Shown: piece after piece, positions 1 to 64,000 of the stretch
Numbering within the stretch: the first letter of the stretch is position 1
Layout: the number at the start of each line of letters is the position of its first letter
Source of the DNA: a virus
Strand: one strand, 5' to 3'
Virus record (IMG/VR): IMGVR_UViG_3300031555_005249
DNA length: 64,000 bases
The notes under the pieces: generated by a model
What the model saw: the letters and a program-made list of their open reading frames with translations, nothing else
Database searches by the model: none
What the model was told of the DNA's origin: nothing
Position numbers and translations under genes: made by a program

Positions 1-506
1 AGACGTGCCAAAGAATTAGCAATTCTTGCAGTATTCATAAGTTTCTTAAGGTCAGCTGGATCTTGTTTAATAGTATGAATAGCCTGATGCGCCATAGAGC
101 GAATAGCTTGGCGCAAATCATAGCGCGCAACTTTTTCTCTCTCGGCAAGAGGAAATAGCTCTTCCCACATATCTTTATAAAGAGGATTGATAATGCAATA
201 GTCAGTAAACATAATCTCAAGAAAGTTGATATTCTGCTTTTTCCAGTTACTTACCATATGCATAATGGTCATACACTCACATACTTCAAAGTCTTTTCCT
301 TCTTCTGTAAAGATATGAAGATGTTTTACATCATAAGGCTTCAGCGCCAAATGATAAAGGTCAGGAATAACAATGCACTTGGTGTCGACATCAGAATCAG
401 GTGTATTAGTATTATAATTCCAAGAACCGTAAAGAAAGACACCAAGAACTGCTTCCTTACCATAGTATTCAATAGCACGAGAATAGTGCTGGTCTAATCT
501 TGACAT
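1..506 (-). CDS. nucleotidyltransferase-fold protein (partial, runs off window start)
   Basis: Own minus-strand translation from ATG at 506-504 (MSRLDQHYSRAIEYYGKEAVLGVFLYGSWNYNTNTPDSDVDTKCIV...) stays open to position 1. Contains the GS-x(n)-DxD nucleotidyltransferase signature (LYGS...DSDVD). Absent from the ORF track because no stop falls inside the window. Confidence 0.55.
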   Translation of the reverse strand, partial: MSRLDQHYSRAIEYYGKEAVLGVFLYGSWNYNTNTPDSDVDTKCIVIPDLYHLALKPYDVKHLHIFTEEGKDFEVCECMTIMHMVSNWKKQNINFLEIMFTDYCIINPLYKDMWEELFPLAEREKVARYDLRQAIRSMAHQAIHTIKQDPADLKKLMNTARIANSLAR

Positions 507-514
507 TACATCTG

Positions 515-811
515 TCATTCTTGTTCTCTCTTTGTAATAGCTATTGCTTCTTCAAGAGCTGCAATAAGTTGCGGACCAAGTTCGGAGCGTTCTTCCTTTT
601 CATCTATCCTTAGAAATTCAAGAAGATCACCCAAGTCAAATACTTCATAGCAATCAGTGCTAATGATAGTCATATCACTAACATTATCATAGTTTTTATC
701 AACTTTGCCAGCTGCTTCTGCGAAAGATTCTGCGCAAACTATTCCTTGATTTTGACGCGTTTCGCCATCAATAAACCAAGTAACTTTATAAAGCCAAAAA
801 TTATCTGTCAT
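515..811 (-). CDS. hypothetical acidic early protein
   Basis: ORF-track ORF, TGA stop, no internal TAG. Consensus promoter immediately upstream at 848-880. Confidence 0.55.
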   Translation of the reverse strand: MTDNFWLYKVTWFIDGETRQNQGIVCAESFAEAAGKVDKNYDNVSDMTIISTDCYEVFDLGDLLEFLRIDEKEERSELGPQLIAALEEAIAITKREQE

Positions 812-847
812 TTCTTTTTTCTCTCTTTCTTTCTTTTGTGTATATAT

Positions 848-880
848 ATATTATATCATAATTTTTTATAAAAATCAATT
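848..880 (-). promoter_or_regulatory. sigma-70-type promoter, TTGATT-17-TATAAT
   Basis: Read on the minus strand: -35 TTGATT (plus aatcaa at 873-878), 17-nt spacer, -10 TATAAT (plus attata at 850-855). AT-rich upstream tract. Confidence 0.6.
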
Positions 881-894
881 AAGAAAGAGAGTTT

Positions 895-1212
895 TTAATC
901 TTCTTTTTTTAACTGGCTATATCTGTTTACAATATAATCATACAAATCAGAGGCAGTAGGACAAAGTTTCTCAAATTCACCTTCATTAAAAAGCCAATGA
1001 CAAATATAATCTCCACAATCTACGACGTTTTCATCTAATCTTGCCAATCCAAGTGGATCAACTTCATTACTTAGCGCCATCGTGAAAGCATCCATCATAT
1101 TATCAATAACAGTTTCGTTAATGCCAAGAATATCAAATGCTTTTGGCACGTCTCCTGTAAAATACTGTTTGATAGTATCTGCCATCGTTATAAAATTTTT
1201 CTTTTCAATCAT
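895..1212 (-). CDS. hypothetical protein
   Basis: ORF-track ORF with TAA stop. Confidence 0.55.
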   Translation of the reverse strand: MIEKKNFITMADTIKQYFTGDVPKAFDILGINETVIDNMMDAFTMALSNEVDPLGLARLDENVVDCGDYICHWLFNEGEFEKLCPTASDLYDYIVNRYSQLKKED

Positions 1213-1224
1213 TTTTCTTACTCC

Positions 1225-1518
1225 TTATACTATAAAGTTATGCTTTCGCGCTTCAGCATTGAGCCAATTTTTAAACTTACGACAATCGCTTATGTTCTTC
1301 CAACAATAGACGAGTACATTACGTTCTTCATTATATTTAATTCTATCTGGTTTAAACTTTTCGATTATCAGTTTAACATAATCAGCAGGAGAGATACCTA
1401 ACATGCGCGCAGGTACCCACCATTCAAAGCGAACACTTGTTACATCAGAGGTATCATTACAATACCACATTCCATTATTTTCCCACTCAGTATAGCGGAG
1501 TAATTGTGCTTTTGCCAT
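1225..1518 (-). CDS. hypothetical protein
   Basis: ORF-track ORF with TAA stop. RBS upstream. Confidence 0.55.
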   Translation of the reverse strand: MAKAQLLRYTEWENNGMWYCNDTSDVTSVRFEWWVPARMLGISPADYVKLIIEKFKPDRIKYNEERNVLVYCWKNISDCRKFKNWLNAEARKHNFIV

Positions 1519-1601
1519 ATAGTATCTCTCCTTTTAAAAATAAATTACAGACCTAAAGCTTTTAGCAAACCTGCAACCTTTTGTTTTTCCCATTCAGAAA
1601 C

Positions 1602-1853
1602 CTAAACTGGTTCTATACGCTCAGGGGTCGGCGCCGTCATCTTTGGCGCGGGAAAATCTCCAGGCATTGCATTATCTGCGCCGCACGTAACGTTTTCTTT
1701 GGCACACGTTAAAACGCATTTAACTTGTAGTGATTGACCATCTTCAATACCACATATTCTTATCTCCTTGGCATCGTTATATAAAAAACTTCCAGGAAAC
1801 ACCTCTAAAATCTTCGCTTGAATTTCTTTTTTTAACTGTTGTCCTTTTGCCAT
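1602..1853 (-). CDS. hypothetical small early protein (MAKGQQLKKEIQAKILEV...)
   Basis: Internal ATG of ORF 1602..1913 preceded by an AGGAG RBS. The stop is TAG and is followed by 19 in-frame sense codons (VSEWEKQKVAGLLKALGL) before a TAA. Confidence 0.5.
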   Translation of the reverse strand: MAKGQQLKKEIQAKILEVFPGSFLYNDAKEIRICGIEDGQSLQVKCVLTCAKENVTCGADNAMPGDFPAPKMTAPTPERIEPV

Positions 1854-1882
1854 ATTATAATTCTCCTTTATTTTTTGTATAA

Positions 1883-1915
1883 TTATTATATCATATTTTT
1901 TATAAAAAATCAATC
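1883..1915 (-). promoter_or_regulatory. sigma-70-type promoter, TTGATT-17-TATAAT
   Basis: Minus strand: -35 from plus aatcaa at 1908-1913, -10 from plus attata at 1885-1890, spacer 17 nt. Confidence 0.6.
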
Positions 1916-2740
1916 AATATTTTTCCAATGAAGTTTTTCTCCTGTAATAGGATGTTTTCCTGCGCTCTTTTTTCTACCTGCTAAATAATCTAAGATACCT
2001 GTTGAAGTTTTGAGTCCCGCCCATGCAGCTGCTTCTTTTCGAGAAGAAAATATTTCTCCAGTTTCAACACACTAAATCTTTTTACTTTGGCACTCTTTAG
2101 CTCTTTGCTTTTGATAATCAGAAGTAGTTTTTCCATACATTGGATTTTTTTCTCCAAGTTTAGCTTGTCGAATTTTTTCTTTAGCTTCTTCGCTATGTCC
2201 TTTTCCTTGTGTAGGAGTTCCATGTTTAGTAATATAGGCTTTACGAGTTTCACTGATACTTTTTCTCCCCTCTTCTGACATTTCCCAGTGTCTAGTTTCC
2301 CGAGCAACTCTTTGTTTTTCAATATACTCCGGATCCTACCACTTATTTTTCATTAATTGTGACATCTTTTCACGATGAGAATCTTCTTGCCAAAGAGCTT
2401 TAGCATGCTCACTTAGTTTTTGTCTAGTGTCATTTGAAACATTTCTATTTAAACCGCCTGCTTGAATATTATATCCTTTTTCTTTATTAGTTGAATTATA
2501 ATGTTTTATCCAATAAGCTTCTCGTTCATTAGCCTAGTTTAAAGTTAAATTTGTTTCTAAAATAATATGCTCAAACTAGTCCCAGCCATATTTATTAATT
2601 GCGTGAAAAAAATGAGGACAGTTTTCATATCGTTTTCCATTGTCTCCCCAACGATATTCAGGTTTCTAATTTGTCTATCCAATATAAACCTTACCATTAA
2701 CCTTATTTTTGTGCATATAAATACAATAATTATTTGTCAT
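1910..2740 (-). CDS. GIY-YIG homing endonuclease (with NUMOD3-like repeat and C-terminal HTH), TAG-recoded
   Basis: Own minus-strand translation from ATG at 2740-2738 (RBS AAAGGAG): MTNNYCIYMHKNKVNGKVYIG[TAG]TN[TAG]KPEYRWGDNGKRYENCPHFFHAINKYGWD[TAG]FEHIILETNLTLN[TAG]ANEREAYWIKHYNSTNKEKGYNIQAGG...KNKW[TAG]DPEY...GKGHSEEAKEKIRQAKLGEKNPMYGKT...SKKI[TAG]CVETGEIFSSRKEAAAWAG...WKNID then TGA. Six in-frame TAG and no TAA/TGA across 276 codons. GIY-YIG catalytic motif, NUMOD3-like GHSEEAKEKI and an I-TevI-like C-terminal DNA-binding region are all present. ORF-track piece 2072..2281 lies in this frame. Confidence 0.7.
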
Positions 2741-2858
2741 AAATTTTCTCCTTTAATATGTTTATTTAAGCCTTATTGACTTCATTAATATATTATTTTT
2801 GTATTAAATAATTTATATAACTTTAACCTGAATTTTTTCACTATTCAACTACTTTAAA

Positions 2859-3680
2859 TCAATTATTCTTTTTCTTTTTAATGACAAGATTCTTTTGTTT
2901 TAGCTTTTCACTGATATTAAGAACTCGATCACAGATAGAACAATGTTCGCCTTTCATACATTTTCGTCCACAACTTTTACGCAATTGCGCAAACCCTGGT
3001 ACGATGCGACTAGAGTCAAAAGATAAATCAAAATCAAGAATAATTTGATTTAAATCTCCAAGCCAAACTCCTTTTTTATAGATTCTATATAAAATCTCTT
3101 GTCTATTGGTTGGGCCCCAGAATTCAAGAGTCGAAATGCAATCTTCATATTCTACTACATCTTCTGGACGAATAAAGAATTTTTTGAGCGCCGGTCCAGA
3201 TTGAATGCTTCCTTGAGCTACATTTGGAAATGCTCTAATCTGCACCCCATAATTGTCACATACCTTCTTTGCGCGCTTCAGATCAAAGCAAATATCTTCT
3301 GCAAGATAAACTTCCGAAACACCTTGTTCTACAAGATAATGTAGTTGGTCAAAATTGACTACTGTATCTCCAGTAAAATAAGGTATCTCTAAACTTTGTA
3401 TACATTCTACCATCATTTCAGACATTACAGTAAAATATCCTACTTCTTTAAAACATACTGTAAAACCTAGCTCAGGATATTTTTGATGAATTGCATTAAG
3501 TTTTTTCCATTCTTTTGCTTCATAGAAATCTTGAAGATTTGTTATCCTTAAAATAATTTTCTTGTTTGAATACTTTTGCATAAAAGGAACAAGCTCTTTA
3601 TCTTGTCTATCATAAAGAATCGCAATTTCATCAAAGGCATTTAAGTTTATTTTATTGGAAAATAAAGCACAATATTTCAT
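2859..3680 (-). CDS. hypothetical protein with C-terminal Cys cluster (CGRKCMKGEHCSICDR)
   Basis: 273-codon ORF, TGA stop, no internal TAG. C-terminal Cx3Cx5Cx2C putative metal site. Confidence 0.55.
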   Translation of the reverse strand: MKYCALFSNKINLNAFDEIAILYDRQDKELVPFMQKYSNKKIILRITNLQDFYEAKEWKKLNAIHQKYPELGFTVCFKEVGYFTVMSEMMVECIQSLEIPYFTGDTVVNFDQLHYLVEQGVSEVYLAEDICFDLKRAKKVCDNYGVQIRAFPNVAQGSIQSGPALKKFFIRPEDVVEYEDCISTLEFWGPTNRQEILYRIYKKGVWLGDLNQIILDFDLSFDSSRIVPGFAQLRKSCGRKCMKGEHCSICDRVLNISEKLKQKNLVIKKKKNN

Positions 3681-3703
3681 ATTATTAATCTCCTTTTACG
3701 AGT

Positions 3704-3742
3704 AAAAAACAGGCGGCGATAATCAATCCCGCCGCCTGTTTT
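3704..3742 (-). terminator. rho-independent terminator for gene 3777..4166
   Basis: Hairpin AACAGGCGGCG...CGCCGCCTGTT followed on the minus strand by a T-tract. Confidence 0.5.
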
Positions 3743-3776
3743 AAGTCTTAAGTTCAAATATTACGTTCTATTGCTA

Positions 3777-4166
3777 TTACTCAGCATCAGTATCAACGGG
3801 AAGAGTGTAAGCTGTCTTTGTCTTACCATCCTCAGTCTTTACCTTGCACTTTGCAATTGCGCCAGACTCAACAAGGTTGTTAAGCTTAGCCTGAATCTTA
3901 TGAACAGTAAGCTCGCCGCTCTCGTCATTCATTGCAACAAGAATGTCGTCTCTTGTCTGAGGCTCGTTAGTAATTACTGCAAAGACGTTGCCTTGAAGCT
4001 CGTCGCCTTCAGCTCTCTTAGCGGCTGCGCGCTCTCTGTTCTTTGCATTTTTCTTGTCAAGCTTTGCAAGCTCGTTCTCTGCGTACTCTACGAATTCTGC
4101 GTTGTCTGCATAAAGCTCCTTCCACTCGGTGAGCTTCATAGCTGTTGTTCTCTTTGTGTCTGCCAT
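3777..4166 (-). CDS. small early protein, member of a 3-paralog family (with 12369..12779 and 13351..13755)
   Basis: ORF-track ORF with TAA stop. Shares length (~130 aa) and layout with two other early proteins: N-terminal helix, central K/R/A-rich segment, C-terminal KV.T..K.YTL-like motif. Confidence 0.55.
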   Translation of the reverse strand: MADTKRTTAMKLTEWKELYADNAEFVEYAENELAKLDKKNAKNRERAAAKRAEGDELQGNVFAVITNEPQTRDDILVAMNDESGELTVHKIQAKLNNLVESGAIAKCKVKTEDGKTKTAYTLPVDTDAE

Positions 4167-4213
4167 TGTTTTTTTCTCCTTAAAAATTAAATTATTTTTT
4201 TTATTTGGTGTTA

Positions 4214-4246
4214 TTATTATACCAAAAATTTTTTATTTTTTCAACT
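4214..4246 (-). promoter_or_regulatory. sigma-70-type promoter, TTGAAA-17-TATAAT
   Basis: Minus strand: -35 from plus tttcaa at 4239-4244, -10 from plus attata at 4216-4221, spacer 17. Confidence 0.5.
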
Positions 4247-4278
4247 TTGGGTATATTGCCCACGAATAATTTTTATTA

Positions 4279-4539
4279 TTACTCGTTTCTGCTTTTCCCA
4301 TTCTTTACATTTATATTATACCAAAAATTTTTGGATTTTTCAAGTGAAGCCTTTGAACTAACTTTAAATCCTCGTAATACAAGAAATATGAATCCTGTAA
4401 TTAAACAGCTTGTGATAGTACCTAGAACTGCGATCCCTATACCTGCGGCTATTGGCGCAGTAGGAACAGCTATGATACATGCTGCTAGTCCAAGCCAAAA
4501 CATTGCGATAGTTATTAAATAGATAATTGCAACTGCCAT
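4279..4539 (-). CDS. small membrane protein (2 predicted TM helices)
   Basis: ORF-track ORF with strong RBS GGAGG. Hydrophobic N-terminal 60 aa. The C-terminal coding overlaps the tandem promoter region. Confidence 0.45.
   Translation of the reverse strand: MAVAIIYLITIAMFWLGLAACIIAVPTAPIAAGIGIAVLGTITSCLITGFIFLVLRGFKVSSKASLEKSKNFWYNINVKNGKSRNE
4313..4345 (-). promoter_or_regulatory. second (tandem) promoter, TTGAAA-17-TATAAT
   Basis: Same architecture ~100 bp upstream of the previous promoter: plus tttcaa at 4338-4343 and attata at 4315-4320. Confidence 0.45.
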
Positions 4540-4556
4540 TTTTTAACCTCCTTTCT

Positions 4557-5423
4557 TTACCATTCTCTATATCCAGAGTAATCGAAAAGGATTGGCGCCC
4601 CATTAAGATATCCTATATTTGCGGCTCTTAAATCTCCTATTCGATATTCATCAAGGAAGTCATATAGTCTTTTTAGTTCCTCTTGTCCATAACAAGCAAT
4701 AAAATCTGCTACCCATATATCGTTAAAAGCGATAATATCTAGCTCCTGACAAACTTTATCTGATATTTTCTTTTTCTTTTTATAGTCATCACTATTGTAA
4801 TCAATTCCCATTTCATCAAGAGGAATACATCTTTGCTGATAATAAATAGGTGTTTCATCTATCATACCAAGGAAACCTTCTTCAGCGAAATAGGCGCCCA
4901 AACCTGCCTCAAGCGCGTGTTCATAAAGTATAGTTTCCAGCGCGCAATAGTTCCAAGGTTCAATATATTGTTCTTCATCATGAGGCAGTTCGATATCATT
5001 TGCGTATTCAAGATCTGTATACCATATCCTATCTCCTTCATCTGGCTCAGGATATTTGGTATCATAGTCTTTCATTTTTTCGTCCATTTTTTGACGAGCA
5101 AGTTGTATATCACCGTTACATTTGATAAGCATTTGTTGCGCCCATTCTTCATAATAGTCATCTCTTGCTGATTCCCAATCACAATAGGCATCGTCATAAC
5201 TATCCTGCTCAAATACGCAATGAAAAGGAATTTTAATAACATAAGGCTCACCTTTAATAAGCAATACAGCTTTCGATATTCCTCCATCAAGAGAAAATTC
5301 AAAAGGCGGTTGAGCTTCACGTATAGGATCTTCAAGATAAGCCTCTGTATCTTTTAAGTTAAATCCAGAATCAAGTACTGGGATTGTATTTTTTAAGAAA
5401 TTTAGTATTTCTTGTTTTGTCAT
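4557..5423 (-). CDS. hypothetical acidic early protein (288 aa)
   Basis: ORF-track ORF with TAA stop, no TAG, D/E-rich. Promoter at 5461-5493. Confidence 0.55.
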   Translation of the reverse strand: MTKQEILNFLKNTIPVLDSGFNLKDTEAYLEDPIREAQPPFEFSLDGGISKAVLLIKGEPYVIKIPFHCVFEQDSYDDAYCDWESARDDYYEEWAQQMLIKCNGDIQLARQKMDEKMKDYDTKYPEPDEGDRIWYTDLEYANDIELPHDEEQYIEPWNYCALETILYEHALEAGLGAYFAEEGFLGMIDETPIYYQQRCIPLDEMGIDYNSDDYKKKKKISDKVCQELDIIAFNDIWVADFIACYGQEELKRLYDFLDEYRIGDLRAANIGYLNGAPILFDYSGYREW

Positions 5424-5460
5424 TTATATATTTATTTCCTCTCTGATTTTTTCTTATACT

Positions 5461-5493
5461 TAATTATAACATAAATTAAATAAAAAATCAATA
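5461..5493 (-). promoter_or_regulatory. sigma-70-type promoter, TTGATT-17-TATAAT
   Basis: Plus aatcaa at 5486-5491 and attata at 5463-5468, spacer 17. Confidence 0.55.
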
Positions 5494-5524
5494 AAAAACA
5501 GAGCGGCGCGAATGCGTCGCTCTG
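5493..5524 (-). terminator. rho-independent terminator after gene 5563..5781
   Basis: Hairpin CAGAGCG-N12-CGCTCTG with an A-tract on plus, which reads as a T-tract after the hairpin on minus. Confidence 0.5.
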
Positions 5525-5562
5525 AGAGGCGTAAAGTGATTATTCGGCGCCGTCATAAACTG

Positions 5563-5781
5563 TTATCGTTGGTTTATCTTTTTCGATACCTGTTGAATAA
5601 TATATTCCTGTTCTGATTCAAATCCATCATCGAGCAATCCATACTGCTTCATAACCTCGTCAAAAATTTTTTTATCTGCAATATCGACATCATCGTAATA
5701 TAAATCTACAAGATAATTAATTGCTTTTTCAACATTTTCATAATGCTGAGCTATTGCTATATTTAAAGGATTAAAGTTCAT
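5563..5781 (-). CDS. hypothetical small protein
   Basis: ORF-track ORF with TAA stop. Its start overlaps the stop of the upstream gene (ATGAACTTTAA). Confidence 0.5.
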   Translation of the reverse strand: MNFNPLNIAIAQHYENVEKAINYLVDLYYDDVDIADKKIFDEVMKQYGLLDDGFESEQEYIIQQVSKKINQR

Positions 5782-6013
5782 TAGGCGTAACCTCCTCTAT
5801 GGTATAATAACAAGCATCATAGATTTCGTCTGAATTCACGTCGGGAAGTTTAGCAAAAATGACATCTGCGTGCATATCAAGATAAGCTCCAACACACTCT
5901 TCTGCGCAGTATTCCATTTCCTCTTTATTTGTAATATCGACGCGGTCACAGATAAATTCTTCGATAAGTCCATGTAGATAAGAATTTCCAATAGTAACTT
6001 TAATAGCGTTCAT
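5771..6013 (-). CDS. hypothetical small protein (MNAIKVTIGNSYLHG...)
   Basis: Internal ATG of ORF 5771..6058 with a GAGAGGAAA RBS. TAA stop. Confidence 0.5.
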   Translation of the reverse strand: MNAIKVTIGNSYLHGLIEEFICDRVDITNKEEMEYCAEECVGAYLDMHADVIFAKLPDVNSDEIYDACYYTIEEVTPNEL

Positions 6014-6046
6014 TTTATTTCCTCTCTTTTCTTTTTTATTACATAT

Positions 6047-6079
6047 ATATTTTATCATATTTTTTGAAAAAAATCAATT
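6047..6079 (-). promoter_or_regulatory. sigma-70-type promoter (TTGATT-17-TAAAAT, weaker -10)
   Basis: Same sequence family as the other early promoters (atatattttatcatattttttgaaaaaaatcaatta). Confidence 0.4.
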
Positions 6080-6121
6080 AGAAAGCAAAAGGTGGTGATA
6101 ATATAGCAGATAAGAAGTTAA

Positions 6122-6154
6122 ATTTGACTTTATTTTAATTTTATATTATAATTA
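6122..6154 (+). promoter_or_regulatory. plus-strand sigma-70-type promoter, TTGACT-17-TATAAT (divergent from 6047-6079)
   Basis: ttgact at 6124-6129, tataat at 6147-6152, spacer 17. Drives the nested plus-strand gene block. Confidence 0.55.
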
Positions 6155-6187
6155 ATATGAATAAAAGAAATAAAAGGAGAAAGATAC

Positions 6188-6667
6188 GTGGAAATAATTG
6201 GATTAATTATTTTAATAGCTGGATTAATATTTATTGGATTTGACTATGGACGTATGTTAATTAAGAATCGGCGCCTATAGGCAAAATTAGGTGATGATTC
6301 GGCGCCTTACACACCTACAAGGAATATTATGGTAATGGATGAATATTGCCCTTATTTAGTTAAATTAACGACACTATGTATTAAAGCTCATGGAGATGCT
6401 AATATTAAAATTACAAAATATGATAGTAGTCAAGAGAATGTTGGTGTGATTAAAGTGTATTTTGATAATGATGATGAACTATTGGTTTATTAGTATGGTA
6501 AAGCAAAGATTAAAGAGTTAACAAATAGAGAAAAGAAGAATTATGCTAATAAAATTTTTCTTGACTATAAGTTACCAGAGGGTGCGGCCGGCGCAGTAAT
6601 AAAAGATTTAGGATTAATGAATCACATGGTTTATTTCGGCTTTTGTGATGAAAGGAGTGTAAAATGA
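6188..6667 (+). CDS. hypothetical protein with N-terminal TM segment, TAG-recoded (2 in-frame TAG)
   Basis: GTG start after an AAAAGGAGA RBS. Frame stays open across 159 codons with only two TAG codons, no TAA/TGA. Terminal TGA overlaps the ATG of 6664 (ATGA). Confidence 0.4.
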
Positions 6668-7071
6668 GTAATTGGGCAAAAACAGGTGAAGCTTATTTTG
6701 GAGATTCTTTTGATAGAAAAATAACTCTTGGACCTGGGGAATTGAGTTTTAGCGCTAATAATTGCGTGATAGATCAAGATGCTTTATCTTCTATAGTAGG
6801 ATATGATAGTGCTAATACTTATGCAATGGCAACTAGTTATGAAAAGCCAATAAGTATAGGCTACTGTGGAGATATAAGTGCTAAGGCAGATTCTGTTAGC
6901 GCTTTACAAGTGGATATTTCAGCAAGAGTAGATCAGCTTGAAGAGAAGCTTGATACAGTAATGGCGCGCATTGATGAGTTAAAGCAGTCTGTTTCACGTA
7001 CTTCAAGATTGCGTTCGTTATTAAGAACGTTGCATTATAATAGCGAAGTTGAAAGTGGCGCCAACTTTTGA
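6664..7071 (+). CDS. hypothetical protein
   Basis: ORF-track ORF, RBS GAAAGGAG, no TAG. Confidence 0.55.
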   Translation: MSNWAKTGEAYFGDSFDRKITLGPGELSFSANNCVIDQDALSSIVGYDSANTYAMATSYEKPISIGYCGDISAKADSVSALQVDISARVDQLEEKLDTVMARIDELKQSVSRTSRLRSLLRTLHYNSEVESGANF

Positions 7072-7328
7072 TGTAAGCTGCTAAGGGTGCAGATTGGCGC
7101 ATGAACCAACACGATTTTGCTACGATTTTAATTGAACTTGCTTTTGATAAAAGGCGGCATGACAACAGATTGTTGCAAAACTATTAAAGATGATGCGATA
7201 AGGAAAATATAGAAAAGAGTATATCGTCGAAAAATTGGCAAATTAAGGTAGTATTATGGAAAAAATTTTGGACAAAAATAGATACAATTACTACCTTAAT
7301 TTTTATATAATAGTGAAAGGAGTTAGTA

Positions 7329-7526
7329 ATGACTCGTGAAGAAATAATATTTTAGTTAAAGGAGATGCGCGCAAAAGGTTATACGTATAAGTTGATTGCG
7401 AAAGAGGCAAAATTAGATAATCCTGATTAGCTTTATAAGTTTATCAATAGAGATGCTCCTGCTATTTGGGTGAAGCAGCAATTAGAGAACTATTTGCGCC
7501 GAGTAAACGGAAATGGGTCAAATTAA
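7329..7526 (+). CDS. small HTH-like protein, TAG-recoded (2 TAG)
   Basis: RBS AAAGGAG. Translation MTREEIIF[TAG]LKEMRAKGYTYKLIAKEAKLDNPD[TAG]LYKFINRDAPAIWVKQQLENYLRRVNGNGSN, TAA stop. Confidence 0.4.
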
Positions 7527-7551
7527 AGAAAGAGTGATTTACACTCGAAAA

Positions 7552-7689
7552 ATGGCGTACGAATTACGCAAGTTGGGTTTTAAGATTATTAGAGTGATAC
7601 CTGATGAGAAGAAACCTTATTTTGATAATTATGTATTTGAAGATAGTCTTGAGTTACAAGAGGCTATGCGCAAATTATCTTAGGTTTAA
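7552..7689 (+). CDS. small hypothetical protein (1 TAG before TAA)
   Basis: Translation MAYELRKLGFKIIRVIPDEKKPYFDNYVFEDSLELQEAMRKLS[TAG]V then TAA. Weak RBS, so tentative. Confidence 0.3.
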
Positions 7690-7714
7690 AATAAGGAATC
7701 GGAGGTATCGGATA

Positions 7715-8398
7715 ATGATTAAAGAATTTAAGAATAATCCTGTAAGAGATTTTGGTAACGTATATCAGACTATGTTGTCACAGATAAAAAAGAGATATGA
7801 GAAAGATCCTGTACAAGCTGGAGAATTAGCTATTAGTTTTATTGAATATGTATTAACAGGTGATATTAGTAGTGACGATGATATTATTGAAGGCTTTGTT
7901 GAAGGATATAAGGTTACGACTAAAAAGAATCAAGATAAATATGATGCTAAGGTCGCTGCAACAAGAGACGCGCTAAAGCCAATTGCAGATATGTATAATA
8001 GGGGTATGACACAGGCGGCGATTGCGCGTGAGCTAGGTGTTCAGCCGCCCGCTATTTCAAAGAAAATGTCTACCATTCGTACACAGTTTCCAGAGTTGTT
8101 AGATAATGAAGGAAAATTAAAGAAAGTTTCCGAAAATTCTGGAAATAATGGAAAGTTTCCAAAAAATGAGGAAAGTATAGAAAAAGTTTCTGAAAATTCT
8201 GGAAATATTAAGAAAGAAGAAGAAAGTTTAGAAACGTTTCCAAGTTTCCAAAGTTTCCACAATAATAATAACTATAATAACAATAATAACTAGAATAATA
8301 ATAATGAAGTTTCCATTTCGCCTCGCGGCGAGTCAGGGCTTCGCCCCGACACCCCTGCGGCTTCGCCGATAAAGAAGATTGGAGGGTTTGAGTTTTGA
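7715..8398 (+). CDS. HTH DNA-binding protein (sigma-region-4-like motif GMTQAAIARELGVQPPAISKKM) with repeat-rich C-terminus; 1 in-frame TAG
   Basis: RBS GGAGGT. Internal ATG of ORF 7604..8293, continuing through the TAG at 8291 to a TGA at 8396-8398. Contains GTTTCC iteron-like repeats at the DNA level (see repeat feature). Confidence 0.5.
8120..8260. repeat. iteron-like array, 6 copies of GTTTCC(A/T) followed by an AT-rich AATAATAAC tract
   Basis: GTTTCC at about 8126, 8155, 8186 (GTTTCT), 8236, 8244 and 8253. The last three are tandem with ~8.5-bp periodicity. The AT-rich low-complexity stretch spans 8261-8310. Confidence 0.4.
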
Positions 8399-8790
8399 GG
8401 GGAGTATATGTAATTGCTGATGATATGGGAAGAGTTTACTATGTGGGACAGAGTGAATAGTTGGAAAATAGAACATGGGGACATTTAGCTAAAATAAAAC
8501 AAGATGAGAATAAATATAAGAAAAATAAATTATATTGGATATTGGGTAGATTGAATGATTTAAAAGTTGGGCTTCATTGTTATTTATTAGAAGAGTATCC
8601 GTCATGGAATAGAATCGATATTAAGACAAGAGAAAAAGAAAATATTCGATTGTTAAAACCTGTATTAAATACTTAGGTTCCTACTGATTGCATTTGTTAT
8701 ATGAAGAATATTTGGAATGCGGTAACAGCGGCAGTTCAGGCAGATGAAAATGGAAGATGGGATTTTAAAGGATGTAGGAAAATATGGTGA
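8395..8790 (+). CDS. small GIY-YIG nuclease-family protein, TAG-recoded (2 TAG)
   Basis: TTG start overlapping the upstream TGA. Translation ..RGVYVIADDMGRVYYVGQSE[TAG]LENRTWGHLAKIKQDENKYKKNKLYWILGRL... carries the GIY-YIG signature (GVYVI...VYYVGQS...R...H). ORF-track piece 8461..8676 lies in this frame. TGA stop. Confidence 0.5.
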
Positions 8791-8877
8791 AGATGTGGAG
8801 AAATTATAGTAGAGTGGAGAGTTGTCCTGCGACCGAATCCAGAACCACTTCCACTCATCTCTCGTCTTCGTTATCCC

Positions 8878-8910
8878 TATTGATTTATAATAAAATATAT
8901 GATATAATAA
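8878..8910 (+). promoter_or_regulatory. plus-strand sigma-70-type promoter, TTGATT-17-TATAAT
   Basis: ttgatt at 8880-8885, tataat at 8903-8908, spacer 17. Confidence 0.55.
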
Positions 8911-8942
8911 TTATAGAAAATATAAGAAAGGAAATAATACCA

Positions 8943-9314
8943 ATGAATATTGAAGATATGATCATGAATGGTGCATCTGAAGAAGAGATTGCAGAAGCTA
9001 TAGACCAGATTCGCGCCAAGAGAACCTTGAAAATGGAAGAAGAGCGTCAGGCGCGCGAATCTCAAAAGAAGAAAGATGAAGAGCAGACCGCGAAAGAGGC
9101 GCTTAAGGCAGAGGCTCGCGCGCATTTCATCAATGCTGTACTTGCATATAGTGAGGCTTTTGACCTTTTGGAAGAGGGAGAGAGCTGGACTGAAGAAGAT
9201 CTAAAAGAGGTGGAAGAGTACCTTATTCAGATTGAAGGAATAATTCCTATGTATGCTAAGATGATGAAGAAGAAAAAGGAATTCGGATTTGGAGATCTTT
9301 TTGGATTGATATAA
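8943..9314 (+). CDS. hypothetical E/K-rich coiled-coil protein
   Basis: Internal ATG (MNIEDMIMNGASEEE...) of ORF 8784..9314 with RBS AAGGAAATAATACCAATG. TAA stop, no TAG. Confidence 0.5.
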   Translation: MNIEDMIMNGASEEEIAEAIDQIRAKRTLKMEEERQARESQKKKDEEQTAKEALKAEARAHFINAVLAYSEAFDLLEEGESWTEEDLKEVEEYLIQIEGIIPMYAKMMKKKKEFGFGDLFGLI

Positions 9315-9606
9315 GCGCCGGTCCAGGTTATAGAAGTATAAATATAGAGAATAGAGCGTTGGGTAAAACCCGGCGCTCTTATTGTTTTACCTCTTGACGC
9401 GACGAAGGCGCATTGGCGCCGAGGAGCGAAAGTTAAAAATTTTTCAAAAGTAGATAATTGTATTACCTTAATTTTAATATAACAATGACAAAGAAATACA
9501 TTGTCACTAAGAAAGATTGTAACGAATTATTAAACTACTTAATTTTATAGTCATTATAAAAGTCATTACAATCTTTCCAATACTAAAAGAAAGGAGATGA
9601 ATTATA

Positions 9607-10314
9607 GTGAAACTTGTTGAAGGTAAAATAACTTTAGCTAATTTGGCTACTTGGCTAGGAGTATCTGCAGGCACCCTGCGCAATAATAAAAGTAAGTATT
9701 TAAATATTTTAGCTCGCTATTGCCGATATCATGAAGAAGGAACTACCAAAAAGACTCTTTATATTGATGAAGTATACGAAGCAGAATATTCGGCGCTATA
9801 GGGTCCAAAACCTTATCAAAGAGTAAAAGAGTTAACAAGAGAGGGTTGGAGCGCAGAAGGGCTAGATAGTTGTGCTCTTGTTGCAAGTCGTAATTTTCCT
9901 ATTCTATAGCAAGAGGGATACACAATTACAGAAAATACCAATTATAATTATACTTGTTAGAGCAGAACGGAACTTTGGGGCAGTCCTATGAAGCGCACAA
10001 ATGGTGAGCTTGGCTATTGTCGTTATGAGTATTGTAAAATTGGACCTTAGGGCAAGCTTGTTCCGCTTAATGAGGAAGAATAGAAGATTAAGCGCTAGAT
10101 CACAGAGAAATACTTTGGTAATTTAGAAGATTTTACTCTTGGGATAGCTGATGATATTAAAACTGGTAAGATTACTGCGGAAGAGGCTGGTATTGCATTA
10201 GCTAATTTAGGTAGTCATGGAGAATATTTAGCTTGGAAGAATGAACTTGAGGCTAGACTAGGTTGTAAGATTTATAAAGGAACAAGAATACATAATGAAG
10301 AGAGTGCGTTTTAA
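9607..10314 (+). CDS. HTH-domain protein (N-terminal ITLANLATWLGVSAGTL), TAG-recoded (about 7 TAG)
   Basis: GTG start after an AAGGAG RBS. ORF-track piece 9607..9801 continues in frame through TAG codons to a TAA at 10312-10314. No TAA/TGA inside the 236 codons. Confidence 0.45.
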
Positions 10315-10335
10315 TGCGCACTCTTTTTGCCGTGT
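10300..10335 (+). terminator. rho-independent terminator
   Basis: Hairpin AGAGTGCG-TTTTAAT-GCGCACTCT followed by TTTTTGCC. Confidence 0.5.
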
Positions 10336-10484
10336 ATTTATTTTTACTATGCATTTCTAGCAAAAGTACTACACGTAGTAAAATCAATACACGATGAATG
10401 TGGTAATTTGCTAAGTTTTTTAATCATACTCAGCCTATACTTCGCTTGATAATAAATAATATTAGGTACATTTGCAACCTTTCT

Positions 10485-10565
10485 GCGTTACCCTTTTTTA
10501 AGGCAACGGCAACTATAAGTAAGGAGTATGAGAAGTTGTTGCCTTGTTTTAAGGTAACAGAAGCG
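10485..10565. other. long imperfect palindrome in a ~550-bp non-coding region
   Basis: cgttaccctttttt-aaggcaacggcaact...agttgttgccttg-ttttaaggtaacag. No convincing ORF between 10335 and 10900. Confidence 0.3.
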
Positions 10566-10914
10566 CCTTTCCATTTTATTACATTTTTACCAAATTTTGG
10601 TAATACGCATCTATACTACCCTCAAGTCACGGCCTCCCCTTAACTCATTAACCAATAGTAGCTCCTTTCTTCTTTACTATTGTCATCTTTTATTCTTTTC
10701 ACTATAATTATACCATAATTTTCACTAAAATTCAACTTTTTCTCTTGGATCTAGGCGGCAATCATCATATTTTTCATTTCTGCGACCAAATTTTAGCATT
10801 ATTGAAAGAACAAAAACAAGGAAAATACATTAGAAATATGAGTTTTTGATAAAATATTCATATATTATGCGAAAAAATTGATAAAAATGCTAATTATAGG
10901 AAAAAATAATGAAA

Positions 10915-11160
10915 ATGAAACAACCAAAAATCGCGGGCGTTATAGTGGAAAGCACTGGACTAGAGCGATGACGGCTCTTTGCGATTGTCCGCGGCCCGAG
11001 CATATGCGCGTGCGCGCTATAGAGGTAGAATTAAGGGAAAACAGTGACTGCGCCAAACAACTATTTTTCGGTCGGTATAATATGGAAGAGATGGTAGATT
11101 CTGGAAACGGGGCTAGCCGGTGGCTAGCGACCCGCGCAATTATGAACAAAGTGTGAACAA
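10915..11160 (+). ncRNA. GC-rich structured element, candidate ncRNA of unknown family
   Basis: About 245-nt island of ~60% GC in a ~30% GC context. It holds several perfect local hairpins (AGAGC-gatgacg-GCTCT; TATGCGCG-tg-CGCGCTATA; GGCTAGCC-ggt-GGCTAGC) and long-range complementarity (CGCGGG at ~10922 with CCCGCG at ~11135). A bidirectional terminator follows at 11180-11215. Overlapping ORFs on both strands (10878..11156 and 10940..11149) translate to Arg/Ser-rich low-complexity sequence. Confidence 0.3.
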
Positions 11161-11179
11161 GGGCGCAGATAAAAAAAAC

Positions 11180-11215
11180 AGAAGGCTTTACCCTCTGTTT
11201 TCTTTTAGTGACATT
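11180..11215. terminator. bidirectional rho-independent terminator
   Basis: Hairpin AACAGAAGG-ctttac-CCTCTGTT flanked by an A8 tract upstream and TTCTTTT downstream. Terminates the plus-strand element and minus gene 11222..11464. Confidence 0.5.
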
Positions 11216-11221
11216 TGGCGC

Positions 11222-11464
11222 TCAATCCTCTGTCACCTCTTCCTCTCCGTTTTTATCATACAATTTTCCGTCTGTACAACAGCCGTCATAGGTCAGGCGC
11301 ATATATTCTATCCAATGATGACCGCAGTTATGACATCTGCGCTCTATTGAGATTATCTCGTATAAGTCACCATTCTGTTCGGTGACATCTATCTCGGGGT
11401 CACTTGAATTATAGACCTTTTCAAACTCGCCGCATTTCGGACATTCGTATTCTCTTGTTTTCAT
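11222..11464 (-). CDS. zinc-ribbon protein (CPKC...CHNC)
   Basis: ORF-track ORF with TGA stop. Two CxxC pairs. Confidence 0.55.
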   Translation of the reverse strand: MKTREYECPKCGEFEKVYNSSDPEIDVTEQNGDLYEIISIERRCHNCGHHWIEYMRLTYDGCCTDGKLYDKNGEEEVTED

Positions 11465-11748
11465 TCTTCTTCCTCGCTTTCTTCGGGAATATCATAAGAT
11501 AGGATTGTTCCATAGTATATGGCAGTATACAAATTGCGCCATCGTTTTTCGCAATTAAGACATTGATAAGTTTCCTCAACGAAGCCGTTGTTGTCATTTG
11601 GATATTCAAATGGATTTACTCCACTTCCATCATTCCAAACGATATTATCAGATTTGCAAAAAGGACACACAATCCCTGCTTTGGGAAGTCTTACCATAGT
11701 ATTATTGGCGGTATAGTTTCCTGTTTGTAATTTCTTATATATATTCAT
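11461..11748 (-). CDS. zinc-ribbon protein (CPFC...CLNC), acidic C-terminal tail
   Basis: ORF-track ORF. Its TGA overlaps the next start (ATGA). Confidence 0.55.
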   Translation of the reverse strand: MNIYKKLQTGNYTANNTMVRLPKAGIVCPFCKSDNIVWNDGSGVNPFEYPNDNNGFVEETYQCLNCEKRWRNLYTAIYYGTILSYDIPEESEEEE

Positions 11749-11784
11749 TCCTCTTCCTCGCTTTCGTAGTGGGGGTGACTTTCG

Positions 11785-12255
11785 TCACCCCTCGGTAAAG
11801 TAGGTGTCAAATTCGCCTTTAGTTTTAAGCGATTCAAGACCTTTCTTCGTGTATCTCGTCAAGTCAAGCTTAAAGTATTCACCGCCTTGCTTGAACACTA
11901 TCATTTTACCCGCCTTGACGATTTTACAGTAGTCTGCATTTTCCGATATAGCGGTTTCGATTGCTTGGATAATTCCGTTCTTAGTTTTATCCTCTTTCAC
12001 TACCCTCTCGCGCTGTGTCTTTTGCTTATACTCGGTTGATTTAGCTTTATGAACCGTTGCGCTAACTCGATTCTCTTTAGCTTTTGCGGTGAGTGCTTGT
12101 TCTTCTTCGTTGTCGATATAATCGTTATCAAAGAGCCAAAGGTCAACCGCCTCTTGCCGTGAGCATTTAAGCATACGCATATTCAGCTCTATTGCCTCAT
12201 TCGGTACTCGCACTGTGCGCCCGTTCTCAAGGGTATAAAGGCTATAATCTGCCAT
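11785..12255 (-). CDS. hypothetical protein
   Basis: ORF-track ORF with TGA stop. Promoter at 12290-12322. Confidence 0.55.
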   Translation of the reverse strand: MADYSLYTLENGRTVRVPNEAIELNMRMLKCSRQEAVDLWLFDNDYIDNEEEQALTAKAKENRVSATVHKAKSTEYKQKTQRERVVKEDKTKNGIIQAIETAISENADYCKIVKAGKMIVFKQGGEYFKLDLTRYTKKGLESLKTKGEFDTYFTEG

Positions 12256-12289
12256 TGGTTTTTACCTCTCTTTCTGTCCTCTTGACATA

Positions 12290-12322
12290 TATATTATACC
12301 ACACTCTTGGTCATTTGTCAAG
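12290..12322 (-). promoter_or_regulatory. sigma-70 consensus promoter, TTGACA-17-TATAAT, with AT-rich UP-like tract
   Basis: Plus tgtcaa at 12316-12321 and attata at 12293-12298. Upstream (minus sense) AAAAAATTTTTCAAAAAC tract. Confidence 0.65.
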
Positions 12323-12368
12323 AGGTTTGGTAAAAGTTTTTGAAAAATTTTTTTGGTATGAGGGAGAA

Positions 12369-12779
12369 TTACTCTCCCTCTACCTCGTCTACTACCCCGT
12401 AATTAAGGGAGTAGTATGCAACTTTCTTTTCAAGGGTGCGCTTAAAGTCTGCGCTCTTGGACACGATAGCGGTAATCATCTGTGACGATACGTTATCTCC
12501 GTTAGCTCTCTTATACTCTTTGATAGAATCGACCTTGAGGAGTGAGCCAACGGTCATTCCCTTTTCATCTACACACTCGGCGAGAGCGTCCTTGATAAGT
12601 TCGGTTACTGCGAGAGCGTCTTTCTGCGCAGGAGTGAGAGAAGCGGACTTTGAGTTCTTACGGGAGAGAAGCTCTATCTCGTGAGCCATAACATCTGCCC
12701 ACTCGGTTTTGCCGTTCTCTATGAGGAACGCTTTGATGTTCTCAAAATTCTCTCTCTTGGTGATTTTCTTTTCTGCCAT
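12369..12779 (-). CDS. small early protein, paralog family member
   Basis: ORF-track ORF with TAA stop inside the hairpin loop. Paralog of 3777..4166 and 13351..13755. Confidence 0.55.
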   Translation of the reverse strand: MAEKKITKRENFENIKAFLIENGKTEWADVMAHEIELLSRKNSKSASLTPAQKDALAVTELIKDALAECVDEKGMTVGSLLKVDSIKEYKRANGDNVSSQMITAIVSKSADFKRTLEKKVAYYSLNYGVVDEVEGE

Positions 12780-12856
12780 AGTTTTCTACCTTTGCGATCT
12801 GTGACCGCCCTTTCAAAATTTTTTATTTCAAGAGGATTTTCCTCTTGATTACATAT

Positions 12857-12889
12857 ATATTATATCACAAGTTTGTGATTTTGTCAAGG
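12857..12889 (-). promoter_or_regulatory. P1 promoter, TTGACA-17-TATAAT
   Basis: Plus tgtcaa at 12882-12887 and attata at 12859-12864. Confidence 0.65.
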
Positions 12890-12996
12890 GGTTTTTGAAA
12901 AGTTTTTCAAAAATTTTTTATTTTTTTCAGTGGTTGCAACTACGGGACGATGCCTCGCAAGGTCGTTCTATCCGTCACCGCCCCTTGACTACGATA

Positions 12997-13029
12997 ATAT
13001 TATATCATAAAAAGATAAATTTGTCAATA
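12997..13029 (-). promoter_or_regulatory. P2 promoter, TTGACA-17-TATAAT, ~130 bp upstream of P1, with conserved leader ATTATCGTAGTCAAGGGG
   Basis: Plus tgtcaa at 13022-13027 and attata at 12999-13004. The 25-nt block ccccttgactacgataatattata recurs at 15301-15325. Confidence 0.55.
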
Positions 13030-13080
13030 GAAAATGGGAAAATAATTTGCACAAATTTGAGAGGAATTTTGGTGAGAAAA

Positions 13081-13097
13081 TTGTGCAACTTGCACAA
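13081..13097. promoter_or_regulatory. palindromic operator-like site TTGTGCAAcTTGCACAA
   Basis: Perfect 8-1-8 palindrome, with an additional half-site TTTGCACAAA at 13047-13056. The same motif occurs at 15409-15425 and 19508-19525, and half-sites at ~15375, ~16819, ~18296 and ~19079. Confidence 0.45.
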
Positions 13098-13140
13098 AAA
13101 CGCACAAATCGGCCCAGCGGCGGCCGCCGTTGGGCCGGTC

Positions 13141-13169
13141 AAAAAAAGACCTCTGCCGTCGCAGAGGTC
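13141..13169 (-). terminator. rho-independent terminator (minus) plus adjacent GC hairpin 13111-13136
   Basis: Plus A7 then hairpin GACCTCTGC-cgtc-GCAGAGGTC, which reads on minus as hairpin followed by a U-tract. Second hairpin GGCCCAGCGGCGGCCGCCGTTGGGCC. Confidence 0.5.
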
Positions 13170-13350
13170 TATCCTCGAGGTTGACCATTCTCGCTTTCTC
13201 GCCACTCCTTGCGCATAGGGGACTTTGGTTTTAATGGTCTGCAAAGGCGTGTGATTTGAACACACATCTGTTGGAAACGAAACCAACTGTTCTTCCATTA
13301 AACTACCCTTTGTTATGTATGAGGGGCGCATTTGCGCCCCTGTGCCTCAC

Positions 13351-13755
13351 TCACGCAAGGCGAAAGTAAGTGACCTTTTTGTCAATGGTCTTGACTACAT
13401 CACCGCAGTCAACGAGCTTTTTAAGCATAGAGGAAACTCGCTGTGAAGATGTTTCCTTACCATCTGCCCACTCAAACTCTGCGATACGAGAATCCTTTGC
13501 TATCGCACCGCACTGCATACCCTTTACATCGGTTGCTTCTGCGAGAACATCATGAATGAGGTCAAGGAAAGTATCAACTTCCTCTGCGCGCTTTGCGCTG
13601 ACCTTACCACTCTTGCTTTCAAGCTGACCGAGCTTCTTTTCGGCAAACTCGATTACTTTATCCATAGGGATTGTGGTCGGCTCTCCGCTTGCCATCTTGA
13701 TGATTTCCTCATACATCTGCTTCTGTGTGTACTTGATTTCCTTGATTTCTGCCAT
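13351..13755 (-). CDS. small early protein, paralog family member
   Basis: ORF-track ORF with TGA stop. Paralog of 3777 and 12369. Confidence 0.55.
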   Translation of the reverse strand: MAEIKEIKYTQKQMYEEIIKMASGEPTTIPMDKVIEFAEKKLGQLESKSGKVSAKRAEEVDTFLDLIHDVLAEATDVKGMQCGAIAKDSRIAEFEWADGKETSSQRVSSMLKKLVDCGDVVKTIDKKVTYFRLA

Positions 13756-13832
13756 AATTTTTTTCCTCTCTTGCTATTAGGTTGCAACCCTTTAATTTTA
13801 TTTATCAGAGGTATTCCCTCTTGATTACATAT

Positions 13833-13865
13833 ATATTATACCATACTTTTTGGTATTTGTCAATA
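13833..13865 (-). promoter_or_regulatory. sigma-70 consensus promoter, TTGACA-17-TATAAT
   Basis: Plus tgtcaa at 13858-13863 and attata at 13835-13840. Confidence 0.65.
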
Positions 13866-13906
13866 GGTTTTTGAAAAATTTTTTATTTTTTTTCTTGGGT
13901 AGAGGG

Positions 13907-14626
13907 TTATTCACCCTCTACCTCTTTGCGCTTATGAAAGGGATATACCCATTCACCCTCTGGAGTTAAGCAACCGAGTTTCGTGCGCTCTTGGAAGATA
14001 TTACAACCTCTTTTTCCAAGTTCACAAAGAATACGGAGTTCCCATTGAACATCGGAAAGTGCGGTATGTTCCTCAACAAAATCTTTATCTTGGTTAAGAA
14101 ATGCGGTTACACCCTCAACAGAGGTCGGTATATATTTACCACTTGGAGTGCGGAGTTCGTGTTCGTTGCAAAATGCGATATAATCTGCGGTAGAGCATAT
14201 GTCGTATTGTGCATTACACCATATATCTATAACCTCGATTTTGTCAAGTGGATTCAAAATACCGAGCGCAGTTGCGGTTCTGCGGAATTTGTCCTCGTCA
14301 AACTCGGAGTTATAGGCAAAGCCATACTGTATGCCATATCGGTCAATATCTCTTGCTATTTGCTCAAATATCTGTTTTTCGGTACGGAGTATTGCCGTTC
14401 CGTTCTCAACATTCAAGTCAAACTTTGCGAGTTTTTCTGCTTTGACGAACATATCATTCAAGAGCCAAATGCGGTTGTGATAATGTTTGCCTACAAGATA
14501 GTCTTTGCCTTTGAGTATCTTATACTTAAAGGTTGTTAAGTCAACATCTGCTATACAATAGCCTATGTTAAGTAGTGTTTGGGTACAACACCCTGCGGTT
14601 TCGGTATCAAATACCATAATGTTCAT
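13907..14626 (-). CDS. DEDDh-type 3'-5' exonuclease (DnaQ-like)
   Basis: MVFDTETAG (Exo I D-x-E motif) and HTALSDV (Exo III). 239 codons with no TAG, TAA stop. Confidence 0.65.
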   Translation of the reverse strand: MNIMVFDTETAGCCTQTLLNIGYCIADVDLTTFKYKILKGKDYLVGKHYHNRIWLLNDMFVKAEKLAKFDLNVENGTAILRTEKQIFEQIARDIDRYGIQYGFAYNSEFDEDKFRRTATALGILNPLDKIEVIDIWCNAQYDICSTADYIAFCNEHELRTPSGKYIPTSVEGVTAFLNQDKDFVEEHTALSDVQWELRILCELGKRGCNIFQERTKLGCLTPEGEWVYPFHKRKEVEGE

Positions 14627-14683
14627 TTTTTCTTTTCCTCTCTTTCTGTCATAGGGAGTAGCCCTCGCTCTCCACTCGACATA

Positions 14684-14716
14684 TATATTATATCACATCT
14701 TGACGAATTTGTCAAG
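14684..14716 (-). promoter_or_regulatory. sigma-70 consensus promoter, TTGACA-17-TATAAT
   Basis: Plus tgtcaa at 14709-14714 and attata at 14686-14691. Overlaps the 3' end of upstream gene 14712..15158. Confidence 0.6.
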
Positions 14717-15158
14717 AGGTTTTACAAAATTTTTTCAAAATTTCAAAAATTTTTTCGGGCGGAAATGCGTCACCCTTAGTCCACTCAAGGCGGTTGCGCT
14801 CTTCATCGTCAAACAGTATGCCCTCACTCTTGGCTACGGACGATTTGGGTGTGCCATATGGAACGATATGCAATTCATCAAAAATAACGGACTTCAAGTG
14901 CTTTTTGAGCCATTTGCGCTTGGCTTTAGTGACCGCCTTGTTATAGTCCTCAGTTGCGGCTTTAGACAGCCACGATATAACACCTATATGAACGCCATTG
15001 CGCTGAGCCTTATTCAATGCTCTTGCAAGTGCAGACATATTGTGCATAGGTCTTGCTTCTTCATATGGGCGCGTTCGCTTGGCTTCAAGGTCATCGAGCC
15101 AGCCTTCGACCGCATAAAGGTCAGCAACGGTGCCGTCAAGGTCTAAATAAATTGTCAT
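14712..15158 (-). CDS. HAD-superfamily 5'(3')-deoxyribonucleotidase-like protein
   Basis: N-terminal IYLDLDGTVADL (DxDGT HAD motif I). ORF-track ORF with no TAG. Confidence 0.6.
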   Translation of the reverse strand: MTIYLDLDGTVADLYAVEGWLDDLEAKRTRPYEEARPMHNMSALARALNKAQRNGVHIGVISWLSKAATEDYNKAVTKAKRKWLKKHLKSVIFDELHIVPYGTPKSSVAKSEGILFDDEERNRLEWTKGDAFPPEKIFEILKKFCKTS

Positions 15159-15190
15159 TTGGTTTAGTTCCTTTCTTCCTTACTGCTCTT

Positions 15191-15223
15191 ATATTATACC
15201 ATACTTTGAGCGATTTGTCAAGG
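15191..15223 (-). promoter_or_regulatory. P1 promoter, TTGACA-17-TATAAT
   Basis: Plus tgtcaa at 15216-15221 and attata at 15193-15198. Confidence 0.6.
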
Positions 15224-15315
15224 GGTTTTTGAAAAATTTTTTCAAAAATTTTTGAGTGTCCACTGATTAGCAAGTCCATTTCACTGCTTTTGTTTCTCAC
15301 CCCTTGACTACGATA

Positions 15316-15348
15316 ATATTATACCACAAAGGGCGCAAAAAGTCAAGC
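15316..15348 (-). promoter_or_regulatory. P2 promoter, TTGACT-17-TATAAT, with conserved leader
   Basis: Plus agtcaa at 15341-15346 and attata at 15318-15323. Same conserved block as at 12981-13005. Confidence 0.55.
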
Positions 15349-15408
15349 GGTTTTGGGAATTTTCTTTTCGTCAATTTGCACAAACTTTTGGCGAAAAAAT
15401 GCGTGGAA

Positions 15409-15425
15409 TTGTGCAATTTGCACAA
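15409..15425. promoter_or_regulatory. palindromic operator-like site TTGTGCAAtTTGCACAA
   Basis: Second copy of the 8-1-8 palindrome, with half-site TTTGCACAAA at ~15375-15384. Confidence 0.45.
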
Positions 15426-15459
15426 AAACGGCGCCACACCGATCGGTGGCGCGCCGACC

Positions 15460-15486
15460 AAAAAGAGGGAGATTAATCTCCCTCTA
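15460..15486 (-). terminator. rho-independent terminator overlapping stop of 15473..15682; GC hairpin 15431-15452
   Basis: AAAAAG then hairpin AGAGGGAGAT-TA-ATCTCCCTCT. The TAA stop sits in the loop. Confidence 0.5.
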
Positions 15487-15682
15487 TTATGATTTTATTG
15501 ATAACTTTTGCATAGTCTTCTTGCGCTCTTCGGAATGCTTGTGCCGCAGTATGCAAAGGGCATTCTTCGCAATCAATTTCGCCGCACTGTATATGAATGC
15601 AGGGGTCAATCATTATAGCTTCAAGAGTGTCGTGCTGTTCTGTTGCGGTTATTGTGACTATGATTTTCATATTTACCTCCAA
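15473..15682 (-). CDS. hypothetical small Cys-rich protein
   Basis: ORF-track ORF with TAA stop. Confidence 0.5.
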   Translation of the reverse strand: MEVNMKIIVTITATEQHDTLEAIMIDPCIHIQCGEIDCEECPLHTAAQAFRRAQEDYAKVINKIIIEGD

Positions 15683-15933
15683 ATTAAATTGATAAGATAA
15701 TAAGTATTCATCGCAAATAATGCGACATTAAGTATTACAAGATTTATGCGCCTTGCGCTAAAGCAAAATGCGGTTGCGATTGCCGAGCCGATGAAGAATA
15801 ATACTGTCATATCGGCGCCACACATAACACCTATTGCGCAAGCGGTATAGATTAGTGCGGTGATATCGGTGATATCAAATTCATAGGGGCGGTCAAGGCT
15901 GAAATAGGTTTTTAGTTTACCAATCAAAGTCAT
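15673..15933 (-). CDS. small membrane protein
   Basis: ORF-track ORF, hydrophobic throughout. Confidence 0.5.
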   Translation of the reverse strand: MTLIGKLKTYFSLDRPYEFDITDITALIYTACAIGVMCGADMTVLFFIGSAIATAFCFSARRINLVILNVALFAMNTYYLINLIWR

Positions 15934-16105
15934 CTACCTCTTCTTCCTCATAATCATTAGTATAATAATATTGCGTGGTTTTGAACTCTTTACCACAACC
16001 GCATTTATATTTGCGACTTGCGACAATTTGCTCTCCGTCCTCTTCATATTTTGCCGATAAATATTTAACTTGGGCGGTGCTACCGCAATTTGGACATTTA
16101 ATCAT
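15917..16105 (-). CDS. zinc-ribbon protein (CPNC...CGC)
   Basis: ORF-track ORF with acidic C-terminal tail. Confidence 0.5.
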   Translation of the reverse strand: MIKCPNCGSTAQVKYLSAKYEEDGEQIVASRKYKCGCGKEFKTTQYYYTNDYEEEEVDDFDW

Positions 16106-16305
16106 TTTAATTTAAGCTCCTTTCTAATATTGATAATTCCACGAAATTCTGCGGTATAGATTGCTTCACAGTGAGGGCAACAAACTTTAGCCTCAAAATC
16201 TGCTTCATACCCGTCAAAATTCCATATCTTTGCATCCACATCTCCACAGAACAAGTCATCTCTGGTTATAAGTTTATCGCAATTTGGGCATTTAATCATT
16301 TTCAA
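16102..16305 (-). CDS. zinc-ribbon protein (CPNC...CPHC)
   Basis: ORF-track ORF. Confidence 0.5.
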   Translation of the reverse strand: MKMIKCPNCDKLITRDDLFCGDVDAKIWNFDGYEADFEAKVCCPHCEAIYTAEFRGIINIRKELKLK

Positions 16306-16489
16306 ATTCTCCTTGATATTCTCTTATTGTGCAATATCCACTCCAACGCCATTCAAGGCATTGTTGATTGATATATTCTTGTGCCTGTTCTTGACTATCA
16401 AAGATAGGCGGTTTATTATCTCCTATGAATCCTTTATGCAAGAAGCCGTTTGGACAAGAGCGAGTATGAATATAAATTACATATTGCAT
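16292..16489 (-). CDS. hypothetical protein (MQYVIYIHTRSCPNGF...)
   Basis: Internal ATG of ORF 16292..16825. The upstream part of that ORF overlaps the tRNA and promoter, so it is discounted. Confidence 0.45.
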   Translation of the reverse strand: MQYVIYIHTRSCPNGFLHKGFIGDNKPPIFDSQEQAQEYINQQCLEWRWSGYCTIREYQGEFEND

Positions 16490-16509
16490 AAGTATTACCT
16501 CTCTTTTTT

Positions 16510-16584
16510 TGGTGAAGCGAATGGGAATTGAACCCACAACGCAGTTGAATAGTGTCAACCTCATTACCTTTGTGATACCGCTTC
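16510..16584 (-). tRNA. candidate amber-suppressor tRNA (anticodon loop contains CUA), CCA encoded
   Basis: Minus-strand read GAAGCGGTATCACAAAGGTAATGAGGTTGACACTATTCAACTGCGTTGTGGGTTCAATTCCCATTCGCTTCACCA. Hand fold gives a 7-bp acceptor stem (GAAGCGG/TCGCTTC, one GU) with discriminator A + CCA, a T-arm GTGGG-TTCAATT-CCCAT with canonical TTCAA T-loop, and an anticodon arm GTTGA-CACTAT-TCAAC whose loop centre is CTA. The D-arm is short (3 bp) and the anticodon loop is 6 nt by hand, so it is non-canonical or my fold is imperfect. Sits between genes under a consensus promoter ~7 nt upstream. Confidence 0.55.
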
Positions 16585-16595
16585 TTATTACATTT

Positions 16596-16628
16596 ATATT
16601 ATACCATATAATCTTGCTTTTGTCAAGA
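16596..16628 (-). promoter_or_regulatory. sigma-70 consensus promoter driving the tRNA, TTGACA-17-TATAAT
   Basis: Plus tgtcaa at 16621-16626 and attata at 16598-16603. The predicted TSS falls a few nt upstream of the tRNA 5' end. Confidence 0.6.
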
Positions 16629-16779
16629 GGTTTTCGAAAAATATTTGCAACTATTTTTCTTATCTCCGATACTTTCCTACTCAAAGCTTTCGTGTCCGTT
16701 CTCTTGTTGTACACCAAGTTTCTGATTTCCATTCCTTGCAAGTTAATTTCTCCGCACGAGGTTCCCCCTCTTGACATTA

Positions 16780-16812
16780 TTATTATATCATACAATCGGG
16801 AAAATGTCAAGT
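16780..16812 (-). promoter_or_regulatory. second upstream promoter (P2-type), TTGACA-17-TATAAT
   Basis: Plus tgtcaa at 16805-16810 and attata at 16782-16787. TGCACAA half-sites at ~16819 and ~16860. Confidence 0.5.
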
Positions 16813-17013
16813 GGTAATGTTGCACAAAGTTTCAACAAAAAAATGGCGGGAAGTGTACAAAATGCACAAAACGGAACGCGCCGGCCGGGCTCGTTCCGCT
16901 CGGATTTCAGGCAAAAAAGAAAAAACCCAGAACTCATGAAAAGCTCTGGAAATTTGTTGAGAGGTCTACTTCGTGGAAATTCGGACTTGGCGCGACCGCC
17001 TTCGTCCGTCAGC

Positions 17014-17316
17014 TTAATGGCTGAAGTGTTTCAACACGTCTTGTACATTGTACTCATTTTCATCATCACTCATAATTATAATTTTATTTTCCCATTCAGC
17101 AGGAATGCTTAAAATTTTAAATGTTTCCTTTAAGAATGAAATCATATTCGTACAATCATTTTTTTGATTGTCAGAATGAAAGAGAAGGGCGCCCAACTCT
17201 TCACAATAAAGTGCATGAAGTGGATAGTCTTGCGCCGAGAGGGTTTCCCAATCAAGGGGAGTAAGTGATGATTCAAAAGAAGTGATGACAAGAGCGTGGA
17301 TGAAGTGATACTTCAT
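17014..17316 (-). CDS. hypothetical protein
   Basis: ORF-track ORF with TAA stop. Confidence 0.5.
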   Translation of the reverse strand: MKYHFIHALVITSFESSLTPLDWETLSAQDYPLHALYCEELGALLFHSDNQKNDCTNMISFLKETFKILSIPAEWENKIIIMSDDENEYNVQDVLKHFSH

Positions 17317-17357
17317 ACCGCGTGACCTCCTTGTATCTCTTATTTCTTTTTACATTT

Positions 17358-17390
17358 ATATTATAATATAAAATTTTATAAAAATCAATG
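17358..17390 (-). promoter_or_regulatory. sigma-70-type promoter, TTGATT-17-TATAAT
   Basis: Plus aatcaa at 17383-17388 and attata at 17360-17365. Confidence 0.55.
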
Positions 17391-17398
17391 GGTGTGGA

Positions 17399-17605
17399 TT
17401 ATTCCACACCCAAGAGTTCCTTTATTTTATTGACTACTTGCTCTTGTGCTTGTTTCAGAATGTAATAATCACAATTATCAAGTGTTGCAATATAATCATC
17501 TACCGCTATGCGGATTTCAATTTCATTACTATTATGATTAAGATCATACTCCTTAATGATTTCTTTTTCATTGATTTCTACGCCCGTAGTAATCTCTATA
17601 TACAT
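17399..17605 (-). CDS. hypothetical small protein (MYIEITTGVEINEKE...)
   Basis: Internal ATG of ORF 17399..17725 with an AAAAGGAGAAAACAAT RBS. The stop lies in a hairpin loop. Confidence 0.45.
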   Translation of the reverse strand: MYIEITTGVEINEKEIIKEYDLNHNSNEIEIRIAVDDYIATLDNCDYYILKQAQEQVVNKIKELLGVE

Positions 17606-17648
17606 ATTGTTTTCTCCTTTTGCGAATTTCCAAATTTTTCCAATGCGC

Positions 17649-17906
17649 CTACCAAGCGACTCGGATATGATATCTACCTTCAAAAAGGTTTTTTTCAATC
17701 TCAGCCTTGTAGCCAAATTTTTCAAGATTCGCTCTTATGAGTTCGACCTCATCTTTGGAAACCTCTTTTACTCCACTGAAATAACCTTGTGAAGCCCTTT
17801 TTTTGATGAAGCGCAACATCTCTTTCATTGCCCACGAATGCATGAATTGGTTTTGATTATTTTCTGCCATCTCTCTTGCTTCCTTTGCGGTCATAGGGTT
17901 TTTCAT
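17649..17906 (-). CDS. hypothetical protein; stop is TAG with a 22-codon in-frame extension to TGA
   Basis: ORF-track ORF. Stop codon is TAG (plus cta at 17649-17651), followed in frame by AHWKNLEIRKRRKQYVYRDYYGRRNQ then TGA. Confidence 0.5.
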   Translation of the reverse strand: MKNPMTAKEAREMAENNQNQFMHSWAMKEMLRFIKKRASQGYFSGVKEVSKDEVELIRANLEKFGYKAEIEKNLFEGRYHIRVAW

Positions 17907-17935
17907 AAGTATTTCCTCTCTTTCTTTTAGTATAT

Positions 17936-17968
17936 ATATTATACCATACTTTTATATATTTGTCAAGT
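17936..17968 (-). promoter_or_regulatory. sigma-70 consensus promoter, TTGACA-17-TATAAT
   Basis: Plus tgtcaa at 17961-17966 and attata at 17938-17943. Confidence 0.6.
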
Positions 17969-17980
17969 AGTTTTTGAAAA

Positions 17981-18205
17981 TTATTTGAAAAAAATTTCAA
18001 GCACAATTACATCGTCGCAACAACCCTCAATAGTTATTTCCATACTATCTATCTTGCGGTTAGCATACTCTTTAATATGCTCACATTCTTTAACATACCA
18101 ATCGATTGATTGAGCACCAAGCCATTGTTCTGCTTTGAGTAAGAAGTTGTCATAAATGCGGATTTTATCTATGTTGTAGATAAGCGGAAGTTGTGCAAGT
18201 GTCAT
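17981..18205 (-). CDS. hypothetical small protein
   Basis: ORF-track ORF. Confidence 0.5.
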   Translation of the reverse strand: MTLAQLPLIYNIDKIRIYDNFLLKAEQWLGAQSIDWYVKECEHIKEYANRKIDSMEITIEGCCDDVIVLEIFFK

Positions 18206-18235
18206 AAGTCATTTTCCTCTCTTTCTTTTACACTT

Positions 18236-18268
18236 ATATTATACCACAAATATCGGGAATTGTCAATA
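18236..18268 (-). promoter_or_regulatory. sigma-70 consensus promoter, TTGACA-17-TATAAT
   Basis: Plus tgtcaa at 18261-18266 and attata at 18238-18243. TTTGTGCAAA half-site at ~18296. Confidence 0.6.
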
Positions 18269-18384
18269 GGTAATAATCAACAAAGTTTTGCGCCGATTTT
18301 TGTGCAAAATGCCAGCCCACAGATAAAACGGCTCGGCGCGCCCGATGCCGAGCCGCCAAAAAACAAAAGAGGGCAATCGCCCTC

Positions 18385-18765
18385 TTAGGTTTGATATTTA
18401 GTTATCTCTGTGGAAGAGCTTTGCGCCACCATTAGCGAAATACACCTTTGCATTGTATCGAGTTCAACCACTCTGATGACTTTGCCTTTAGCATACGCAT
18501 ATCCGCACTCCCAAGCTGATCCAAGGTCACCATTGGCGCCTTCGCAAAAATAGAGAATTTCATCACATTCATCTATTGCTTGAACGTCGTGTTGGAATAC
18601 CTTGCGCGCCCATTCGGAGTTAGGTAAAGCTTTAGCATTAGGTATCTCTAATTCGTGGGGAACGTAAACTTTATATCCTAACTGTCGTAAGAGTTTTGCG
18701 TGCTTGTTTATTCTGTCCTTTTGGCTTTCGGTAAACATAGCACTTGCTATATAAAACTTTTTCAT
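18385..18765 (-). CDS. nucleoside 2-deoxyribosyltransferase-like protein
   Basis: N-terminal FYIASAMF plus GSAWECGYAYAKGK resemble the Nuc_deoxyrib_tr family signature. TAA stop. Confidence 0.5.
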   Translation of the reverse strand: MKKFYIASAMFTESQKDRINKHAKLLRQLGYKVYVPHELEIPNAKALPNSEWARKVFQHDVQAIDECDEILYFCEGANGDLGSAWECGYAYAKGKVIRVVELDTMQRCISLMVAQSSSTEITKYQT

Positions 18766-18790
18766 ATCTCACCTCTTGATAGTGGATAGA

Positions 18791-19009
18791 TTATTCATCT
18801 ATCCACTCTTTTACTTTATAGGCTGTAACCTCGACAATATCAGCGGTGAATTTTATCTCTCCCGTAAAGTTATAGATTACGTAAGTATTACCTCTGTTAT
18901 TTGTCGTAAACTCTCTTGCAAACTGAATTGCCATACTAAGATCGTCAAAATCAGCAATATGTTTGCCGTCCGCATAGACGCCATAGTCAAGAATGTCAAA
19001 TTTTACCAT
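18791..19009 (-). CDS. hypothetical small protein
   Basis: ORF-track ORF. The stop lies in a hairpin loop (AGTGGATAGAT-tattc-ATCTATCCACT). Confidence 0.5.
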   Translation of the reverse strand: MVKFDILDYGVYADGKHIADFDDLSMAIQFAREFTTNNRGNTYVIYNFTGEIKFTADIVEVTAYKVKEWIDE

Positions 19010-19041
19010 AATATTAATACCTTCCTTCCTTTACTGTGCCT

Positions 19042-19074
19042 ATATTATATCATATTACTTGCCTCTTGTCAATA
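19042..19074 (-). promoter_or_regulatory. sigma-70 consensus promoter, TTGACA-17-TATAAT
   Basis: Plus tgtcaa at 19067-19072 and attata at 19044-19049. TTTGCACAAA half-site immediately upstream. Confidence 0.6.
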
Positions 19075-19107
19075 GGCATTTTGCACAAAATTTTGCGGCG
19101 GGTCTTG

Positions 19108-19416
19108 TTAACAATATACAAGACCCATATCACGCCAACGGAGAATAGAAATTTGAGAGCAGGCGCGCCCGACCTCAAGCGCTTTTTTCAAGGTACTTTC
19201 GCGATGGCTCTTGTCTATGTAATAAACTCCAGAACTATACCATATACCACAGTTGCCTTCGTATGCCTTAACGGCGTTGATTGCTTCGCGCGGGTCACGG
19301 GTTTCGATACCTTCGGTGGCTACTTGGTAGCCTGTTTTGAACGTGACGCGCTGACCCTTTTTGAGAGTTAAGCCGTCATTATCTTTAAGTTTGAGAATCG
19401 AGCGAATGTTAATCAT
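19108..19416 (-). CDS. hypothetical protein
   Basis: ORF-track ORF. Confidence 0.5.
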   Translation of the reverse strand: MINIRSILKLKDNDGLTLKKGQRVTFKTGYQVATEGIETRDPREAINAVKAYEGNCGIWYSSGVYYIDKSHRESTLKKALEVGRACSQISILRWRDMGLVYC

Positions 19417-19446
19417 AGGTGTTTCCCCTTCCTTTATCTTACGTAC

Positions 19447-19479
19447 TTATTATACCATAAAAGCGGGAATTTGTCAATA
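19447..19479 (-). promoter_or_regulatory. sigma-70 consensus promoter, TTGACA-17-TATAAT, with upstream palindrome 19508-19525
   Basis: Plus tgtcaa at 19472-19477 and attata at 19449-19454. TTTGTGCAAcTTGCACAA sits ~30 bp upstream of the -35. Confidence 0.6.
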
Positions 19480-19593
19480 GGCAAAAGTAACAAAGTTTTG
19501 ATAGTAAATTTGTGCAACTTGCACAACTATGCGTAAAGCGTCACGCCGCGGCCCTTGGCGTGACGGCGAAAAAAAAAGAGGGCGCAAGCGCCC

Positions 19594-19794
19594 TCATATG
19601 AAGTCGGCAAATTGGTCTTCCACCCAAGCCATTATAAGAGGATTAAAGGTTTGTATCTCAACCTCTACGCATGAGGGATGGACTTGGAGAAGAATTGCCT
19701 CTCCTGCGTTATTAGCGGCGAGGAATGAGCAGACTTTTTGCACCGCCATACCGCTTTCAAAAGTTTTATTAAGCATAAAATTCTTATACTGCAT
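19594..19794 (-). CDS. hypothetical small protein (MQYKNFMLNK...)
   Basis: Internal ATG of ORF 19594..19995 with an AGGAGA RBS. The TGA stop lies inside terminator hairpin AGAGGGCGC-aa-GCGCCCTC, which is preceded by A9. Confidence 0.4.
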   Translation of the reverse strand: MQYKNFMLNKTFESGMAVQKVCSFLAANNAGEAILLQVHPSCVEVEIQTFNPLIMAWVEDQFADFI

Positions 19795-19822
19795 ATATAT
19801 CTCCTTTCTTATGGGGATTGCC

Positions 19823-20110
19823 TTAGCAATCCCCCGTATAGCAACCCATATAGGGGTCAAAGCCGTTTTCATCAGGCTCTTCTTCCTCATAGTCATACCA
19901 GTCGTCATTATAATAGAGGGTCTCAGAGCCGTGATGGTAAATGATGCGCGCCATATCTGTCGCCTCTGCTTCAGTAAGATAGCCATTAGCAACAAGCTCT
20001 ATAAGTCTGCCTATTGCAAGAGAATGAGTATCTTCAAGTCCAAATTCCGTACAAGCAAGATTGAAGCAAGTCTGCAAGTCGAGTTTTGTGTAATCCATAA
20101 TGCACCTCAT
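19823..20110 (-). CDS. hypothetical acidic protein
   Basis: ORF-track ORF. The stop lies in a hairpin loop (GGGGATTGC-ctta-GCAATCCCC). Confidence 0.5.
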   Translation of the reverse strand: MRCIMDYTKLDLQTCFNLACTEFGLEDTHSLAIGRLIELVANGYLTEAEATDMARIIYHHGSETLYYNDDWYDYEEEEPDENGFDPYMGCYTGDC

Positions 20111-20148
20111 AGTATTTATTTGAGAGTCTATTCCCTCTCTTCTTGCCT

Positions 20149-20181
20149 ATATTATATCATATATTCTTGCATTTGTCAATG
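20149..20181 (-). promoter_or_regulatory. sigma-70 consensus promoter, TTGACA-17-TATAAT
   Basis: Plus tgtcaa at 20174-20179 and attata at 20151-20156. Confidence 0.6.
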
Positions 20182-20384
20182 AATAAAATGTAAACAATAT
20201 ATGAATTATGGGACGGGATCCAATCATAGTTTATTCAATCAATTGAAATAAAAAATTTACAAATTGTTCACAAATTGCTTTAACGGTGCGCGCCGACCGT
20301 GCCCGCACCGAGCGATATAAAAAGGCGCGCCAAAGGTCACCCTAAGGCGCGTTATAGTGTTGATATGAGATGCTAAGGGCGCGC

Positions 20385-20678
20385 TCAGGCGCCCTCATCA
20401 TCAAGCTGACTCTCTATAAATGGTATGATGATATTGAATATTTCAACTTCTTTATTGGTTAAGCCTATAATATCGCAATATGCTATTGGCTCTGCTATAT
20501 CTTTATATACCGTGCGTACTGAGGGGCTTAAATGGTATGGGTCAATATAAGGGTCGCTATCACTATCACCCCACATTCTGTCACCTTTGACATCGTATAT
20601 TGCCAATACATCGCCGAAGTAGCGGGCAAGATATTCTGCCCATTGTGTAAACTCATTTTGTATGCTTATTCTTTTCAT
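20385..20678 (-). CDS. hypothetical protein
   Basis: ORF-track ORF. Confidence 0.5.
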   Translation of the reverse strand: MKRISIQNEFTQWAEYLARYFGDVLAIYDVKGDRMWGDSDSDPYIDPYHLSPSVRTVYKDIAEPIAYCDIIGLTNKEVEIFNIIIPFIESQLDDEGA

Positions 20679-20682
20679 TATA

Positions 20683-20898
20683 TTATTCCCCCATTATCTC
20701 CGCTATTGTGTTATCATATATTCTTTTTGCTTTAGTAACGCCATATTGAAACGATATAATACCCTTACGATAGTCATCTAATATATGCCCTATGGCGATA
20801 GTTGTAGGGTGTTCAAGTCCTAACTCTTTACACGCTTTATTAAAGTATCTTCTTATGCTCATAATATTCTCCCTTCTTGAGAGGTGGATTATCTCCAC
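20683..20898 (-). CDS. hypothetical small protein
   Basis: ORF-track ORF. Confidence 0.5.
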   Translation of the reverse strand: MEIIHLSRRENIMSIRRYFNKACKELGLEHPTTIAIGHILDDYRKGIISFQYGVTKAKRIYDNTIAEIMGE

Positions 20899-21233
20899 CT
20901 CTCACCTCTCTCTATATCAAAGTAATATATAATTTCATCAGCGTCAATGAATTTATTTAAGTCAAGACCGCTATTGTAAAACAAGTCATTTAATTCATCA
21001 AGATTATTATAGTCATAAGGGTCAAACTCATAAAGTTCATCTTCATTATTGCAAAATGGGCAAGGGTCATTGTATTCCATAGCATACTGAGGAAGAGTCA
21101 CTTTATGACACTTGCTACAATAAAGTAAATCTGTTAAACGGGCAGGGCGAGTAACTATTTTGTTATTAAGATAAAACGTCGCAAGATATTTGTTATTGTA
21201 TTCATTGTGCTTTGTGTTAATAGTAATTTTCAT
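20889..21233 (-). CDS. zinc-ribbon-containing hypothetical protein (CSKC...CPFC)
   Basis: ORF-track ORF. The stop lies in a hairpin loop (GAGAGGTGGA-ttatc-TCCACCTCTC). Confidence 0.5.
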   Translation of the reverse strand: MKITINTKHNEYNNKYLATFYLNNKIVTRPARLTDLLYCSKCHKVTLPQYAMEYNDPCPFCNNEDELYEFDPYDYNNLDELNDLFYNSGLDLNKFIDADEIIYYFDIERGERWR

Positions 21234-21275
21234 TATTATATACCTCTCTTTTCTTTATCTTGACGGGGCTATTAT

Positions 21276-21440
21276 ATAGCCCCGTATAATTTCATAGGGT
21301 TACTTATATTGATTTTCTCTTGAGTGTTTTCTAACTGTTGTATTAAAGCTTTTTCCTCTAACTCTTGTAAAGCAAGTTCAAACTCATACTCTCGACGGTT
21401 ATCAATGTGCTTGTCGACCACTATTTTATTTTTCATTATC
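21276..21440 (-). CDS. small hypothetical protein (MKNKIVVDKHIDNRREYEFELALQELEEK...)
   Basis: Own translation with RBS AAAGGGGGTG. The TAA stop lies inside the palindrome GGGGCTAT-TAT-ATAGCCCC. Confidence 0.35.
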
Positions 21441-21540
21441 TTCACCCCCTTTGTCTATAATGGTAATAGCAATTTTTGCAACAAGTGCAATTAAACCTAT
21501 TACTAACCAAGTGCCAATAAATTCACCTAACATTTTTTTA
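21427..21540 (-). CDS. small TM peptide (MLGEFIGTWLVIGLIALVAKIAITIIDKGGEDNEK)
   Basis: Own translation with RBS GAGAGGTAAAAAAATG. Stop overlaps the next start. Confidence 0.3.
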
Positions 21541-21833
21541 CCTCTCTGTTTTGATTTTTTGTTTGCGCTCTCTCTCTTGGAGCATACTCATTGTATCACT
21601 TCTTTTTGAACTCCAAGTTTCGAAATTATGAACTTTTTGTAAATCCGACGGGATTTTTCAAATTTTTTTTGTTAACAACTACACAACAATCTCGACATCT
21701 TTTGTTCATAATTTATTCATAACTTTTTTAGTTATTTTCGGGAAAAAAATTATTCACAATTTGTTCACAATTCCGCTCACGACATCTCCCTCCTAGAATA
21801 TTTCTTTTATTTCAAAAAACGAACTTCTAACAA

Positions 21834-21866
21834 CAAAAGAGGGATTTTAACAAATCCCTCTTTGCT
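21834..21866 (-). terminator. rho-independent terminator after lipase gene
   Basis: Hairpin AAGAGGGATT-tgttaaa-ATCCCTCTT followed on minus by TTGTTGTT. Confidence 0.45.
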
Positions 21867-21898
21867 TCTCATATTCAATTGAAAATTACGCACACGTA

Positions 21899-22558
21899 TT
21901 ATAGTTCCTTAAAACGCTCGTTTTCTATTTCTCCTAGACTCTTTCGAATCTCTTCAGGATAATGATGTTTTACGCATTTAAAAATATTCTTTTTACCCAT
22001 TGGATATAATTCGCCAACATGGCGGAAAAAGAAGCATATAGGCGGCAAATGTGTAACTATATCACTTCCATTTCTAAACATGGTGAAATGTGCCCAGCGC
22101 TCTCTTAATTCTTTCTTAACGCGCCAGCCGCCATAGATTCTAGGTCCATCAAATCCAATACCGGTTAACCCCTCTGCGCGCAAGTCTTCTCTATGAAACC
22201 ACACAGCTTCATGACATAATGCGGCAAGAGCTGCGCCATGACTATAACCAACTACTACAATACGTTTCCACCTATAATCGCCGCTAAATCCTTTCTCGGT
22301 TGCGCGCCTAATAACAATATCTTCTATTGTTTTCCAGCACTTTAAGAAGCCTCCATGTACCCTATATTTTATCTTCATATCTTTATAGGGGCGGCGCCAG
22401 TAGGCGAAGTTAGCGCACCAATCTAGCTTACCGCGACTTGGCTAGAAAAAGATGTAAAGTGTCTTATCGCTCTCCAAAAATGCATAATTTACTTTGCCCT
22501 CTGCCTCTTGGTACTCAATCCAATTATTGCACCAATTAAATAACTATACTAAATTCAT
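21899..22558 (-). CDS. class-3 (Lipase_3 / alpha-beta hydrolase) lipase-like protein, TAG-recoded (2 TAG)
   Basis: ORF-track piece 21899..22378 has the GxSxG nucleophile elbow (VVVGYSHGAALAALC). Own upstream extension in frame gives MNLV[TAG]LFNWCNNWIEYQEAEGKVNYAFLESDKTLYIFF[TAG]PSRGKLDWCANFAYWRRPYKDMKIKYRVHGGF..., matching the Lipase_3 N-terminal region (..FRG(T)...W..N...VH.GF). Upstream in-frame TAA at ~22580. Confidence 0.6.
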
Positions 22559-22717
22559 GGCGCGCCCACCCTTAGCCGCTTAAGGTAACTGTCTAAGGAA
22601 GATATAACCTAGACCGGCGCTCTCTTAAAATAATAATCATCTCTTTTCTCCTTTCATATGATGATACTATTATTATAACAGATTTTTTTATAAAGTCAAG
22701 TACTTATTTCATTAACC

Positions 22718-22750
22718 TCTTGACATAGTAAAAATTTTTTGGTATAATTT
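22718..22750 (+). promoter_or_regulatory. plus-strand sigma-70 consensus promoter at start of morphogenesis block, TTGACA-17-TATAAT
   Basis: ttgaca at 22720-22725, tataat at 22743-22748, spacer 17. Confidence 0.6.
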
Positions 22751-22778
22751 ATTTAAAGATAGATGAAAGGAGTTTTGA

Positions 22779-23951
22779 ATGGATACATTACAAACTTTAG
22801 ACGACCTTTTGTCTGATGAGGATTTAGATATTGAAGACTCTTCTGAACAAGAGGAAGAAAATATAGAAGAGAAAATTATCACTGAAGATATTGCGCAAAC
22901 TATAAAATTAGATTATAAGTTAGCTACCTGCGAAGAGCGCTCGGCGTTGGTTAATAAGATTATAGCCCAAACCCCTGCCGCCTCTTTAACAAATCGTTAT
23001 TTAGAAATTTTAGGCGATTATATTATGGGAGGTATCACAAAAGAAGAACGTAAATCGCACCTATACCTTACTGACAATAGAATGATTACTGTTGCAAGGC
23101 GCGAAACGTCTTTTGAAGGTTTGGCAGAAAAATTTGAAAATGGAGAAGATGGTATTTATAATTTAATGACAAATGATAAAAATATTATCTTTGCACCAAA
23201 AAATACAATCACTGAAGAAGATATAGAAAATGTTCCTGGTCTTAAGCAATTGCGCGAGGCTATTATTCAAATTGAAGAGGAGGGGAAACGTGCTATAGGA
23301 AAGCGCAAATACCTTCTCAAAAAGCAACTCATAGAAATGCGTAAAGACCAATATATCTTAAAGAATTCATATTAGGCCCCCATGGTTTGCACTCCTTGTG
23401 CAAAAGGAGCAAATAAAATTGATTTAAGTGAAAAAAAATATGTAGATGAAAATGGAGATCCACAAAGCACAGGTTTAATTTCTTTTTTTAAACCAGAGCA
23501 TATTCAAGCAATTTTAAATAATTATAATGCTTTAAAAATAGAGACTAAAGGTAAATATTCTAGTGACTTTTTTTATTTGATGGAAGATTTTGATAAATTA
23601 TTACATAAGGCATTAGATAATTATCCTATGTATTTTGATATTGTAAAAATGAAAGTAAATGGAAAAACAAATATTGAAATTCAAAAAATGTTAAAAGAAA
23701 AACATAATACAAGTTTTACTGTGTAGTACATTTCCAGTCTATGGTGTAAAAAAATTCCTAAAATTATAGCTGAGAAAGAACAGCATGACTTCTTAATCTG
23801 GTATTATCGTAATGAACAAAAAGGCCCATGGAAGCGTTGCTCTTGTTGTAAAGAATTTAAACCAGCTAATTCGCGCTTTTTCTCTAAGAATCGCACAAGT
23901 AAAGATGGATTTTATAGCATTTGCAAAATGTGCCGCAATAAGAAAAAATAA
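22779..23951 (+). CDS. hypothetical protein with C-terminal zinc ribbon (CSCC...CKMC), TAG-recoded (2 TAG)
   Basis: ORF-track ORFs 22779..23375 and 23382..23726 share a frame and are separated only by TAG. The frame continues past a second TAG (23724) to a TAA at 23949. RBS GAAAGGAG. Confidence 0.55.
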
Positions 23952-24032
23952 GGACAAAAATAATTATATATATACGCTTAATTTTATAAATCAATAAAGG
24001 CAAGCAAAATATAATTAAGAAAGGAGATTCTA

Positions 24033-25244
24033 ATGGCTAAATATCATTGTAATAAATGCAATAAAGAATTAGAAGAAATTAATTTTTATAAGTATAGAGA
24101 TGGTAGTTATGTAGAACTTTGTAAAAAATGTTTGACAATGCATGTTGATGTTTTTGATCCTAGCACTTTTACATGGCTATTAGAAAAATTAGACGTTCCT
24201 TATATCCCTCAAGAGTGGAACGCAGTAATTGAAAATAAAATGGCGAAAAAGCCAGATAAGCCTATTTCACATTCTGCTGTATTTGGATCTTATTTATCGA
24301 AGACTAAATTAAAACAGTGGAAGGATTATTATTGGGCAGATAATGAGCGTATTCAAGAATTATATTATCAACAAAGCGCGCAGGCTTCTGCGGAAAAGGC
24401 TGAACTTGATGCGATGTATCAGGAGTAGTTTGAAGCGGGTCAGATTTCAGAAGCATAGTATAAAACTCTTACCTCCCCAAAGGCGCGCAATGATTCTATG
24501 ATGGCGGCGCTTAGCGCAGGTGGCCCTTATTTAGGAGAAAATAACTCTTTTAATGAGAATGATTTTATTGATGACTCTGCATTACCCGATTTATCTGCGC
24601 AAATGACACAAGAAGAAAAGATTACCTATGCAATGAAATGGGGTAAGTTATATAAGCCTAGTGAATGGATAGAGCTTGAAACAGATTATCAAAAGATGAA
24701 AAAATCATTTGATATTCAAGATGCAGACTCTGAAAATACATTAATTCTTTTATGTAAAACAAATTTAAAAGCTAACCAAGCTATTGACTGTGGCGATATC
24801 GAAGGCTTTTAGAAATTATCAAAAGTATCTGAATCATTGCGTAAATCAGCTAAGTTTACAGCAGCGCAAAATAAAGAACAAAAAGATGATTATGTAGATT
24901 CTATTGGATAGCTTATCGCTATTTGCGAAAAAGATGGTTTTATTCCAAGGTTTGCGACAGATATACCTCAAGATAAAGTTGATATGACTTTACGAGATAT
25001 GAATGAATATGTGCGTAAGCTAGTTACCCAAGATTTAGGCTTTGGACAACAAATTGAAGACTCTTTAAAGAAAATTATGATTCAAAATGAAATGAATCGT
25101 GAGGCGGAAGCGCGCCAGGCAGAAGAGGGTGATGACTTTGACCCTTATGCGCCAACGGAACTCGAGGATGAAGATATTGTTGCGCATTATGACAATTTAC
25201 TAGAGATGAGACAAAAAGATCGAGATTTACTCGAGAAAGAGTGA
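24033..25244 (+). CDS. hypothetical protein with N-terminal zinc ribbon (CNKC...CKKC), TAG-recoded (about 4 TAG)
   Basis: ORFs 24033..24428, 24498..24812 and 24984..25244 share a frame and are separated only by TAG codons. TGA stop at 25242-25244. Position upstream of the large terminase suggests a possible small terminase or packaging accessory, but this is unverified. Confidence 0.5.
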
Positions 25245-25248
25245 AGCT

Positions 25249-26997
25249 ATGGCAGTTCAAGATCTAATTAATCTCGCCCTTTGTGGAGACCAGAAAAAAA
25301 TAGGGTTGTCAAAAGAACGCATTATGAAATAGATACCAATAGTGCGGTAGTATGTTGCCTATTGGCGCGAATATCCTGATATGTTTGTAGAATTCTTATG
25401 CGGTCCAGAGAACAAAGAAAATTTTTAGTTATTTTTTTATTAGCGTTTATTTTTACGCGCAGTTATGCGTCATAGATATGCCTATGCAACGTTTCCTCGT
25501 GCGTATTCAAAAAGTTTTCTCTCAGTACTTGTATTAATGCTAAGATGTATACTATATCCTGGTAGCCATTTATTCGTTACCACAGGGGGTAAAGAGCAAG
25601 CGGCAGGTATTGCTAAAGAAAAATCAGACGAGCTTTGCAAATTAATACCTGGATTAAAGAATGAGCTCGATATGACAAGAGGTAAGACTAAAACAAGTAA
25701 AGATAATATTGAATTAATATTTAAAAATGGTTCAAAATTAGATATTATGGCGGCGCGCCAGTCGTCTCGTGGTAAACGTGCTACCGGTGGTCTAATGGAA
25801 GAGTGTATTCTTATAGACTAGACCTTGCTGAACGAAGTTATTATTCCTACAATGAACGTAGATCGAAGATTATCAGACGGTTCCCGCGTAGAGGAGGAAA
25901 CTGTTAACAAGAGTCAGATTTATGTGACGACCGCAGGATGGAAGAATAGCTTTGCTTATGAAAAACTTATAGAGTTGCTAATTCGTCAAATTATTTATCC
26001 TGATGAAGCAGTTGTTATGGGTGGAACCTGGCGTATTCCAGTTATGGAAAAATTACTAAAAAAGAGCTTTATTGAAGAACTAAAATTAGACGGAACTTAC
26101 AATGATGCTTCCTTTAGTCGAGAATATGAATCAGAATGGAGTGGAGATGCTGAAAATGCCTTCTTCTCTGCTGAAAAATTTGATAAGCATCGTCAATTAT
26201 TACAACCAGAATACGAGTATTCCGGACGTACGTCAAAGAGTGGATATTACGTACTTGGCGTCGATGTGGGTCGTCTTAAGTGTACAACTGAAGTTTGTAT
26301 TTTCAAAGTCACTCCTTAGGCGCAAGGCGCAGCTTTAAAATCTTTAGTCAATCTCTATTCCTATGAAGCCGAGGACTTTGAAGCACAAGCTATTAAAATT
26401 AAAAAGTTATTTTATAAATACAAGGCTCGTATGATCGCAATTGACGCCAATGGACTTGGAGTTGGTTTAATAGACTTCATGACCAAAGGACAAGAGGATC
26501 CAGAAACAGGTGAATATTTGCCGCCTTTTGGAGTTGATGGAGGCACATCTGATGAGTTTAATGAGCAGTATAAGAAAGTTAAAGGCGCCGGAGTGGAAGA
26601 AAATGCAATGTATTTAATTAAAGCTAATGCGCCTATTAATACAGAAGCTCATACTTACGTACAAACTCAATTGGTTGGAGGTAAAATTAAACTTTTAATT
26701 GATGAAACTTAGGCTAAAACAAAATTAATGGCAACAAAGATGGGACAAGAAATGGATGCGTCCAAGCGCGCCGATTATTTAATGCCATTTACACAAACTA
26801 CAATTTTGCGTGAGTAGCTTTTGAATCTTGTAGAAGATAACGAAGGTACAAATATTATTCTTAAGCAATCATCTCGCGGGATTCCAAAAGATAAGTTTTC
26901 TGCTTTTGAATATGGATTATATTATATTAAGCAAGAAGAAGACCGTAGTCGAAAACGTAAAAAGAGAAATATATCAGAGATGATGTTCTTCTCTTGA
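25249..26997 (+). CDS. terL: terminase large subunit, TAG-recoded (about 7 TAG)
   Basis: Single frame from ATG 25249 through ORF-track pieces 25465..25821, 25825..26319 and 26431..26712 to TGA at 26995. Carries ATPase-like FPRAYSKSF / ILID motifs, YVTTAGW coupling motif, and C-terminal RNaseH-like nuclease Asp motifs (YYVLGVDVGR; IAIDANGLGVG). Confidence 0.7.
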
Positions 26998-27070
26998 TAA
27001 AAATTAGGACAATTTTAAATAAATTATAACTTATAATTTTTATATAACAATAGTAAAGGAGTGAAGAGAT

Positions 27071-27427
27071 ATGAAAGCAAGTCGAGGCGAAATTAAAATT
27101 TGTGATATTTTAACCGAGGCTGGCGTCTCTTTTACAGAAGAGTATTCATTTTCCGATCTTGTTGGTTATACTAAAACCCCTTTAAGATTTGATTTTGCAG
27201 TATTAGACGATGATGGAGAGGTTGATTTTTTAATTGAATATTAGGGTATTCAACATTATGAACCTAAGTCTAAATTTGGCGGAGTGGCTGGATTGCGCCA
27301 ATAGCAATACTACGATATGTTAAAAAGGGAGTATTGTAAAAAACATAATATTCCCTTGGTTTTAATTCCTTATTATGATGAAGGAAGAATAAACTACGAT
27401 TATATCTTTAAGGCCGCTGGCTATTGA
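27071..27427 (+). CDS. small PD-(D/E)XK / DUF559-like endonuclease (homing-endonuclease-like), 3 TAG
   Basis: MKASRGEIKICDILTEAGVSFTEEYSFSDLVGYTKTPLRFDFAVLDDDGEVDFLIEY[TAG]GIQHYEPKS... resembles the D..(D/E)xK core of Vsr/DUF559-type endonucleases. Inserted between terminase and portal genes. TGA stop. Confidence 0.45.
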
Positions 27428-27454
27428 CAAGATTGAAAATTTTGAATATAATAT
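27422..27454 (+). promoter_or_regulatory. plus-strand sigma-70 consensus promoter, TTGACA-17-TATAAT
   Basis: ttgaca at 27424-27429, tataat at 27447-27452. Confidence 0.55.
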
Positions 27455-27469
27455 TTAGAGAAAGAAGAG

Positions 27470-29074
27470 GTGCTTAGTTTGGACGAAAGAATAGAGCAAA
27501 TTCATAAAAAAGGCTTTAACATGAGCACCCCAAGAAGTATCCCAACAGAAGGGAATGTAATTCCTGAATTAGATTATTCACGAATAAAAATAGGAATTAA
27601 GGCGCTTGATGATGCAGTTATAAATCTAGGAGCATATAAAAAACTAAATCCTAATATGACAAAAGAAAGGATTTAGAAGGCAATTGTAACTGGAGATATA
27701 GAATTTATGCGTGAAGCATCTAATTTTTATTTTAAAATAAGTGGTATCTATTCAAGACTATGTAAACACTTAGCTAATTTTTATAGATATGATTGGTTTA
27801 TTACTCCTTATGTTAAAAATGCTACTCCAGAAAAGGTTATTGATGGCTTTAATAAATGGAATGAGTATTTAGATAATTTTGGAGTAAAAGAGAATTTAGG
27901 CGATATAGCTTTGAAAGTATTGCGTAATGGATGCTATTATGGATATATTATAAAAACAGACAATGGCGCTTACCTTTAGGAGCTATTACCAAAGTATTGC
28001 CGCAGCCGCTTTAGTGTCAAAGGGCGCCCGGCGGTTGAATTTAATATGAAATTCTTTAATGACTATTATAGAGATGAAGATTATCGTATTCAAGTGTTGA
28101 AAATGTTCCCTAAGGACTTTCAAAAAGGTTATACTGCTTTTATAAATGGAAAGCTGCCACCTGTTGAGCCGGGGGATACTGCGGGATGGTATCTACTTGA
28201 TCCAGAATGTGCTATTAAGTTTAATATTAATGGCGAAGATTATCCTCCTTTTATTTCAGTTATTCCACATATTATTGATTTGGATGCTGCGCAAGAGTTG
28301 GATAGAAAGAAAATGGCGCAAAAACTTCTAAAAATTATTATTTAGAAAATGCCATTAGACAAAAATGGTGATTTAATATTTGATGTTGAGGAAGCACAAG
28401 AGCTTCACAATAATGCAGTTAAAATGTTGGGCAAGGCTATTGGTATTGATGTATTAACGACTTTTGCAGATGTAGAAGTCGCTGACATGGCTGATAAAAA
28501 TACTGCTACTACTATTGATGAATTAGAAAAGGTTGAAAGAACCGTGTATAATGAGTCAGGTACGGCATAGAATTTATTTAATACTGATGGTAATATTGCT
28601 CTTGAAAAAAGTATTCTTGATGACGAAGCTAATTTATATAATCTTATTCTTTAGTTTCAATCATTTTTGAATTAGCTTATTGAAGATAAGAAAAATAAAA
28701 AATTGTATTATAAAGTTCAAATATTACCAACTACAATTTATAATTATAAAGATATGTCAAAAATTTATAGAGAGCAAAGCGCGCAAGGAGGTTGTTCTAA
28801 GGTTCTTGCAAGTGTTGCACTTGGGCAATCTTATGCTTCAGTAATAGCCACAGCGAAATTTGAAAATGAAATTCTTGATGTATCTAACCTTTTCCAATCG
28901 AAATAGTAGAGGGAAGAGGCAAAAGCAAAAATGAAAACAGATAATAACAAAACTACTAATCCTGCAAATAAACAGGAAGAAGTTGTTGTTGAAAAGAAAA
29001 AAGTCGGGCGCCAAGAGAAGCCTGATGATCAAAAGTCAGAAAAGACAATTAAAAATCGCGAAGCCATGAGCTGA
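27470..29074 (+). CDS. portal protein, TAG-recoded (about 8 TAG incl. tandem TAG-TAG)
   Basis: ORF-track pieces 27470..27676, 27707..27979, 28046..28345, 28349..28570 and 28703..28906 all lie in one frame, separated only by TAG. The frame continues to a TGA at 29072. Size (~530 aa) and position between terminase and prohead protease fit a portal. The start (GTG 27470 versus ATG 27518) is uncertain. Confidence 0.55.
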
Positions 29075-29091
29075 GGAGAGGAGAAACGGAA

Positions 29092-30453
29092 ATGCACAAA
29101 TCAGTTGCTACGATAAACTCTCCTGAGTTTATCAATTTAAAACCACTTGATATTAATCCTTTAATGTCTGCATGTGAAATTAAAGTTTTGTATGTTGGCG
29201 AAAATCGTAATAGGTCATATATAACCAAGGATGTTGCAACCGAAATGGCTAAGACATTACGAGGTGCGCCTATTGTAGGTTATTATAAAGAAGACATTGG
29301 AGACTTTAGAGACCACGGACAAGAAGTTATTATTGATAACGATGGGATTAAATTTAATTGCAAAACTGTTCCTTATGGTTTTGTAGCTCCAGATGCAAAG
29401 GTATGGTTTAAAGAATTTGAAGATACTAATGACTTTGGAGAAACTATTTTGAGAGAATATCTTATGACTACAGGATATTTGTGGACTGGCCAATTTGAGG
29501 AATGTAAATCTGCTGTTGAGGGCGATGGCAAGCCGCACTCGATGGAATTAGATGAAGCAACCGTTAAAGGACATTGGGAAACAAATACCAAAGGCATGGA
29601 TTTCTTTATTATAAATGACGCAATTTTTTCAAAACTTTGCATTTTGGGCGACGATGTTGAACCTTGTTTTGAAGGCTCAAGCATAAAAGCACCAAATGTT
29701 AGTGCGTCTTTTACGAAAGTAGATGATACTTTCAGACAAACATTATTTACTATGATGCAGGATTTAAAGACTGCATTAGGAGGAGGTCAGCAAATGATAG
29801 ACGCTATCGTCGATAATGCTGTAGTTGAAGAGCCTATTGTAGCGCCTGCGGCAGAACCTGCTGCGGAACCTATTATCGAGCCTGAAACTCCAGTAGAACC
29901 TTCTTTTGCTGCATCACAAGAGCCAGCTGTTGATACACCTGCAGTGGTTGAAGAGCCTGCGGCAGAACCTGTCGTAAATCCTGAAGACCCTGCTCCTGTA
30001 GATCCTGAACCGGCGCCCGCGCCTTCAATAGAAGAGCAGTTTACTGCACTTCAGCAGGAACTTGAGGAAGAAAGAACTGCACACTCTGCGCTTGCAGAAC
30101 AGTATGCGCTACTTCAATCTCAGTATAATACCCTTTCAGCTGAGCACCTAGAACTTGTTGAATTTAAAAGACAAAGTGACGATGCAAAGAAAGACGAAAT
30201 GATTGGAAAATTCTATATGCTTAGCGATGAAGATAAGGCAGAGGTCTTATTTAATAAAGCTAATTACACTGTAGAAGAAATTGAAGAAAAACTTTCTGTA
30301 ATTTGTTTCAGAAAAAAGGTCAATTTTGAATTAGAGGATAACTCTAAAAATAATAATAAAGTAGAGCAACCACCTGTGACATTTAATATGTCCAACCCTG
30401 GTGCTTCAATGCCTGCTTGGTTACAAGCAGTTGAAAATGCAAAAAATAAATAA
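29092..30453 (+). CDS. prohead protease (HK97-family) fused to scaffold domain
   Basis: N-terminal region is HK97-type prohead-protease-like. The C-terminal half is Pro/Ala/Glu-rich followed by a coiled coil (EEQFTALQQELEEERTAHSALAEQYALLQSQYNTLSAEHLELVEF). No TAG across 453 codons. RBS GAGGAGAGGAG. Confidence 0.6.
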   Translation: MHKSVATINSPEFINLKPLDINPLMSACEIKVLYVGENRNRSYITKDVATEMAKTLRGAPIVGYYKEDIGDFRDHGQEVIIDNDGIKFNCKTVPYGFVAPDAKVWFKEFEDTNDFGETILREYLMTTGYLWTGQFEECKSAVEGDGKPHSMELDEATVKGHWETNTKGMDFFIINDAIFSKLCILGDDVEPCFEGSSIKAPNVSASFTKVDDTFRQTLFTMMQDLKTALGGGQQMIDAIVDNAVVEEPIVAPAAEPAAEPIIEPETPVEPSFAASQEPAVDTPAVVEEPAAEPVVNPEDPAPVDPEPAPAPSIEEQFTALQQELEEERTAHSALAEQYALLQSQYNTLSAEHLELVEFKRQSDDAKKDEMIGKFYMLSDEDKAEVLFNKANYTVEEIEEKLSVICFRKKVNFELEDNSKNNNKVEQPPVTFNMSNPGASMPAWLQAVENAKNK

Positions 30454-30473
30454 TTTTAAGGAGGACATATAAC

Positions 30474-30971
30474 ATGGCTACTATTAAGCGTGTTGGATTT
30501 GGTCAAGTCGAGCCTAATCATCTTTCCGCTCAAAGAAATGGTCAAGTTTACGCTTCTCTTCCTTGCAATAAGGATATTGCAATCCTTGAAAATGGTCAGT
30601 TTGTAAAATATGACTATGCAAAGAATGAAGTTAACTTTACTGGCGAAGGCGAGTGGATGCTCGTTATGAATGAAGTCAAGCTTTATGATGACTTCTGGAG
30701 AGAGTCTTACAAAGATTTTGCTCTTATTAAAGATAATTATAATAATGGTGTTATGGCGCCTAGAGTTTTAAAGACTATGCCTGGCGACATTTACACAACA
30801 AACTGCCTTGAGGACGCTAATACCTCTGGCAAAGCTACTTTCACTGGCACAGAGGAAATTGAGGTTGGCACTGAGCTCAAGATCAATGCTAAAGGTTTCC
30901 TTTCTACTAATGGAACTAGCGATATTGTATTCCAAGTTGTAAAAGTTTACACAATGCCTGATGGCCAATAG
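30474..30971 (+). CDS. head decoration / minor capsid protein
   Basis: 165-codon ORF between the protease-scaffold and major capsid genes. No TAG. RBS AAGGAGG. Confidence 0.45.
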   Translation: MATIKRVGFGQVEPNHLSAQRNGQVYASLPCNKDIAILENGQFVKYDYAKNEVNFTGEGEWMLVMNEVKLYDDFWRESYKDFALIKDNYNNGVMAPRVLKTMPGDIYTTNCLEDANTSGKATFTGTEEIEVGTELKINAKGFLSTNGTSDIVFQVVKVYTMPDGQ

Positions 30972-31016
30972 GGCGTCAAGGTTATGCGTATTAAATAATA
31001 AGGGAGGGATATAGTA

Positions 31017-32069
31017 ATGGCATTAGATAGAAATAGTTTATTTACATTAGGTCACCGCGTTGCTGACGCTAATCCTTCTGCTCCCGTTGCTTATTCTTTT
31101 GAGGATAAGAGTTATAGCTATGCAGATTTAAATAATGCTTTCCGTGCAGAGCTTAAGGATCTTATTGGTACATATGCTCTTTGGAGAGAGAACCATAATA
31201 CAGTTTATACTCTTATGGAGGAAATTATCACTGATAAGCTTCCTGCTAAAGTAATGCAACAATATGGCGCATTTGCTGAAGTTAAGACATATCGTCAAGG
31301 CGAAAAGCCTGTATTCGTTCAGAGAATTACCGAGGCTTCCAAGAGACGTGCAAAGCAGTTTATTGCAATGCCTGCAGGTCTTGCTGGTCGTTATGAGGTC
31401 TTTAAGCTTGATGGACGTAGCTACGAAGTAAAGACTTCTGCAATGGGTGCAGCATGTCAGATCGCTATTGAGGAATTCCTTGATGGTAGAATTGATATGG
31501 CTACAGTTCTTGATATTGTTATGGAAGGTATGGATGATAAGATCTATGCTGAAATCGCAAATGTTCTTATCGCTGCTGTTGAGAATATTCAAGATGCTAA
31601 CAAGGTTCTTGCTGATAGCTTCGTTGAGGCTGAAATGGACGCTCTTCTTGCAGTTGCGGACACTTATGGAAACGGTAGATCGACGATTTATTGTACATTT
31701 GAGTTTGCTTCTCAAATGCTTCCTGACAATGCTTGGGATCAAGGAAGAATGTCTGATAGTATGAAGGATGAGTACTGGAGAAATGGTCGTCTTGCAAACT
31801 ACAAGAACCATCAAGTCATCGTTCTTCGTCAATCTTTTGTTGATGAAACAAATACTGAAAAGGTTATCGATCCTTCATATGCTTGGATTATTCCTGGCGG
31901 CGCTGAGAAGCCAATCAAGATCGCTTTCGAAGGTGATACAATGATTAAAGAAGAAGATAATGAAGACTGGTCTAAGAGCATCCACTTCTATAAGAAGGTT
32001 GGCGTTGCGGCTATGATCAACAATGATATCTGTGTTTATAAGAACAGATCTCTTAAGAAAACCAGATAA
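31017..32069 (+). CDS. major capsid protein (HK97-fold candidate)
   Basis: 350-codon ORF directly after protease/scaffold and decoration genes. No TAG. RBS AAGGGAGGGA. A terminator hairpin follows. Confidence 0.6.
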   Translation: MALDRNSLFTLGHRVADANPSAPVAYSFEDKSYSYADLNNAFRAELKDLIGTYALWRENHNTVYTLMEEIITDKLPAKVMQQYGAFAEVKTYRQGEKPVFVQRITEASKRRAKQFIAMPAGLAGRYEVFKLDGRSYEVKTSAMGAACQIAIEEFLDGRIDMATVLDIVMEGMDDKIYAEIANVLIAAVENIQDANKVLADSFVEAEMDALLAVADTYGNGRSTIYCTFEFASQMLPDNAWDQGRMSDSMKDEYWRNGRLANYKNHQVIVLRQSFVDETNTEKVIDPSYAWIIPGGAEKPIKIAFEGDTMIKEEDNEDWSKSIHFYKKVGVAAMINNDICVYKNRSLKKTR

Positions 32070-32085
32070 TTAAACTTGAACTTTC

Positions 32086-32121
32086 AGAGGGAAGAGAAGA
32101 AGGTGGGTCTTCCTTCCCTCT
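32086..32121 (+). terminator. terminator / attenuator hairpin after capsid gene
   Basis: AGAGGGAAG...CTTCCCTCT 9-bp stem with a weak T-tract. Confidence 0.4.
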
Positions 32122-32155
32122 TAAATTCTAAATGGAGATAAAAGGAGATATAATT

Positions 32156-32734
32156 ATGTTAAATAATACTGATAAAATCAGAGTAGAAAATCGCGCAAAT
32201 GCGATTGTTTGTTACAGAGTACCAGAATCTAAGGTTATTAGACGTTTTGAGCCAAAAGAAACAAAAGAAATTCCTATGGGCGAATTGCGTCAAGCAGTAC
32301 AAATCCCAGGTACTTATAATCTAATAGCTAGTGATTTGATTCTGCATAGTAAAGAAGCTGTTGAAGAACTAATTCCAGATGCAGAACCTGAGTATTTTTA
32401 TGATAAAAATGATGTTCTTTTTCTTCTTGAAAAAGGCACTTTAGATCAACTTAAAGATGCATTAGATTTTGCGCCTGAGGGTGTTATTGATCTAATTAAA
32501 GAAGAGGCTGTTCTTACAGAACTTAACGACATGAAGAAAAGAACTGCAATTTTTGAAGCTACTAATTTTAATGTAACTAAAGCAATTGAGCTTAGACATG
32601 AAGCGCAAAAGGAAACTAAAGTTGAAACTAAGACCAGACGTGCGGCGCCAATCGGTGAAGCAGAGACTGAAGAAACAACTCAAGCGCCTGTGCGCAGAAC
32701 GGCTATGCCCAATAAATACACTATTGTAAAGTAA
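32156..32734 (+). CDS. hypothetical structural protein (head-tail region)
   Basis: Internal ATG (MLNNTDKIRVEN...) with RBS AAAAGGAGATA. No TAG, TAA stop. Confidence 0.5.
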   Translation: MLNNTDKIRVENRANAIVCYRVPESKVIRRFEPKETKEIPMGELRQAVQIPGTYNLIASDLILHSKEAVEELIPDAEPEYFYDKNDVLFLLEKGTLDQLKDALDFAPEGVIDLIKEEAVLTELNDMKKRTAIFEATNFNVTKAIELRHEAQKETKVETKTRRAAPIGEAETEETTQAPVRRTAMPNKYTIVK

Positions 32735-32752
32735 TATTAAGGAGGTGTTCGT

Positions 32753-33229
32753 ATGCCAGTAACATCAACACCTTTTTCCGTAGTGCATGATAGATTTTTA
32801 TCGAAAATAACTGACGATATGTATATGGAAATTACTCCAGAAGAAACCGCCGCAGCATTGAATGAGCTTCTTGATAGCGCAATACCGTGGTTTGAATTTC
32901 CTAGGGTTAATTTAAACGATAAAACAAATGAAGTATTTAATGCTTCATTAAGTGATGAAGAAATTAATATTCTTGCTATATATATGATAGTCGAATGGAT
33001 TGGATATCAATTGGCTAATATTGAATTGATTCGTATGAAGTATAGTGGAAGTGATTTTAAATTTACTTCTCAAGCTAATCATATGCACAAGCTTAAAGAT
33101 ATGCAAAAGGAATATGAAAGAAAAGGATTCCATTTGCAAAGACTTTATAAACGGAGAAAAGCAGATAGTAAAGGTATTATGAAATCTACTTTTGGAAGTA
33201 TTATGGAATCTTCTTTTAAGGAGGACTAA
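32753..33229 (+). CDS. hypothetical head-tail connector-region protein
   Basis: ORF-track ORF, RBS AAGGAGG, no TAG. Confidence 0.5.
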   Translation: MPVTSTPFSVVHDRFLSKITDDMYMEITPEETAAALNELLDSAIPWFEFPRVNLNDKTNEVFNASLSDEEINILAIYMIVEWIGYQLANIELIRMKYSGSDFKFTSQANHMHKLKDMQKEYERKGFHLQRLYKRRKADSKGIMKSTFGSIMESSFKED

Positions 33230-33231
33230 AT

Positions 33232-33543
33232 ATGCTTTTAAAGTATGATTATAATATAGGTAAAGAAGCAATAAAAATTAGTTTTACTCGATTAACTAAT
33301 TAGATATATAAGCTTCTCCCATTGCGTGAAGAAGGGAGCGATTGGCGCAAACCTTTAATCACAATTATGGAAGAGCTTTAGGGTATGAATAGGTTATTTC
33401 TCGATCAATAGCCTAATCTATATAAATTACTTTGTAAATTAGAAGGACTATTTACTCTTGATTCTGAAGAAGATTTTATGACTTATCGTGGAATCATTTT
33501 TGAGTGTCTGAGTATTTTAAGTGAATTACAACAATGTCTTTAA
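33232..33543 (+). CDS. hypothetical protein, TAG-recoded (3 TAG)
   Basis: Own translation MLLKYDYNIGKEAIKISFTRLTN[TAG]IYKLLPLREEGSDWRKPLITIMEEL[TAG]GMNRLFLD[TAG]QPNLYKLLCKLEGLFTLDSEEDFMTYRGIIFECLSILSELQQCL then TAA. Confidence 0.4.
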
Positions 33544-33596
33544 ATAATTTAAAAACAAGATTACAATATCATGGCGGCGCCAAGTAGATTGATCGA

Positions 33597-34523
33597 ATGA
33601 CGGAAGATAAGAAAAGAAGTTTGAATAAAGCTTTATTATATTCTTATTAGTCAGCTACTGCAATCCTTGAAGATGGGCGCGAATTTAGATGTCTTATTAA
33701 TCCAAATAAAATTAGTATGGAAGCAGATGATAAAATGTTATCTATTCCATTTGAAGATATTTGTTTAAATAAAGAAAGGCCAGAAGGAGAAAAAACTTCT
33801 GAAGGAAAAGAGATTATTGGAGTTAAAAGTGGAAGTCTTATTCAATGGAAAGAGAATGGAACCTATTGGTTAGTATATTCACAGTATCTCCAAGAAACTG
33901 CTTATTTTAGAGGCTTGATGCGCCAATGTGATGCCGAAGTAGAATGGGAAGATGATAATGGTAATAAACATCGTCGTCGAGTATATCTTAAAGGCCCTGA
34001 TGAAAAAGGTATCGATTGGCAAAAAACTAAGAATTTTATTTTTAACGATTTAAATTATACTGTAGAAATTTATATTTCTAATATATAGGAAACAAATGAG
34101 TTCTTTCATAGATTTAAAAAAGTAAAAATTCAAGGAAGACCATTTGAAGTACAAGCAGTCGATGATTTATCAACAGATGGTATCTTGACTGTTTATCTAA
34201 AAGAAGACTATACGAATGTCTGGGAAGAGGTTGCGCCCGAGGCTAAAGAAGAAAATGCTGATGCCTTAAAGGGAAATGATGTAACAACTCCCGTAATCGA
34301 AGGTCCTACTGAGGTATATCCATACGATATTGTTGAATATAAGGTGCGCAATAGTGCGCCTGGCGCGTGGGTATTGAGTAATCATAGGGCGCAGATTATC
34401 GAATCGAATGAGTCTTCTGTTAAAGTTGAAATCACTACAGGTAAAAGTGGTAGTGTTAGTTTAATATATAAAATTGATGGTATTAATGATATTATTCACA
34501 ATATCGAGATATTGTCATTATGA
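33597..34523 (+). CDS. hypothetical head-tail / tail-completion region protein, TAG-recoded (2 TAG)
   Basis: ATG at 33597 is in frame with ORF-track ORFs 33717..34088 and 34185..34523 across two TAG codons. TGA stop. Confidence 0.45.
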
Positions 34524-34540
34524 GATAAAAGGAGTACACT

Positions 34541-35131
34541 ATGAAGAGAGATACAATTGCTAAACCTTTAGAATCATCCTTTCTTTCATGTGAACGTGAT
34601 ACGGAAACTATATTAAAAAAATTATTTATTGATAGCCGCCAGCACAGTAAGATTTTAAAACGATTACTTGTTGTTACAAATAACGATTGCTTAATTGATA
34701 CGAGTGCAAAATATCAAGATGCTGAAAATATGAGTATTAAATAGCTTATTGATCAAGGATATATTATTACGTCTCCAGTAATAAAGCAAAATGAGCATGA
34801 ATAGTTAAAGGCGGCATTGGTGATTAGTTTTGACAATTTCTTGCCAAATGGAACTAATCCAGAGTTTAGAGATTGCTCAGTAAATATTGATGTATTATGT
34901 CCTCTTGATTGTTGGGATTTAACTGATTATCAACAGCGACCTTTTAAAATTGCGGGTTATGTTGATGGTATTTTAAATAAGGCAAAATTATCTGGAATAG
35001 GAGAACTAAATTTCTTGGGCGGCAATGGGCCAATTATAGATGGAAACGTAGGGATGTTTTCTTTAATCTATCGTGCTGTGCATGGAACCGATGATATCCT
35101 TCCAGATGATGAATATCATGGCACTGAATAA
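34541..35131 (+). CDS. hypothetical protein, TAG-recoded (2 TAG)
   Basis: ORFs 34541..34744 and 34817..35131 are in one frame across TAG codons. TAA stop. Confidence 0.45.
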
Positions 35132-35879
35132 TGAGTTGCTCTTACTCTCTGGAGCAGATATTCCTTTTGTCGAAGGCACGGTAACAATTCATTAGCCTAC
35201 GATATATGAAATCTCTTTAATTGGAGAGGAAACATTATTTACTGGTTGTGAGTTGTTGAGGTTTTCAAAAGATATGTTAAATTCTGAGGACAAAATTAAA
35301 TTATCTAATTATACTGATTTTAATATATTAATGTCAATAATGAATGATAAAAGTGGGTCAATGATATTTAATATATCTTGTGCTAAATAGGTGTTAGATT
35401 TAATCTTTCCCTTTTATACTGTTGAATTGGCGCCCAATGCGATACTGCTTGTTGACGCTAATGATAAATTTACACAATGCGGTGAAATTAATGATACTAA
35501 TTTCCTTGTATTTAAAGATGTTCTGACTCAAATGTTTTGTTTGAAAAGGGCATCGTCTACACAAGATTATAATGTGTAGGGTGAGTTAGCGAAGAAAATT
35601 GCAGACAAATTTAAACGCAGACAAAAATAGCTTGCCGAACTATCTGCGAAACCAAACAAGATTGCAATTTTTAGTAGATATATTTCAATATTAACAGTTG
35701 GAGAGCATAAAGATATGAATTCTTTTATGAAATACACTGTTTATCAATTATTTGATGAGTTTTAGCGCTATGAACTTAAAACGGGATATGATATTTATTT
35801 CAAAGCTCGTACGGCTGGCGCTAAAGACATAAAAGAGCCTGAAGATTGGATGAAAGATCTCCATAATGAAGGCGCTTAA
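35118..35879 (+). CDS. hypothetical tail-region protein, TAG-recoded (about 5 TAG)
   Basis: Own translation from ATG 35118 (MALNNELLLLSGADIPFVEGTVTIH[TAG]PTIYEISLIGEETLF...) passes through ORF 35391..35579 to a TAA at 35877. The start overlaps the upstream gene. Confidence 0.4.
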
Positions 35880-35914
35880 TAAAAAACTTAAAATATTTTA
35901 AGGAGGACAACTCT

Positions 35915-36838
35915 ATGCAATTTGGTATTAGAGAAATATGCGACGTCGTATTTAAGGCTAAAAATGCTGGAAACCTTGGTTCCTTTAAGTATGTTGCAGG
36001 ACAGCCTGTTCTTTATATTGACAGCGCAAAAACTTCCACAATGGAAGGCGCAGCTACCACTGTTTATGCTCAGGGTGGTAAGGGTAATGCGCGTTTGATC
36101 GCTTGGGAAGGTGAGAGAACTCTTACTTTCACGGTTGAAGACGCACTTCTTTCTGAGCTTGGATTTGCTATTCTTTCTGGCGCTGGTCTTTTAAAGGCTG
36201 GTGAAAAAGTTGGAGAGAATACTCATGTTGCTCATGTTCATTCTACTTCTAGAACTGTTATTGGTACAGATGGAAAAATCGATCTTAGTGATGTTCTCGG
36301 TGAGAATGAAACTATCGATGAAGCTTCTCCTGTTTTTGTTATGCTAATGGAGCATGGTTCGCTTAAGAATATTCTTACTGGTTGCACTATTGCAGAAGAT
36401 GGTAAATCAATTACTGGACCCATCCAAATGGACGGTGAGACGGCGGTTGAAGCAGATGTCTTTGTTGACTTCTATATTCAAAAGACAGCTGGTGTTACAG
36501 AAATGACTATTGATATGGAGAACTTTGCAGGTTATTATTATGTTGAAGCATCTACTCTCTTTAGACGTCAATCTGACGGTAGAGACTTACCTGCTGAGCT
36601 TATTTTCCCGAACGTTAAAATTCAATCTAACTTCACATTCTCAATGGCTTCTACTGGTGATCCTTCTACATTTACATTCACAATGGATGCAATGCCTGGA
36701 TACACTCGTTTTGATCGTTCTAAGAAAGTTCTTTGCGCAATGCAAGTTGTTGACGAAGATACTAGCGATGACAAGGATCCTGATAAAGATTCTGCTGATT
36801 TGATAGCAGATGCAGAAAAACTTTATCCTATTGCTTAA
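35915..36838 (+). CDS. major tail protein (candidate)
   Basis: 307-codon ORF, no TAG, strong RBS AAGGAGG, acidic C-terminus. A strong terminator follows. Position upstream of chaperone and tape-measure genes. Confidence 0.5.
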   Translation: MQFGIREICDVVFKAKNAGNLGSFKYVAGQPVLYIDSAKTSTMEGAATTVYAQGGKGNARLIAWEGERTLTFTVEDALLSELGFAILSGAGLLKAGEKVGENTHVAHVHSTSRTVIGTDGKIDLSDVLGENETIDEASPVFVMLMEHGSLKNILTGCTIAEDGKSITGPIQMDGETAVEADVFVDFYIQKTAGVTEMTIDMENFAGYYYVEASTLFRRQSDGRDLPAELIFPNVKIQSNFTFSMASTGDPSTFTFTMDAMPGYTRFDRSKKVLCAMQVVDEDTSDDKDPDKDSADLIADAEKLYPIA

Positions 36839-36864
36839 GCAGTAAGTAATTAAATAGTATTTAA

Positions 36865-36895
36865 AAGGCGGTGGGTGGTCCACCGCCTTTTTATT
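36865..36895 (+). terminator. rho-independent terminator
   Basis: Hairpin GGCGGTGG-gtggt-CCACCGCC followed by TTTTTATT. Confidence 0.6.
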
Positions 36896-36915
36896 ATGAG
36901 TAAAAGGAGGTATGT

Positions 36916-38676
36916 ATGAGTAAGCTTGGAGATTATATTCATGTTAGCTGGAAAAATTATCGATTATATGGTACTACTAAACAAGGCCCTAGTAATTTTG
37001 ATCCTATGATTTTTGCTCATCATAGAACAGAGGTTGCGCGCGAAATTTTAAAAACTAAAGAAATAAATAATATTGCAAAATTAGAATAGCAATACAATAG
37101 TGGAGCAAAAAAGTTAAATTCATTTATATCTAATGTTATTGCACATAAAAATGATAATAAAGATTTTTTAACTTAGCTTTTAAGTATTATTAGTAAAAAT
37201 TATAAATCTATTTCAGATTATATTATAAAAGGATTAAAATGGGATCCTCATAGAGAATGCATTATTTATGATCCTGAAATTACTACTGAAGCATTAAAAG
37301 CGGATGAAGTAAATGCGCAAAAAACAATGCAAAATTTTCAACGACAATCTGGTATACATATCGACCCATTGGTAACGCATCTATAGTCAATAAAAAGTAA
37401 ATTATCAAAATTAAATGAAAGTTCTTTAAAAATTGGATTATTAGCTACTTGTCAAAGTTACATTTTATCTTTGCAACAAGCGAAAGGTGAAGATAGTTTA
37501 TTAGCAGATTCAATTAGGGTAATTACTCGTGGTAAGGTACAAGGCGGTTTTTTATCAATAGCAGAAGAAACAAAATAGGGGAAAAAAGGTTTTTTAAATG
37601 GATTTTTAGCTGATATTTAGAAGCTAACTGCATAGTCATTGAGCGCAATTAGAATTTAGAATAATATTGGAGCAGAATTAGCAGAAATTATGGGTACTGT
37701 TATTAGTGAAAATCTTAATAATCTTTCTAGAACTGCGCTGGAAGAATATTTTAAGTCATTCGTTAATTCTAATAAAACTACTATGGGGCGCGCAATGACG
37801 AAAGCTTGGACAAAAAAAGTAAATGGAAATATGACGGGCGCAGGTATTGGATCTATTGAATTAAATTTAGATAATATTGATTTAGGAACTTTATTTGATG
37901 ATAAAAACTCTCATAGAAAAGCTATTCAAAAATATGAGTCTAAAAAAACGGGAGAAATTAGTTACTCAATTGAATCTTTTTCTGATACAGTTTAGCAAAA
38001 AGCGGATTTCATTGTTACTTTAAAAGATAATACACAATTTGGAGTGTCTATGAAAAATTATGATATGTCTGATATTTCAGCTATTGAAACAAAAGTTGGA
38101 ACAAAAATTCCTAATAGCATTGCTTTACAGGATTCTAGTTTAGCTTTATATCTAGGAGCATTAGAATTGAAACACAAACCTGGAAACTTAGGCAATCATT
38201 ATTTATAGATTTTAAGCCAATAGAGAGGATATGAGAATGGAAAATATGCGGCTGAAATATAGCGAATGCGTACGTAGGCTAATCAAGCTTTATCTTTATA
38301 TATTTTATGGAGCGCAATGACTGGGCGCGGTCAGGGTAGAGGTTTTAGTAATTAGTTTGCTGATATTTTAGCTATTTATGATAAAGCAGATAAATTTGCT
38401 GCTATAACTGGTTTTAGAAGAATTCGTTTATATAGCATGAGAGATATTTTAAAAGATATTATGACTATGACTCAGGATTCTTTTAATTAGGTGGCAATAT
38501 TTACACCTCGTATTTCTCAAATTCTATTAGATAATAAAAGGGTAGGTGATAAACCTGATTTTGCATTGGCAAAAGAGCGTATTTCTAAATTAGTTATTCA
38601 TGCAAAATCATAGAATATAGCGGTTTCTTTATCTAAAATATATCTTAATACTATTGCAGGTATTTCTTATAAATAA
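36916..38676 (+). CDS. large hypothetical tail-region protein (~586 aa), TAG-recoded (about 17 TAG)
   Basis: ATG 36916 (RBS AAAAGGAGG) is in frame with ORF-track ORF 37690..37995 and continues to a TAA at 38674. Only TAG interrupts the frame. Confidence 0.45.
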
Positions 38677-38683
38677 TATTTAA

Positions 38684-38716
38684 ACTTGACTTTTTAAAAA
38701 TTTTTTCTTATAATAT
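38684..38716 (+). promoter_or_regulatory. plus-strand sigma-70 consensus promoter, TTGACT-17-TATAAT
   Basis: ttgact at 38686-38691, tataat at 38709-38714. Confidence 0.55.
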
Positions 38717-38757
38717 ATATGTAAGAACTAAGTAAGAGTAAAAGGAGATTAAAGAAT

Positions 38758-39285
38758 ATGAATTATTCTAATTTTAATATTCATCTTAATAAAGATGTAA
38801 AAACTATTGAATATAATAATAATACTATTAATATATTATAGTATCTTCCTATTGAAGAAAAAAATAGTATTATTCAACTCGCACTTCAAAATAGTGAAGA
38901 AAATGGTATTTATAATGTATTAATGTTAGATATGTATTTTAAACTTTATATTGTATATTCTTATACAGATATTGAATTTACAGAAGATGAAAAAGATAAT
39001 CCTGTTAAGCTATATGATGAGTTGTATAGCGAGGGATTAATACAAGCAATTATATCGGCGATTCCTATTCATGAATATGAATATCTTTGCGATAACCTTA
39101 AACATATGATGGATCTTAAACTTCAATATCGCAATACTATTGCATCTGTAATTAATAATTTTGTAGAGAATCTACCTATTAATGCAAATGCGGCAAAGGA
39201 CATTATTGAGAAGTTTAATCCTGAGGATTTTCAAGAGGTATTAAAGTTTGCACAAGCTGCAAATGGCAATCGTCCAATTAATTAA
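38758..39285 (+). CDS. tail assembly chaperone (candidate), 1 TAG
   Basis: RBS AAAAGGAGA. ORF 38923..39285 extends upstream in frame across one TAG to an ATG at 38758. Acidic protein immediately upstream of the tape-measure gene. Confidence 0.45.
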
Positions 39286-39307
39286 GGTCAAAATAAGATA
39301 AATTTAA

Positions 39308-39352
39308 TACCCTAACTATTATATATTAGTAGTATAGGGTATTTTATTTTAC
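39308..39352 (+). terminator. terminator-like hairpin between chaperone and tape-measure genes
   Basis: ATACCCTA-N19-TAGGGTAT 8-bp stem followed by TTTTATTTT. Confidence 0.35.
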
Positions 39353-39380
39353 CTAAAACGAGAAACAAGGAGGATATATA

Positions 39381-42300
39381 ATGGCTAATTAGGAAAGAAT
39401 TAATTTCTAGGTTGGTTTTAATGTAGATTAGTCTGGTTTAAATTAGTTAAAAACAAGTTTATCTAATTTATAGAATATGAAACCAGCGGACTTAACTAAT
39501 ATTAAAAATTTGGCTGAGGCTAAAAAAGAATTATCTATTATTCAACAAGAGGCTAAGAAAGTATAGAATGCACTTGAAGCTAGTTTTAATCCTACGTTAG
39601 GCACGCATAACATTGATATTTTTAAACAAAAATTAATAGAAAATGGTGCTTCTATTTAGGATATAAAAAATAAATTTGCATCTGCGGGTGCCGAAGGTAC
39701 AACTGCATTTAGAAATTTAGCAACAGCAATTTCATCAACTAAATTACCGCTTCAAGAGACACATAATTTATTGCGCTCTATGGGCACTACATTGATGAAT
39801 ACTATTAAATGGTCTATTGCATCTTCAGCTTTATAGACGATCACTTCTTCTGTTCAATAGGCATGGAATTATACTAAATAGCTAGATAAATCATTAAACA
39901 ATATTATGCTTGTTACTGATAAAAGCGCAGAGTCAATGGAGAAATTTGCGCGTCAAGCAAATAAAGCGGCTAGGGAATTAGGTAAAAGTACTAAAGATTA
40001 TGCCAATGCTGCTTTAATATATTACCAACAAGGTTTATCTGAAGAAGAGGTAAGAGCTAGAACAGAAACAACGCTGAAAGTTGCAAATGTTACGAAACAA
40101 AGCACAGAAATGGTTTCTGAACAATTAACCGCGGTTTGGAATGGTTATAAGGTATAGGCGCAAGAAGCTGAAGCTTATATCGATAAAATTGCAGTTGTAG
40201 CAGCAACAACCGCAGCCGACTTAGAAGAGCTCTCTACTGGTATGTCTAAAGTTGCTTCTGCGGCTAGCAATATGGGAGTTAATATTGATTAGTTAAATGC
40301 AATGTTAGCAACTGTTATTTCCGTTACGCGCCAGGCGCCTGAGTCTGTTGGTACAGCATTTAAAACCATTTTTGCTCGTATTAGTGATATTGAAGCGGGC
40401 TTAGATGCAGAAGCTACTCTTGGAGAATACACAAAACAAATGTCGCAATTGGGCTTTGATGTTTTAGATGCGAATAATAAACTACGCGATATGGGTAGCG
40501 TTGTTGAGGAAATTGGTAGTAAATGGAATACATTGTCGCGTGAACAATAGATTTCATTGGCATAGACAATGGCTGGTACTCGTCAGTATAATAATCTTTT
40601 AGCGTTATTTGAAAACTGGAGTATGTATGAGAAGTCTGTACGAGATTCTGCTACTGCAACCGGATTTTTACAAGAACAACAAGAAAAATATTTAGATTCT
40701 GTTGAAGCTCATTTAGAACAATTAAGCGCGGCAGGTGAGCGTGTATATGATGCTTTGTTTGATTCAAAAAGTACTAATAATCTTATTGATATTTTAACTG
40801 ATTTTGTTACATTTTTTGGTAATGCTATTGAATCAATAGGGGGCGGCGGTACTTTATTAATGGCTATTTTACCAGTAATGACTAAATTATTTTCTGGTAG
40901 TTTAGCATCTGGCATGGCTACATTTGTTACTAACATTCAAAATGCATAGCAGTCTGCTCAATCGCTGCGTGGATTATTAGAGAATATTAAAGAAATTCGT
41001 TTAAATGGGGATACTTTGACTTCTGATTATGATGAAAAAATTAGCGCTTTAAGAGAAAATTTAGTATTATTAAAGCAATAGGGTATTATTACAAATGAAA
41101 CTTTTAATAATTTAACAGATACTATTAATGCTTTTGCAAATGCAGCTAATGAATACGAGAAATCTATAGAAGCTTATGATCCTACTACAATAGGAGATTA
41201 GTATACAAAAATTTTATAGCGTGGCTTTAATATGCCTCCTGCTGGAAGTAAATCCTCTGTCACAGAAGAGTCTGCATAGCTTTATATAAATCGTTTATCT
41301 GAATATGCTCGTGAAAATCCATTTTCAAATGAAGATTTTATAAGAATGGAAAATTCAAGTGTTGAATATATGGATGCTTCTGCTGAAAATTCTTATAAGA
41401 GATTATATTTTGAGTTAGAGAATGTTTAGGCTGCATATAACGAAACTATAAAACGTGCATAGAATTTAACAAAAATTATTAACAATACATCATGGGATAA
41501 ATTTAAGCAAGAAGGAAGCCCTGCGGTTAAAAAGTTTAATGACGAACTTCAGCATACGTTAAATGATGTTAATAAAATTTCATAGTCTGGATTACTTTCT
41601 GGATAGGACTTAACTCATTTTAATAAATATGCGTCAGTATTAAAAGGATTTAATAAAGATACAAAAATTACTCAAGAATAGTTTGATCAAATATAGACAG
41701 CCGTGTCTGAAATTGAGCGTTTAACTAAACGCGCAATGGGCAAGGGCAATACAGAAGCTAAAAAGATGTAGCAATCTTTACGTGAGCTTGGCGCAGCGGG
41801 GGTTGAGGCAAAATCTACTATGGATTAGTTTGGTGTGGCTGCTGAAATGGCATTGCGTAAAGCTAACCTTGAAAAGCAAATTAATTCATTTATTCAATTA
41901 ACATCTAATATTAGTATGGCAATTTCTGCGTTGACAATATTGTCTAATTTAGGTTCTATTTGGAAAAATGAAGATTTAACTGTTGGAGAAAAACTGTTAT
42001 AGACATTATAGAATACTGTTACTACAATATCATTATTAAGTCCATTGATTACAGGTCTAATTAAATTATATAGTACCCATAATGCTAAACTTGCAGAAAA
42101 AAATATTTAGACTGCTCAAGAAATTGCTTTAACACAAATTTTAACAACATTAAAAGATAAAGAAGCTAATGCAGAAACTAAACTGTGGGCAGCCAAATGT
42201 TTAGTAGATTTAGCCGGGGATGAAATAAATGATGAACTACGCGAAGAAATTAATAATCATATTTTAAACGGTGAAGCATTAGATAATGAAACTATAGCAA

Positions 42301-45300
42301 TTTTAAAAAATGCTGCTGCTAAAAAAATTGCTAATAATACTGATAATCCTTCTTTTAAAGATACAACGAAAGATATTTTTGATAGTGGGAAAAATAAATT
42401 TAAAGATTTTGGTAGTGGATTCAAAGAAGGCTGGAAAGGCACTGATTTAAAAGGCGTTAAAGGATGGAAAGCAGGTGGCGCAGGAGCCAAGGCAGGCGCA
42501 GCAAAAGGTGGCGCTGCTGGTATTGGACAAGCTATTGGAGCGGTGGCGCCTTATATTGCAGCATTTGCAGCAGTGGCCGCGATTATTACAGGAACTGCAG
42601 CAATCGGCATTGCTGTTTAGAATAAAGAGCAAAAAGCTTTTGAGCAAGCAACAGAAGCTGCAAAAGCTCAATAGGCACAATTACAAGCCACACAACAAGA
42701 ATGGGATAATTTATAGTCTTCTATTTCAAATCTAGAAAATGCTAAAACTGCTTTAGAAGATTTAACTGAAGGAACGGTTGAATGGAATAAGGCTTTAACA
42801 GATATTAATAATCAAGTCTTAGATTTATTAACTAAATATCCTGAATTAGCATCATATATGGAGCGCGATCCTATTACTGGAGAATTATCTATTGATCCAG
42901 AAGGCTTAGAGCTAATATAGCAGAAATAGTATGAAGAACTACAACGTGCTACATCTCGTACCTTACTTACAGATATGGCTGCCGATCGCAAGGAATATGA
43001 GTATGCTCGTAAAGAATATGTAGAAGGTTCTAGTTTTGGAGGTCAAGCAGGTGCAGATTTAGCAGCGGGAGCAGGTGCCATTGGCGCCACAGCAGGAGCT
43101 GGTATTGGCGCAATTTTTGGACCGTTAGGTATGGTTATCGGCGCAGCTATTGGTGGAGTTGGCGGCTTAATTGTTACAGCGATTACGGATGCAAATGAAG
43201 ATACTAAAGCTCAAAACTTAGAATCTGATGAATCTTATCGCAAAGCTATGGATGCCTATACCGCTGGTAACACAGCTGTTTTTAATTCTTATGAAACATT
43301 AGCAAAGGTTTTAGGTAAAACAACGAATGAGTTAACGGATACTGAAAGAGCATTGGTTGATAATACTGCAGAGACTAAGGCTTTAGCTGAAGCTTATCGT
43401 GCAAATGAAGCAGGAAAATAGGATAAATATATTGAGCTTGGTAAATCTATATTAGGAGAAGGCTATTCTTTAGGTGAGTATTATGCAGCAGGAGAAAAGG
43501 CTGATACAGAATACTAGGCCTCATTAGAATAGGTTAAATCTCAATATGCTGGTTTTGATCAAGCAGACAAAAAAGCAGGAATAGATTATTTAAAAACATT
43601 AGGGTTAGATGAGAGTAATTTTGTAGGCACTAAAGGTTCTAATAGATTTTAGTATATCGATGCGGAAGGCAATGAACAAGATATATCGATGACTTAGATA
43701 TATGCGGCTTTAGCTTCAGATATGGCTTCAGATTTAGCCAAATCGACTAAAGGCATTACGACAATGGCATTGGCGCCAATTGTAAATAAATTTCAAGATG
43801 AAACTGCAAAATCTGCTGTATCATTATTAAGATCTGGTAATGCAAATTATGAAAAGTTAAATAAGGCTGCCTTAAAAGAATTAACATCAGTTACATTAAC
43901 CGCCGAAGAATTAACTAAATTAAGTGAAGCAACTGGTAAATCTGCAGATGATTTATTGAGTGTTCATGAGGCTGCTGTGACGGCAGCTAACGCCTCATGG
44001 GATAAAGTAACTTTAGATATGCCTATTCATATGCAAGCTGCTTTTACTACATTAGAAAACTCAATTACAACTGATTTATTAAGTCCTGAGCAGTGGGCTG
44101 CATTTAGTGGATATTTTACTGAATTATGGGAGCGCTATGGCGCAGAATCAGCTAATAAATTTGCTGCCGTATTTACTTCTATGGGTGAAGCATCAGATGA
44201 TGTTATCGTAGCAATATAGGAAATAGATTGGTCTTCTATTGATAATGTTGAAAATGAAATTAAGAGAATTTTTACAGATTTAAATGTTACAGTTCCTAAT
44301 GATGTTTTTGATGATTTTACGGCACAATGGCGTGCTTTGTGGGGCCAGGCCATTACTCTTGAAGAGCTTCAAGATAGTTATGCTAATTTTCAATCTATTA
44401 TGCAAAAAGTTGCAAAAGAGAGTAAGATTGCATAGGATGAATATGATAAGTTATCAGATAAACAAAAAGAGTATTTTACCGTTTTAGCTGACGGTACAGC
44501 ATTATTAATTGGTAATGCTAATGAATTATACTAGCAAGGTAAAAAAGACGAGAGAGAAAAGTTTTTTAATAGTTTAAATATTAGTCAAGGTAATTTACAA
44601 AATTATACATAGAAAAATATTGAAGCAAATAAAGCAAGAGATGACCTAAATAACCTTGATAGAGTATCAAAGTTTATTGATGTATCAAATTTAAATATTC
44701 CAAACACAATAACAGTTTCAAATATACCTAATTTGACAAGTGGAGAGGCTTCTTTTGATACAATTGTTGCTGCATTTACAGGAAATAAAACTGGAGATCT
44801 AACATGGTCTAAAAATTAGACACAAATTATAAATGCAGCTTGGGAAAAAATAAATAATGCTTCAGCATCAGATTTATATTATAATAAGGATAAATTTTTA
44901 CTTTCTGGAGGTTTTGGCCATTGGGGGTAGAGCCGAGTAAAGGAACAAAATGCCTTACAAGGGTTTAATACTTTATTTTCAGATTATATAGATATATTAA
45001 TAAAGAAAAAAGTAGCAGCCGGAGATTTAATTGAAAATAAAGATTATGACACTTATGAAAAAGAATATAATGAGCTGCAAGGTAAAATTGAAAGTGAAGT
45101 AAGTAACACGACTATAAATGAAGAACAAAGAAAGTATGATGGTGTAATGCATCAGCTGCTTACTACTTATGATTCTGTCACAGAGCTTGAAAATGCATTA
45201 ATTAATGGAACAGCAATTAAAGATTTTGTAAAGGGAGATATTTATACTGTTACAGAAGACTAGAAAAAATAGGCTATTGAAGCTATTGAACTTCGTACTG

Positions 45301-48300
45301 TCATTAATTCGTTATAGGGACAAGAAAATGAATTAAATTTAGATAGTTTTAATATTTTTAAAAAGAATTTTTCATCTCAGGAAGAAGCTTTAAAACAGCT
45401 AATTTTAGGACATAAAGATTTATCGCATTTAATTACTGATAATACTAATGAACTTGAATATTTATAGAAAGCTTATGAGTCTTTAGGTAAAAGTGAATAG
45501 CTTGATAATTTAATAAAATAGTCATCTTTATTGTCAAAAAATATTAATTTAACTCGGTAGTCATTAGGACGTGATGTTCAGCTTGATAAGACAATTATTG
45601 AAGCTAATTTACAAAATGTTGCTACAAATATGCAAGCAACTGGCATTAAAGTTGACGCAGCTTTGTTTAGAAAAATGTTTGCTGCAGATGGAACTTTTGA
45701 TGCGAGTAGTTTAGTAGCGTTAGAAACATATTATGCTGAAAATGTATCAGAAATTATAAATAATCCTATTTTAAAAGAGAGTTGGAATAATTTATTTGAA
45801 GCGATAGAAAAATCATAGTCTAATTATGAAGAAAACTATAATGCATGGCTTGATAGTATTTATAATTCATTTGATAAAAATCTTGAAGTATTAGAAATAA
45901 AACTAGAATTAGCTTTTGATAAAACAGATTTTGAAAGAGCTTATAATGATTATATTAAAACTATTTATGATGATGATTATGTAAAAATAGGAGAAGTTTT
46001 ATTAGGAGATATTAATACTTATGCAGATGATATTAACAATATTAACGAAGCAATTAAGGGCCTCAATGAGGGATTAATAATTTCAGAGGAGACTTTTGAG
46101 AAATTTTCATAGCTACCTGCTGAAATTACTTAGGCTACTTATGATGCTATGGATGACAGTGCCAAAAAGTTTTATGATGAAGATACCTTAAAACTTCGTA
46201 CAGACATTTATACGTTAAAAGGTGCTGAAGAGAAAAAATAGGAACTTTTAAACCAGTTAATGGAAAAAGGTCTGTCCCTTGAAGAGGCGCGCGCCGCAGT
46301 TTATGACCATATTAATTCGTACTTAGATGATGTATCTAGTGCATATGAAACTTATATTGGATACCTTGAAGATATTTCAGAGATATTGGAACAATAGGTT
46401 TCTTTAAATGAATTACTTTATGGAGATAAAGCATTTAAATATTTAGATGGTTATTATAAATCTGCTTTAAGCAATCAAACGAAAATAACAGAAAAGCGTA
46501 GAGAAGATTATGAGACTTAGCTTAAAGAATATGAATTAGTAAAAGATAGCGAAGAATTGAGCCCAGAATAGGCTGAAAGATATTTAACTGCTCGCTCTAA
46601 TTATTTAAGTGAATTGGTTAATAAAGCTACTCTTATTACTGAACAATTTGCAAATGATGTCAAAGTAACCATTGCAAACTTTGAAGAAGAGGTATTTGGT
46701 AATACTGTTGCATCTCTTAAAGAAGAGTGGGAATGGTTCAAAGATATGAGTGATGATTATCTGGATTAGATTGATGCTGGCTATGGTATTGATGCTATTG
46801 AAATAGCTTTTGAAAAGGCATTATAGTCTACTAAATTATCTGTTAATGCGCAACAAAAACTAAATGATTTAAGAAATCTTGAATTAAAGGCTTTGCGCAA
46901 AAAGGATAAATTAACTCAATATGATTTAGATAGGGCGCAAAAGCGTTTAGACTTATTACAAGCAGAAATTGCTCTTCAAGAAGCTCAAGAAAACAAAACT
47001 CAAATGCGCCTAATGCGCGGAGCAGATGGTACTTATAGTTATCAATATGTTGCTGATTAGAGTAAAATTTTAGAATAGCAAGAAGCTTTAAATAAGGCGC
47101 AATAGGAACTAGTTAACTTAGACGAGGAAGAGTTGAAAAAGACTTTGGACAATGTAGCTTCTCTTTGGGAAGATTGGCAATAGACTGTCTCTGAAAAGAT
47201 TACTAGTGGCGAATGGGATAAGGAAGAAGATGCTCAAGAGTATACAGATAAATAGTTAGCGCGATTTAAAGATAGTTAGCTTCGAACAAAAGAGTTACTC
47301 GATAAGCTTGGCTGGAGTGCAGAAGATGCATAGATTAATTTAGGTTTAGATTATGAGTTAAGTGAAATTTTTACCTGGTTATAGTCAGATTGGGCCGAAA
47401 GTATGACCACTGCAGAAAGTACTTTTGCAGATAAGTCGCAAGAGATTATAGCTGAAATTTTTGCATCTAAAAAAGAAGCCGATGAACAACTAAATAATAT
47501 AAATATGGCTTTTAAAGGTATTTCGGATAATTTATTATCTGACACAGATGGTATTTTATCAAAATAGGAATAGGTTATTGAAAAATTAGAGGCAATACGT
47601 AAGGGTATATTAGGAGACGGAGAAGAAAAAACTGAAAGTCTACTATCTAGTATAAAAGGGTTAGAAGGTGCAATTTCAGAATACACTGGTACAATCGCTC
47701 AGACGGTTCAAGGGGCTATTAATAATGGATTAGGACTTTAGGGCGGTGGATCTCCTGATACCAATCTTAGTCTTAGTAAAAGTGATATTGAAGATGCTCA
47801 ATATTTTCTTAATAATAAAGGATTTACAGTTACAGATACAGTATCGACTTCTGGTGGTGCAAAACCTGGAGACACTAGCTTAACAATAACTGGAGAATTG
47901 GACTCAGGTACCGAAGAAGCGATTAAAGAGTATTAGCTCCGAATGGGATTAGCTCCTACTGGTAAATTAGACGCTCAAACTTGGGAGGCAATGAAGAAAG
48001 ATCCAGAATGGGAAAAATCCAGTGGAATTAATGATGCAGGTTCCGATCATCTTGATTTTATTGACAATGAATAGAATATAAAAGATTTGGCGCGTACTTT
48101 AACTGAGATGGGTCATGGTTTGTTTTACGAGGATTTAACAACATATACGGGCGCTCTTAGAGACATGGTGGCAAAGATTCAAGAAAGAGCTGGTTTACCT
48201 GTCACTGGTTTAATGGATAAAAATACCTAGTAGTTAATTGAAAGAATAGGCTCTTATTAGACTGCTACTAGATTAAAATAGTATAATGAAATGTTTAATA

Positions 48301-48809
48301 AGAATTATTCATCATGGGCAGCTCTCAATCAAAGTGGAGATTTATCTAAAAACATAACGCAAAACCAAAACTCAAATGATAGAAGTGGAGTATATTTAGA
48401 TAATGCTGAAGAGGTTCTCAATTTTACAGAACTTTATAATAATTATAGACGATTATCTAAGTTTGATACTGGTGGTTACACAGGAGACTGGGGCGCCGAG
48501 GGCCGACTTGCGATGCTTCATGAGAAAGAAATAGTTCTCAATAAACAAGACTCTTCGAATTTCCTTGATGCACTTGATATTCTCCGCACTTTAAATCTTT
48601 CGATGGTTGATTAGATGGCGAATTACAATTTTGGTTTTACGCATTCTCAAGCGGCATGGGAAGCGCTTAATAGTTCGACTATTGAATAGATTGTTAATAT
48701 TAATGCGGAGTTCCCGAATGCTACTGACAAGGACGAAATTAAAGAAGCTTTTGAAGACTTGGTTAATTTAGCATTGTAGTATACAGGTAAGAATTCTCGA
48801 GTTAAATAA
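39381..48809 (+). CDS. tail tape-measure protein (3142 codons), heavily TAG-recoded (on the order of 100 TAG)
   Basis: ATG 39381 with RBS AAGGAGG. All ORF-track pieces 39906..40157, 40302..40550, 40569..40949, 42975..43421, 43722..44219, 45630..45818 and 48291..48614 lie in frame 0. Stretches I translated between them contain only TAG, with no TAA/TGA. Contains a TP901-family tape-measure core (ELSTGMSKVASAASNMGVNID[TAG]LNAMLATVISVTRQAPESVGTAFKTIFARI), Gly/Ala-rich putative TM segments, a peptidoglycan-binding-like repeat (EEAIKEY[TAG]LRMGLAPTGKLDAQTWEAM) and the C-terminal tape-measure motif (FDTGGYTGDWGAEGRLAMLHEKEIVLN). TAA stop at 48807-48809. Confidence 0.75.
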
Positions 48810-48811
48810 AA

Positions 48812-48850
48812 TAAGGCGGCTAAGGGCAACTTTAGCCGCCTTTGGGCATT
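48812..48850 (+). terminator. terminator hairpin after tape-measure gene
   Basis: GGCGGCTAA-gggcaacttt-TTAGCCGCC. Confidence 0.45.
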
Positions 48851-48915
48851 TCTATTTAATTTATTTATTATAATTTTTATATTTTTAGAAGAGAAAAAAG
48901 GAGGTATAATAATTT

Positions 48916-51900
48916 ATGAGTAATAAATATGCTGATAATTTATTTCAAGCTATTGAAAAAATAGCCAATACTAATTCAACTTGGAGAGTTGTTACTGGTG
49001 AAATCGTAAATTGCACTGCATATATTGATGGACAATACGTTTATAAAGTGCGGTATGAAGGAAATATAAGAACCGTTAATACTCCTTTGAGTTTGGCAGA
49101 AGGCGATTTAGTTAGACTAGGAGTAGATAATACTAATACAATAAGCGGAGAGCAATGTTTTATTTTAGAGAAAATTATTTCTAATACATTGACAGAAACT
49201 CAAAAAATATCAAAATCATATACTAGAAAAGGAACTGTGCTTTCTATTGATGAAGAATTTGATTATTCCCCGCAAGAATTAGTATTATATGATATAGAGG
49301 TGCCTGATGATTCGATTATTTCTAAAGAAGAAATAAATAATTTAAATGTTAGTTTAAACGAAGAAGATTTTGACCATATAGTTTTAAGTTTAAATTATAC
49401 TTCGGCAATAGCTTCTACGAAAAATAGAGCATTGGTGGTTACTATAAAAGATGACTCAAAGCCCGCGAAAGAGATTCTAATAACTCTATCATTTTTATAG
49501 ACTTCTTTAATTCAAAAAGAAGTTGCTTAGGTTAGTGAATTTATAAAAACAGAAGGTAGAATCTATACTATTACCAAAGTTGTGTTAAAGGGTCTTGAGG
49601 AAGGAGACAAAGTATCTAATATCAACATTTATTGCGCCAAAAAGAAAGAAACTTCTGATTTGTTTGAGGTTATTATCAAGGCGCGTGATGGGTTAACTTT
49701 TGTCTAGAATGATGTTGATTCAATCTAGGTCAGCGCCTATTTATAGTTTAAAGATGCAGGTTTTAGCTAGGCTTTTGATAATAGTAATGTAACGTATGCA
49801 CTTTATGCATATAATGGTGCAGACACTTGGATTCAAAAAATAGCTCCAGGTACAGAAACTACATTTAGTATTCAACGCGATTGGATTTTTAATCAAACAA
49901 GAAAATTTAAAGTTGTTATTAGATACAATGGAGAGGATTTCGAAAAAGAGTTTACTGTTCGTAATTTAGCGGCGTCAAAGATTGACGTTATTGTTAGCTC
50001 TTCTCAATAGAATAAGGATTATTATCTTGATGATAATGTTATATTAATAGGTAGTCCTGGAGAGGGTTATACTTACTCTTGGTATAAAGCCGATACATTA
50101 GGTGGAGAATGGAGCGAATAGTTTGGTAAGACGGATGCTTCACTTATAGTTCAGAATGCAGATATTGTGGATCAAGATGAGTATTTATTTGTCGTTTATA
50201 AGAATGTTGAATATGTGGGTGAAGCTTCGATATCAGTCTTTAACAAGTAGGCGCTTGAAAAAAGTATGATTTCTTTTAGTATTTAGTATTTATCTTCAAA
50301 AAAAGAGCCTAAAGAAGATACTGACGGTTGGCAAAATGAAATGCCAGAAAAAGAAAATGATAAATATATTTGGCAAAAAATAGAGCGAATTTATATTAAC
50401 GGATTAAAGTTGGTTTCTATTATTAATATAAGTGGCGCAGACGGAACACCTGGCGCGCCGGCGATTTCAATACAATCTAATGTTGAGACTTTAACTTTTA
50501 TTAAGTCAAGCATTGGCAATATAAGTCCTGCCTCAATAGGCTCTATTATAATTACAGTCAATAAAGGCGGGGTTGCAGATACAGTCACAAATTATTTTTG
50601 TAAATGGTATAAAGGTACTGATTCTAATATAATAAATTCTAATTTATCTTCTAATAAGAATATTGAAAATGGTATATTTACTTTGGATATTGAAAATATG
50701 GCTATTGGATAGGTTGTTTATAAAGTTGAGGTTTATCAAGGTGAAACCACCGCTACAGATCCTCCATTGATAGGAACTAAAACTATTACAATAATTTGTA
50801 ATGCAGCTCAAGTTAGTTATACTTTAGTTCCTGATAAGAAATAGATTACTATTACTTCTGAAATGCTAATTGATTCGTCTAAACTTCCAAAAGTGCGTTT
50901 AGACGTTTATAAAAATGAAGCCGGAATATCAACTCCTATTTTAATACAAGATATCAATAACTCAAAGATAGCGCCTAGTATCGAAATAAATGGTAGTAGA
51001 ACAATAACATCATTAGTCGAGGGTGAAACAGACTAGACTAAAATACGTTATTTTCAATACTCTATTACAGAAAATGATTTGAAAACTGCCGAAAATATAA
51101 TCTTTACTTTAAAAGTAGCTGACCAATTAAATACAACTGCTAAAGAATGGGATACCGAAACTTTAAGTTTTATTATTACAGTTGATAAAATAGAGCCATA
51201 GTACGCAGGAACTTTAACTTCAGCTTAGCCGGATATAGAATCAGATGCTATTGAGAACAGTGAGACAGAAAAGAGTTTAGTTCCAGGTGGTTGGTCTACA
51301 TCTCTTGATAAAGTCGTTCAACTTTCAGGTATTTTATATATTTGGTATCGAGAAAAAATATATTTTAGTAATGGAACATATGATTTTACCGATCCAAGAG
51401 TTGATAGTTCTGAAATGGCTTTAAGAGACTGGGCAGTAAGTGAAAATAAAACTTTAATTGATGGTTCAAAAATTTATACTGGATCCATTAGCGCTGATAA
51501 AATAAATGTTGATAATCTTAATGCGCTTGCCGCCGAAATTGGCGGTTGGAGTATAAATGACTATGGCATTTACAAAGACGATGGAGATAGTAAATCAGCA
51601 ATGGTTTCTACCTCTGGAGAATAGCGTTTTGCTTCTGGAGGTACTATAGCTTGGGAAAATATTATAAGTGGAATAGAGTGGGATAGCGATAGGGAAAATG
51701 TTATTATTACAACAGACGATACTCATAAATTTAAATTTTCTTTTAGATTTAAAGGTAGACCATATTCAATGCCTTATGAAGGTAAAATTGGAGAATAGGT
51801 GTTTTCTTATACTAATTTTCAAACTTGGTTATCTAACGTGTTTAATCCATAGTTAACACTATATTATAAATAGATTAATATTAATAATGGTGAACAAGAA

Positions 51901-53880
51901 GCTTCTTGGTAGTTATTAAATAAAAATGTATATAGCTTTGAATGGAAAGAGCCAAAACAAAATAAAATTGAATGCACTGGTTAGATAAATAATACAGCTG
52001 GTTTAAGCGGCGGTCTGATTTTAAAAGTAGTAGTCATATATAAGAATTATGATTTCTCTGGAATGACAAAGCCTACGTATGAAGTAACAGCAGATGGTAG
52101 TATGTCAGCAAAGTTAGGCTATATTGGTGGTTGGAAAATTGATGAAAATAGTATTAGTGTTGAGAATGAGAGTTTCTCCCTTATATCAGACGATAGTAGT
52201 ATGGGAATATCACTTTTAGGTGGAGGAAACTCACCGCACCGTATAGTTGTAGGCGGAAGCGGTGGAGGTGGCAGCGGTGATGGTGATAATAGCGGTGGCG
52301 ATGATAATGGTGGTAGTGGAGATTCTACTACTATAACAGTTTTAGTTTCGAAAGAGAAAAGCATAACTCTGTCAGCTTAGAAGACTGAAGCAAAACAATT
52401 TTTACATGAAGGTGTAGATAGTACGTTTATATTAAACTCAATAGAAGGAGAAGGGGGTTCTTATATTACTTCTATTGAATATAATCCTGATACTAAGTAG
52501 ATTACTGTCTATTATAGTAATCCAACCTCTTCAGATGCTTAGATAACTATTGGATATACTGTTCATACTTATTAGACTATACCAAATACAACTACGAGTA
52601 GTGCTAATTTAACTGCAAGTAGTAGTACTAGCTCAAGCAACTATACTTTTTAGTTATTAGCAGACGGTAGCCTGTATGCGAGCGCCGTAGATATTAAAGG
52701 TACTATTACTACAGAAAATGGATATATTGGTGGTTGGAATATCGGTCCAAATGGATTATACAGTCCCAAATTAGCATCTGGCTCAATATTTAGTTTAAAT
52801 AGTACTGGCATTGGTAGTTATGATTATCCTTTATTATAGTTACTTAGCTCTTTTAATATTCCTTCAGATATTAAAGATAGCATAAAATTAGAAGATTTGG
52901 GAGTACTTATAGAAAAGGAAGAATATATGTTAAAAGCATCAGCAAGATTTTCGTTCAATGGTCTTTCGGTAGACGAGTTTAATGCGCAGTATGGTTACAA
53001 TTTTACAGTTAGTATACGTAATGAAGGAGATTTTTAGTATATAACATTTACATATGGAGCGGAACTAAATGTTAAAACAGTAAAAATTGACATATTTGTT
53101 GATAATGTTTTTTCTACTTATTCTTTTGCCGTACTTCCTCGACATTTATATTATTCTACTGGAAATTTATCTGGTGACATCTACTATGGTGACTGGATTA
53201 TATTCGATGGCTTATATTTTCAAAACGGTTCTGACAATGGCGCGACTCCCTTTGGTACAAGTTTAAAATATATTGAAAGTGGTTATCCAACCATATTTTC
53301 TACAGCTACTGCTTTAAAAGAAGATCCTAACAGTGGAAATATAATAATATAGCCAGGGGAATATTTTACAGTTATTCTTAATCAAACAGTTTATTCTTCA
53401 TGGTCATGGACGCTTATTAAAAGGAAAGCTGATGAAAAGACAGTTTTTTTACTTACAGGTTCAAATGGCGATCCTCTTGCCTTTTTAGACTATAATGGTA
53501 ATTTATTTGCTCAAACTGTAAATTCAACAGGTAGTGACTAGAGAATAAAAAATTCGATTCAAGCTATTCCTTTTTAGTACGAAGAAGCTTATGATAATTT
53601 TGAACCTGTTATTTATAAATATAATGATGGAACCTCAGACAGATATCATACTGGTTTTATTGCACAACCAATGGCACAGGCGATCGAAGATGCAGGCTTA
53701 ACATTGCAAGATTTTGCTGCAGTATGCAAGCCAGCCTATGACGGTGGTACTTGGGGTATTCGTTATGGAGAAATTGTTTCGCTGAATACATGGCAAATTC
53801 AAAAAGCTAAAAAACGTATCACGGCACTTGAACAAGAAGTTTAGAATTTAAAAGATATAATTACTTCATTGGTTAAATAA
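48916..53880 (+). CDS. tail fibre / receptor-binding protein with C-terminal S74-type intramolecular chaperone domain, TAG-recoded; may comprise more than one gene
   Basis: ORF-track pieces 48916..49500, 50341..50712, 51415..51624 and 52063..52380 are all in frame 1. The interval I translated (49501-50340) contains only TAG. C-terminus ...YHTGFIAQPMAQAIEDAGLTLQDFAAVCKPAYDGGTWGIRYGEIVSLNTWQIQKAKKRITALEQEV matches the auto-cleaving chaperone (peptidase S74) of tail fibres. Gly-rich linker GGSGGGGSGDGDNSGGDDNGGSGD. TAA at 53878. Confidence 0.55.
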
Positions 53881-53914
53881 CCAATGAAGTAATTATCTGA
53901 AAGGAGAATTAATA

Positions 53915-54202
53915 ATGGCTTTACAAAAACCAATAATTTAGCAGAATGGAGTAGTAACGCACTATCATCGTATTAGTAATTTGCATTTAAGCTCATAGGA
54001 AGAAAAACAGCATATTTTTTCTGTAGTTGTTGATTCCTATCTCTCAGAAGAGTCGCGTCGAGCAGATATTCATGATATATATGCAAGTGCTAGTTTTATT
54101 ATTTAGGCTGAATGGTATGAAGTTGACCATTATGGCGCCTTAATTCTCATTTATCAAAAGTTAAAAGAACTTAAATTCTTTGAAGGCGCTACAGATTGCT
54201 GA
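53915..54202 (+). CDS. small hypothetical protein, 3 TAG
   Basis: RBS AAAGGAGAA. MALQKPII[TAG]QNGVVTHYHRISNLHLSS[TAG]EEKQHIFSVVVDSYLSEESRRADIHDIYASASFII[TAG]AEWYEVDHYGALILIYQKLKELKFFEGATDC then TGA. Confidence 0.35.
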
Positions 54203-54317
54203 TTAAAATTCTTATCAAAATGATTTAATCGAATTATTTTAGTTTTTATATATTTATAGACAAAGAGAGAAATAATTTATTTCTCTCTTTGAATTTTAAG
54301 ATAGGAGGTTATTGAAT

Positions 54318-54650
54318 ATGGTTATTCAACAAAATTGTAATTTTATTGAAAATGCCAGTGCTCCTATTGTATCAAAAACATTTTCTAATGCGGCAAGCGA
54401 CACCTTAACGCTGCAAATAAGTGGCGCTAATGGTAAGTATTATCTTGAAGGACGCAATAATTCTATGGGTGACTGGTTTGCGCTCGCAGGTATTAGCTTA
54501 AGTGACTTCTCTGCCCACCGAGGAGTGTTTACAAAAGCTGGTATCTATGAGATTGGCGTAGTCGGTATTCGTGAAGTACGCGTACGAATAGAATCAGTAG
54601 AAGGAAATGTTTCTATTTTTGGACAAATGATAAGCACGGAGGAGACGTAA
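54318..54650 (+). CDS. hypothetical structural protein
   Basis: ATG 54318 with RBS TAGGAGG (the ORF track starts at the alternative TTG 54312). No TAG. Confidence 0.5.
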   Translation: MVIQQNCNFIENASAPIVSKTFSNAASDTLTLQISGANGKYYLEGRNNSMGDWFALAGISLSDFSAHRGVFTKAGIYEIGVVGIREVRVRIESVEGNVSIFGQMISTEET

Positions 54651-54651
54651 G

Positions 54652-55539
54652 ATGGCGATAGATATTATTGCAAGAGGTCTTGCGACTTCGCTTATTGGTT
54701 CAGATGGACGAATTTCTTCAGATAAACTACCTGTGATGGGCGCAGTCCCAGAAGGCGCGACATTTTATCCAGTTGGCGCCATTACGGACCCTAAGCAGCT
54801 TGAAGGCAAAACATCTGAAGAGATTCTTTTAATGATGCTTTACGGCGTAGTAAGTCCCACCCTTACGAATCCTAGTTTAGCAGTTGAAGTTACCTCAGGA
54901 TTAACAGCTGTTGCTGGAAAACCCGTTACTATTAATGGAACTCTAGTTTTTGATCGAGGCGCAATATCGCCTGCCTATGGTACCTCAGGGTATCGCGCGG
55001 GCGCCCCATTATCATATACAATAAATGATATTGAAGTCCCTTCTGCTACTTTCACCATTGATTTAATACCTATTGCAGGTGAAAATATAATAAACTGCAC
55101 TGTTTATTATGCAGAAGGAGAACAGCCATTAAACAGTATTGGATAGCCTTTTGATTTACCTTTATCTGCAGGTTATTTAACGACAAGCTTTACTATTGTC
55201 GGTACCCATCAAATATATACTGCTGATGGTAAAGAGTTAGATTTTACTTGGTTTGAAGATGAAAATGGCGCCGGATACGAAGTTGAATTATTAATAGAAA
55301 CAGGAAATACAAAGCAATCTTTTGCAGTTAATGCTAATTTAAAAGTTATTGGTATTAAACAATTTGAGACAATGACTCAAACATGGCAATGGATTGGAGG
55401 TAGTCCTGAAGCATCATTAGCTACTTTTGATACATCTTTAATTGAAGGAGACTCCTTAGATTAGTCTGATGACTATATGGTATATACTCATAATGGTTCT
55501 AAGACTGGTAATAGAGAATTGCGTATTTACGTAGAGTGA
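54652..55539 (+). CDS. hypothetical structural protein, 2 TAG
   Basis: ORF 54652..55146 continues in frame across TAG codons to a TGA at 55537. Confidence 0.45.
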
Positions 55540-55557
55540 AAGGGGTATAGATAAGAT

Positions 55558-56424
55558 ATGGCAAGAGAAAAAGGTACATTTCTAGTCTCAGCTAATTATG
55601 AGCCGCAAAAAGCTGCCCCATTCGATGCGCGGGCTTTGGTTGAAACTAAAGCAGATTTATTTGCGGCAAATACATGGGCTATAAATAACGAATTGTGGAT
55701 TTATAAAGGTATGATAGTTGCAGTTGCAACTGACATTGAGCCTAAAAACAATGGTATTTATATGCTCTTAGACGATGTAAATTATTTTAATGAAGATGCT
55801 TGGCTTAAAATGTCTGACTCAACCATGGACGGCGAGTCTGCTGGTGAGGTTCTAGGTCAATTAAATTCTTATAAAGAGACTAACGATGCGGTAGTTGCTG
55901 CTATCAATGGTAAGATTGGAACTCCTGGTGAGGGACAAAATGATGAAGGCGATACGCTTTATAGCTTAATTGCAGAAGCGCAAACTCAGGCTAATAAAGG
56001 TGTTGCCGATGCGAAGACAGCGAATGACGCAATTGCAGCGTTAACCAATGGCGCAATTGCTACTAATACATCTGACATTAGCGCAATTAAAGGTAGACTT
56101 ACTACTCTTGAGACAGAAGTTCTTCCTATTATCAATAAGCATAGTGATATTCTTGCAGGCATTGGCGGCGATGGTGAAAAAGCAACAGTTAAGGCATATG
56201 TTGATGATGCTATTGCAGCAATTCCTACTTATGAACTTCCTGCAGCTACTGCTGAAACTCTTGGTGGAGTTAAGTCTGCGGCTGATGTTGACGGGAAAGC
56301 AGTTACAAATGCAGTTTATGTTGATGCAACTAGCAATGTTGGTAGTGTAAAAACTATAAGCACAGATATATTAGTCCAAGGGGTCGAAGAGCTTATTCTT
56401 AATGGCGGTAGCGCCAAGGCTTAA
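55558..56424 (+). CDS. fibre-like structural protein (Ala-rich coiled segments)
   Basis: 288 codons, no TAG, TAA stop. RBS AAGGGGTATAGATAAGATATG. Confidence 0.5.
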   Translation: MAREKGTFLVSANYEPQKAAPFDARALVETKADLFAANTWAINNELWIYKGMIVAVATDIEPKNNGIYMLLDDVNYFNEDAWLKMSDSTMDGESAGEVLGQLNSYKETNDAVVAAINGKIGTPGEGQNDEGDTLYSLIAEAQTQANKGVADAKTANDAIAALTNGAIATNTSDISAIKGRLTTLETEVLPIINKHSDILAGIGGDGEKATVKAYVDDAIAAIPTYELPAATAETLGGVKSAADVDGKAVTNAVYVDATSNVGSVKTISTDILVQGVEELILNGGSAKA

Positions 56425-56518
56425 TTATAAGCCACTTAATATATAAAATATAAGACGCCTTAGGGTGACCTTTGGCGCCGATTAAATAAATTCATAATTT
56501 AAAGGAGATTTTAAAATT

Positions 56519-58033
56519 ATGGCGAAACAAATTAATACTCGTATCATGCTTAAGCATGATAGCTTAACTAATTGGAATGAATCCTCTATAGTTCTTAAGC
56601 CAGGTGAAGTTGGTATAGCATATGTAGATGTTACAACCACTGATGCCAAGGGCAATATTATTCATGTTCCTACTGCTCTTTTAAAAGTAGGTGAAAATGT
56701 AGAGAATTCTACCAAAACTTTTAAAGAGCTTCCCTTTATGTCTGCTATTGCAGCTGATGTTTATGCATGGGCAAAGAAGAGCGGAATTGAAGTAGTAGAC
56801 GAAGGAGAGGGAGAGGTTCTTTCTGATGTAACTTGGGAGAATGACAAACTCGTTCTTCATAGATTAGATGTTGTAACTCCAGCAGAACTTACAACGGCTC
56901 TTGGAAGTTACTATACAAAAGATGAAATTGATGGCAAGATTGAGGAAATCAGTCAGTCTATTTCGGACCTTGACGTATCTGCTCTTGAAGGTAGAGTTGA
57001 TGCAGTAGAGACTGCTGTCGAAACAACACTCCCTGGTCAAATCAGCGCAGTAGATGCAAAATTTGCAAGCTATACAACAACAGCTGCGCAACAAGCAATT
57101 GATGCGGAACAGGATCGTAGACTTGGCGTTATCGAGGGTGATTATGTAAAATCTGCTGATATTGCCAACTTTGAAACAAAAGAGAATGTTCAGAAGGTTG
57201 CAAACGATCTTGCAGGATATCAAACTTCTAATGACGCAGCTCTTGCAGCAGTAAAAGCAACAGCTGATGCGGCTGCAGTTAAGACTGAGGTTGAGACAGC
57301 TCTTGCTGATAGATATACTAAAACCGAGGCAGATGCTGCTTTTGATGCAAAAGGCAGTGCTGATCAAGCATTAACCGATGCTAAGGACTATACTGATACC
57401 CAAATTCAAGCTATCATGGGTGGAGAAGTCGATGAAGCTTATAACTCTTTCTTAGAGATTCAGAATTTCTTAAAGGCTGATGAAACTGCTACTGCTCAGC
57501 TTGTTGAAAAGGTAAATGCGAATGAGGCGGCCGCAGCTGCAGCTCAGGCAAAGGCTGATGCTGCACTTCCTACAGCTACCGCGGAGGCAGATTACTTAAA
57601 GAAAACAGATGCATCTACCATTTACGAGCCTATTGGTGCACAAGCTGCTGCAGAGGCTACTGCTAAAGGTTATACCGATACAGAGATTGCAAAGCTTAGC
57701 AATGTTTATGATGCTAAGGGTGCTGCTGCTGATGCACAGGCGGCTGCTATCGCAGATGCTGCGGGCAAGTATGAGACAAAAGGTACTGCTCAAGGTATTG
57801 TTGACGCTTTAAACCTTGCTCAAACTTATGAGCCTATTGGCGCAGAAGGTAGAGCTATTGCTGCGGCAAAGACTGAAACTGAGAACCAGATTGCAGCTCT
57901 TGGTATTGAAGATTATGCAAAGAGCGCAGATGTGGCTACTACATATCGCGCAAAGGCAGATAAGATTACTTCTGATGATCTCTCTGACGAAGTTTTCATC
58001 TTTAATTGCGGAACAGCATCTACTGTTATATAA
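56519..58033 (+). CDS. tail/head fibre protein with conserved N-terminal fibre domain (IMLKHDSLTNWNESSIVLKPGEVGIAYVD...) and long Ala-rich coiled coil
   Basis: 504 codons, no TAG, RBS AAAGGAG. A terminator follows. Confidence 0.55.
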   Translation: MAKQINTRIMLKHDSLTNWNESSIVLKPGEVGIAYVDVTTTDAKGNIIHVPTALLKVGENVENSTKTFKELPFMSAIAADVYAWAKKSGIEVVDEGEGEVLSDVTWENDKLVLHRLDVVTPAELTTALGSYYTKDEIDGKIEEISQSISDLDVSALEGRVDAVETAVETTLPGQISAVDAKFASYTTTAAQQAIDAEQDRRLGVIEGDYVKSADIANFETKENVQKVANDLAGYQTSNDAALAAVKATADAAAVKTEVETALADRYTKTEADAAFDAKGSADQALTDAKDYTDTQIQAIMGGEVDEAYNSFLEIQNFLKADETATAQLVEKVNANEAAAAAAQAKADAALPTATAEADYLKKTDASTIYEPIGAQAAAEATAKGYTDTEIAKLSNVYDAKGAAADAQAAAIADAAGKYETKGTAQGIVDALNLAQTYEPIGAEGRAIAAAKTETENQIAALGIEDYAKSADVATTYRAKADKITSDDLSDEVFIFNCGTASTVI

Positions 58034-58053
58034 TAAATTAAACAGATATTTGA

Positions 58054-58090
58054 AAGGCGCTAATAGTTAGCGCCTTTCTTTTTTTGGTCA
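58054..58090 (+). terminator. rho-independent terminator
   Basis: AAAGGCGCTAA-tagt-TAGCGCCTTT followed by CTTTTTTTGG. Confidence 0.55.
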
Positions 58091-58161
58091 TTTTAAGTTA
58101 ATCTCATTTAATGAATTTTAATATATAATTAGAGAATTACTGGGAAAGGAGGAATTCCTAC

Positions 58162-58668
58162 ATGGCTGAATTAATTGGAACATTTGGTGCTGGTACTGTA
58201 ATTATTATTTTATTAATTGCGATTCCAGCCATTGTTAATTTTATCTCTTGGTGTAAAAAAATATGGTCTACAAGAGAGAAGTTTAAAGAAGAAAATATCC
58301 AAAAAGGTAAAAAGATAGAAGCGGAAACTGAGCAAAAAGAGGCGCGTCTCGTGAAGCATGAAGACAGAATTAAGTTATTAGAAGATAACTTAATTGAAAT
58401 GAAAAAAATTAATGAAGCGCAAAGTAAAGAGTTAACTCGTTTGCGTAAATCTGATAGATTAGCAATCAAAACATGGATAAAAGAATAGCATGAAAAGTGG
58501 ATTAGATTAGGATGTATTGATAACTACACTTTAGATTTACTTGAAGAAAGATATGCTATTTATAAAGAAGAAGGCGGCAACAGTTGGGCTAAGAAGCTTA
58601 TGGACGAGCTTCGCGCCCTTCCCACAGTAACCGTAGTTGCTATATCAGATATTCATGAATAGGAATAA
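58162..58668 (+). CDS. membrane-anchored coiled-coil protein (holin-like candidate), 2 TAG
   Basis: N-terminal TM helix (GAGTVIIILLIAIPAIVNFISW) followed by a charged coiled coil. ORF 58162..58488 continues across a TAG to a TAA at 58666. RBS GAAAGGAGG. Confidence 0.4.
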
Positions 58669-58698
58669 GATATATGGAGATAAAAGGAGAAAAAGATT

Positions 58699-60054
58699 AT
58701 GGCAACACAAACACTTTATCCACCTATTATTGATACTGCAAAAGGAACAGTTTTCACTAATTAGGGTATAACTGTTTATTTTAATTTAATAAACAAAATA
58801 ATCTCTAACAAAGATAAAATTTTAATAAAACAAGAAGACATTGAAACTGGCAACATAGATTGGCAACTTTTAACCAGTTCTAATAATAGTATTAAAGCTA
58901 ATTATATAGATGGTTTTAAAGATATACTTATTTATCTATATTTAATAGACACTTCTGTTTCTACTACTCCTGTAGAAGGATGGAAGGATTGGTTAAAAAA
59001 TACTAATAATAAATCTTTACACTCAGAAGCGAGTACTGGAGTGAGATTTAATTATTTGACTCAAATTCCTAGTTTAGATATAAGTTGGACGAATATTGGT
59101 CGTAATAATACAATATCTATAACAGGACAAGATAGTTTATCTGAGGAAGATTTTATTACTTATTTTGCATTTACTTGTGCGGGAAAAACTTAGGAATTTT
59201 ATTCTTCTCTACCTACAGATTTTAAGTTTATTTTATCATATAATTTAGTTGGAACCGCTATTAATTATCAATATACTTATAAAACTTTTAAAGGATATGT
59301 ATATTCTGGATCTGGCTTAAGAGAATGGACGGCATCAAACGAATCTTTGGCGCCCATTACTTATTCTTTTGAAAAAGAATATAGTATTAAAATATCTAAT
59401 CCTAATGGTTATGAGATATATAAGAAAATAGACGAACAAGAACACAGTTTAGGCACTGATACTGATATAACCGATTATCTTTTAGAAGGTTCTCATGATG
59501 TTTATTACTATAATAACCCTGATGCCTCTGTTATAAATGAACCTCATATCGTGATAAATAAAGTCTTTGATGATATGTTTTTATTGTCTAAAAATAAAAC
59601 ATTACGTATTAGATTTAATCCAGATATATCTAGCTATAAACGCAACGTAGCAGATGTAATCACTGCCACATTAGGGGGCGCCTATCCATTTGTAAGACGC
59701 AACGGCGCACAAAAATATCGCACTTTTACTATTAATGGTATGATTTCCTACGAAGGCGAAGATTTAACTGATGATAGATCTTTACTTAATGAAATTACAT
59801 TATTATCCGATGATTCATATGATAATCATGTAATTAATGAACGTAAATATCGCGATAAGGTTTTAGACTTTCTTTATACACCAGATATTAAATTGTTTAA
59901 ATCAACTCAAGAGGGTAATATTTTTGTTTATTTATCTAACATTTCATTGACCCCTGAGAAGACGCTTTGGCGCTCAATTTACTCCTTTTCTTGCACTGCG
60001 ACAGAAGTTGCTCCTTAGTATGACATGTTTAAGTTGGAGTCAATAGGAGGTTGA
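58699..60054 (+). CDS. siphovirus tail component (Dit / Sipho_tail-like), 3 TAG
   Basis: ATG 58699 (RBS AAAAGGAGAAAAAG) is in frame with ORF-track ORF 59347..60018. Only TAG interrupts the frame, and the TGA stop is at 60052. Confidence 0.5.
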
Positions 60055-60056
60055 TT

Positions 60057-62267
60057 ATGGCAAAATATAGCTACTTATCTAATCCTTAGATATTAAGATA
60101 TGTTGATAATTTAATAGTAAAAGAACAATATGTTAAAATTATTTTATTCAACATGAATGACGAACCTCTTGAATCTATTGAAGGGTTTGCCACTACCGGT
60201 AGTATTTCAGTAAATGGTTAGTCTTCAATGCGTAGAACTGGCTCTTTAACAATGTTAACTTATACGGATAAAGATATTTGTAAAAATCCTAATTTTATAA
60301 TGAATAAAGTAACTGATATTAATAATAAATTATCAATGAATAAAAAGATTGAAATTGAAGTTGGTATTAAAAATACTGGCGCATAGTATTTAGAATATTC
60401 TATCTTTTGGTTCCCTGTTGGAGTTTATGGAATTACAGATGCTTCTGTGAGTTCAAATAATTCGGGTATTCAAATATCTTTAAAATTTAATGATAAAATG
60501 GCATTTTTGAATGGCTCTTTAGGAGGTACTTTTTCAGTTAAGACAACGCATTCTCCTATTTATGTAGAGGGCGGTGATCCTGAGCCTGTTTTAAATCGTA
60601 AATTAATTGAATCTCTGGTACATGATGCAGGTGGTATTCCTAAAGAAAAAATTATTATTGAAGATGTTCCCTTTTAGATTAAAAATGCAATTCGATGGAC
60701 ATCAAATTATCCAGCTTATTTAAAGCATATAGATGGTAACAAATATGAGTTAACATTAGGATAGGCGCCAAATGATGGAGCTATTGATGAATATATTTTT
60801 GGAGATGCTATTGGATATCAAATGACTAATTTTACTTATGGCGCAGGTGATAGTCAAGCAGAGTTAACTTCTAATGCAGGTGAAACTATTGAATCTGTCT
60901 TAAACAAGATAAAAAATACTATGGGTAATTATGAGTTTTTCTTTGATTTAGATGGGAACTTTAGATTTAGAGAAATTAAAAATTATCTTAATGAAGGTAG
61001 TGCTATTAACAATCTTGTAGATGCTATTAATGATAAATATTTTATTAATTAGTCGCGAGGTAAATCAATCTACTCTTTTGATAATACTAATTGTACTGTT
61101 TCCTATTCTAATAATCCACGTTATAGTGAAATTAAAAATGATATTATTGTATGGGGGTAGACTGCTAAAAATAAAACCCCAATTTGTTATCATTTAATTA
61201 TTGACACACCGCCTTAGTCTGGTAACGAATACTGGGTTGTGTTTTAGATGGATGCAGATGGTACATAGAGAGCTAAAGCAGTATGGGATGTGTAGCCTGA
61301 GAATGATAAACTTAGTGCAAAAAAAGTAAGGACTTAGGACTGGCGCCAAGAACTCTATATGTAGTATATTAGAGATGGAGTTCAAACTCCTTTGGCTAAA
61401 GAGTTAATTTAGAATTTGCCTTTGATTTATAATGTTCAATATGGAATAGAAGCCGATAATATTAAGCCTGGTGATAACGGCTTCTTTTATGATAATTAGC
61501 CTGATGCAACACCTTATTTTATAGATATGATAGACCCTAATCTTTTTGGCGGAGATAATATTATACCAATTTTAGCCAAAAAAACAGCAACGGTAATTAT
61601 ACCTGCCACATAGAGCGGAACGGAAAAAATTCCATATGAAGGGATGGATAGTATACTTAAATTACATTCTATTGAAGGCGAAGAAACAGCTTGCATTACT
61701 TCTATTGAACATGATGCTAATTATATTATTATAAAATATAACAACACAACCGATACATTACTTTCTATAATTATTAATTATTCTGTTGTTACTGGTTATT
61801 AGACTATACAATCAAATACAATAGGTGTTACAGGTTTAGAATCAATAAAATAGTTTGGAGTTTAGACTATAGGCCGCCGACAAAAAGTTATTAATGATTC
61901 AAAAGTAAACTGTGTCTTTGCGCCAGTGCTAAAAGATATTTTATATGTTGAAAAAGCAGAAGATGCATCTGCTAATCAAAAGTATATTATTGCAGATACT
62001 TCGATTCAATCAGCTATTGGAATAGGCGTAGCAACTAATTCAGCATATGATTTAGTACGCAGTGCATTACATTAGTACACTAGTTACAATAATAGTATTA
62101 GTTTATCTTGTATGCCTATTTATCATTTAGAGCCAAATACTCGTATTACAGTAAATGATGATGATAGTGATATTCATGGAGACTATATTATAAATAGTTT
62201 AACAGTTCCACTTACAGCGAATGGAACAATGAGTATAAGCGCAAGTCGTGCGATTGAAAGAATATAA
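60057..62267 (+). CDS. tail-associated (Tal / prophage-tail endopeptidase-like) protein, about 25 TAG
   Basis: ATG 60057 is in frame with ORF-track ORFs 60447..60677 and 60822..61052 and continues to a TAA at 62265. I translated the whole 737-codon frame and found only TAG interruptions. Confidence 0.5.
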
Positions 62268-62269
62268 TA

Positions 62270-62310
62270 AAAATAAAGGAACTCATTTTGAGTTCCTTTT
62301 TTATTGAAAG
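62270..62310 (+). terminator. rho-independent terminator
   Basis: AAGGAACTCA-tttt-GAGTTCCTT followed by TTTTTATTG. Confidence 0.6.
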
Positions 62311-62349
62311 AAATAATTTAATACGATTTTAATTGATTACTGTTAAAAT

Positions 62350-62385
62350 GATTTCCTCATCATATGGATGAGGATTTTTTTATTC
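62350..62385 (+). terminator. second tandem rho-independent terminator
   Basis: TCCTCATC-atatg-GATGAGGA followed by TTTTTTTATT. Confidence 0.55.
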
Positions 62386-62482
62386 TCCTGTTAAATTTCA
62401 AAATTTATATCAAAATTTATTAAAGCGATTAAGTAAATTTTAATATAAATTTGAACAAGAGTGAAAGGAGAAATAAACTCGA

Positions 62483-62968
62483 ATGAATATGTATAATAAT
62501 CTAACTCAACAGACACCCTATATGTATGGATATGGGATGCAACCACAGTATCAGAGAATGATGCAGACTCAACAGACAGATTAGAGTGCGCCTAGCGTTG
62601 CTCCATAGCAGCAATATACCGCGCCTATAATGATGTCACAAGGCAATTACATTAAAGGTCGTCCAGTAGTCTCGATTGATGAAGCAAGAGCTAGTCAAAT
62701 CGATTTAGATGGATCGCTCTATGTTTTCCCAGACTTAGGAAATAAGAAGATTTATACCAAACAGATTAACATGGATGGCACTGCCGCTTTTAATGTATTT
62801 GAATTAAGCACTCCAAGTGAAGCTGCGCCGGCGCCGGTGTATGTTACTAAGGATGAGCTTGATGAAATTTTGGCAAGTTTTAAGGCAAGTTTGGTTTAGG
62901 AAAAATCACAAGAACCTGGACCGGCGCGCAATGTAAAAGCGCAAGTAAATGCGCCATTTAATCTATAA
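62483..62968 (+). CDS. hypothetical Q-rich protein, 3 TAG
   Basis: RBS GAAAGGAGAAA. ORF 62630..62899 extends upstream in frame across TAG codons to an ATG at 62483. TAA stop. Confidence 0.4.
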
Positions 62969-62979
62969 GGAGGTAAAAT

Positions 62980-63228
62980 ATGGCTTACAATGTAGACCCC
63001 GCATATTTATTAATGCAAATGCGTTAGGGCAAAAATCCAGAACAATTAATGATTGATATTCTTGAAGGAGAAGCGTCACAAAATCCTATTATGGGTAATC
63101 TCTTGTCAATGGCAAAAGATAATCGTACAGCAGATATTGAAAAATTCGCACGTAATCTTGCCAAAGAACAAGGAATTGATTTTGATAAAGAGTTCAGTAG
63201 GTTCAAAAAGCAGTATTTTGGACTCTGA
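62980..63228 (+). CDS. small hypothetical protein, 1 TAG
   Basis: RBS AAGGAGGTAAAATATG. MAYNVDPAYLLMQMR[TAG]GKNPEQLMIDILEGEAS..., TGA stop. Confidence 0.4.
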
Positions 63229-63261
63229 ATCTAAATATATTTTTATAAAGGAGGACATAAT

Positions 63262-63711
63262 ATGTTCAACACTTCAAATGGATATTCTTTATCCGACATC
63301 GCCGCAGTAACAGGCGGCAACAGAGGAAATGGAGGTTTCGGTGACGGCTTTGGTGAGAACGGTTGGTGGATCATCTTATTGTTTCTTTTCACTGGATGGG
63401 GAAGAAATGGTTGGGGCAACAACGGAGGCTCTGAAGGAGGCGCAGGTTACATTTTAAATCCTTACTTCTATGGAGCTAACTTTGGTGGATCAGCTTGTGC
63501 AACTAAAGATGATGTTCGCGCTGCAGTCGATCAGCAAACTTTAATTTCTAAACTTGATAACCAAACTTATGGTTTAGCTGATAGCACATACGCATTAAGT
63601 AATGCTATCACAACAGGATTCCACGGAGTAGATAACGCTATCTGTACTCTTGGATATCAAAACCAAGCTGGATTTACAGCCCTTGGTAACCAGATCGCAG
63701 AATGCTGCTAA
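63262..63711 (+). CDS. Gly-rich protein with one TM helix (WWIILLFLFTGW) and C-terminal Cys pair
   Basis: ORF-track ORF, RBS AAAGGAGGAC, no TAG. Confidence 0.5.
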   Translation: MFNTSNGYSLSDIAAVTGGNRGNGGFGDGFGENGWWIILLFLFTGWGRNGWGNNGGSEGGAGYILNPYFYGANFGGSACATKDDVRAAVDQQTLISKLDNQTYGLADSTYALSNAITTGFHGVDNAICTLGYQNQAGFTALGNQIAECC

Positions 63712-63887
63712 AGTCATTGGCAGCCTAATAGGTAACTATTAGAAAACAATTCGGAGAATTGCTGGAAGGCTAATTTCACAAAATAAAAAATTAAGGACAA
63801 AAATTATTCATCCATTAAACTCAATTTTAAATATATATTGAACAATGAAGTTCATAATTCAATATAGAATAATAAAGGAGATTAAAA

Positions 63888-64000
63888 ATGGAAGAAAATA
63901 AGTTTTATGTATATGAATGGTATAATGTTGATACCAATTATGTCTTTTATGTAGGCAAAGGCTGCGGGAAACGATATCGAGAGATGGCGCGCAGAAATCA
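63888..64000 (+). CDS. GIY-YIG endonuclease N-terminus (partial, runs off window end)
   Basis: RBS AAAGGAGATTAAAAATG. MEENKFYVYEWYNVDTNYVFYVGKGCGKRYREMARRN fits the GIY..YIG..R signature. Confidence 0.4.
   Translation, partial: MEENKFYVYEWYNVDTNYVFYVGKGCGKRYREMARRN

Follow-up and report, generated by a model that had tools for sequence, protein, structure and literature searches.

With moderate confidence, we read the cassette that recurs in this viral DNA as a module marking the boundaries of short early transcription units in a TAG-recoded gut-Clostridia phage of ~135 kb, its dyads forming putative sites for a host factor that probably activates transcription. The DNA analysed is a stretch of 64,000 nt (the window). 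Its cassettes lie on the minus strand, where each unit comprises, in order, an intrinsic terminator, a GC-rich hairpin, one or two dyads of the form TTGTGCAA-n-TTGCACAA, a promoter (P2), a leader, an A-tract block and a second promoter (P1). An earlier note had described this cassette at 12935-13170 and 15250-15486, and every element was recovered there in minus-strand orientation: the terminator and GC hairpin pairs fold with z = -2.8 to -5.3, the perfect 8-1-8 palindrome exists as three 17-nt copies (at 13081, 15409 and 19510), and the reading of tandem P2/P1 promoters with a conserved P2 leader start holds.

In cassette 1 (all elements on the minus strand, the dyads being strandless), the intrinsic terminator at 13147-13170 (10-bp stem then T7, fold z = -5.3) closes the upstream unit, which contains tRNA-like gene 1, and is followed by a GC-rich hairpin (13110-13137), a probable back-up terminator whose stem is kept by compensatory changes relative to the related locus L120. 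The perfect 17-bp dyad TTGTGCAAcTTGCACAA (13081-13097, 23.4 bits) is centred at ~-97 from the P2 start, and a proximal dyad (13038-13054), of which a single half is well matched (TTGTGCAA at 13047-13054, minus strand), at ~-54. P2 (TTGACA-17-TGaTATAAT, 12999-13027) leads into the conserved initial transcribed sequence ATTATCGTAGTCAAGGGG (12981-12998), which holds the 5' arm GTCAAGGGG (12981-12989) of a predicted leader-closing stem; the 3' arm CCCCTTGAC (12883-12891) overlaps the P1 -35. An A/T-tract, UP-type block (TTTTTGAAAA-ac-TTTTCAAAAA, 12892-12925) lies upstream of P1 (TTGACA-17-TGaTATAAT, 12859-12887), which is predicted to drive the winged-helix protein gene 12369-12779. Cassette 2 repeats this plan, with an intrinsic terminator (15464-15485), a GC-rich hairpin then GTTTTTG (15429-15456), the perfect dyad TTGTGCAAtTTGCACAA (15409-15425, 24.4 bits, centre ~-106), a proximal dyad (15367-15383, 19.0 bits, centre ~-64), P2 (TTGACT-17-TGgTATAAT, 15318-15346), the conserved initial transcribed sequence (15300-15317), whose 5' arm pairs with 15217-15225, and CCCC plus P1 (TTGACA-17-TGgTATAAT, 15193-15225) ahead of a deoxyribonucleotidase-like gene (14712-15158).

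Partial copies had also been noted at 16.6-16.9, 18.27-18.38, 19.07-19.13 and 19.5-19.6 kb; these exist, but they are independent dyad-bearing promoters of the same design. The first, which we call cassette 3, spans a terminator (16926-16950), a GC hairpin (16870-16900), an imperfect distal dyad (16853-16869, 17.0 bits), a proximal dyad abutting the -35 (16811-16827), P2 (16782-16810), a leader whose 5' arm TGTCAAGAGG (16767-16776) pairs with CCTCTTGACA (16621-16630), and P1 (16598-16626). The unit at 18238-18386 has a terminator (18367-18386), a GC hairpin (~18333-18359), a dyad (18300-18316) and a promoter (18238-18266), the one at 19044-19088 a dyad (19072-19088) abutting the -35 of a promoter (19044-19072), and the one at 19449-19595 a terminator (19578-19595), a GC hairpin (~19538-19567), a perfect dyad (19510-19526, centre ~-76) and a promoter (19449-19477), again all on the minus strand.

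These units form a dense array. Fourteen predicted minus-strand promoters between 12293 and 20179 match TTGACA-17-TGnTATAAT (13 at 12/12 with TG, one at 11/12), with the TTGACA, 17±1-nt spacer, TGn and TATAAT that define sigma-A/sigma-70 extended -10 promoters. Every terminator located above, at 13147-13170, 15464-15485, 16926-16950, 18367-18386 and 19578-19595, has the hairpin and run of at least 5 T of an intrinsic terminator, and the GC hairpins, with shorter T-runs (GTTT, GTTTTTG, GTTTTAT), are probably second intrinsic terminators, a back-up that would insulate the next unit from upstream transcription. The SPO1 early array is known for strong promoters, terminators and small genes. Like the host-takeover module of Bacillus phage SPO1/SP82, T5 and the T7 A1-A3 early promoters, the window has many short early units, each equipped with a terminator and a promoter close to the host sigma-A/sigma-70 consensus, and like SPO1-type arrays it combines small genes of unknown function with nucleotide-metabolism genes. 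Unlike those arrays, a subset of its promoters bears a 17-bp dyad common to host promoters, in tandem with UP-type promoters, and the array sits in that part of a TAG-recoded genome which keeps the standard code.

When the full copies (12935-13175 and 15250-15490) were aligned with two cassettes of L120, mean column identity was 71%; TATAATATTATCGTAGTCAAGGGG was invariant, as were the dyad, the core promoter and the initial transcribed sequence, and the remainder diverged. The likeness of cassettes 1 and 2 (71% over ~240 nt), their recurrence in L120 and the swapping of promoter modules between orthologous genes could mean that a duplicated cassette simply spread by recombination, carrying a dyad without function of its own. 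We consider this very unlikely, since the dyad stays invariant inside otherwise diverging cassettes and is found in hundreds of loci with unrelated flanks, at fixed distances from the -35 hexamer. A gene-specific regulon is rejected, because orthologues of one gene carry either the dyad type or the A-tract type of promoter.

The dyad is enriched far beyond chance, both in the window and among clade promoters. With up to 3 mismatches it has 6 matches in the window against 0.53 expected, a number reached in 0/100 shuffles, and a position weight matrix trained only on sites outside the window gave 8 matches at ≥14 bits, seven at 13081-19526 and one at 4247, compared with 1 in a shuffled window. 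In the 120 nt preceding 260 clade promoters, exact 8-mers reach a density of 3.5 per kb, compared with 0.58 overall and 0.27 downstream (13-fold, upstream over downstream), which amounts to 109 sites in upstream sequence vs 0.7 in shuffles. They are also strictly positioned: the commonest start of TTGTGCAA is 16/17 nt ahead of the -35 hexamer (22/260), with smaller peaks at 27, 37, 49 and 59 nt, and the dyads, helically phased to this hexamer and always upstream of it, never overlap the core promoter nor fall downstream of it.

Such dyad symmetry, positional conservation relative to the promoter and helical phasing are, by sequence, what is generally seen in dimer operators. Facing halves are separated by 16 nt (19) or 26 nt (17) in the phage-like genome matches listed, by 15-16 nt in 26/46 of the host-like matches listed, for which any spacer of 12-42 nt was accepted, and by 15-17 nt (62) or 26-28 nt (51) in an independent viral set (n=121). 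The flanks of 98 sites are themselves biased (C-4 0.72, A-3 0.93, T-8 0.78), and the degenerate partner half beside every half-site supports a putative dimer footprint. The earlier suggestion that a dimeric transcription factor of the phage or the host binds the palindrome gains support from the partner halves, the phasing and the conservation across the clade.

Could the palindromes instead work through nucleic-acid structure, as additional terminator hairpins or as cruciforms? A terminator scan does list 13081-13097 and 19510-19526 as weak terminator-like hairpins, and the palindromes sit just after two real hairpins. However, most dyad sites have a single well-matched half and cannot form a hairpin, an 8-1-8 hairpin would leave a 1-nt loop, no consistent T-run follows, and the position is phased to the downstream -35 hexamer rather than to the upstream gene end, which makes a purely structural role extremely improbable.

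The half-site TGTGCA is also that of the TraR tra box, and TTGTG..CACAA resembles Rex and CRP sites; moreover, TTTTGCACA fits the relaxed DnaA consensus TTWTNCACA and occurs 30 times upstream vs 3.2 in shuffles. The 8-mers might on these grounds be DnaA boxes or belong to another described family (CRP/FNR, Rex, Spo0A, LexA, cre, TraR, Fur, TnrA, AraR) and mark either an origin or a regulon already characterised, but there is very little chance of this. Only 21/98 sites fit a DnaA box with T1, T2 and T4 required, the flank favouring A at T1/T2, where T is required for DnaA, and neither arm of the three perfect palindromes fits. Patterns of the other families, counted in 31 kb of upstream sequence against shuffles, were not enriched (0-3 matches): the CRP and FNR sites (TGTGA-N6-TCACA and TTGAT-N4-ATCAA) had 2 and 0 matches vs 0.8 and 2.4 in shuffles, the Rex operator TTGTGAA-N4-TTCACAA and its Clostridia form TTGTTAA-N4-TTAACAA 2 each with up to 2 mismatches, the Spo0A 0A box TGTCGAA 0 vs 3.1 in shuffles, the 18-bp tra box TGTGCA-N4-TGCACA 1 with up to 1 mismatch (the spacing here is N3), Firmicutes LexA GAAC-N4-GTTC 0, CcpA cre TGWAANCGNTNWCA 1, Fur 7-1-7 TGATAATNATTATCA 3, TnrA/GlnR TGTNAN7TNACA 0 and AraR TTGTACGTACAA 0. 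The geometry also differs: whereas CRP (TGTGA-N6-TCACA) and TraR sites are even in length, the palindrome here is odd (8-1-8, TGTG-N7-CACA), 1 bp off the CRP, Rex and TraR spacing. The dyad fits none of the ten operator families tested. In literature searches, the 8-mers turned up solely as primers, CRISPR targets and eukaryotic C/EBP sites, and written consensus forms gave no result; the C. phytofermentans transcription start site paper reports only an A-rich UP-like region.

The same architecture is found in bacterial genomes. The composite TTGCACAA-N16/26-TTGTGCAA-N8/9-TTGACA (22 specified bases) has at least 80 genome matches, against about 4-9 by chance. Among the matches listed, nearly all are gut Clostridia and at least 46 are without phage homology, these host matches coming mostly from metagenome bins, where mis-binning occurs; Coprococcus contributes only three of those listed (two cultured isolates and one metagenome-assembled genome), at sites without a clear -10, and Coprococcus catus is a carrier of the site. 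Among the genes downstream are those for SAICAR synthetase (purC), NrdD, type III glutamine synthetase, MatE, PadR, Lrp and secreted proteins. The neighbours of the host sites are heterogeneous, with N-termini that, without a Pfam check, we take to resemble HrcA, RF2, MurE, a SpoVT-like protein and a glycosidase, and no regulator gene recurs beside these sites.

Because this composite architecture precedes ordinary and housekeeping genes of Clostridia, the dyads are most probably bound by a host-encoded dimeric factor of helix-turn-helix type, and the phage probably borrows a host regulator through a 17-bp putative protein-binding site. Going further, we tentatively propose that the dyad may be the site of an undescribed, widely conserved global factor of gut Clostridia (Oscillospiraceae, Acutalibacteraceae, Ruminococcus, Lachnospiraceae), acting from fixed positions (~-44 and -77/-87) at the sigma-A promoters that serve housekeeping genes and genes for secreted proteins, and captured by at least two unrelated phage lineages, including the ~135 kb TAG-recoded clade, for a subset of early promoters. 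Host-regulator sites at phage early promoters have precedents, with Spo0A boxes in phi29-like phages and IHF, Fis or CRP in lambda, Mu and P1, where they couple early expression to host state. Unlike in phi29-like phages, the Spo0A box is absent here, and unlike all these cases the site is common to at least two unrelated phage types and to host promoters.

A rather unlikely alternative is that the dyad is the operator of a phage regulator that shuts off or autoregulates early transcription, the host copies being prophage-derived or coincidental. Candidate regulators would be the winged-helix paralogues encoded at 12369-12779, 13351-13755 and 3777-4166, all three of which would be expressed from these predicted promoters, and the third has a weak dyad (4247-4263, 15.9 bits) abutting its promoter. 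By structural comparison, the C-terminal ~75 residues of the product downstream of cassette 1 match winged-helix domains (forkhead, BlaI, H1 and HlyU; Foldseek probability 0.96-0.99), but the E-values are weak (0.04-0.3); a PDB sequence search gave nothing for this product or for the conserved 390-aa protein at 22779-23951. A phage operator also fits poorly with the same composite site, at a 15-16-nt spacer, ahead of purC, nrdD and the glutamine synthetase, MATE, PadR and Lrp genes of Clostridia, with the unrelated small phage type, which has the same layout and no winged-helix homologue detected in the fetched loci, and with the absence of dyads from the -35/-10 core and the transcribed region, where simple repressors usually act. 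If the factor is the host's, the winged-helix paralogues may compete for its sites or mimic it. The helix-turn-helix proteins put forward in the earlier note are weak candidates for the dyad binder: those at 7329-7526 (E = 0.018) and 7715-8398 (E = 8e-4, below the gathering score) have sub-threshold Pfam matches, and the one at 9607-10314 has none.

The sign of regulation is addressed by position and promoter strength. Dyad centres fall near -44, -54, -64, -76/-77, -87, -97 and -106, which would place them on one helix face relative to the -35, and a factor bound there most likely works by recruiting RNA polymerase or stabilising it, in the manner of class I/II/III-type activation. As in class I/II/III activator promoters (CRP/FNR) and tra boxes, dimer-type sites abut the -35 with a centre at ~-44, further sites lie helical turns upstream (~-54, -64, -77, -87, -97), tandem sites being 33 or 43 bp apart here, and the -35 of site-bearing promoters is weaker; TraR boxes share in addition the TGTGCA half-site. 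The -35 is perfect in 62% of dyad promoters vs 87% of A-tract promoters (p = 5e-7), a hint at an activator. Nevertheless, the core promoters of the window are of perfect consensus and should not need one, a point that would also suit a phage operator, and repression or modulation is therefore possible. A host dimeric factor, probably an activator at ~-44 and -77/-87, is our best reading.

P1 has the same core promoter, with an A-tract UP element replacing the dyads. UP elements, the sites of the alpha-CTD, are A/T-tracts at ~-38 to -59 with a proximal A-run at ~-41 to -46, and in class A promoters such a tract, AAAAATTTTTCAAAAAC(C)YC, immediately precedes the -35. The dyads fall outside this definition, with their G/C-containing conserved core, dyad symmetry and positions reaching -106. 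P1, having an UP element in place of dyads, would be factor-independent, and with P2 and P1 together each gene would be served by strong promoters of both kinds, factor-dependent and factor-independent.

P2, a sigma-A consensus promoter, would yield a non-coding leader of 100-180 nt, and the conserved P2 leader start forms one arm of a predicted long-range RNA stem. In this stem, GUCAAGRGG at the 5' end of the P2 RNA pairs with CCYCUUGAC, the transcribed -35 flank of P1, 52-212 nt downstream; the variable position of the stem is Watson-Crick matched in 33/37 distinct pairs (Fisher p = 1.5e-6, counts that ignore the kinship of the phages), and both MFE and centroid folds contain the stem (z = -3.2, -3.2 and -2.3). 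This pairing would close the leader into a stem, presumably shielding the transcript 5' end. In Firmicutes, 5' stem-loops that stabilise mRNA are known from the ermC and aprE leaders and from the 5' stabiliser of SP82 early RNA; as there, the extreme 5' end is sequestered in a stem and the 5' motif (AAGRGG) is Shine-Dalgarno-like, but the partner arm here is distant and is the -35 flank of the next promoter, so that only P2 transcripts, not those of P1, would form the stem. To our knowledge, no such arrangement has been described. Antisense promoters from the inverted -35-like TTGACT/TTGACA of the leader are ruled out, as no -10 lies at a usable distance, and Rfam (gathering and E-value thresholds) contained no family for the leaders or hairpins, the two tRNA-like genes being the sole matches.

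The window belongs to a phage of about 135 kb that is TAG-recoded, and the 14-promoter array falls within the early region of this phage, which uses the standard code: when TAG is read as sense, plus-strand ORFs fuse (one reaches 3142 aa with 82 TAGs) and the minus-strand array is unaffected. About 24 loci share proteins of the window at 35-77% identity and keep the dyad, and a second, unrelated small phage type has the same dyad layout. No near-identity DNA match for 10-24 kb of the window was found among catalogued phages; Enterococcus phages of 134-142 kb have proteins with 37% identity to the structural protein at 31017-32069, and the capsid-region protein shares 46% identity with the phAss-1 group. 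With that group of TAG-to-Gln recoded gut phages (PMC10607447) and the clades of Borges et al. (10.1101/2021.08.26.457843), the phage shares a ~135 kb genome, in-frame TAG in structural genes with standard-code early genes, and predicted Eubacteriales/Clostridia hosts. Promoters were not analysed in either study, and the word 'promoter' appears in neither. The complete phAss-1 genome, a more distant relative, has few dyads, barely enriched (8 vs 4.8), and was for this reason unusable as a positive control. The window differs from these phages in its tRNAs, having no canonical tRNA-CUA and instead two tRNA-like genes in the array (Rfam tRNA, 44.6 and 38.9 bits, gathering score 29), with irregular anticodon loops of 8 nt (UUUCGUUU) and 6 nt (CACUAU) in place of the 7 nt of a cloverleaf. 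The anticodon arm differs in each relative, and tRNA-like gene 2 has no blastn match in the fetched loci.

Hardly any work exists on transcription control in uncultured gut Clostridia or in their phages, and the dyad offers a concrete, testable cis-regulatory code for Oscillospiraceae and Lachnospiraceae host promoters that could serve as bait for its factor. As a sequence marker it also ties phages to a host lineage; this clade and the small phage type have it, and it is nearly absent from phAss-1. The array reveals the layout of the early programme of a stop-codon-recoded phage, with predicted insulated units, dual (factor-dependent and UP-dependent) promoters and structured leaders, and its promoters could provide ready-made strong, insulated parts for genetic tools in gut Clostridia.

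Finally, the TTGTTCACAA clusters at 20255-20275 and 21714-21775, which the earlier note had linked to the palindrome, exist but are a motif separate from the dyad, reading TTGTGAAYAA on the minus strand, in tandem direct repeats 11 nt apart.

Between 12.3 and 20.2 kb, 14 promoters on the minus strand, the reading direction of the cassette region, fit TTGACA-17-TGnTATAAT, 13 of them at 12/12 positions and one at 11/12. These promoters divide into two classes. Class A (-35 first base at 12321, 12887, 13863, 14715, 15221, 16626 and 17966, all minus) carries an A/T-tract block, AAAAATTTTTCAAAAAC(C)YC, immediately 5' of the -35 hexamer, and the sequence of this block fits a UP element. Ahead of class B promoters (13027, 15346, 16810, 18266, 19072 and 19477, also minus), the order from 5' to 3' is intrinsic terminator, GC-rich hairpin, then the 17-bp palindrome TTGTGCAA-n-TTGCACAA, hereafter the dyad, in one or two copies. 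At three places (13027→12887, 15346→15221 and 16810→16626) the two classes form a tandem pair, with the class B member (P2) 125-184 nt upstream of the class A one (P1); such pairs are the repeated cassettes described in the earlier note, whose finding is real and whose interpretation is supported. The paired terminator and GC hairpin fold strongly (z = -2.8 to -5.3); the hairpin sequence varies among copies and its stem is kept via compensatory changes between the window and L120, a related viral locus with two cassette copies. Because a short T-run comes after this hairpin, we read it as a predicted back-up terminator. Promoter type varies among orthologues of a single gene (dyad-type in 13/28), so that the dyad and A-tract types are interchangeable modules; a gene-specific regulon defined by promoter type is ruled out. 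GC content is 40-43% in the early array (11000-16500, 18000-20000) vs 30-35% in most of the window, which comes partly from the GC-rich hairpins, although the coding sequence is G+C-richer too.

The conserved P2 leader start that had been proposed was borne out: TATAATATTATCGTAGTCAAGGGG is unchanged in four cassette copies and the remainder of the leader diverges. Across all loci, TCAAGRGG occurs at most 24 nt after the -10 hexamer in 55 distinct promoters, and in 37 of these the -35 flank of a further promoter supplies the next CCYCTTGA, at a distance of 52-212 nt downstream. The variable pair position in these 37 cases is G-C in 14, A-T in 19, G-T in 1 and A-C in 3 (Fisher p = 1.5e-6, on de-duplicated counts with kinship ignored). 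The closing stem is recovered in both MFE and centroid folds of three window leaders (z = -3.2, -3.2 and -2.3). Such a stem would sequester the 5' end of the P2 transcript and thereby stabilise it; P1 transcripts are unable to form it because they start downstream of the partner arm. At 12828-12848 and 13785-13806 (minus strand) and in many relatives, P1-type leaders begin with ATATATGTAATCAAGAGG and carry a local 5' hairpin, TCAAGAGG...CCTCTTGA; elsewhere among the relatives, the -10 hexamer is in many cases directly followed by a GC-rich hairpin instead (e.g. TATAATggtgagTTTCGGCC...). A structured 5' end appears, from these sequences, to be a general feature of such early transcripts.

The palindrome is more abundant than expected by chance. 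The window holds three perfect copies and 6 matches at ≤3 mismatches (0.53 expected), and a PWM trained solely on sites from loci outside the window finds, at ≥14 bits, 8 matches, 7 in the array and one at 4247, vs 1 in the shuffled window. Searching with the palindrome retrieved about 24 viral loci that code for proteins homologous to those of the window (35-77% identity). In the 260 consensus promoters of these relatives and the window, the density of exact 8-mers is 3.5 per kb over the 120 nt upstream, vs 0.58 overall and 0.27 over the 100 nt downstream. The flanks of 98 distinct half-sites contain a degenerate partner half (T-8 0.78, C-4 0.72, A-3 0.93, A-2 0.64), and therefore all sites are 17-bp dyads, with the inner CAA-n-TTG most conserved. 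This supports the suggestion that the palindrome is the site of a dimeric factor, the dyad being its predicted footprint.

The geometry of these sites is strict. In 22/260 promoters, TTGTGCAA begins 16/17 nt 5' of the first -35 base; minor peaks lie 27, 37, 49 and 59 nt upstream. The two well-matched, facing halves are separated by 16 nt (19 cases) or 26 nt (17 cases) in phage-like genome matches, and by 15-17 nt in 62 and 26-28 nt in 51 of an independent viral set (n=121). If the -35 hexamer is taken to begin at -35, dyads are centred at ~-44 and ~-77 or -87 overall and, in the window, at ~-76 (promoter 19477), ~-54 and -97 (13027), and ~-64 and -106 (15346). Positions are thus quantised, which places all sites on one helix face relative to the polymerase. 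In 17 distinct cases (L010, L209, L210, L221, L225, L239, L244, L250 and other viral loci), far more often than by chance, a mirror-image TGTCAA lies 8-9 nt outside the distal dyad, forming a 60-bp symmetric element, TGTCAA-N8-TTGCACAA-N16-TTGTGCAA-N8-TTGACA, mostly with a -10 hexamer on one side only.

Patterns for CRP, FNR, Rex, Spo0A, LexA, cre, TraR, Fur, TnrA and AraR showed no enrichment, and no mention of the dyad motif was found in the literature searched. A relaxed DnaA box is enriched solely because TTTTGCACA fits it; 21/98 sites fit a DnaA box, and flank composition argues against this assignment. In clade promoters, the CodY consensus AATTTTCWGAAAATT is matched (≤2 mismatches) by class A blocks 10 times vs 0.3 in mononucleotide shuffles, which probably reflects the low complexity of phased A/T tracts. 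The motif clusters first noted as related to the palindrome proved to consist of a distinct repeat, TTGTGAAYAA / TATGAAYAA / TTGTTAACAA, whose tandem direct copies are ~11 nt apart (20262-20276 and 21690-21775, minus strand). They lie upstream of promoter 20179 and of a weaker one near 21600, and another factor may bind them.

Three lines of evidence suggest that the factor predicted to bind the dyad is of host origin. A second, unrelated phage type (L016, L042, L044, L051 and L067; TerS/TerL/portal module, standard code, 42-49% GC) shares the palindrome, the proximal site and the -35 hexamer. When 185,579 species genomes were scanned with the composite pattern TTGCACAAN{12,42}TTGTGCAAN{8,9}TTGACA, at least 80 matches were obtained vs ~4-9 expected by chance, the majority from metagenome bins. 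Among the matches listed, nearly all are from gut Clostridia and 46 distinct ones lie in loci without phage homology, 26 of these 46 having the 15-16 nt spacer (6.5% expected); in two Coprococcus isolates, the composite site stands in ordinary chromosomal context. Pfam-confirmed genes downstream of host sites encode SAICAR synthetase, NrdD, type III glutamine synthetase, MatE, PadR and Lrp/AsnC, and several others encode secreted proteins; no recurrent regulator gene was found among the neighbours examined. The phage phAss-1 has few dyad sites, a scarcity that fits host-lineage dependence. A phage-encoded binder is the main, less probable rival. The HTH candidates proposed earlier gave only Pfam matches below threshold, and this rival rests on the cassette 1-driven protein (12369-12779), which has two window paralogues, 314 metagenomic homologues and no Pfam domain found; its model (pLDDT 81) has a C-terminal winged helix like those of forkhead, BlaI, H1 and HlyU, making it a plausible DNA binder.

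No dyad site overlaps either the core promoter or transcribed sequence, and the dyads occupy the place of the UP element. The -35 is perfect in 62% of dyad promoters vs 87% of A-tract promoters (p = 5e-7). Site position, UP replacement, -35 phasing and the weaker -35 together favour, as indirect evidence, activation by recruitment; a modulating or repressing role is possible, because class B promoters in the window are perfect consensus. Operator/activator sites, tandem promoters and tandem terminators are already known kinds of element; new are the specific dyad, its occurrence in phages as well as in host promoters of Clostridia, the strict geometry of its sites and the pairing between leader and -35 flank.

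Reading TAG as sense merges plus-strand ORFs from 22.8 kb onward (22779-64000), yielding, among others, fused ORFs at 39381-48809 (3142 aa, 82 TAGs), 48916-53880 (1654 aa, 32 TAGs) and 60057-62267 (736 aa), all plus; TAG serves as a sense codon at 6188-10314 as well, and no in-frame TAG was found in the minus-strand early block (11.2-22.4 kb). The window is therefore part of a TAG-recoded phage and the array is the standard-code early region of that phage. Its early genes are chiefly small unknowns, with a DEDD-like exonuclease, a deoxyribonucleotidase and a nucleoside deoxyribosyltransferase. A 135,217-nt contig carries a protein identical to one of the window, and the structural protein at 31017-32069 shares 46% identity with a protein of phAss-1 (136 kb, a 'code 15 clade' member with predicted Eubacteriales hosts; PMC10607447) and 37% with proteins of Enterococcus phages (134-142 kb). 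Standard-code translation of early genes has been proposed in the recoding literature, which contains no promoter analysis (PMC10607447; 10.1101/2021.08.26.457843). Divergent back-to-back promoters at 22672-22748 (TTGACT-16-TATAAT at 22699, minus; TTGACA-17-TGgTATAAT at 22720, plus) stand between the early array and the first gene to contain TAG (22779-23951). The 390-aa product of this gene, kept in 11 relatives, has a C-terminal Cys-rich motif and a sigma region 4-like stretch; Pfam and PDB searches gave no match. A GIY-YIG/NUMOD3 homing-endonuclease-like gene at 1910-2740 (minus) has 6 in-frame TAG codons.

Two tRNA-like genes lie on the minus strand. The one at 16510-16584 (38.9 bits, CCA end) is located in the leader that follows promoter 16626, and its 6-nt anticodon loop, CACUAU, includes the amber anticodon CUA; no homologue of this gene was found among the fetched loci, and no canonical tRNA-CUA in the 64-kb window. 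The other, at 13241-13312 (Rfam tRNA, 44.6 bits; 8-nt anticodon loop UUUCGUUU), is flanked by ORF 13351-13755 and the cassette-1 terminator, and in the relatives L120 and L185 its acceptor, D and T arms are kept and the anticodon arm is different in each.

Follow-up and report, generated by a model that had tools for sequence, protein, structure and literature searches.

In phages that have reassigned TAG to glutamine, a suppressor tRNA is thought to set the timing of the late genes, and identifying the true decoder is important for the annotation and understanding of the TAG-to-Gln phages that are abundant in the gut. The closest described system is phAss-1, a phage of 136 kb in which TAG is read as Gln, with a tape-measure protein of 3149 aa and a set of 36 tRNAs that includes three tRNA-Sup-CTA (PMC10607447). 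The tRNA-Sup-CTA genes of code-15 gut phages have also been surveyed (bioRxiv 10.1101/2021.08.26.457843). Other work bears on tRNAs with an unusual anticodon loop: engineered decoders of UAGN have an anticodon loop that is not 7 nt long (PMC4764823), phage tRNAs with substitutions in the anticodon loop have been proposed to escape host anticodon nucleases (PMC10264068), and tRNA pseudogenes and tRNA-like fragments have been described in prokaryotic and phage genomes (PMC9897764).

Here we analyse a 64,000-nt stretch of phage DNA from IMG/VR (record IMGVR_UViG_3300031555_005249), which we call the window. The phage resembles phAss-1 (OQ749652) in being SPbeta-like, in its size of ~130 kb, its tape measure of ~3150 aa and its large tRNA array, and in the in-frame TAG codons of its late genes, which correspond to Gln. 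On its minus strand, the window carries a tRNA-like gene, here named tRNA-A, which has CUA in its anticodon loop in common with the phAss-1 suppressors. It is the sole CUA-bearing candidate that we found, and its loop is one that textbook rules call non-decoding.

TAG recoding in the window

When TAG is read through, long plus-strand ORFs appear from 22.8 kb onward, including the tape-measure ORF of 3150 codons with 82 TAGs and another ORF of 1655 codons with 32. Twenty-six late ORFs contain 195 in-frame TAGs, which amount to 34% of their Gln-type codons. TAG terminates none of the late ORFs, and an in-frame TAG is found in none of the 36 early ORFs (0/36). The eight TAG positions of the terminase are mostly Q in 120 homologues; because the homologous proteins had themselves been translated with an alternative code, we compared the codons directly, and TAG in one genome aligns with CAA or CAG in others, as well as the reverse. 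On the evidence of this codon-level comparison, the phage reads TAG as Gln. The exchange of TAG with CAA/CAG and the 195 late in-frame TAGs also uphold an earlier reading of this DNA, made from the sequence alone, in so far as it held that the recoded genes need a UAG decoder. The base following TAG is unbiased (A61, T52, G48, C34). There is no need to invoke quadruplet or frameshift decoding: TAG is used like the triplets CAA and CAG, the next base is unbiased and the ORFs stay in frame.

Pfam matches to YonG, YonD, YonB, YomU, YomV, YomW and YomX identify the phage as SPbeta-like, and a nucleotide search with the terminase DNA returned distant SPbeta-like matches only. From related contigs, the genome size is ~125-135 kb.

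A tRNA-like gene behind a consensus promoter

The gene and its surroundings have the following features.

16510-16584, minus strand: tRNA-A, a 75-nt tRNA-like gene (Rfam tRNA, relaxed ARAGORN, minimum free energy (MFE) fold)
16584-16578 and 16520-16514, minus strand: the two acceptor strands of tRNA-A
16575-16561, minus strand: D-arm
16559-16544, minus strand: anticodon arm
16543-16538, minus strand: variable region
16537-16521, minus strand: T-arm
16513, minus strand: discriminator A
16512-16510, minus strand: encoded CCA
16598-16626, minus strand: promoter P1, with TTGACA at 16626-16621, a 17-nt spacer with TG and TATAAT at 16603-16598 (12/12 consensus positions)
16782-16810, minus strand: promoter P2, a perfect TTGACA-17-TATAAT with an upstream TG (12/12), 184 bp upstream of P1
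16292-16503, minus strand: ribosome-binding site (RBS) GAGAGG (16503-16498) and the 65-aa ORF65 (ATG at 16489, stop at 16292)

Read on the minus strand from 16584 to 16510, tRNA-A is GAAGCGGUAUCACAAAGGUAAUGAGGUUGACACUAUUCAACUGCGUUGUGGGUUCAAUUCCCAUUCGCUUCACCA. The acceptor stem has 7 bp, consisting of six Watson-Crick pairs and G7.U66. The T-arm, GUGGG/UUCAAUU/CCCAU, has G53-C61, T54-A58 and the U55/C56 positions all in standard form. The D-stem has 3 bp and a C13.A22 mismatch, and the D-loop, AAAGGUA, includes G18 and G19. The set of bases for tertiary contacts is complete (U8, A14, G18, G19 and A21, together with G53, T54, T55, C56, A58 and C61 of the T-arm), and an A15-U48 Levitt pair is possible.

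With laxer filters, tRNA-A scores 38.9 bits against the Rfam tRNA family RF00005, for which the gathering score is 29, and it has an E-value of 1.1e-4 when the whole window is compared with all 4227 Rfam families. This whole-window run finds two tRNA-like genes only, tRNA-A and a second one at 13241-13312 (tRNA-B). The Rfam gathering run with default fast filters misses tRNA-A, and so does ARAGORN at its default settings; when the threshold is lowered (relaxed ARAGORN), the program returns a 75-nt cloverleaf whose anticodon is undefined, written as '?(Ser|Pyl)(ct)'. The MFE fold is a cloverleaf as well (-21.3 kcal/mol, z=-2.35), with a slightly different pairing in the D-arm, while the weak D-stem is identical in relaxed ARAGORN and the Rfam alignment. 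tRNA-A is a genuine tRNA-like gene, beyond chance.

The predicted start of P1 lies at ~16592-16590, which is 6-8 nt before position 1 of tRNA-A, and a position so close to a perfect promoter suggests that expression has been selected for. P2 precedes a stretch of ~150 nt with no credible ORF. Between 12.3 and 20.2 kb, the minus strand carries 13 perfect TTGACA-17-TATAAT promoters, and tandem consensus promoters are therefore typical here and not special to tRNA-A; as an early region, this part of the window is typical of phages that infect Gram-positive hosts. On its 3' side, the CCA of tRNA-A is followed by AAAAAA, the RBS GAGAGG and the start of ORF65, which would be co-transcribed with tRNA-A. 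Much of what the sequence-only reading described is found in the DNA as it was given: a 75-nt tRNA-like sequence on the minus strand with a 7-bp acceptor stem, CCA and a textbook T-arm, the anticodon stem GTTGA/TCAAC with CTA in the middle of the loop, the perfect promoter close to the tRNA 5' end, and a second consensus promoter ~180 bp further upstream.

We considered whether the locus holds no RNA gene at all, so that tRNA-A would be a chance fold or part of a 177-codon ORF (16292-16825) that is open through tRNA-A and both promoters. The open frame, the annotation in the assembly L008 of a 149-aa protein across tRNA-A by one gene caller, and the failure of both default ARAGORN and fast-filter Rfam to detect tRNA-A would fit this explanation. 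However, the Rfam score lies 10 bits over the gathering score, the tertiary-contact bases and the CCA are all there, and the upstream 'coding' part includes two perfect promoters, with unrelated sequence in its place in the relatives. The ~82 nt that contain tRNA-A are also a clean insertion (described below). The homologues of ORF65 are only 64-65 aa long and have the common start MQYV, which marks the 177-aa ORF as an artefact. We regard the absence of an RNA gene as very improbable.

The anticodon loop

The feature that sets tRNA-A apart is its anticodon loop.

16549-16554, minus strand: anticodon loop CACUAU, 6 nt, with CUA at 16552-16550

Relaxed ARAGORN, the Rfam alignment and the MFE fold agree that the anticodon stem GUUGA/UCAAC closes a 6-nt loop, and the MFE fold shows this loop to be the thermodynamic preference. 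In an alternative register, the stem GGUUG/CAACU would close an 8-nt loop, ACACUAUU (16555-16548), leaving A31-U39 open and no base for position 26. No pairing of tRNA-A gives a 7-nt anticodon loop. The sequence-only reading had folded tRNA-A by hand with a 6-nt loop and a 3-bp D-stem and had suspected a mis-paired position; relaxed ARAGORN and the Rfam alignment show the same fold, the MFE fold agrees on the loop, and the hand fold was thus correct. Because the 75 nt of tRNA-A are identical in seven other assemblies, the 6-nt loop is not a sequencing or assembly indel. Six of the seven match the window at 100% identity over 5-8 kb, and the remaining one, L011, has 99.6% identity; at such identities, the seven assemblies are one near-clonal strain and are uninformative on selection.

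If the loop is read with CUA as the anticodon, A takes the place of U33 and U takes the place of the purine at position 37. U33 forms the U-turn of the anticodon loop, and a modified A37 stabilises the A36-U1 pairing in suppressors that read UAG. A canonical elongator tRNA has seven bases in this loop, U33 and a purine at position 37, and tRNA-A has none of these. The main claim of the sequence-only reading, an amber-suppressor tRNA(CUA), therefore divides in two: the tRNA-like gene, its central CUA and its strong early promoter stand, and the assignment of a CUA anticodon does not. An ARAGORN search had been named beforehand as a check that could refute this claim, and by this check the claim fails: the default run finds no tRNA here and the relaxed run an undefined (ct) in a 6-nt loop.

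Loops of 6 or 8 nt are seen in 16 of 513 relaxed ARAGORN calls from 1.04 Mb of other phage loci. A family of type-II tRNAs in this phage group has A at position 33 beside sensible Leu anticodons (UAG, CAG), and A33 may be tolerated in the tRNAs of the group. The oddities of tRNA-A are limited to the loop and the body is intact; this is unlike neutral decay and suggests that the loop is as selected. By chance, CUA would be at the centre of the loop at ~1/32 to 1/64, or about 0.02-0.03.

These observations bear directly on the possibility that tRNA-A is a working amber suppressor, made early, charged with Gln or another amino acid, and able to read the UAG triplet despite its odd loop. Such a role would suit a TAG-to-Gln genome in which neither the window nor the arrays of the relatives contain another CUA tRNA, and the central CUA, the intact body, the encoded CCA and the perfect consensus promoter all agree with it. 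The loop itself might be accommodated in the 8-nt register, perhaps as A-C-A-[CUA]-U-U on the 5-bp stem GGUUG/CAACU, and A33 has a precedent next to the Leu anticodons of the group's type-II tRNAs. Some tRNAs with 8-nt loops can read triplets, as is known for yeast mitochondrial tRNA-Thr1 and for the loop-insertion variants of su7. The loop changes might also protect tRNA-A from host anticodon nucleases, since changes in phage tRNA loops that evade nucleases have been reported (PMC10264068), and accessory copies are normal, as in phAss-1 with its three different suppressors (PMC10607447). On the other hand, U33 and the purine at 37 are both missing, a modifiable A is absent after A36, where there is U instead, the preferred fold has the 6-nt loop, and ARAGORN assigns no anticodon. 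The tRNA-A slot is empty in the relatives, including L014, which is as TAG-rich as the window, and no homologue is found among 113 canonical CUA tRNAs. Moreover, the 82 TAGs in one ORF need an efficiency of >99% per codon, which is hard for such a loop. Taken together, we hold a working suppressor to be unlikely, though it deserves serious consideration. It is similarly doubtful that tRNA-A represents a natural UAG decoder with a 6-nt (or 8-nt) loop that dispenses with U33 and the purine at 37 and perhaps escapes a host anticodon nuclease, and that would thus be an exception to the almost universal rule of 7-nt loops; the loop would then be part of a habit of the phage group, in which position 33 is A or the anticodon has an additional base on its 5' side, as in tRNA-B, in the A33 type-II tRNAs and in the array members with 8-nt loops.

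An insertion found in one strain

Comparison with the relatives by eye defines one further feature.

~16507-16589, minus strand: ~82-nt insertion, consisting of AAUAA, tRNA-A and AAA

In relatives without the insertion, the -10 box is directly followed by ..GUGAAAGAGAGGUAAUACUUAUG. The closest different relatives of the window strain are L001 and L002, in which P1 and the RBS are conserved, the tRNA is absent and the neighbouring 239-aa protein is 86-88% identical. After the -10 box, these two read ..GUGAAAGAGAGGUAA(A/U)AC(U/A)UAUG, followed by a different small ORF. In L001, L002 and L042, P1 is conserved and directly drives a small ORF; the arrangement of P2 is conserved there as well. The flanking genes are kept in L001, L002, L014 and L042; relaxed ARAGORN finds no tRNA at the tRNA-A slot in any of these four, nor does an Rfam scan in L001, L002 and L014. 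We also asked if tRNA-A travels with ORF65 and rejected this, because ORF65 homologues occur behind a promoter without a tRNA: in L039-L041, an 85%-identical ORF65 directly follows a promoter and RBS, and in L042 a 68%-identical copy directly follows a promoter. Judged from these alignments, tRNA-A is an insertion of ~82 nt in a 5' UTR, known from one strain only.

The origin of the insert was sought in phage and bacterial sequences. In a comparison set of ~600 phage tRNAs, which included 113 canonical CUA suppressors, the best match to tRNA-A is identical at 52/75 positions among 119 tRNAs of related phages and phAss-1, and at 57/75 among 487 tRNAs from 119 IMG/VR loci, 124 CUA tRNAs included; as sequence identities, both values are at background level. 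A nucleotide search with the locus gave no match in 50,697 phage records, and exact or gapped DNA patterns of tRNA-A gave 0 matches in viral contigs. A pattern of the acceptor stem and T-loop had two matches only in 185,579 bacterial genomes. One is a Limosilactobacillus tRNA-Arg(UCU), which was rejected as the parent because the acceptor stem is common to both and nothing else is; the other is an odd sequence. This bacterial genome scan allows no host parent or isotype to be assigned to tRNA-A.

The relatives also show how far recoding is tied to the gene. In the block from terminase to tail tube, the number of TAGs per 1000 codons is 7.9 in the window, 8.7 in L014, 7.7 in L016 and 6.0 in L017. 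We rejected the idea that strains with tRNA-A have more TAG codons, since the densities in L014, L016 and L017 are similar to that in the window. Among the relatives that have the slot and lack tRNA-A, late genes were sampled in L014 only, and TAG is as common there as in the window; the recoding of the lineage therefore does not depend on tRNA-A.

The position of the insert and the behaviour of its neighbours raise the possibility that tRNA-A is a tRNA mimic that does not decode and in which CUA is incidental, serving either as a decoy or sponge for host defence nucleases or toxins that target tRNAs, or as an RNase P processing or stability element of the early mRNA. tRNA-A sits within a 5' UTR, and genes for MazF/PemK-type toxins are present in the same early region of the relatives. 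In tRNA-B (13241-13312), the acceptor, T and anticodon stems are kept by compensatory changes, and its loop in three relatives goes from GUAGGAA to GUAGUAA to the 8-nt UUUCGUUU; stems that are kept while the loop varies suggest that the shape is under selection and the anticodon is not. In the arrays, too, orthologous tRNAs switch anticodon and loop size. However, the target of such a decoy is purely hypothetical, and the loop matches no nuclease substrate that we can name. A central CUA arising by chance in a phage recoded at TAG has a frequency of only ~0.02-0.03, and with tRNA-A in one strain only, a function of this kind is without the support of conservation. We consider a mimic improbable, to about the same degree as a working suppressor.

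Search for the main UAG decoder

In the 64-kb window, default ARAGORN and Rfam find no canonical CUA tRNA, and a regular expression for a CUA stem-loop followed by a T-loop matches tRNA-A alone. L022 and L027 place the start of a tRNA array ~265 nt outside the window, past its left edge. In the close relative L037 (contig 3300029305_006221), the array is complete and comprises 23 tRNAs with neither a CUA tRNA nor a tRNA-Gln among them, and the 24-tRNA array of the more distant relative L038 has Gln(UUG) and no CUA. The other flanks of the window and its relatives that we examined contain no canonical CUA tRNA, a generic suppressor pattern in IMG/VR had no related contigs among the matches listed, and a search by way of a protein encoded at the distal end of the tRNA array found no suppressor. 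Altogether, the search covered 64 kb of the phage and ~35 kb of its relatives. A genome of ~125-135 kb with a tRNA array beyond the window edge leaves room for another decoder, and the genes for replication and nucleotide metabolism probably lie in the ~50 kb of the ~130-kb genome outside the searched part. In phAss-1, this block is where two suppressors sit beside nrdD. NrdD itself is present in 2915 phage records, too many for it to guide the search.

Discussion

tRNA-A has neither of the features by which we would count it among the suppressors, namely a 7-nt loop to which a CUA anticodon can be assigned and occurrence in relatives that are recoded. The explanation that we prefer, and to which we would give an even chance, is that tRNA-A is a recent, strain-specific tRNA of the suppressor type with a non-canonical loop, that it decodes UAG little or not at all, and that the main decoder is encoded outside the window. 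The insert of ~82 nt lies between the -10 box/start site of a consensus early promoter and the RBS of a small early ORF. In this explanation, tRNA-A would be transcribed from P1 as the 5' end of an early mRNA, RNase P would release its 5' side, nucleases would trim its 3' side to the CCA, and the product would accumulate as a tRNA-shaped RNA. The central CUA would reflect descent of tRNA-A from an amber suppressor or mimicry of one. With such a loop, it would read UAG weakly or not at all, and the TAGs of the late genes, 82 of them in one ORF, would be decoded efficiently by another decoder beyond the 64-kb window. From the recoding of the late genes and the size of the genome, we infer that this main decoder probably lies outside the window. 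Several observations speak against this explanation: the searched sequences yielded no canonical CUA tRNA, the oddities are confined to the loop of an otherwise intact tRNA, the gene sits right after a perfect promoter, a central CUA is improbable by chance, and A33 may be tolerated in this phage group.

Either outcome has a use. If tRNA-A works, the range of tRNA shapes that decode is wider, and the gene is a compact natural test of anticodon-loop geometry. If it does not, a CUA in a stem-loop is insufficient to call a suppressor.

Comparison with known systems

Although the phage and phAss-1 share their overall plan, they have no nucleotide similarity, and the identity of their proteins is 26-52%, with 43% for the terminase. 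In all three phAss-1 suppressors, the loop has 7 nt (CUCUAAA or GUCUAAA), with U33 and a purine at position 37, and default ARAGORN calls them cta, whereas the loop of tRNA-A is CACUAU and remains uncalled. They have G73 and a first pair that is not G-C (U.C, A-U or U-A), whereas tRNA-A has A73, G1-C72 and U10. They lie in the array or adjoin nrdD (two are beside nrdD), whereas tRNA-A lies in a 5' UTR. At most 52/75 positions are identical between them and tRNA-A (<=52/75), which is background. IMG/VR yielded 124 canonical CUA tRNAs (110 unique) called cta by ARAGORN, and these 110 suppressors also have U33 and a purine at 37, but the search pattern fixed the loop and they are no independent test of it. 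In this sample of canonical phage CUA tRNAs, A73 is found in 56/110 and G1-C72 in 65/110, and the GlnRS identity elements, which the sequence-only reading had proposed as a check, therefore do not decide whether tRNA-A is charged with Gln.

The phage tRNAs proposed to escape nucleases (PMC10264068) resemble tRNA-A in that the differences are concentrated in the anticodon loop and the body is intact. In those tRNAs, however, the loop still has 7 nt and the anticodon can be read, whereas in tRNA-A the length of the loop is changed and U33 and the purine at 37 are lost. Frameshift suppressors, UAGN decoders and yeast mitochondrial tRNA-Thr1 share with tRNA-A a loop size other than 7, and the 8-nt register ACACUAUU would present either the four bases ACUA or a CUA preceded by one additional base, as these tRNAs do. 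These non-7-nt-loop tRNAs keep U33 and the purine at 37, and tRNA-A is without both. Finally, tRNA pseudogenes (PMC9897764) are like tRNA-A in having a tRNA score from a covariance model and no assignable anticodon. Unlike them, tRNA-A extends over the full length of a tRNA, its body is intact and its CCA encoded, and it appears as a fresh insert behind a perfect promoter rather than a decaying member of an array or a fragment at an attachment site.

TAG load of the late genes and the neighboring tRNA array

In the late genes, 34% of the Gln-type codons are TAG, and the following two long open reading frames illustrate this load.

39357-48809, plus strand: tape-measure-like ORF of 3150 codons with 82 in-frame TAGs
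48913-53880, plus strand: second long late ORF of 1655 codons with 32 in-frame TAGs

This TAG load implies that UAG decoding is very efficient. A large tRNA array starts ~265 nt past the left edge of the window, just left of position 1, and holds at least 10 tRNAs in the window's strain and 23 in a close relative; neither a CUA tRNA nor a tRNA-Gln is found among the latter 23. The array was located in three loci.

L022 3246-6243: tRNA array in a locus reaching beyond the left edge
L027: tRNA array in a second such locus
L037 6987-15185: tRNA array in a close relative

In metagenome_contigs, a search pattern to which the JGI contigs L006, L007 and L010 necessarily conform returned no match; the samples of these three contigs therefore lie outside that collection, and null results from metagenome_contigs are not to be taken as absence.

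Promoters of the early region

Within 8 kb (12293-20179, minus strand), a single strand carries thirteen promoters that match TTGACA-17-TATAAT perfectly (12/12) and have a TG upstream, and consensus-like sites are far fewer in shuffled sequence. Early promoters are very densely packed here. The interval between promoter P2 and promoter P1, which lies just 5' of tRNA-A (the 75-nt tRNA-like gene with CUA in its anticodon loop), was compared with its counterparts in relatives that lack tRNA-A.

16627-16781, minus strand: P2-P1 interval in the window
L001 7680-7835, L002 8140-8300, L042 ~3700-3900: P2-P1 interval in relatives

The interval spans ~150 nt without a credible ORF and has no match in Rfam. 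Among the relatives its middle varies, but both ends are conserved, the 5' one reading AAUAAUGUCAAGAGGGGAAC.. and the 3' one ..AAGAAAAAUAGUUGCAAAUAUUUUUCGAAAACCUC. The interval may encode a small RNA or serve as a leader. A public gene call in L008 (6636-7085, corresponding to 16292-16741 on the minus strand of the window) places a 149-aa protein across both tRNA-A and P1, which we rejected as an annotation artefact of a chance open frame.

In several relatives, early genes in the region syntenic with the early block of the window encode PemK/MazF-type toxin and MazE-type antitoxin domains.

L014 2999-3343, L016 2982-3326, L017 1839-2273, L039 2493-2927 and 6017-6373: PemK/MazF-type or MazE-type domains

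Variable anticodon arms in other tRNAs

A second non-canonical tRNA-like gene, tRNA-B, has orthologues in two relatives.

13241-13312, minus strand: tRNA-B (Rfam, 44.6 bits)
L001 11322-11391, L002 11294-11363: tRNA-B orthologues

Its acceptor end has C1-G72 and C73, and CCA is not encoded. In the window copy the anticodon loop is 8 nt long, UUUCGUUU; in the two orthologues a 4-bp stem closes a loop of 7 nt, GUAGGAA in one (anticodon AGG) and GUAGUAA in the other (anticodon AGU). Compensatory substitutions between the window and these relatives occur in the acceptor, T and anticodon stems, so that tRNA-B keeps its shape but not its anticodon.

Two sets of array tRNAs were compared as well.

L022 5181-5254, L037 8846-8920, L025 13877-13950, L029 8116-8191, L031 5132-5207: orthologous array tRNAs
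L022 5998-6087, L025 14783-14871, L029 9236-9323, L031 5799-5886: conserved long-variable-arm tRNA family

In an example ortholog set (gggacctt...aagtccctc, without CCA), array tRNAs differ by relative in anticodon and loop size, with GAU, an 8-nt loop containing GGAU, or UUU; evolution of the anticodon arm is unusually fast in this phage group. All four long-variable-arm tRNAs have U73 and the variable-arm hairpin loop ACUCC; three carry A at position 33, with loops UA[UAG]GG or UA[CAG]GG, and the fourth has a normal loop, AU[UAG]GA.

Follow-up and report, generated by a model that had tools for sequence, protein, structure and literature searches.

GCGC is favored throughout a 64-kb phage DNA stretch as a compositional bias

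The 64,000-nucleotide stretch of phage DNA analyzed here (hereafter, the window) carries a compositional bias and not a set of discrete signals. The palindrome GCGC, preferably in the context gGCGCc, is favored everywhere in the window at the level of double-stranded DNA: the excess shows irrespective of strand, in every codon phase, and also beyond called open reading frames (ORFs). The window's phage lineage has the bias, as comparison with related genomes shows, and more distant relatives with the same genes lack it. As its origin, we tentatively favor a DNA-level fixation bias toward a palindromic recognition site, probably tied to host methylation and repair, which we consider possible without holding it to be established.

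Exact counting over the whole window gave 37 copies of GGCGCC, 35 of GCGCGC, and seven of the octamer GGCGCGCC, showing that the initial annotation, which by eye had reported more than 25, more than 20, and at least six, was right and slightly too low. Each of its six octamer positions lies within 8 nt of a true copy, while the copy at 15448 had been missed, and the GC content, put at ~33%, is 34.9%. Base composition predicts 1.8 copies of either hexamer and 0.05 of the octamer, which thus stands at about 130x, and first-order Markov simulation predicts 3.6 ± 1.9 GGCGCC, 5.2 ± 2.2 GCGCGC, and 0.2 ± 0.4 GGCGCGCC; the excess over low-order models is 7- to 100-fold. Maximal-order Markov expectations (38.3, 32.4, and 6.0, respectively) are close to the observed counts, and the three long words were rejected as irreducible units, since their sub-words account for their numbers. 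GCGC itself occurs at 322 sites, one per 200 bp (5.4x over base composition), against expectations of 59 (composition), 119-122 (first order; 2.7x, z about 18), and 239-244 (second order). The effects of its flanking bases are symmetric and multiplicative (G 10.7x, C 5.8x, T 4.8x, A 3.0x), with G preferred on the 5' side and C on the 3' side, and they explain why GGCGCC reaches 20.5x. The real unit is the 4-mer GCGC with its flank preference, and the hexamers and the octamer are by-products. The excess is not an assembly artefact: 12 fetched contigs (JGI, ENA, and Logan assemblies) match the window ends (1-7338 and 53262-64000), 11 of them with 100% identity and one (L008) with a single difference in 4,238 bases.

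The same sequence avoids eight other 4-bp palindromes (GGCC, CCGG, GATC, CTAG, CATG, ACGT, GTAC, and TCGA, at 0.38-0.56x), including the all-G/C words GGCC (0.49x) and CCGG (0.47x), in agreement with the initial remark that the enrichment runs contrary to the usual depletion of restriction sites. CpG stands at 0.4-0.6x in most NCGN contexts of the window and comes near or above parity only with a preceding G or a following C (GCGT/ACGC 0.81, GCGA/TCGC 1.08, GCGG/CCGC 2.08, GCGC 5.44). These values bear on a pure dinucleotide mutation bias of the replication or repair machinery, from GT/AC to GC, under which GCGC would be a passive compound of two GpC steps. The odds ratios of GpC (1.50) and GT/AC (0.74) in the window agree with such a bias, as do the GpC ratios of all high-GCGC loci (1.2-1.56, mostly at least 1.4) and the lower frequency of many AC/GT-containing 4-mers in the enriched clade than in non-enriched relatives; a rule by which T after G becomes C would, moreover, turn all four transition neighbors into GCGC. 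We nevertheless regard this explanation as unlikely, given that the first-order expectation falls far below the observed count, that the outer bases matter strongly in the NCGN series, and that GGCC, which also contains GpC, is depleted. The present counts point toward tetranucleotide terms being needed for GCGC.

The bias works almost wholly through synonymous choices. When synonymous codons of the late block were permuted inside each gene, so that neither the protein nor its codon usage changed, GCGC fell from the 174 copies observed to 75.6 ± 7.3, and GGCGCC from 22 to 3.4. The GCGC sites of this block are distributed over codon phases 0, 1, and 2 as 69/71/34, and the word is present in every coding phase as well as outside genes, as described for highly iterated palindromes. 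The Ala codon GCG is used in 46% of cases before a codon starting with C versus 6-14% otherwise, the Gly codon GGC in 59% before GCN versus 17% otherwise, and the Arg codon CGC in 30% after a G-ending codon versus about 10% after A- or T-ending codons; odds ratios for the synonymous choice that completes GCGC are 4-8 in the window. An origin as a side effect of amino-acid makeup, of codon usage, or of patches with locally high GC is thus highly improbable. It could draw on the 10-22 kb part, which is GC-richer (0.36-0.43) and densest in GCGCGC and GGCGCGCC, and on the moderate use of the codons GCG, CGC, and GGC; it is refuted by the shuffle, by enrichment that is highest outside called ORFs (9.4x, against 5.1-6.2x within them), and by the relative L007, in which the same genes show no GCGC bias, and the depletion of GGCC and CCGG speaks against it as well.

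GCGC sites are spread over all 64 kb (Table 1), and the stretch in which the initial annotation had seated its counts differs from the rest of the window in degree only; those counts belong to the window as a whole. We found no strand bias (GGCGC and GCGCC, at 122 and 100, reflect G/C skew, and the top 7-mers are equally frequent on both strands), no helical phasing at 10-11 bp, and no clustering of GCGC near any landmark in the window. Discrete elements, proposed at the outset as Chi-like, packaging, or structural-RNA signals, are therefore hardly credible as the general explanation. Some copies do lie in hairpins (among them 13322-13341, 15431-15452, 20376-20395, and 58052-58078), and six of the seven octamers fall within 15.4-25.8 kb, in heterogeneous contexts. 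A Chi-like hotspot, however, calls for an asymmetric word with strand bias, whereas GCGC is palindromic, and a pac or cos signal calls for a cluster near terminase genes or a genome end, whereas every 2-kb bin holds sites. As for terminators and structured-RNA stems, eight of the 322 sites (2.5%) fall within perfect stems of 6 bp or more, a share equal to that of control 4-mers, and Rfam reports a single tRNA in the window; the sites were rightly placed in coding regions, while the intergenic hairpins also invoked account for a minor part. The discrete-element reading, which also finds no positional conservation in its favor, is refuted for the bulk of the sites, and individual copies may have a role. 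Among the functions initially proposed, a modification or recognition target is the sole one that appears still viable.

Table 1. Coordinates of the GCGC bias and of individual sites in the window
Feature	Coordinates	Strand	Context
GCGC excess, gGCGCc preferred	1-64000		322 sites; 2-18 in every 2-kb bin
Stretch named by the initial annotation	18320-25760		58 GCGC (7.2x), 14 GCGCGC, 5 GGCGCGCC, 3 GGCGCC; local GC 36.3%
Late (structural) gene block	22779-64000	+	Read with TAG as a sense codon; set used for codon-context tests
GGCGCGCC	15448-15455		Overlaps right arm of hairpin GCGCCAC-N8-GTGGCGC (15431-15452), between two called ORFs
GGCGCGCC	18335-18342		In GC-rich hairpin followed by T run on - strand (hairpin and terminator likeness judged by eye); ~45 nt downstream of nucleoside 2-deoxyribosyltransferase ORF (18385-18765, -)
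GGCGCGCC	19162-19169		Within small ORF 19108-19416 (-)
GGCGCGCC	20324-20331		Between called ORFs; separate hairpin AGGGCGC-N6-GCGCCCT at 20376-20395
GGCGCGCC	22559-22566		Immediately 5' of ATG of class-3 lipase ORF (21899-22558, -)
GGCGCGCC	25752-25759		Within 595-codon late ORF 25210-26997 (+)
GGCGCGCC	50452-50459		Within 1655-codon late ORF 48913-53880 (+)
GCGC-containing hairpin	58052-58078	+	12-bp stem GAAAGGCGCTAA/TTAGCGCCTTTC, then T7; terminator-like; after 504-aa ORF

Across related phages, the bias in the same genes drops from 5.5x to 1.3x. In orthologous genes, the window has codon-choice odds ratios of 7.5/4.7/4.1 and its two closest relatives have 6.5/6.5/3.5 and 7.9/4.6/2.3; the values are 2.6/1.6/2.2 in a relative with 56% capsid identity and 0.9/0.3/1.3 at 52%, with opportunities per 1000 codons broadly alike across the compared genomes (3.4-12.7 by class). 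Pooled, GCGC stands at 4.79x in the enriched clade (319 kb) and at 0.92x in non-enriched relatives (1.32 Mb), and its median ratio is about 1 across about 200 related phage loci. The ratios of the panel loci cluster on the GyrB tree; biased members occur scattered in at least two clades, and the bias fades gradually. The window itself stems from an uncultured gut phage. At 72% nucleotide identity, 24 of 77 aligned GCGC sites (31%) are conserved against 27% expected (0.72^4 = 0.27), and thus no conservation beyond the neutral expectation was seen among these sites. GCGC sites are replaced at the neutral rate, and their density is nevertheless maintained.

Expressed per site, the bias has the strength of a fixation bias of about ln(4-8), or roughly 1.5-2. 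A symmetric palindrome of 4-6 bp is what a dimeric DNA enzyme would read, and the most likely source would be a cytosine methyltransferase of GCGC or RGCGCY specificity, active in the infected cell together with a mismatch correction by which the methylatable site is restored or newly made; short-patch repair of T:G to C:G and methyl-biased mismatch repair are candidates for the latter. Gains of GCGC would then outpace its losses in a genome whose drift is otherwise to A+T and away from CpG, and neither the hexamers nor the AscI octamer would be functional in themselves. Motif screens, as distinct from HMM searches, covered every ORF of 90 aa or more, with TAG read as Gln, in a complete clade genome composed of the window, its flanks, and 75.6 kb of IMG/VR contig 3300029305_004519; they detected neither methyltransferase motifs (PCQxFS-type, [DNS]PP[YFWH]) nor the Vsr motif (GCFWH), and the enzyme would therefore have to be the host's. 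The transition neighbors GTGC/GCAC are not depleted (0.92 in the enriched clade vs 0.96 in relatives, log2 -0.07), and GCGT/ACGC stands at 1.00 vs 0.75, so that neither word shows the deficit of deamination products associated with a Dcm/Vsr-type route. The GTGC/GCAC level is not diagnostic and lends no positive support to methylation-linked repair.

Positive selection for site density, with GCGC as the site of a phage or host protein that binds or modifies double-stranded DNA and a benefit that grows with the number of sites, appears a rather unlikely alternative; a repair bias and weak selection of equal strength cannot be told apart from sequence alone. Candidate benefits include a protective base modification, replisome priming or loading sites, and a DNA-compacting protein. 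The symmetric, palindromic, and flank-dependent pattern would also suit a dimeric protein as its reader; early regions, late regions, and the DNA outside called ORFs all show the bias strongly and evenly; and GCGC is enriched while the eight other palindromes are avoided. Furthermore, the clade codes for a replisome of its own, with Pol III alpha, DnaB, DnaG-type primase, type II topoisomerase, ligase, RecJ, and a sigma-70-like factor, all identified by eye from ORF translations. Against selection, the sites lack positional conservation, 10-11 bp phasing, and landmark clustering, no protein presents itself as a candidate, and the gradual fading over at least two clades resembles signature amelioration more than a gained function. 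That GCGC is, in this virus, a positively selected, densely iterated recognition site read or modified by a host or phage activity is unlikely in our judgment. If it were, the phage would gain from a site every 200 bp, for example by self-marking, protective modification, or replisome loading, and phages would have their first described highly iterated palindrome system, one that evolved repeatedly in a large group of TAG-recoded phages from gut and rumen.

Since short palindromes are targets for restriction enzymes, a phage genome should tend to lose them, and the genome studied here has done so for eight. The five-fold gain of one restriction-type palindrome in the same genome points to a sequence-specific force outside current accounts of phage genome composition, which could be a methylation-tied repair bias or a benefit of carrying the site. 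Since the bias is graded among related phages with the same genes, the group forms a natural series for finding the cause. If hosts have the bias as well, it could help assign these uncultured phages with recoded stop codons to them. In practical terms, the bias distorts k-mer-based binning, and one related phage contig sits in a Methanobrevibacter bin; it also makes HhaI, NarI, and AscI sites far commoner than expected in the window DNA.

In E. coli, Dcm methylation together with Vsr very-short-patch (VSP) repair leads to an excess of CCWGG and a deficit of CTWGG, an effect far smaller than 5x. The favored repair bias would resemble this route, which enriches a methyltransferase target through T:G-to-C:G correction on DNA regardless of coding, and GCGC does show the corresponding excess of the methylatable word; in the phage, however, the T-containing neighbor is not depleted, and no Vsr or methyltransferase motif was detected. 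The avoidance of the eight 4-bp palindromes is like the restriction-site avoidance described in phages (Rusinov et al. 2018, PMC6286503), whereas GCGC departs in the opposite direction and by a larger factor. The closest named phage, phAss-1 (OQ749652; proposed genus Phassvirus, 'Caudoviricetes code 15 clade'; PMC10607447), with a capsid 46% identical, is about 136 kb long, likewise reads TAG as sense, and has the same 3150-aa tape-measure-sized ORF as well as a giant structural one; unlike the window, it has 42-44% GC and GCGC at only 1.55x, and the group as a whole therefore does not share the bias. Like the highly iterated palindromes (HIPs) of cyanobacteria, of which HIP1 (GCGATCGC) is one (Elhai 2015, PMC4390886), GCGC, GGCGCC, and GGCGCGCC are short G+C palindromes over-represented many-fold and genome-wide against composition and low-order Markov models, in and outside genes. 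They differ in belonging to a phage and not a cyanobacterium, in having a 4-mer core in place of a 6- or 8-mer, in density (about 5 GCGC per kb versus about 1 HIP1 per kb), and in conservation, as HIP1 sites have been reported to be conserved above the neutral expectation, unlike those of GCGC. The closest analogue is the iterated GGCGCC of Calothrix PCC 7103, where two methyltransferases are able to methylate the hyper-abundant hexamer and a methyl-biased repair ratchet has been proposed (Elhai 2015, PMC4390886). Unlike Calothrix, the phage genome revealed no cognate methyltransferase in the motif screens of the clade composite; the two share the very same hexamer, a lineage-specific and sporadic excess, and, as for HIPs in general, a proposed origin as a by-product of methylation-biased repair.

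Exact counting placed all three of the flagged G/C-rich palindromes well above low-order expectation in the window (G+C 34.9%). GGCGCC occurs 37 times (expected 1.8 from base composition, 3.6 ± 1.9 in first-order simulation and 38.3 under the maximal-order Markov model), GCGCGC 35 times (1.8, 5.2 ± 2.2 and 32.4) and the G/C-only palindromic octamer GGCGCGCC seven times (0.05, 0.2 ± 0.4 and 6.0). Measured against the low-order expectations, these words are in large excess, well outside what chance would give. These counts bear out the by-eye estimates of the initial annotation (more than 25, more than 20 and at least six, respectively), whose six listed octamer positions each fall no more than 8 nt from a real copy, the one at 15448 having been missed. 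Its assignment of the over-representation to 18320-25760 was right about the enrichment, but the counts belong to the whole window, and that stretch holds 58 GCGC, 14 GCGCGC, five GGCGCGCC and only three GGCGCC. Likewise, the excess stands against base composition and first-order models, but the hexamers and the octamer are ordinary at maximal order, and the unit of the signal is the tetranucleotide GCGC.

By far the most over-represented tetranucleotide, GCGC is found at 322 sites, compared with 59 expected from composition, 119-122 at first order and 239-244 at second order. A lower-order mutation bias as the source of the excess appears rather unlikely, as first-order models leave a 2.7-fold residual. 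The excess (fold values denote observed over base-composition expectation) depends on the 5′ flanking base (G 10.7x, C 5.8x, T 4.8x, A 3.0x), and the flank effects are symmetric and independent on each side, reaching 20.5x for GGCGCC and 14.2x for GGCGCG/CGCGCC. CpG is depleted in most NCGN contexts (0.4-0.6x), approaching or exceeding parity only after G or before C (GCGT/ACGC 0.81, GCGA/TCGC 1.08, GCGG/CCGC 2.1, GCGC 5.4). Other all-G/C words fall below expectation (GGCC 0.49, CCGG 0.47), and eight 4-bp palindromes (ACGT, CTAG, CATG, GATC, CCGG, GGCC, GTAC and TCGA) are avoided about two-fold (0.38-0.56). The window ends (1-7338 and 53262-64000) are matched by twelve contigs from JGI, ENA and Logan, 11 of them identically and one (L008) with a single base difference. 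These matches rule out an assembly artefact as the source of the GCGC excess, which is a genuine and striking signature. The phage is also contained in goat-faeces enrichment samples (JGI 3300018475, 3300018878 and 3300018495). Separately, the top hexamer under the maximal-order model is the non-palindromic CAATAG/CTATTG, present 112 times over both strands compared with 44.6 ± 7 in dinucleotide-preserving shuffles, and CAAGAG/CTCTTG is raised too.

GCGC sites are distributed across the whole window (2-18 per 2-kb bin). The excess is 5.1x among late ORFs and 6.2x among ORFs of the first 10 kb; it is 4.6x between 10 and 22.8 kb, where G+C is higher, and 9.4x in the 5.8 kb outside all called ORFs. 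This window-wide spread argues against the packaging signal that had been suggested. A Chi-like signal is contradicted by strand symmetry, since all top 7-mers are equally frequent on both strands and the GGCGC/GCGCC ratio (122/100) equals the G/C skew. The suggested structural-RNA stems fare no better, as perfect stems of at least 6 bp contain 8 of the 322 sites, a fraction equal to that of unrelated 4-mers, and an Rfam search of the window returned one tRNA only. Discrete signals are thus refuted for most of the sites. The Firmicutes Chi motifs (GCGCGTG, AGCGG and GAAGCGG) occur in small counts and are not the signal source, and pair distances between GCGC sites in the window displayed no 10-11 bp helical phasing. 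The seven GGCGCGCC copies lie in unrelated contexts, including a terminator-like hairpin, a site just 5′ of a start codon and three coding sites; five fall within the GC-richer region and a sixth at 25752.

Features of the window and of clade contig 3300029305_004519 (stretches L134, L214 and L294)
Feature	Sequence	Coordinates	Strand	Remarks
GIY-YIG + NUMOD3 homing-endonuclease ORF	window	1910-2752	-	6 in-frame TAGs; early region otherwise mostly TAG-free
GC-richer region	window	10000-22778		GC 0.36-0.43 vs about 0.33; many small ORFs on both strands
tRNA	window	13241-13312	-	Rfam 44.6 bits; ARAGORN names no anticodon; loop TTTCGTT
Hairpin GGGGCGC-aaat-GCGCCCC	window	13322-13341		10 nt upstream of tRNA 5′ end (- strand)
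ORF with weak PHROG matches	window	13907-14626	-	matches include DNA polymerase exonuclease subunit family
GGCGCGCC copies	window	15448, 18335, 19162, 20324, 22559, 25752, 50452		exact count
Nucleoside 2-deoxyribosyltransferase	window	18385-18765	-	
Class-3 lipase	window	21899-22558	-	
Late block	window	22779-64000	+	
3150-codon ORF	window	39357-48809	+	within late block
1655-codon ORF	window	48913-53880	+	within late block
NAD-dependent DNA ligase gene split by 324-codon ORF	L134	4470-7414		
Sigma-70-family factor	L214	2116-3039		by eye from translation
Nicotinate phosphoribosyltransferase	L294	4994-6250		

The bias operates at the DNA level, by way of synonymous codon choice. The late genes carry 174 GCGC compared with 75.6 ± 7.3 after within-gene synonymous codon shuffling, which keeps both proteins and codon usage, and 22 GGCGCC compared with 3.4 ± 1.7 after the same shuffling. 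The shuffles refute, for the bulk of the sites, an artefact of codon usage or composition. GCGC in the late genes is found in all codon phases (69/71/34), and the neighboring codon governs the choice: Ala is encoded by GCG in 46% of cases before a C-starting codon versus 6-14% otherwise, Gly by GGC in 59% before GCN versus 17% otherwise, and Arg by CGC in 30% after a G-ending codon versus about 10% after an A- or T-ending one. The phenomenon is a strand-symmetric, tetranucleotide-specific fixation bias at the DNA level, of roughly ln(4-8) per site.

Comparison with relatives revealed that this bias is lineage-specific, graded and heritable, but its sites do not stay in place. Across the syntenic structural genes of relatives in IMG/VR, observed/expected GCGC falls with distance from the window, from 5.5 at 85% capsid identity to 4.7 at 76%, 1.8-2.6 at 56% and 1.3 at 52%. 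When orthologous genes are compared, the odds ratios for synonymous completion of GCGC at Ala/Gly/Arg are 7.5/4.7/4.1 in the window, 6.5/6.5/3.5 and 7.9/4.6/2.3 in its two closest relatives (L001 and L004), 2.6/1.6/2.2 in the 56% relative (L006) and 0.9/0.3/1.3 in the 52% relative (L007). Opportunities for completion (3.4-12.7 per 1000 codons by class) are broadly similar in these five genomes; therefore, the proteins are not visibly reshaped. Of 77 aligned GCGC sites, 24 are kept in the 85% relative, at a nucleotide identity of 72% (0.72^4 = 0.27). GCGC density is held while individual sites turn over.

Among about 200 related phage loci fetched via NrdD, ThyX and GyrB, GCGC observed/expected has a median of about 1 and a 95th percentile of about 4, and in a GyrB tree the high values group in the window's clade and, at a lower level, in a second clade. 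The bias is present in some lineages and absent from others with the same genes. The pooled excess is 4.79x in the clade (319 kb) versus 0.92x in non-enriched relatives (1.32 Mb). Between these two pools, the clade has gained GCGC (log2 +2.4), CGCG (+1.9) and GGCG/CGCC (+0.8) and lost ACGT, GTAC, CCGG and many AC/GT-containing words, with no change in GTGC/GCAC, the transition neighbors of GCGC. In the related TAG-recoded phage contig L130 (CACZGA010000005.1), GCGC reaches 7.0x and CGCG 5.5x, with GGCGCC at only 3.8x. L122 and L023/L024, which are also related TAG-recoded phage contigs, likewise have high GCGC and CGCG and barely enriched GGCGCC. This flavor suggests that the processes at work in separate lineages are akin but not identical.

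The window sequence is that of a phage. Its long ORFs of 3150 and 1655 codons, which contain 82 and 32 in-frame TAGs, appear only under a code with TAG as sense and match in size the tape measure and giant Ig/beta-propeller proteins of phAss-1 ('Caudoviricetes code 15 clade'). phAss-1 is the closest named relative, with a capsid 46% identical, the same giant tape-measure-sized ORF and GCGC at 1.55x; more distant relatives are Enterococcus phages. Several late ORFs, from the capsid region, lack in-frame TAG, as do many ORFs of the early region, and no suppressor tRNA (CTA) was found in the window despite the use of TAG as sense. The homing-endonuclease ORF was called as a 69-aa fragment by one gene caller and whole by another (assembly contigs L008 versus L009). 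A tie between the GCGC excess and TAG recoding was rejected, as the correlation across loci is weak (Spearman 0.38) and phylogeny-confounded, and several recoded phages lack the excess.

A composite complete clade genome was assembled from the window, its flanks and positions 1-75.6 kb of IMG/VR 3300029305_004519, with TAG read as Gln. Read by eye from translations, the latter contig appears to carry Pol III alpha, a RecD-like helicase, DnaB, primase, RecJ, topoisomerase II A and B and NAD ligase, together with ThyX, NrdDG, dUTPase, RNase H, NAPRTase, PncA, a sigma-70-like factor and a tRNA array. On the same by-eye reading, the composite would encode complete gene sets for replication and nucleotide metabolism, together with a sigma-70-like factor, enzymes of NAD salvage and tRNAs. 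The 324-codon ORF splits the ligase gene between its adenylation and C-terminal parts and resembles a mobile insertion within an essential gene. The clade NAPRTase recruits more than 120 protein clusters that are 84-90% identical to it; they come from ENA and Logan assemblies, where their contigs reach 145 kb. The clade phages are thus members of a very large gut/rumen group with NAD-salvage genes (NAPRTase and PncA) that is essentially undescribed. Motif screens (not HMM searches) of composite-genome ORFs of at least 90 codons found no C5, N4 or N6 methyltransferase or Vsr motif, and a phage-encoded methyltransferase or Vsr was accordingly rejected as the GCGC source.

The sigma-70-family factor, Pol III alpha, DnaB, DnaG-type primase and an excess of Shine-Dalgarno-like GGAGA argue for a bacterial host, probably Bacillota, and not for an archaeal bin assignment. 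A genome scan by NrdD alignment mostly returned related phage contigs in taxonomically mixed MAG bins (Erysipelotrichaceae, Bacilli, Clostridia and Methanobrevibacter), along with some long, possibly bacterial contigs (Oscillospiraceae, Clostridia) of about 70% NrdD identity and GCGC at 0.6-1.9x. One clade-syntenic phage contig with Pol III alpha, NrdD and NrdG (JAFRFD010000123.1, 'MAG: Methanobrevibacter sp.'; GCGC 5.1x, GGCGCC 20x) is almost certainly placed in that MAG by a binning error. A host search with the clade NAPRTase protein returned only phage-sized contigs at 84-90% identity, and Pfam and PHROG scans of the late ORFs detected neither a lysin nor a wall-binding domain.

We infer that a symmetric 4-6 bp palindrome with preferred flanking bases is the kind of site read by dimeric DNA enzymes. 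Enrichment of such a site can arise by two known routes: a repair bias coupled to methylation, of which Dcm/Vsr in E. coli is an example, and selection for the site itself. We tentatively favor the former, in which the bias would stem from a methylation- and repair-linked process in the host cell, because positions are not conserved, the signal fades gradually along the phylogeny and the bias is restricted to synonymous choices. Selection for GCGC site density seems less likely. The 12 assembly contigs cover only the window ends and are identical there apart from the one base in L008, and so supply no usable SNPs for a polymorphism test of selection.

No earlier account of phages enriched in GCGC or GGCGCC emerged from the literature searched. 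The closest known counterpart is the highly iterated palindromes of cyanobacteria, which in Calothrix include literally the same hexamer, GGCGCC. For HIP1, as for the GGCGCC of Calothrix PCC 7103, the proposed origin is a methyl-biased repair ratchet (PMC4390886). In contrast to the cyanobacterial palindromes, the sites described here are not conserved and motif screens found no methyltransferase in the genome; the signal resides in a virus, its irreducible core is a 4-mer, and it is denser.

Follow-up and report, generated by a model that had tools for sequence, protein, structure and literature searches.

The 64,000-nucleotide stretch of viral DNA analysed here (IMG/VR record IMGVR_UViG_3300031555_005249; hereafter, the window) contains a minus-strand gene that, when two in-frame amber (TAG) codons are read as Gln, is predicted to encode an intact serine acyl-ester hydrolase of the class-3 lipase (Lipase_3) family. 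The best joint reading of the evidence, to which we assign a probability of roughly 0.75, is that this enzyme is encoded as a stand-alone unit, is not made before TAG suppression sets in, and is probably cytoplasmic. The gene and its predicted active-site elements are located as follows.

21899..22558, minus strand: coding sequence of the predicted class-3 lipase (Lipase_3), 219 codons and a TAA stop, with TAG translated as Gln
22544..22546, minus strand: in-frame TAG, codon 5; the homologues have D, E, Q, K or A in this column, with Gln in 9 of 79
22442..22444, minus strand: in-frame TAG, codon 39, inside the F-x-[PG]-S oxyanion-hole block and aligned with R80 (FRGS) of the Rhizomucor miehei lipase
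22436..22438, minus strand: Ser41, predicted oxyanion-hole residue, invariant in 80 sequences and aligned with R. miehei Ser82
22235..22249, minus strand: nucleophile elbow G-Y-S-H-G (residues 104-108), with the Ser106 codon at 22243-22241; G104, S106, H107 and G108 are invariant
22061..22063, minus strand: Asp166, predicted catalytic acid, in the motif S-D-I-V-T-H; invariant and aligned with R. miehei Asp203
21962..21964, minus strand: His199, predicted catalytic base, in the motif x-H-Y-P; invariant in 80 sequences

The initial annotation had proposed a Lipase_3-type alpha/beta-hydrolase and had named a Pfam profile search and an alignment of the catalytic triad as the ways to check it; both were run, and both agree with the proposal. 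The protein translated with TAG as Gln scored 52 bits on Pfam PF01764 (Lipase_3), for which the gathering cutoff is 22 (E=8.7e-14), the match covering residues 36-174 and profile positions 2-138 of 140. The same protein matched PHROG 21992, an esterase/lipase family, with E=9.7e-14 and the fungal class-3 lipases in the PDB with E of about 5e-11; an NCBIfam search with the lipase returned only a 15-bit chance match. An alignment of 80 family members contains 30 invariant columns, including S41, W47 and the predicted triad of S106, D166 and H199, and the window protein retains all 30. In particular, S106 is aligned with the nucleophile of the R. miehei lipase, Ser144 (G-H-S144-L-G), the F38-(TAG)39-P40-S41 block with F79-R80-G81-S82, and W47 with the lid residue Trp88; the HMMER-aligned region ends before His199, whose proposed equivalence to His257 is based on position and invariance. 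The motifs that had been named in the initial annotation, namely, GYSHG (residues 104-108), VHGGF (residues 67-71) and an FRG-like block (F-TAG-P-S, residues 38-41, aligned with the F-R-G-S of R. miehei), can all be read in the sequence. The AlphaFold model that was used for structural comparison is that of P0002, a 65%-identical homologue, rather than of the window protein itself (pLDDT 90.5, pTM 0.90). The top Foldseek matches of this model in the PDB are the R. miehei lipase (E=5e-11, 29-30% identity), feruloyl esterase A, the Thermomyces lipase and a plant phospholipase A1 (PLA1), and every match at E<=1e-5 is a protein of the class-3 lipase fold: triacyl-, mono- and diacylglycerol lipases, feruloyl esterase A, plant PLA1, the M37 lipase and the lipase-like EDS1-PAD4 complex. 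At the level of sequence, these comparisons show that the gene encodes an intact class-3 alpha/beta-hydrolase in which the predicted Ser106-Asp166-His199 triad, Ser41 and the Trp47 lid segment are all retained.

The window protein shares with the fungal class-3 lipases (Rhizomucor miehei, PDB 1TGL/3TGL/4TGL; Thermomyces lanuginosus), to which it is about 29-30% identical over about 185 residues, the predicted alpha/beta-hydrolase fold, the GxSxG elbow, the Ser-Asp-His order, the F-x-G/P-S oxyanion block and a lid segment of 26 residues that includes a conserved Trp. It differs from them in being ~50 residues shorter, with a deletion of ~20 residues ahead of the catalytic His, in having no signal peptide or propeptide, so that it is probably intracellular, and in displaying the family-specific invariants H68, C115-H116-E117, W120, R123, R140 and R154-W155; moreover, it is encoded by a phage, with two sense TAG codons in its gene. 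The lack of a signal peptide makes action in the cytoplasm, on an acyl-ester substrate, probable. The likeliest substrates would be membrane glycerolipids, hydrolysed in the second half of the infection by an enzyme with phospholipase A1 or diacylglycerol lipase activity, and the phage might benefit from weakening of the membrane, from lipid recycling or in some other way. Given that a feruloyl esterase is among the structural neighbours, the substrate need not be a lipid. Under the alternative that follows from this, the protein would still be a TAG-gated serine hydrolase, albeit one acting on a small-molecule ester or on an O-acyl or feruloyl/acetyl ester of a cell-envelope or dietary polymer that is met after lysis. 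Apart from the high rank of feruloyl esterase A among the structural matches, this alternative is favoured by the placement of the gene beside metabolic auxiliary genes in the standard-code phage relatives and by the origin of the samples, according to the record titles, from ruminant or other animal gut, where hydrolysis of plant esters is common. However, the best matches by both sequence and structure are true triacylglycerol lipases, at 29-30% identity compared to 16-19% for FaeA, the Trp-bearing lid segment is conserved as it is in interfacially activated lipases, and the lipase sequence contains neither a carbohydrate-binding domain nor a secretion signal, so we regard a substrate other than a membrane lipid as unlikely, even if worth keeping in mind.

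The gene is situated at a divergent junction that contains the following additional features.

22672..22699, minus strand: sigma-70-type promoter of the lipase unit, TTGACT-16-TATAAT with a TG extension, 11 of 12 matches
22720..22748, plus strand: divergent partner promoter, TTGACA-17-TATAAT with TG, 12 of 12 matches, ahead of the gene that opens the recoded plus-strand block
21836..21863, minus strand: intrinsic terminator immediately after the lipase stop, with a 12-bp perfect stem, a 4-nt loop and a T-rich tail (inverted repeat I8)
22779..23951, plus strand: sigma-factor-like gene, 390 codons with 2 in-frame TAGs (PHROG 5767, 'sigma factor', E=2.9e-44)
22572..22640, minus strand: speculative candidate upstream open reading frame (uORF) in the lipase leader, MIIILRERRSRLYLP-TAG-TVTLSG-TAA, with a strong Shine-Dalgarno (SD) sequence, GAAAGGAG

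Leftward from the plus-strand late block, the lipase is the first unit to be met, and the two promoters stand back-to-back; with its own sigma-70-type promoter and intrinsic terminator, both recognised from their sequences, the gene is a stand-alone transcription unit. The recoded late block begins with the sigma-like gene, after which come a YonG-like gene, TerL and the portal gene, the latter two with PHROG matches. The placement of the lipase at the early/late junction, as described in the initial annotation, is thus supported by the back-to-back promoters and is also retained in two other TAG-recoded relatives (contigs L009/L010 and L099), in which the sigma-like gene occupies one strand, whereas a DUF7352 gene, a gene of ~60 aa and the lipase occupy the other. 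The candidate uORF ends 13 nt before the lipase ATG, which itself is preceded by a weak SD sequence; a ATGAAAGGAG context (inverted repeat I21) is common to this uORF and the ribosome-binding site of the sigma-like gene. A structured RNA switch in the leader was considered and rejected, the fold being no more stable than those of shuffled sequences (z=0.34), and a search of the leader against Rfam gave only a sub-threshold chance match.

With a promoter of the host type, the TAG codons would gate the translation of the lipase rather than its transcription. Early transcription by the host RNA polymerase would be possible, and, given that the full-length enzyme would require read-through of both TAGs, the protein would be expected to appear only after amber suppression is established; we infer that the lipase is expressed alongside the late genes. 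Translational timing of this kind has been generally proposed for recoded phages (bioRxiv 10.1101/2021.08.26.457843). A more elaborate and rather doubtful version of this scheme is that the divergent junction serves as a code-switch checkpoint, at which the lipase and the sigma-like gene, each behind a strong promoter of the host type, are both transcribed from the start of infection yet cannot be translated until amber suppression sets in. It would then be the change of the code, in place of a transcription cascade, that sets the timing of late transcription as well as of the release of a membrane-active lipase, and read-through of the TAG in the uORF, which brings ribosomes within 13 nt of the lipase start, could add translational coupling. 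Should such a checkpoint exist, the phage-specific lipase clade would be an effector of large Clostridia phages that has so far gone unrecognised.

The evidence for recoding as a timer of expression comes mostly from structural and lysis genes, for which the timing of transcription and that of translation are inseparable. The lipase is a small, assayable enzyme with its own consensus host-type promoter and terminator, such that the two TAGs would be the only obstacle to its expression; by virtue of these three traits, the lipase, together with the neighbouring sigma-like gene, offers a compact test case for recoding as a translational timer.

Translation in the same class as the structural and lysis genes, which the TAG recoding implies, could also suggest that the lipase is an accessory of lysis or a virion-associated enzyme, with a role comparable to that of the mycobacteriophage LysB or of a lysis-cassette GDSL lipase, and lipases are indeed documented in the lysis cassettes of other phages (PMC12173070). 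We consider such a role decidedly improbable. The only lysis-associated marker seen, an XepA-like gene at 54312-54650, is ~32 kb away, and the lipase is not part of the structural operon, which runs on the other strand; furthermore, neither a signal peptide nor a transmembrane segment nor a cell-wall-binding domain is seen in its sequence. In the standard-code phage relatives, the lipase does not adjoin holin, endolysin or structural genes and is found instead among genes for nucleotide metabolism and other auxiliary functions (ThyX, FolD, DNMK, peptide deformylase, HAD phosphatases), so that a late or lytic role is not implied by ancestry. Ms6 LysB and the GDSL lipase of Pseudomonas syringae phage lysis cassettes (PMC12173070) are phage serine esterases that act on host envelope lipids and could be functional analogues; however, they belong to other families, cutinase-like and GDSL, respectively, their genes are part of lysis cassettes, and their targets are special outer envelopes, features of which none was found for the window lipase. 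A function as an anti-phage defence lipase effector was rejected, with no PADLOC family matched at E<=1.

On the minus strand, the frame from 22558 to 21899 is interrupted by stop codons only at codons 5 and 39, each of them a TAG, and neither a frameshift nor a TAA or TGA occurs in the 219 codons. Read in the standard code, the frame stops after 4 residues, and the only long open reading frame is the C-terminal one of 159 aa from Met61 (P0001), without the first beta-strands, the oxyanion hole and the lid. The similarity to 305 relatives of 215-280 aa, by contrast, extends over 95-100% of the read-through protein and includes both TAG sites. Codon 39 falls in a column that is occupied in the family by E or Q and, with Gln in 26 of 79 sequences, is the most Gln-rich of all; in the window gene, under the TAG=Gln reading, Gln is specified by one CAA and the two TAGs. 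The complete gene, TAGs included, is base-for-base identical in five independent metagenome contigs (L001-L005), so the TAGs are not sequencing errors, and the codon-39 TAG is present also in a sixth, shorter contig (L006) that covers only part of the gene. The claim that the lipase is reconstructed by read-through of two TAGs is upheld by the homology through both of these codons, by the Gln-bearing columns and by the otherwise open frame; with an intact lipase-type gene containing two TAGs in a phage that reads TAG as Gln, the annotation is sound. The broken standard-code frame, with only the 159-aa C-terminal part called, is what a decaying pseudogene would look like, with both TAGs as nonsense mutations and no functional enzyme made. 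We find this explanation very hard to sustain in view of the otherwise uninterrupted frame, the retention of all family-invariant residues, also of those ahead of the TAGs and in the interval between them, the 199 sense TAGs of the late genes, the Gln in the TAG columns of homologues, the TAGs at other positions in the lipases of two related phages, and the identity of the gene across the five assemblies that span its full length. It is scarcely credible, either, that the functional product is the standard-code protein of 159 aa from Met61 (22378..21899), made early without suppression: the ATG at 22378 does begin a TAG-free frame with the GYSHG, Asp and His motifs, but this protein would be devoid of the N-terminal beta-strands, Ser41 and the Trp47 lid segment that are conserved in every homologue (in the P0002 model, a helix and three core strands would be lost), the homologues start at the position of Met1, and by eye no SD-like sequence precedes Met61.

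Amber recoding is apparent across the late block. This block, of 12,962 codons, contains 392 CAA/CAG codons and 199 in-frame TAGs, compared to 64 CAA/CAG and no TAG among the 1974 codons of the co-oriented early block. None of the 48 curated genes is terminated by TAG (33 end in TAA and 15 in TGA), and there are long open reading frames that exist only with TAG read through, for example, one of 3142 codons with 82 TAGs; conserved genes such as those for TerL and the portal, with 8 TAGs each, are whole only under read-through. At 24 TAG sites in five late proteins, the orthologues in L009 have Q in 11 cases, TAG in 8 and another residue in 5. The base composition of the lipase gene (GC 0.40, GC3 0.38) is closer to that of the early genes than to that of the late ones. 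All four lipase TAGs of the three recoded phages are within the first 40 codons, a region that accounts for 35% of the Gln in the family (P about 0.015); nevertheless, a special N-terminal TAG gate was rejected, the clustering being explained by where Gln is tolerated, and the TAGs of the late genes are evenly spread. The window contains only a single, odd tRNA, with a tRNA array just beyond its left end; no suppressor tRNA with a CTA anticodon was found in the 64-kb window or in 3.3 kb of the adjoining array, out of a genome of ~135 kb, and scans of the metagenome and IMG/VR collections for exact matches yielded nothing further. Gut phages that use genetic code 15 (TAG=Gln), with recoded stops enriched in late genes, have been described previously (Borges et al., bioRxiv 10.1101/2021.08.26.457843; Peters et al., PMC9523058; phAss-1 group, PMC10607447). 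The phage analysed here has in common with them TAG opposite Gln, the concentration of TAGs in structural and other late genes and in homing endonucleases, a TAG-free early module and a host that is a low-GC, standard-code Firmicute. It differs in that the recoded gene of interest has a host-type promoter to itself and encodes an accessory enzyme, not a structural or lysis protein, and in its apparent SPbeta-like lineage.

The initial annotation described lipases as uncommon phage cargo. This holds for GenBank phages, among which tblastn with the lipase found no hit at E<=1e-5 in 50,697 records, but not for uncultured large phages of gut Clostridia, given that the family is present in 55 IMG/VR contigs, mostly of 95-200 kb. 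The window protein has no close homologue among GenBank phages. The best viral structural match is an uncharacterised 'Lipase' of Siphoviridae sp. ctnpt50 (UniProt A0A8S5SD86; 35% identity, TM 0.78), and the metagenomic siphovirus 'Lipase' proteins and PHROG 21992 are likewise small, phage-borne Lipase_3 proteins; unlike these, the window protein belongs to a sub-clade to which the lack of GenBank phage hits applies. The lipases of L009/L010 and L099 contain one TAG each, at codons 36 and 19, respectively. In a neighbor-joining tree, the window protein clusters with those of L009, L099 and other viral copies (<=60% identity), and the chromosomal copies from Clostridia, which are 40-47% identical to it, form a separate cluster. 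These comprise 280 loci in GTDB species representatives (Clostridia MAGs); those from uncultured gut Clostridia (Christensenellales, Oscillospiraceae, 'Ca. Scatosoma' and similar MAGs, ~220 aa) are of the same length as the window protein and have the same invariant residues, but are found in ordinary surroundings, for example, near genes for ABC transporters, GH3 or Na+/H+ exchangers. No conserved neighbour was detected among the chromosomal copies, and the most recurrent neighbouring family occurs in only 8 of 63 loci, so the chromosomal context offers no operon clue to the function. Recent capture from the host was rejected, considering that the GC content is within the range of the phage and that the phage copies cluster on their own. 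Phylogenetically, therefore, the sequence comparisons assign the lipase to a phage-encoded branch of a family with additional, chromosomal members in gut Clostridia, and define a conserved branch of predicted intracellular class-3 lipases, one specific to large gut-Clostridia phages and missing from cultured-phage databases. A megablast search with 20000-26000 of the window against GenBank phages found nothing; this lack of nucleotide similarity also sets the lineage apart from the described code-15 phages. The longest contig of the phage is 135,217 bp; the Pfam domain YonG_N is assigned to the counterpart of the window gene at 24033-25244, and YonD_N is present in the relative L009, which suggests that the phage, whose late module is decoded with TAG as Gln, is an SPbeta-like virus of ~135 kb.

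Comparative analysis of the read-through translation showed that an intact hydrolase of the Lipase_3 family with a complete predicted active site is encoded on the minus strand at 22558-21899; both the enzyme family and this type of recoded phage are already known. The frame consists of 219 sense codons followed by a TAA stop and is interrupted at just two points, in each case by a TAG. Under the standard code, ORF finding recovers no more than the 159 C-terminal codons, from Met61, and the same Met61-started fragment appears in the public gene calls (P0001). In profile and PDB searches with TAG read as Gln, the window lipase matches entries of three independent resources, namely nearly the entire Pfam Lipase_3 profile (PF01764; 52 bits, E=8.7e-14, with the gathering cutoff at 22), PHROG 21992 'esterase/lipase' (E=9.7e-14) and PDB structures of fungal class-3 lipases (E ~5e-11), bearing out the family assignment in the initial annotation, the motifs of which are all present. 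In the Rhizomucor miehei lipase, the published numbering of the triad is Ser144-Asp203-His257, with the oxyanion Ser82 and the lid Trp88; the counterparts below come from a residue-level alignment, and the TAG positions from direct translation.

22546-22544, minus: in-frame TAG, lipase codon 5
22444-22442, minus: in-frame TAG, lipase codon 39
residues 38-41: F-(TAG)-P-S motif
residues 67-71: V-H-G-G-F motif
residues 104-108: G-Y-S-H-G motif
Ser41: R. miehei Ser82, oxyanion hole
Trp47: R. miehei Trp88, lid
Ser106: R. miehei Ser144, nucleophile
Asp166: R. miehei Asp203, catalytic acid

A database search detected 305 relatives of 215-280 aa that share 45-65% identity with the read-through lipase and cover 95-100% of it. 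An alignment of 80 sequences contains 30 invariant columns, every one of which is retained in the window protein, including S41, D46, W47, H68, H107, H116, E117 and the predicted catalytic triad, S106, D166 and H199. His199 lies C-terminal of the HMMER-aligned segment and, in contrast to the fungal enzymes, follows a deletion of ~20 residues, so its role as the predicted catalytic base is assigned from position and invariance. The structure was modelled not for the window protein itself but for P0002, its nearest homologue of full length (65% identity). This model (pLDDT 90.5, pTM 0.90) loses confidence only in the lid-equivalent segment, and its best match among solved structures is the R. 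miehei lipase (E=5e-11, TM 0.6, 29-30% identity), with further matches to feruloyl esterase A, Thermomyces lipase, mono- and diacylglycerol lipases and plant PLA1.

The window lipase lacks a hydrophobic N-terminal stretch and therefore is probably cytoplasmic. It may act there on acyl-ester lipids of the membrane: the conserved lid tryptophan, together with true lipases and PLA1 as the best matches, favours a lipid. A less likely substrate is a non-lipid ester, in keeping with the feruloyl-esterase neighbours of the P0002 model. No link to the virion or a lysis cassette was seen in the data examined, the only lysis-associated marker, a XepA-like gene, being ~32 kb away.

The amber recoding proposed for the gene is well supported. 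Once TAG is read through, ORFs of 150 codons or more add up to 17,668 codons instead of 7,349, ORFs of 3142 codons (82 TAGs) and 1654 codons (32 TAGs) are created, and the TerL and portal genes, with 8 TAGs each, become recognisable only under this reading. When five late proteins were compared with their orthologues in L009, another TAG-recoded phage, the window TAGs faced Gln 11 times, TAG 8 times and other residues 5 times. The in-frame TAGs, 199 of them in the late block, are distributed as follows; among the curated genes of either block, none uses TAG as the terminator.

11785-21533, minus: early block, 1,974 codons, 64 CAA/CAG, 0 in-frame TAG
22779-63711, plus: late block, 12,962 codons, 392 CAA/CAG, 199 in-frame TAG
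lipase gene, minus: 219 codons, 1 CAA/CAG, 2 in-frame TAG

Within the lipase family, Gln is commoner in column 39 (26 of 79 sequences) than in any other column, and it occupies column 5 in 9 of 79. Moreover, five independent contigs containing the complete gene agree with it at every base, the TAGs among them, and the codon-39 TAG recurs in a sixth contig, which covers the gene in part. Because the late-gene TAG=Gln pattern, the Gln columns and the identical contigs agree, a pseudogene or an artefact is very unlikely. Two candidate GIY-YIG-like homing endonuclease ORFs, with GIY...YIG motifs detected by eye, also carry TAGs outside the late block (1910-2740, minus, 6 TAGs; 8395-8790, plus, 2 TAGs), in agreement with a report that homing endonucleases are preferentially recoded (bioRxiv 10.1101/2021.08.26.457843).

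The lipase lies, as originally described, at the early/late junction in divergent orientation, being flanked by the sigma-like gene of the late block and by the TAG-free early operon.

22779-23951, plus: sigma-factor-like gene (PHROG 5767, E=2.9e-44), 2 in-frame TAGs
22720-22748, plus: divergent perfect-consensus promoter serving the sigma-like gene
22699-22672, minus: lipase promoter, sigma-70-type TTGACT-16-TATAAT with TG
22572-22640, minus: short candidate upstream ORF in the lipase leader, MIIILRERRSRLYLP-TAG-TVTLSG-TAA
21863-21836, minus: lipase terminator, 12-bp perfect hairpin and T-rich tail directly after the stop
21750-21770 and 21702-21722, minus; 11140-11160, plus: copies of the 21-mer TTRTGAAYAAATTRTGAAYAA

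Having its own terminator and a promoter back-to-back with the one serving the sigma-like gene, the lipase forms a stand-alone minus-strand unit. The upstream ORF has a strong SD, the context of which, ATGAAAGGAG, is identical to that of the sigma-like gene, and, with its TAG read through, stops 13 nt short of the lipase ATG, whose own SD is weak; translational coupling could connect the two. The fold of the lipase leader is not significant (z=0.34). Past the terminator comes a regulatory region with two 21-nt operator-like repeats, followed by the early operon. The three copies of this 21-mer in the window, vs 0.15 expected, are found at both ends of the early block and so may be repressor or regulator sites.

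In coding style the lipase resembles the late block, and in strand, GC (0.40) and GC3 (0.38) it is early-like; GC is mostly 0.39-0.47 in early genes and lower, mostly 0.29-0.40 with GC3 of 0.24-0.29, in late ones. Thirteen perfect (12/12) TTGACA-17-TATAAT promoters with the TG extension occur at 12293-20179, all on the minus strand, and among them is a fourteenth, 11/12 copy, TTGACT-17-TATAAT (15346-15318). Such a promoter precedes nearly every small TAG-free early gene and, given the extended consensus ..AAAACCTC TTGACA AAT .. TGTGG TATAAT ATATATGT, these look like a stereotyped early-promoter family.

Host RNA polymerase would be able to transcribe the lipase at any time; the full-length protein would require amber suppression, so its synthesis would be delayed until the phage changes decoding, in line with the model of a translational timer put forward for recoded phages (bioRxiv 10.1101/2021.08.26.457843). 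The same timing might extend to the adjoining sigma-like gene, which encodes a C-terminal zinc-ribbon-like tail and heads the recoded late block, followed by a YonG-like gene, TerL, the portal gene and further genes. Since this gene combines a perfect host-type promoter with two TAGs, amber suppression may be needed for late transcription itself. The lipase gene offers a clear-cut setting in which to see whether recoding gates translation.

The same layout is found in two other TAG-recoded phages, L009/L010 (ENA metagenomes) and L099 (a 123-kb IMG/VR contig), in which DUF7352 (114 aa), a ~60-aa gene and the lipase are oriented opposite to the sigma-like gene. The two small genes (L009 7475-7998; L099 4494-5023), a conserved TAG-free pair that precedes the lipase, have no counterpart at the corresponding place in the window phage. 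Each of these lipases has a single TAG, at codon 36 (L009/L010) or 19 (L099); junction placement and sense TAGs are conserved among the recoded phages and the TAG sites are not, a pattern that fits ordinary Gln-to-TAG codon drift in what would be a translated gene. In standard-code phages, the lipase is located among nucleotide-metabolism and auxiliary genes, including those for ThyX, FolD and DNMK in L007 and for peptide deformylase, an FtsH-like protein and HAD in L011. The view that lipases are uncommon phage cargo holds for GenBank phages, with no match at E<=1e-5, but not for IMG/VR, where 55 contigs, mostly of 95-200 kb, carry the family; the best viral structural match is the 'Lipase' A0A8S5SD86 of a metagenomic siphovirus. 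GTDB genomes contain 280 loci, nearly all in uncultured gut Clostridia; two inspected loci are ordinary chromosomal neighbourhoods, and no conserved neighbour emerged across 63 loci. In a neighbour-joining tree, the window protein groups with L009, L099 and a larger viral group (identity up to 60%), and the chromosomal copies, at most 47% identical to it, cluster separately. The analysis defines an uncharacterised phage lipase clade.

No CTA suppressor tRNA was found in the 64-kb window or the readable part of the adjoining tRNA array. This array, just past the left end of the window (3246-6243 of contig L095), encodes Arg-TCT, Arg-ACG, Leu-CAA, Trp-CCA, Ile-GAT, Glu-TTC, Glu-CTC and Ile-TAT, and at ~6155-6243 a Tyr-like tRNA with a long variable arm is discernible by eye, with no ARAGORN or Rfam call. 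The sole tRNA of the window (13241-13312, minus; Rfam tRNA, 44.6 bits) has an 8-nt anticodon loop, UUUCGUUU, for which ARAGORN calls the 4-base anticodon tcgt, and could read quadruplets or be unusual in some other way.
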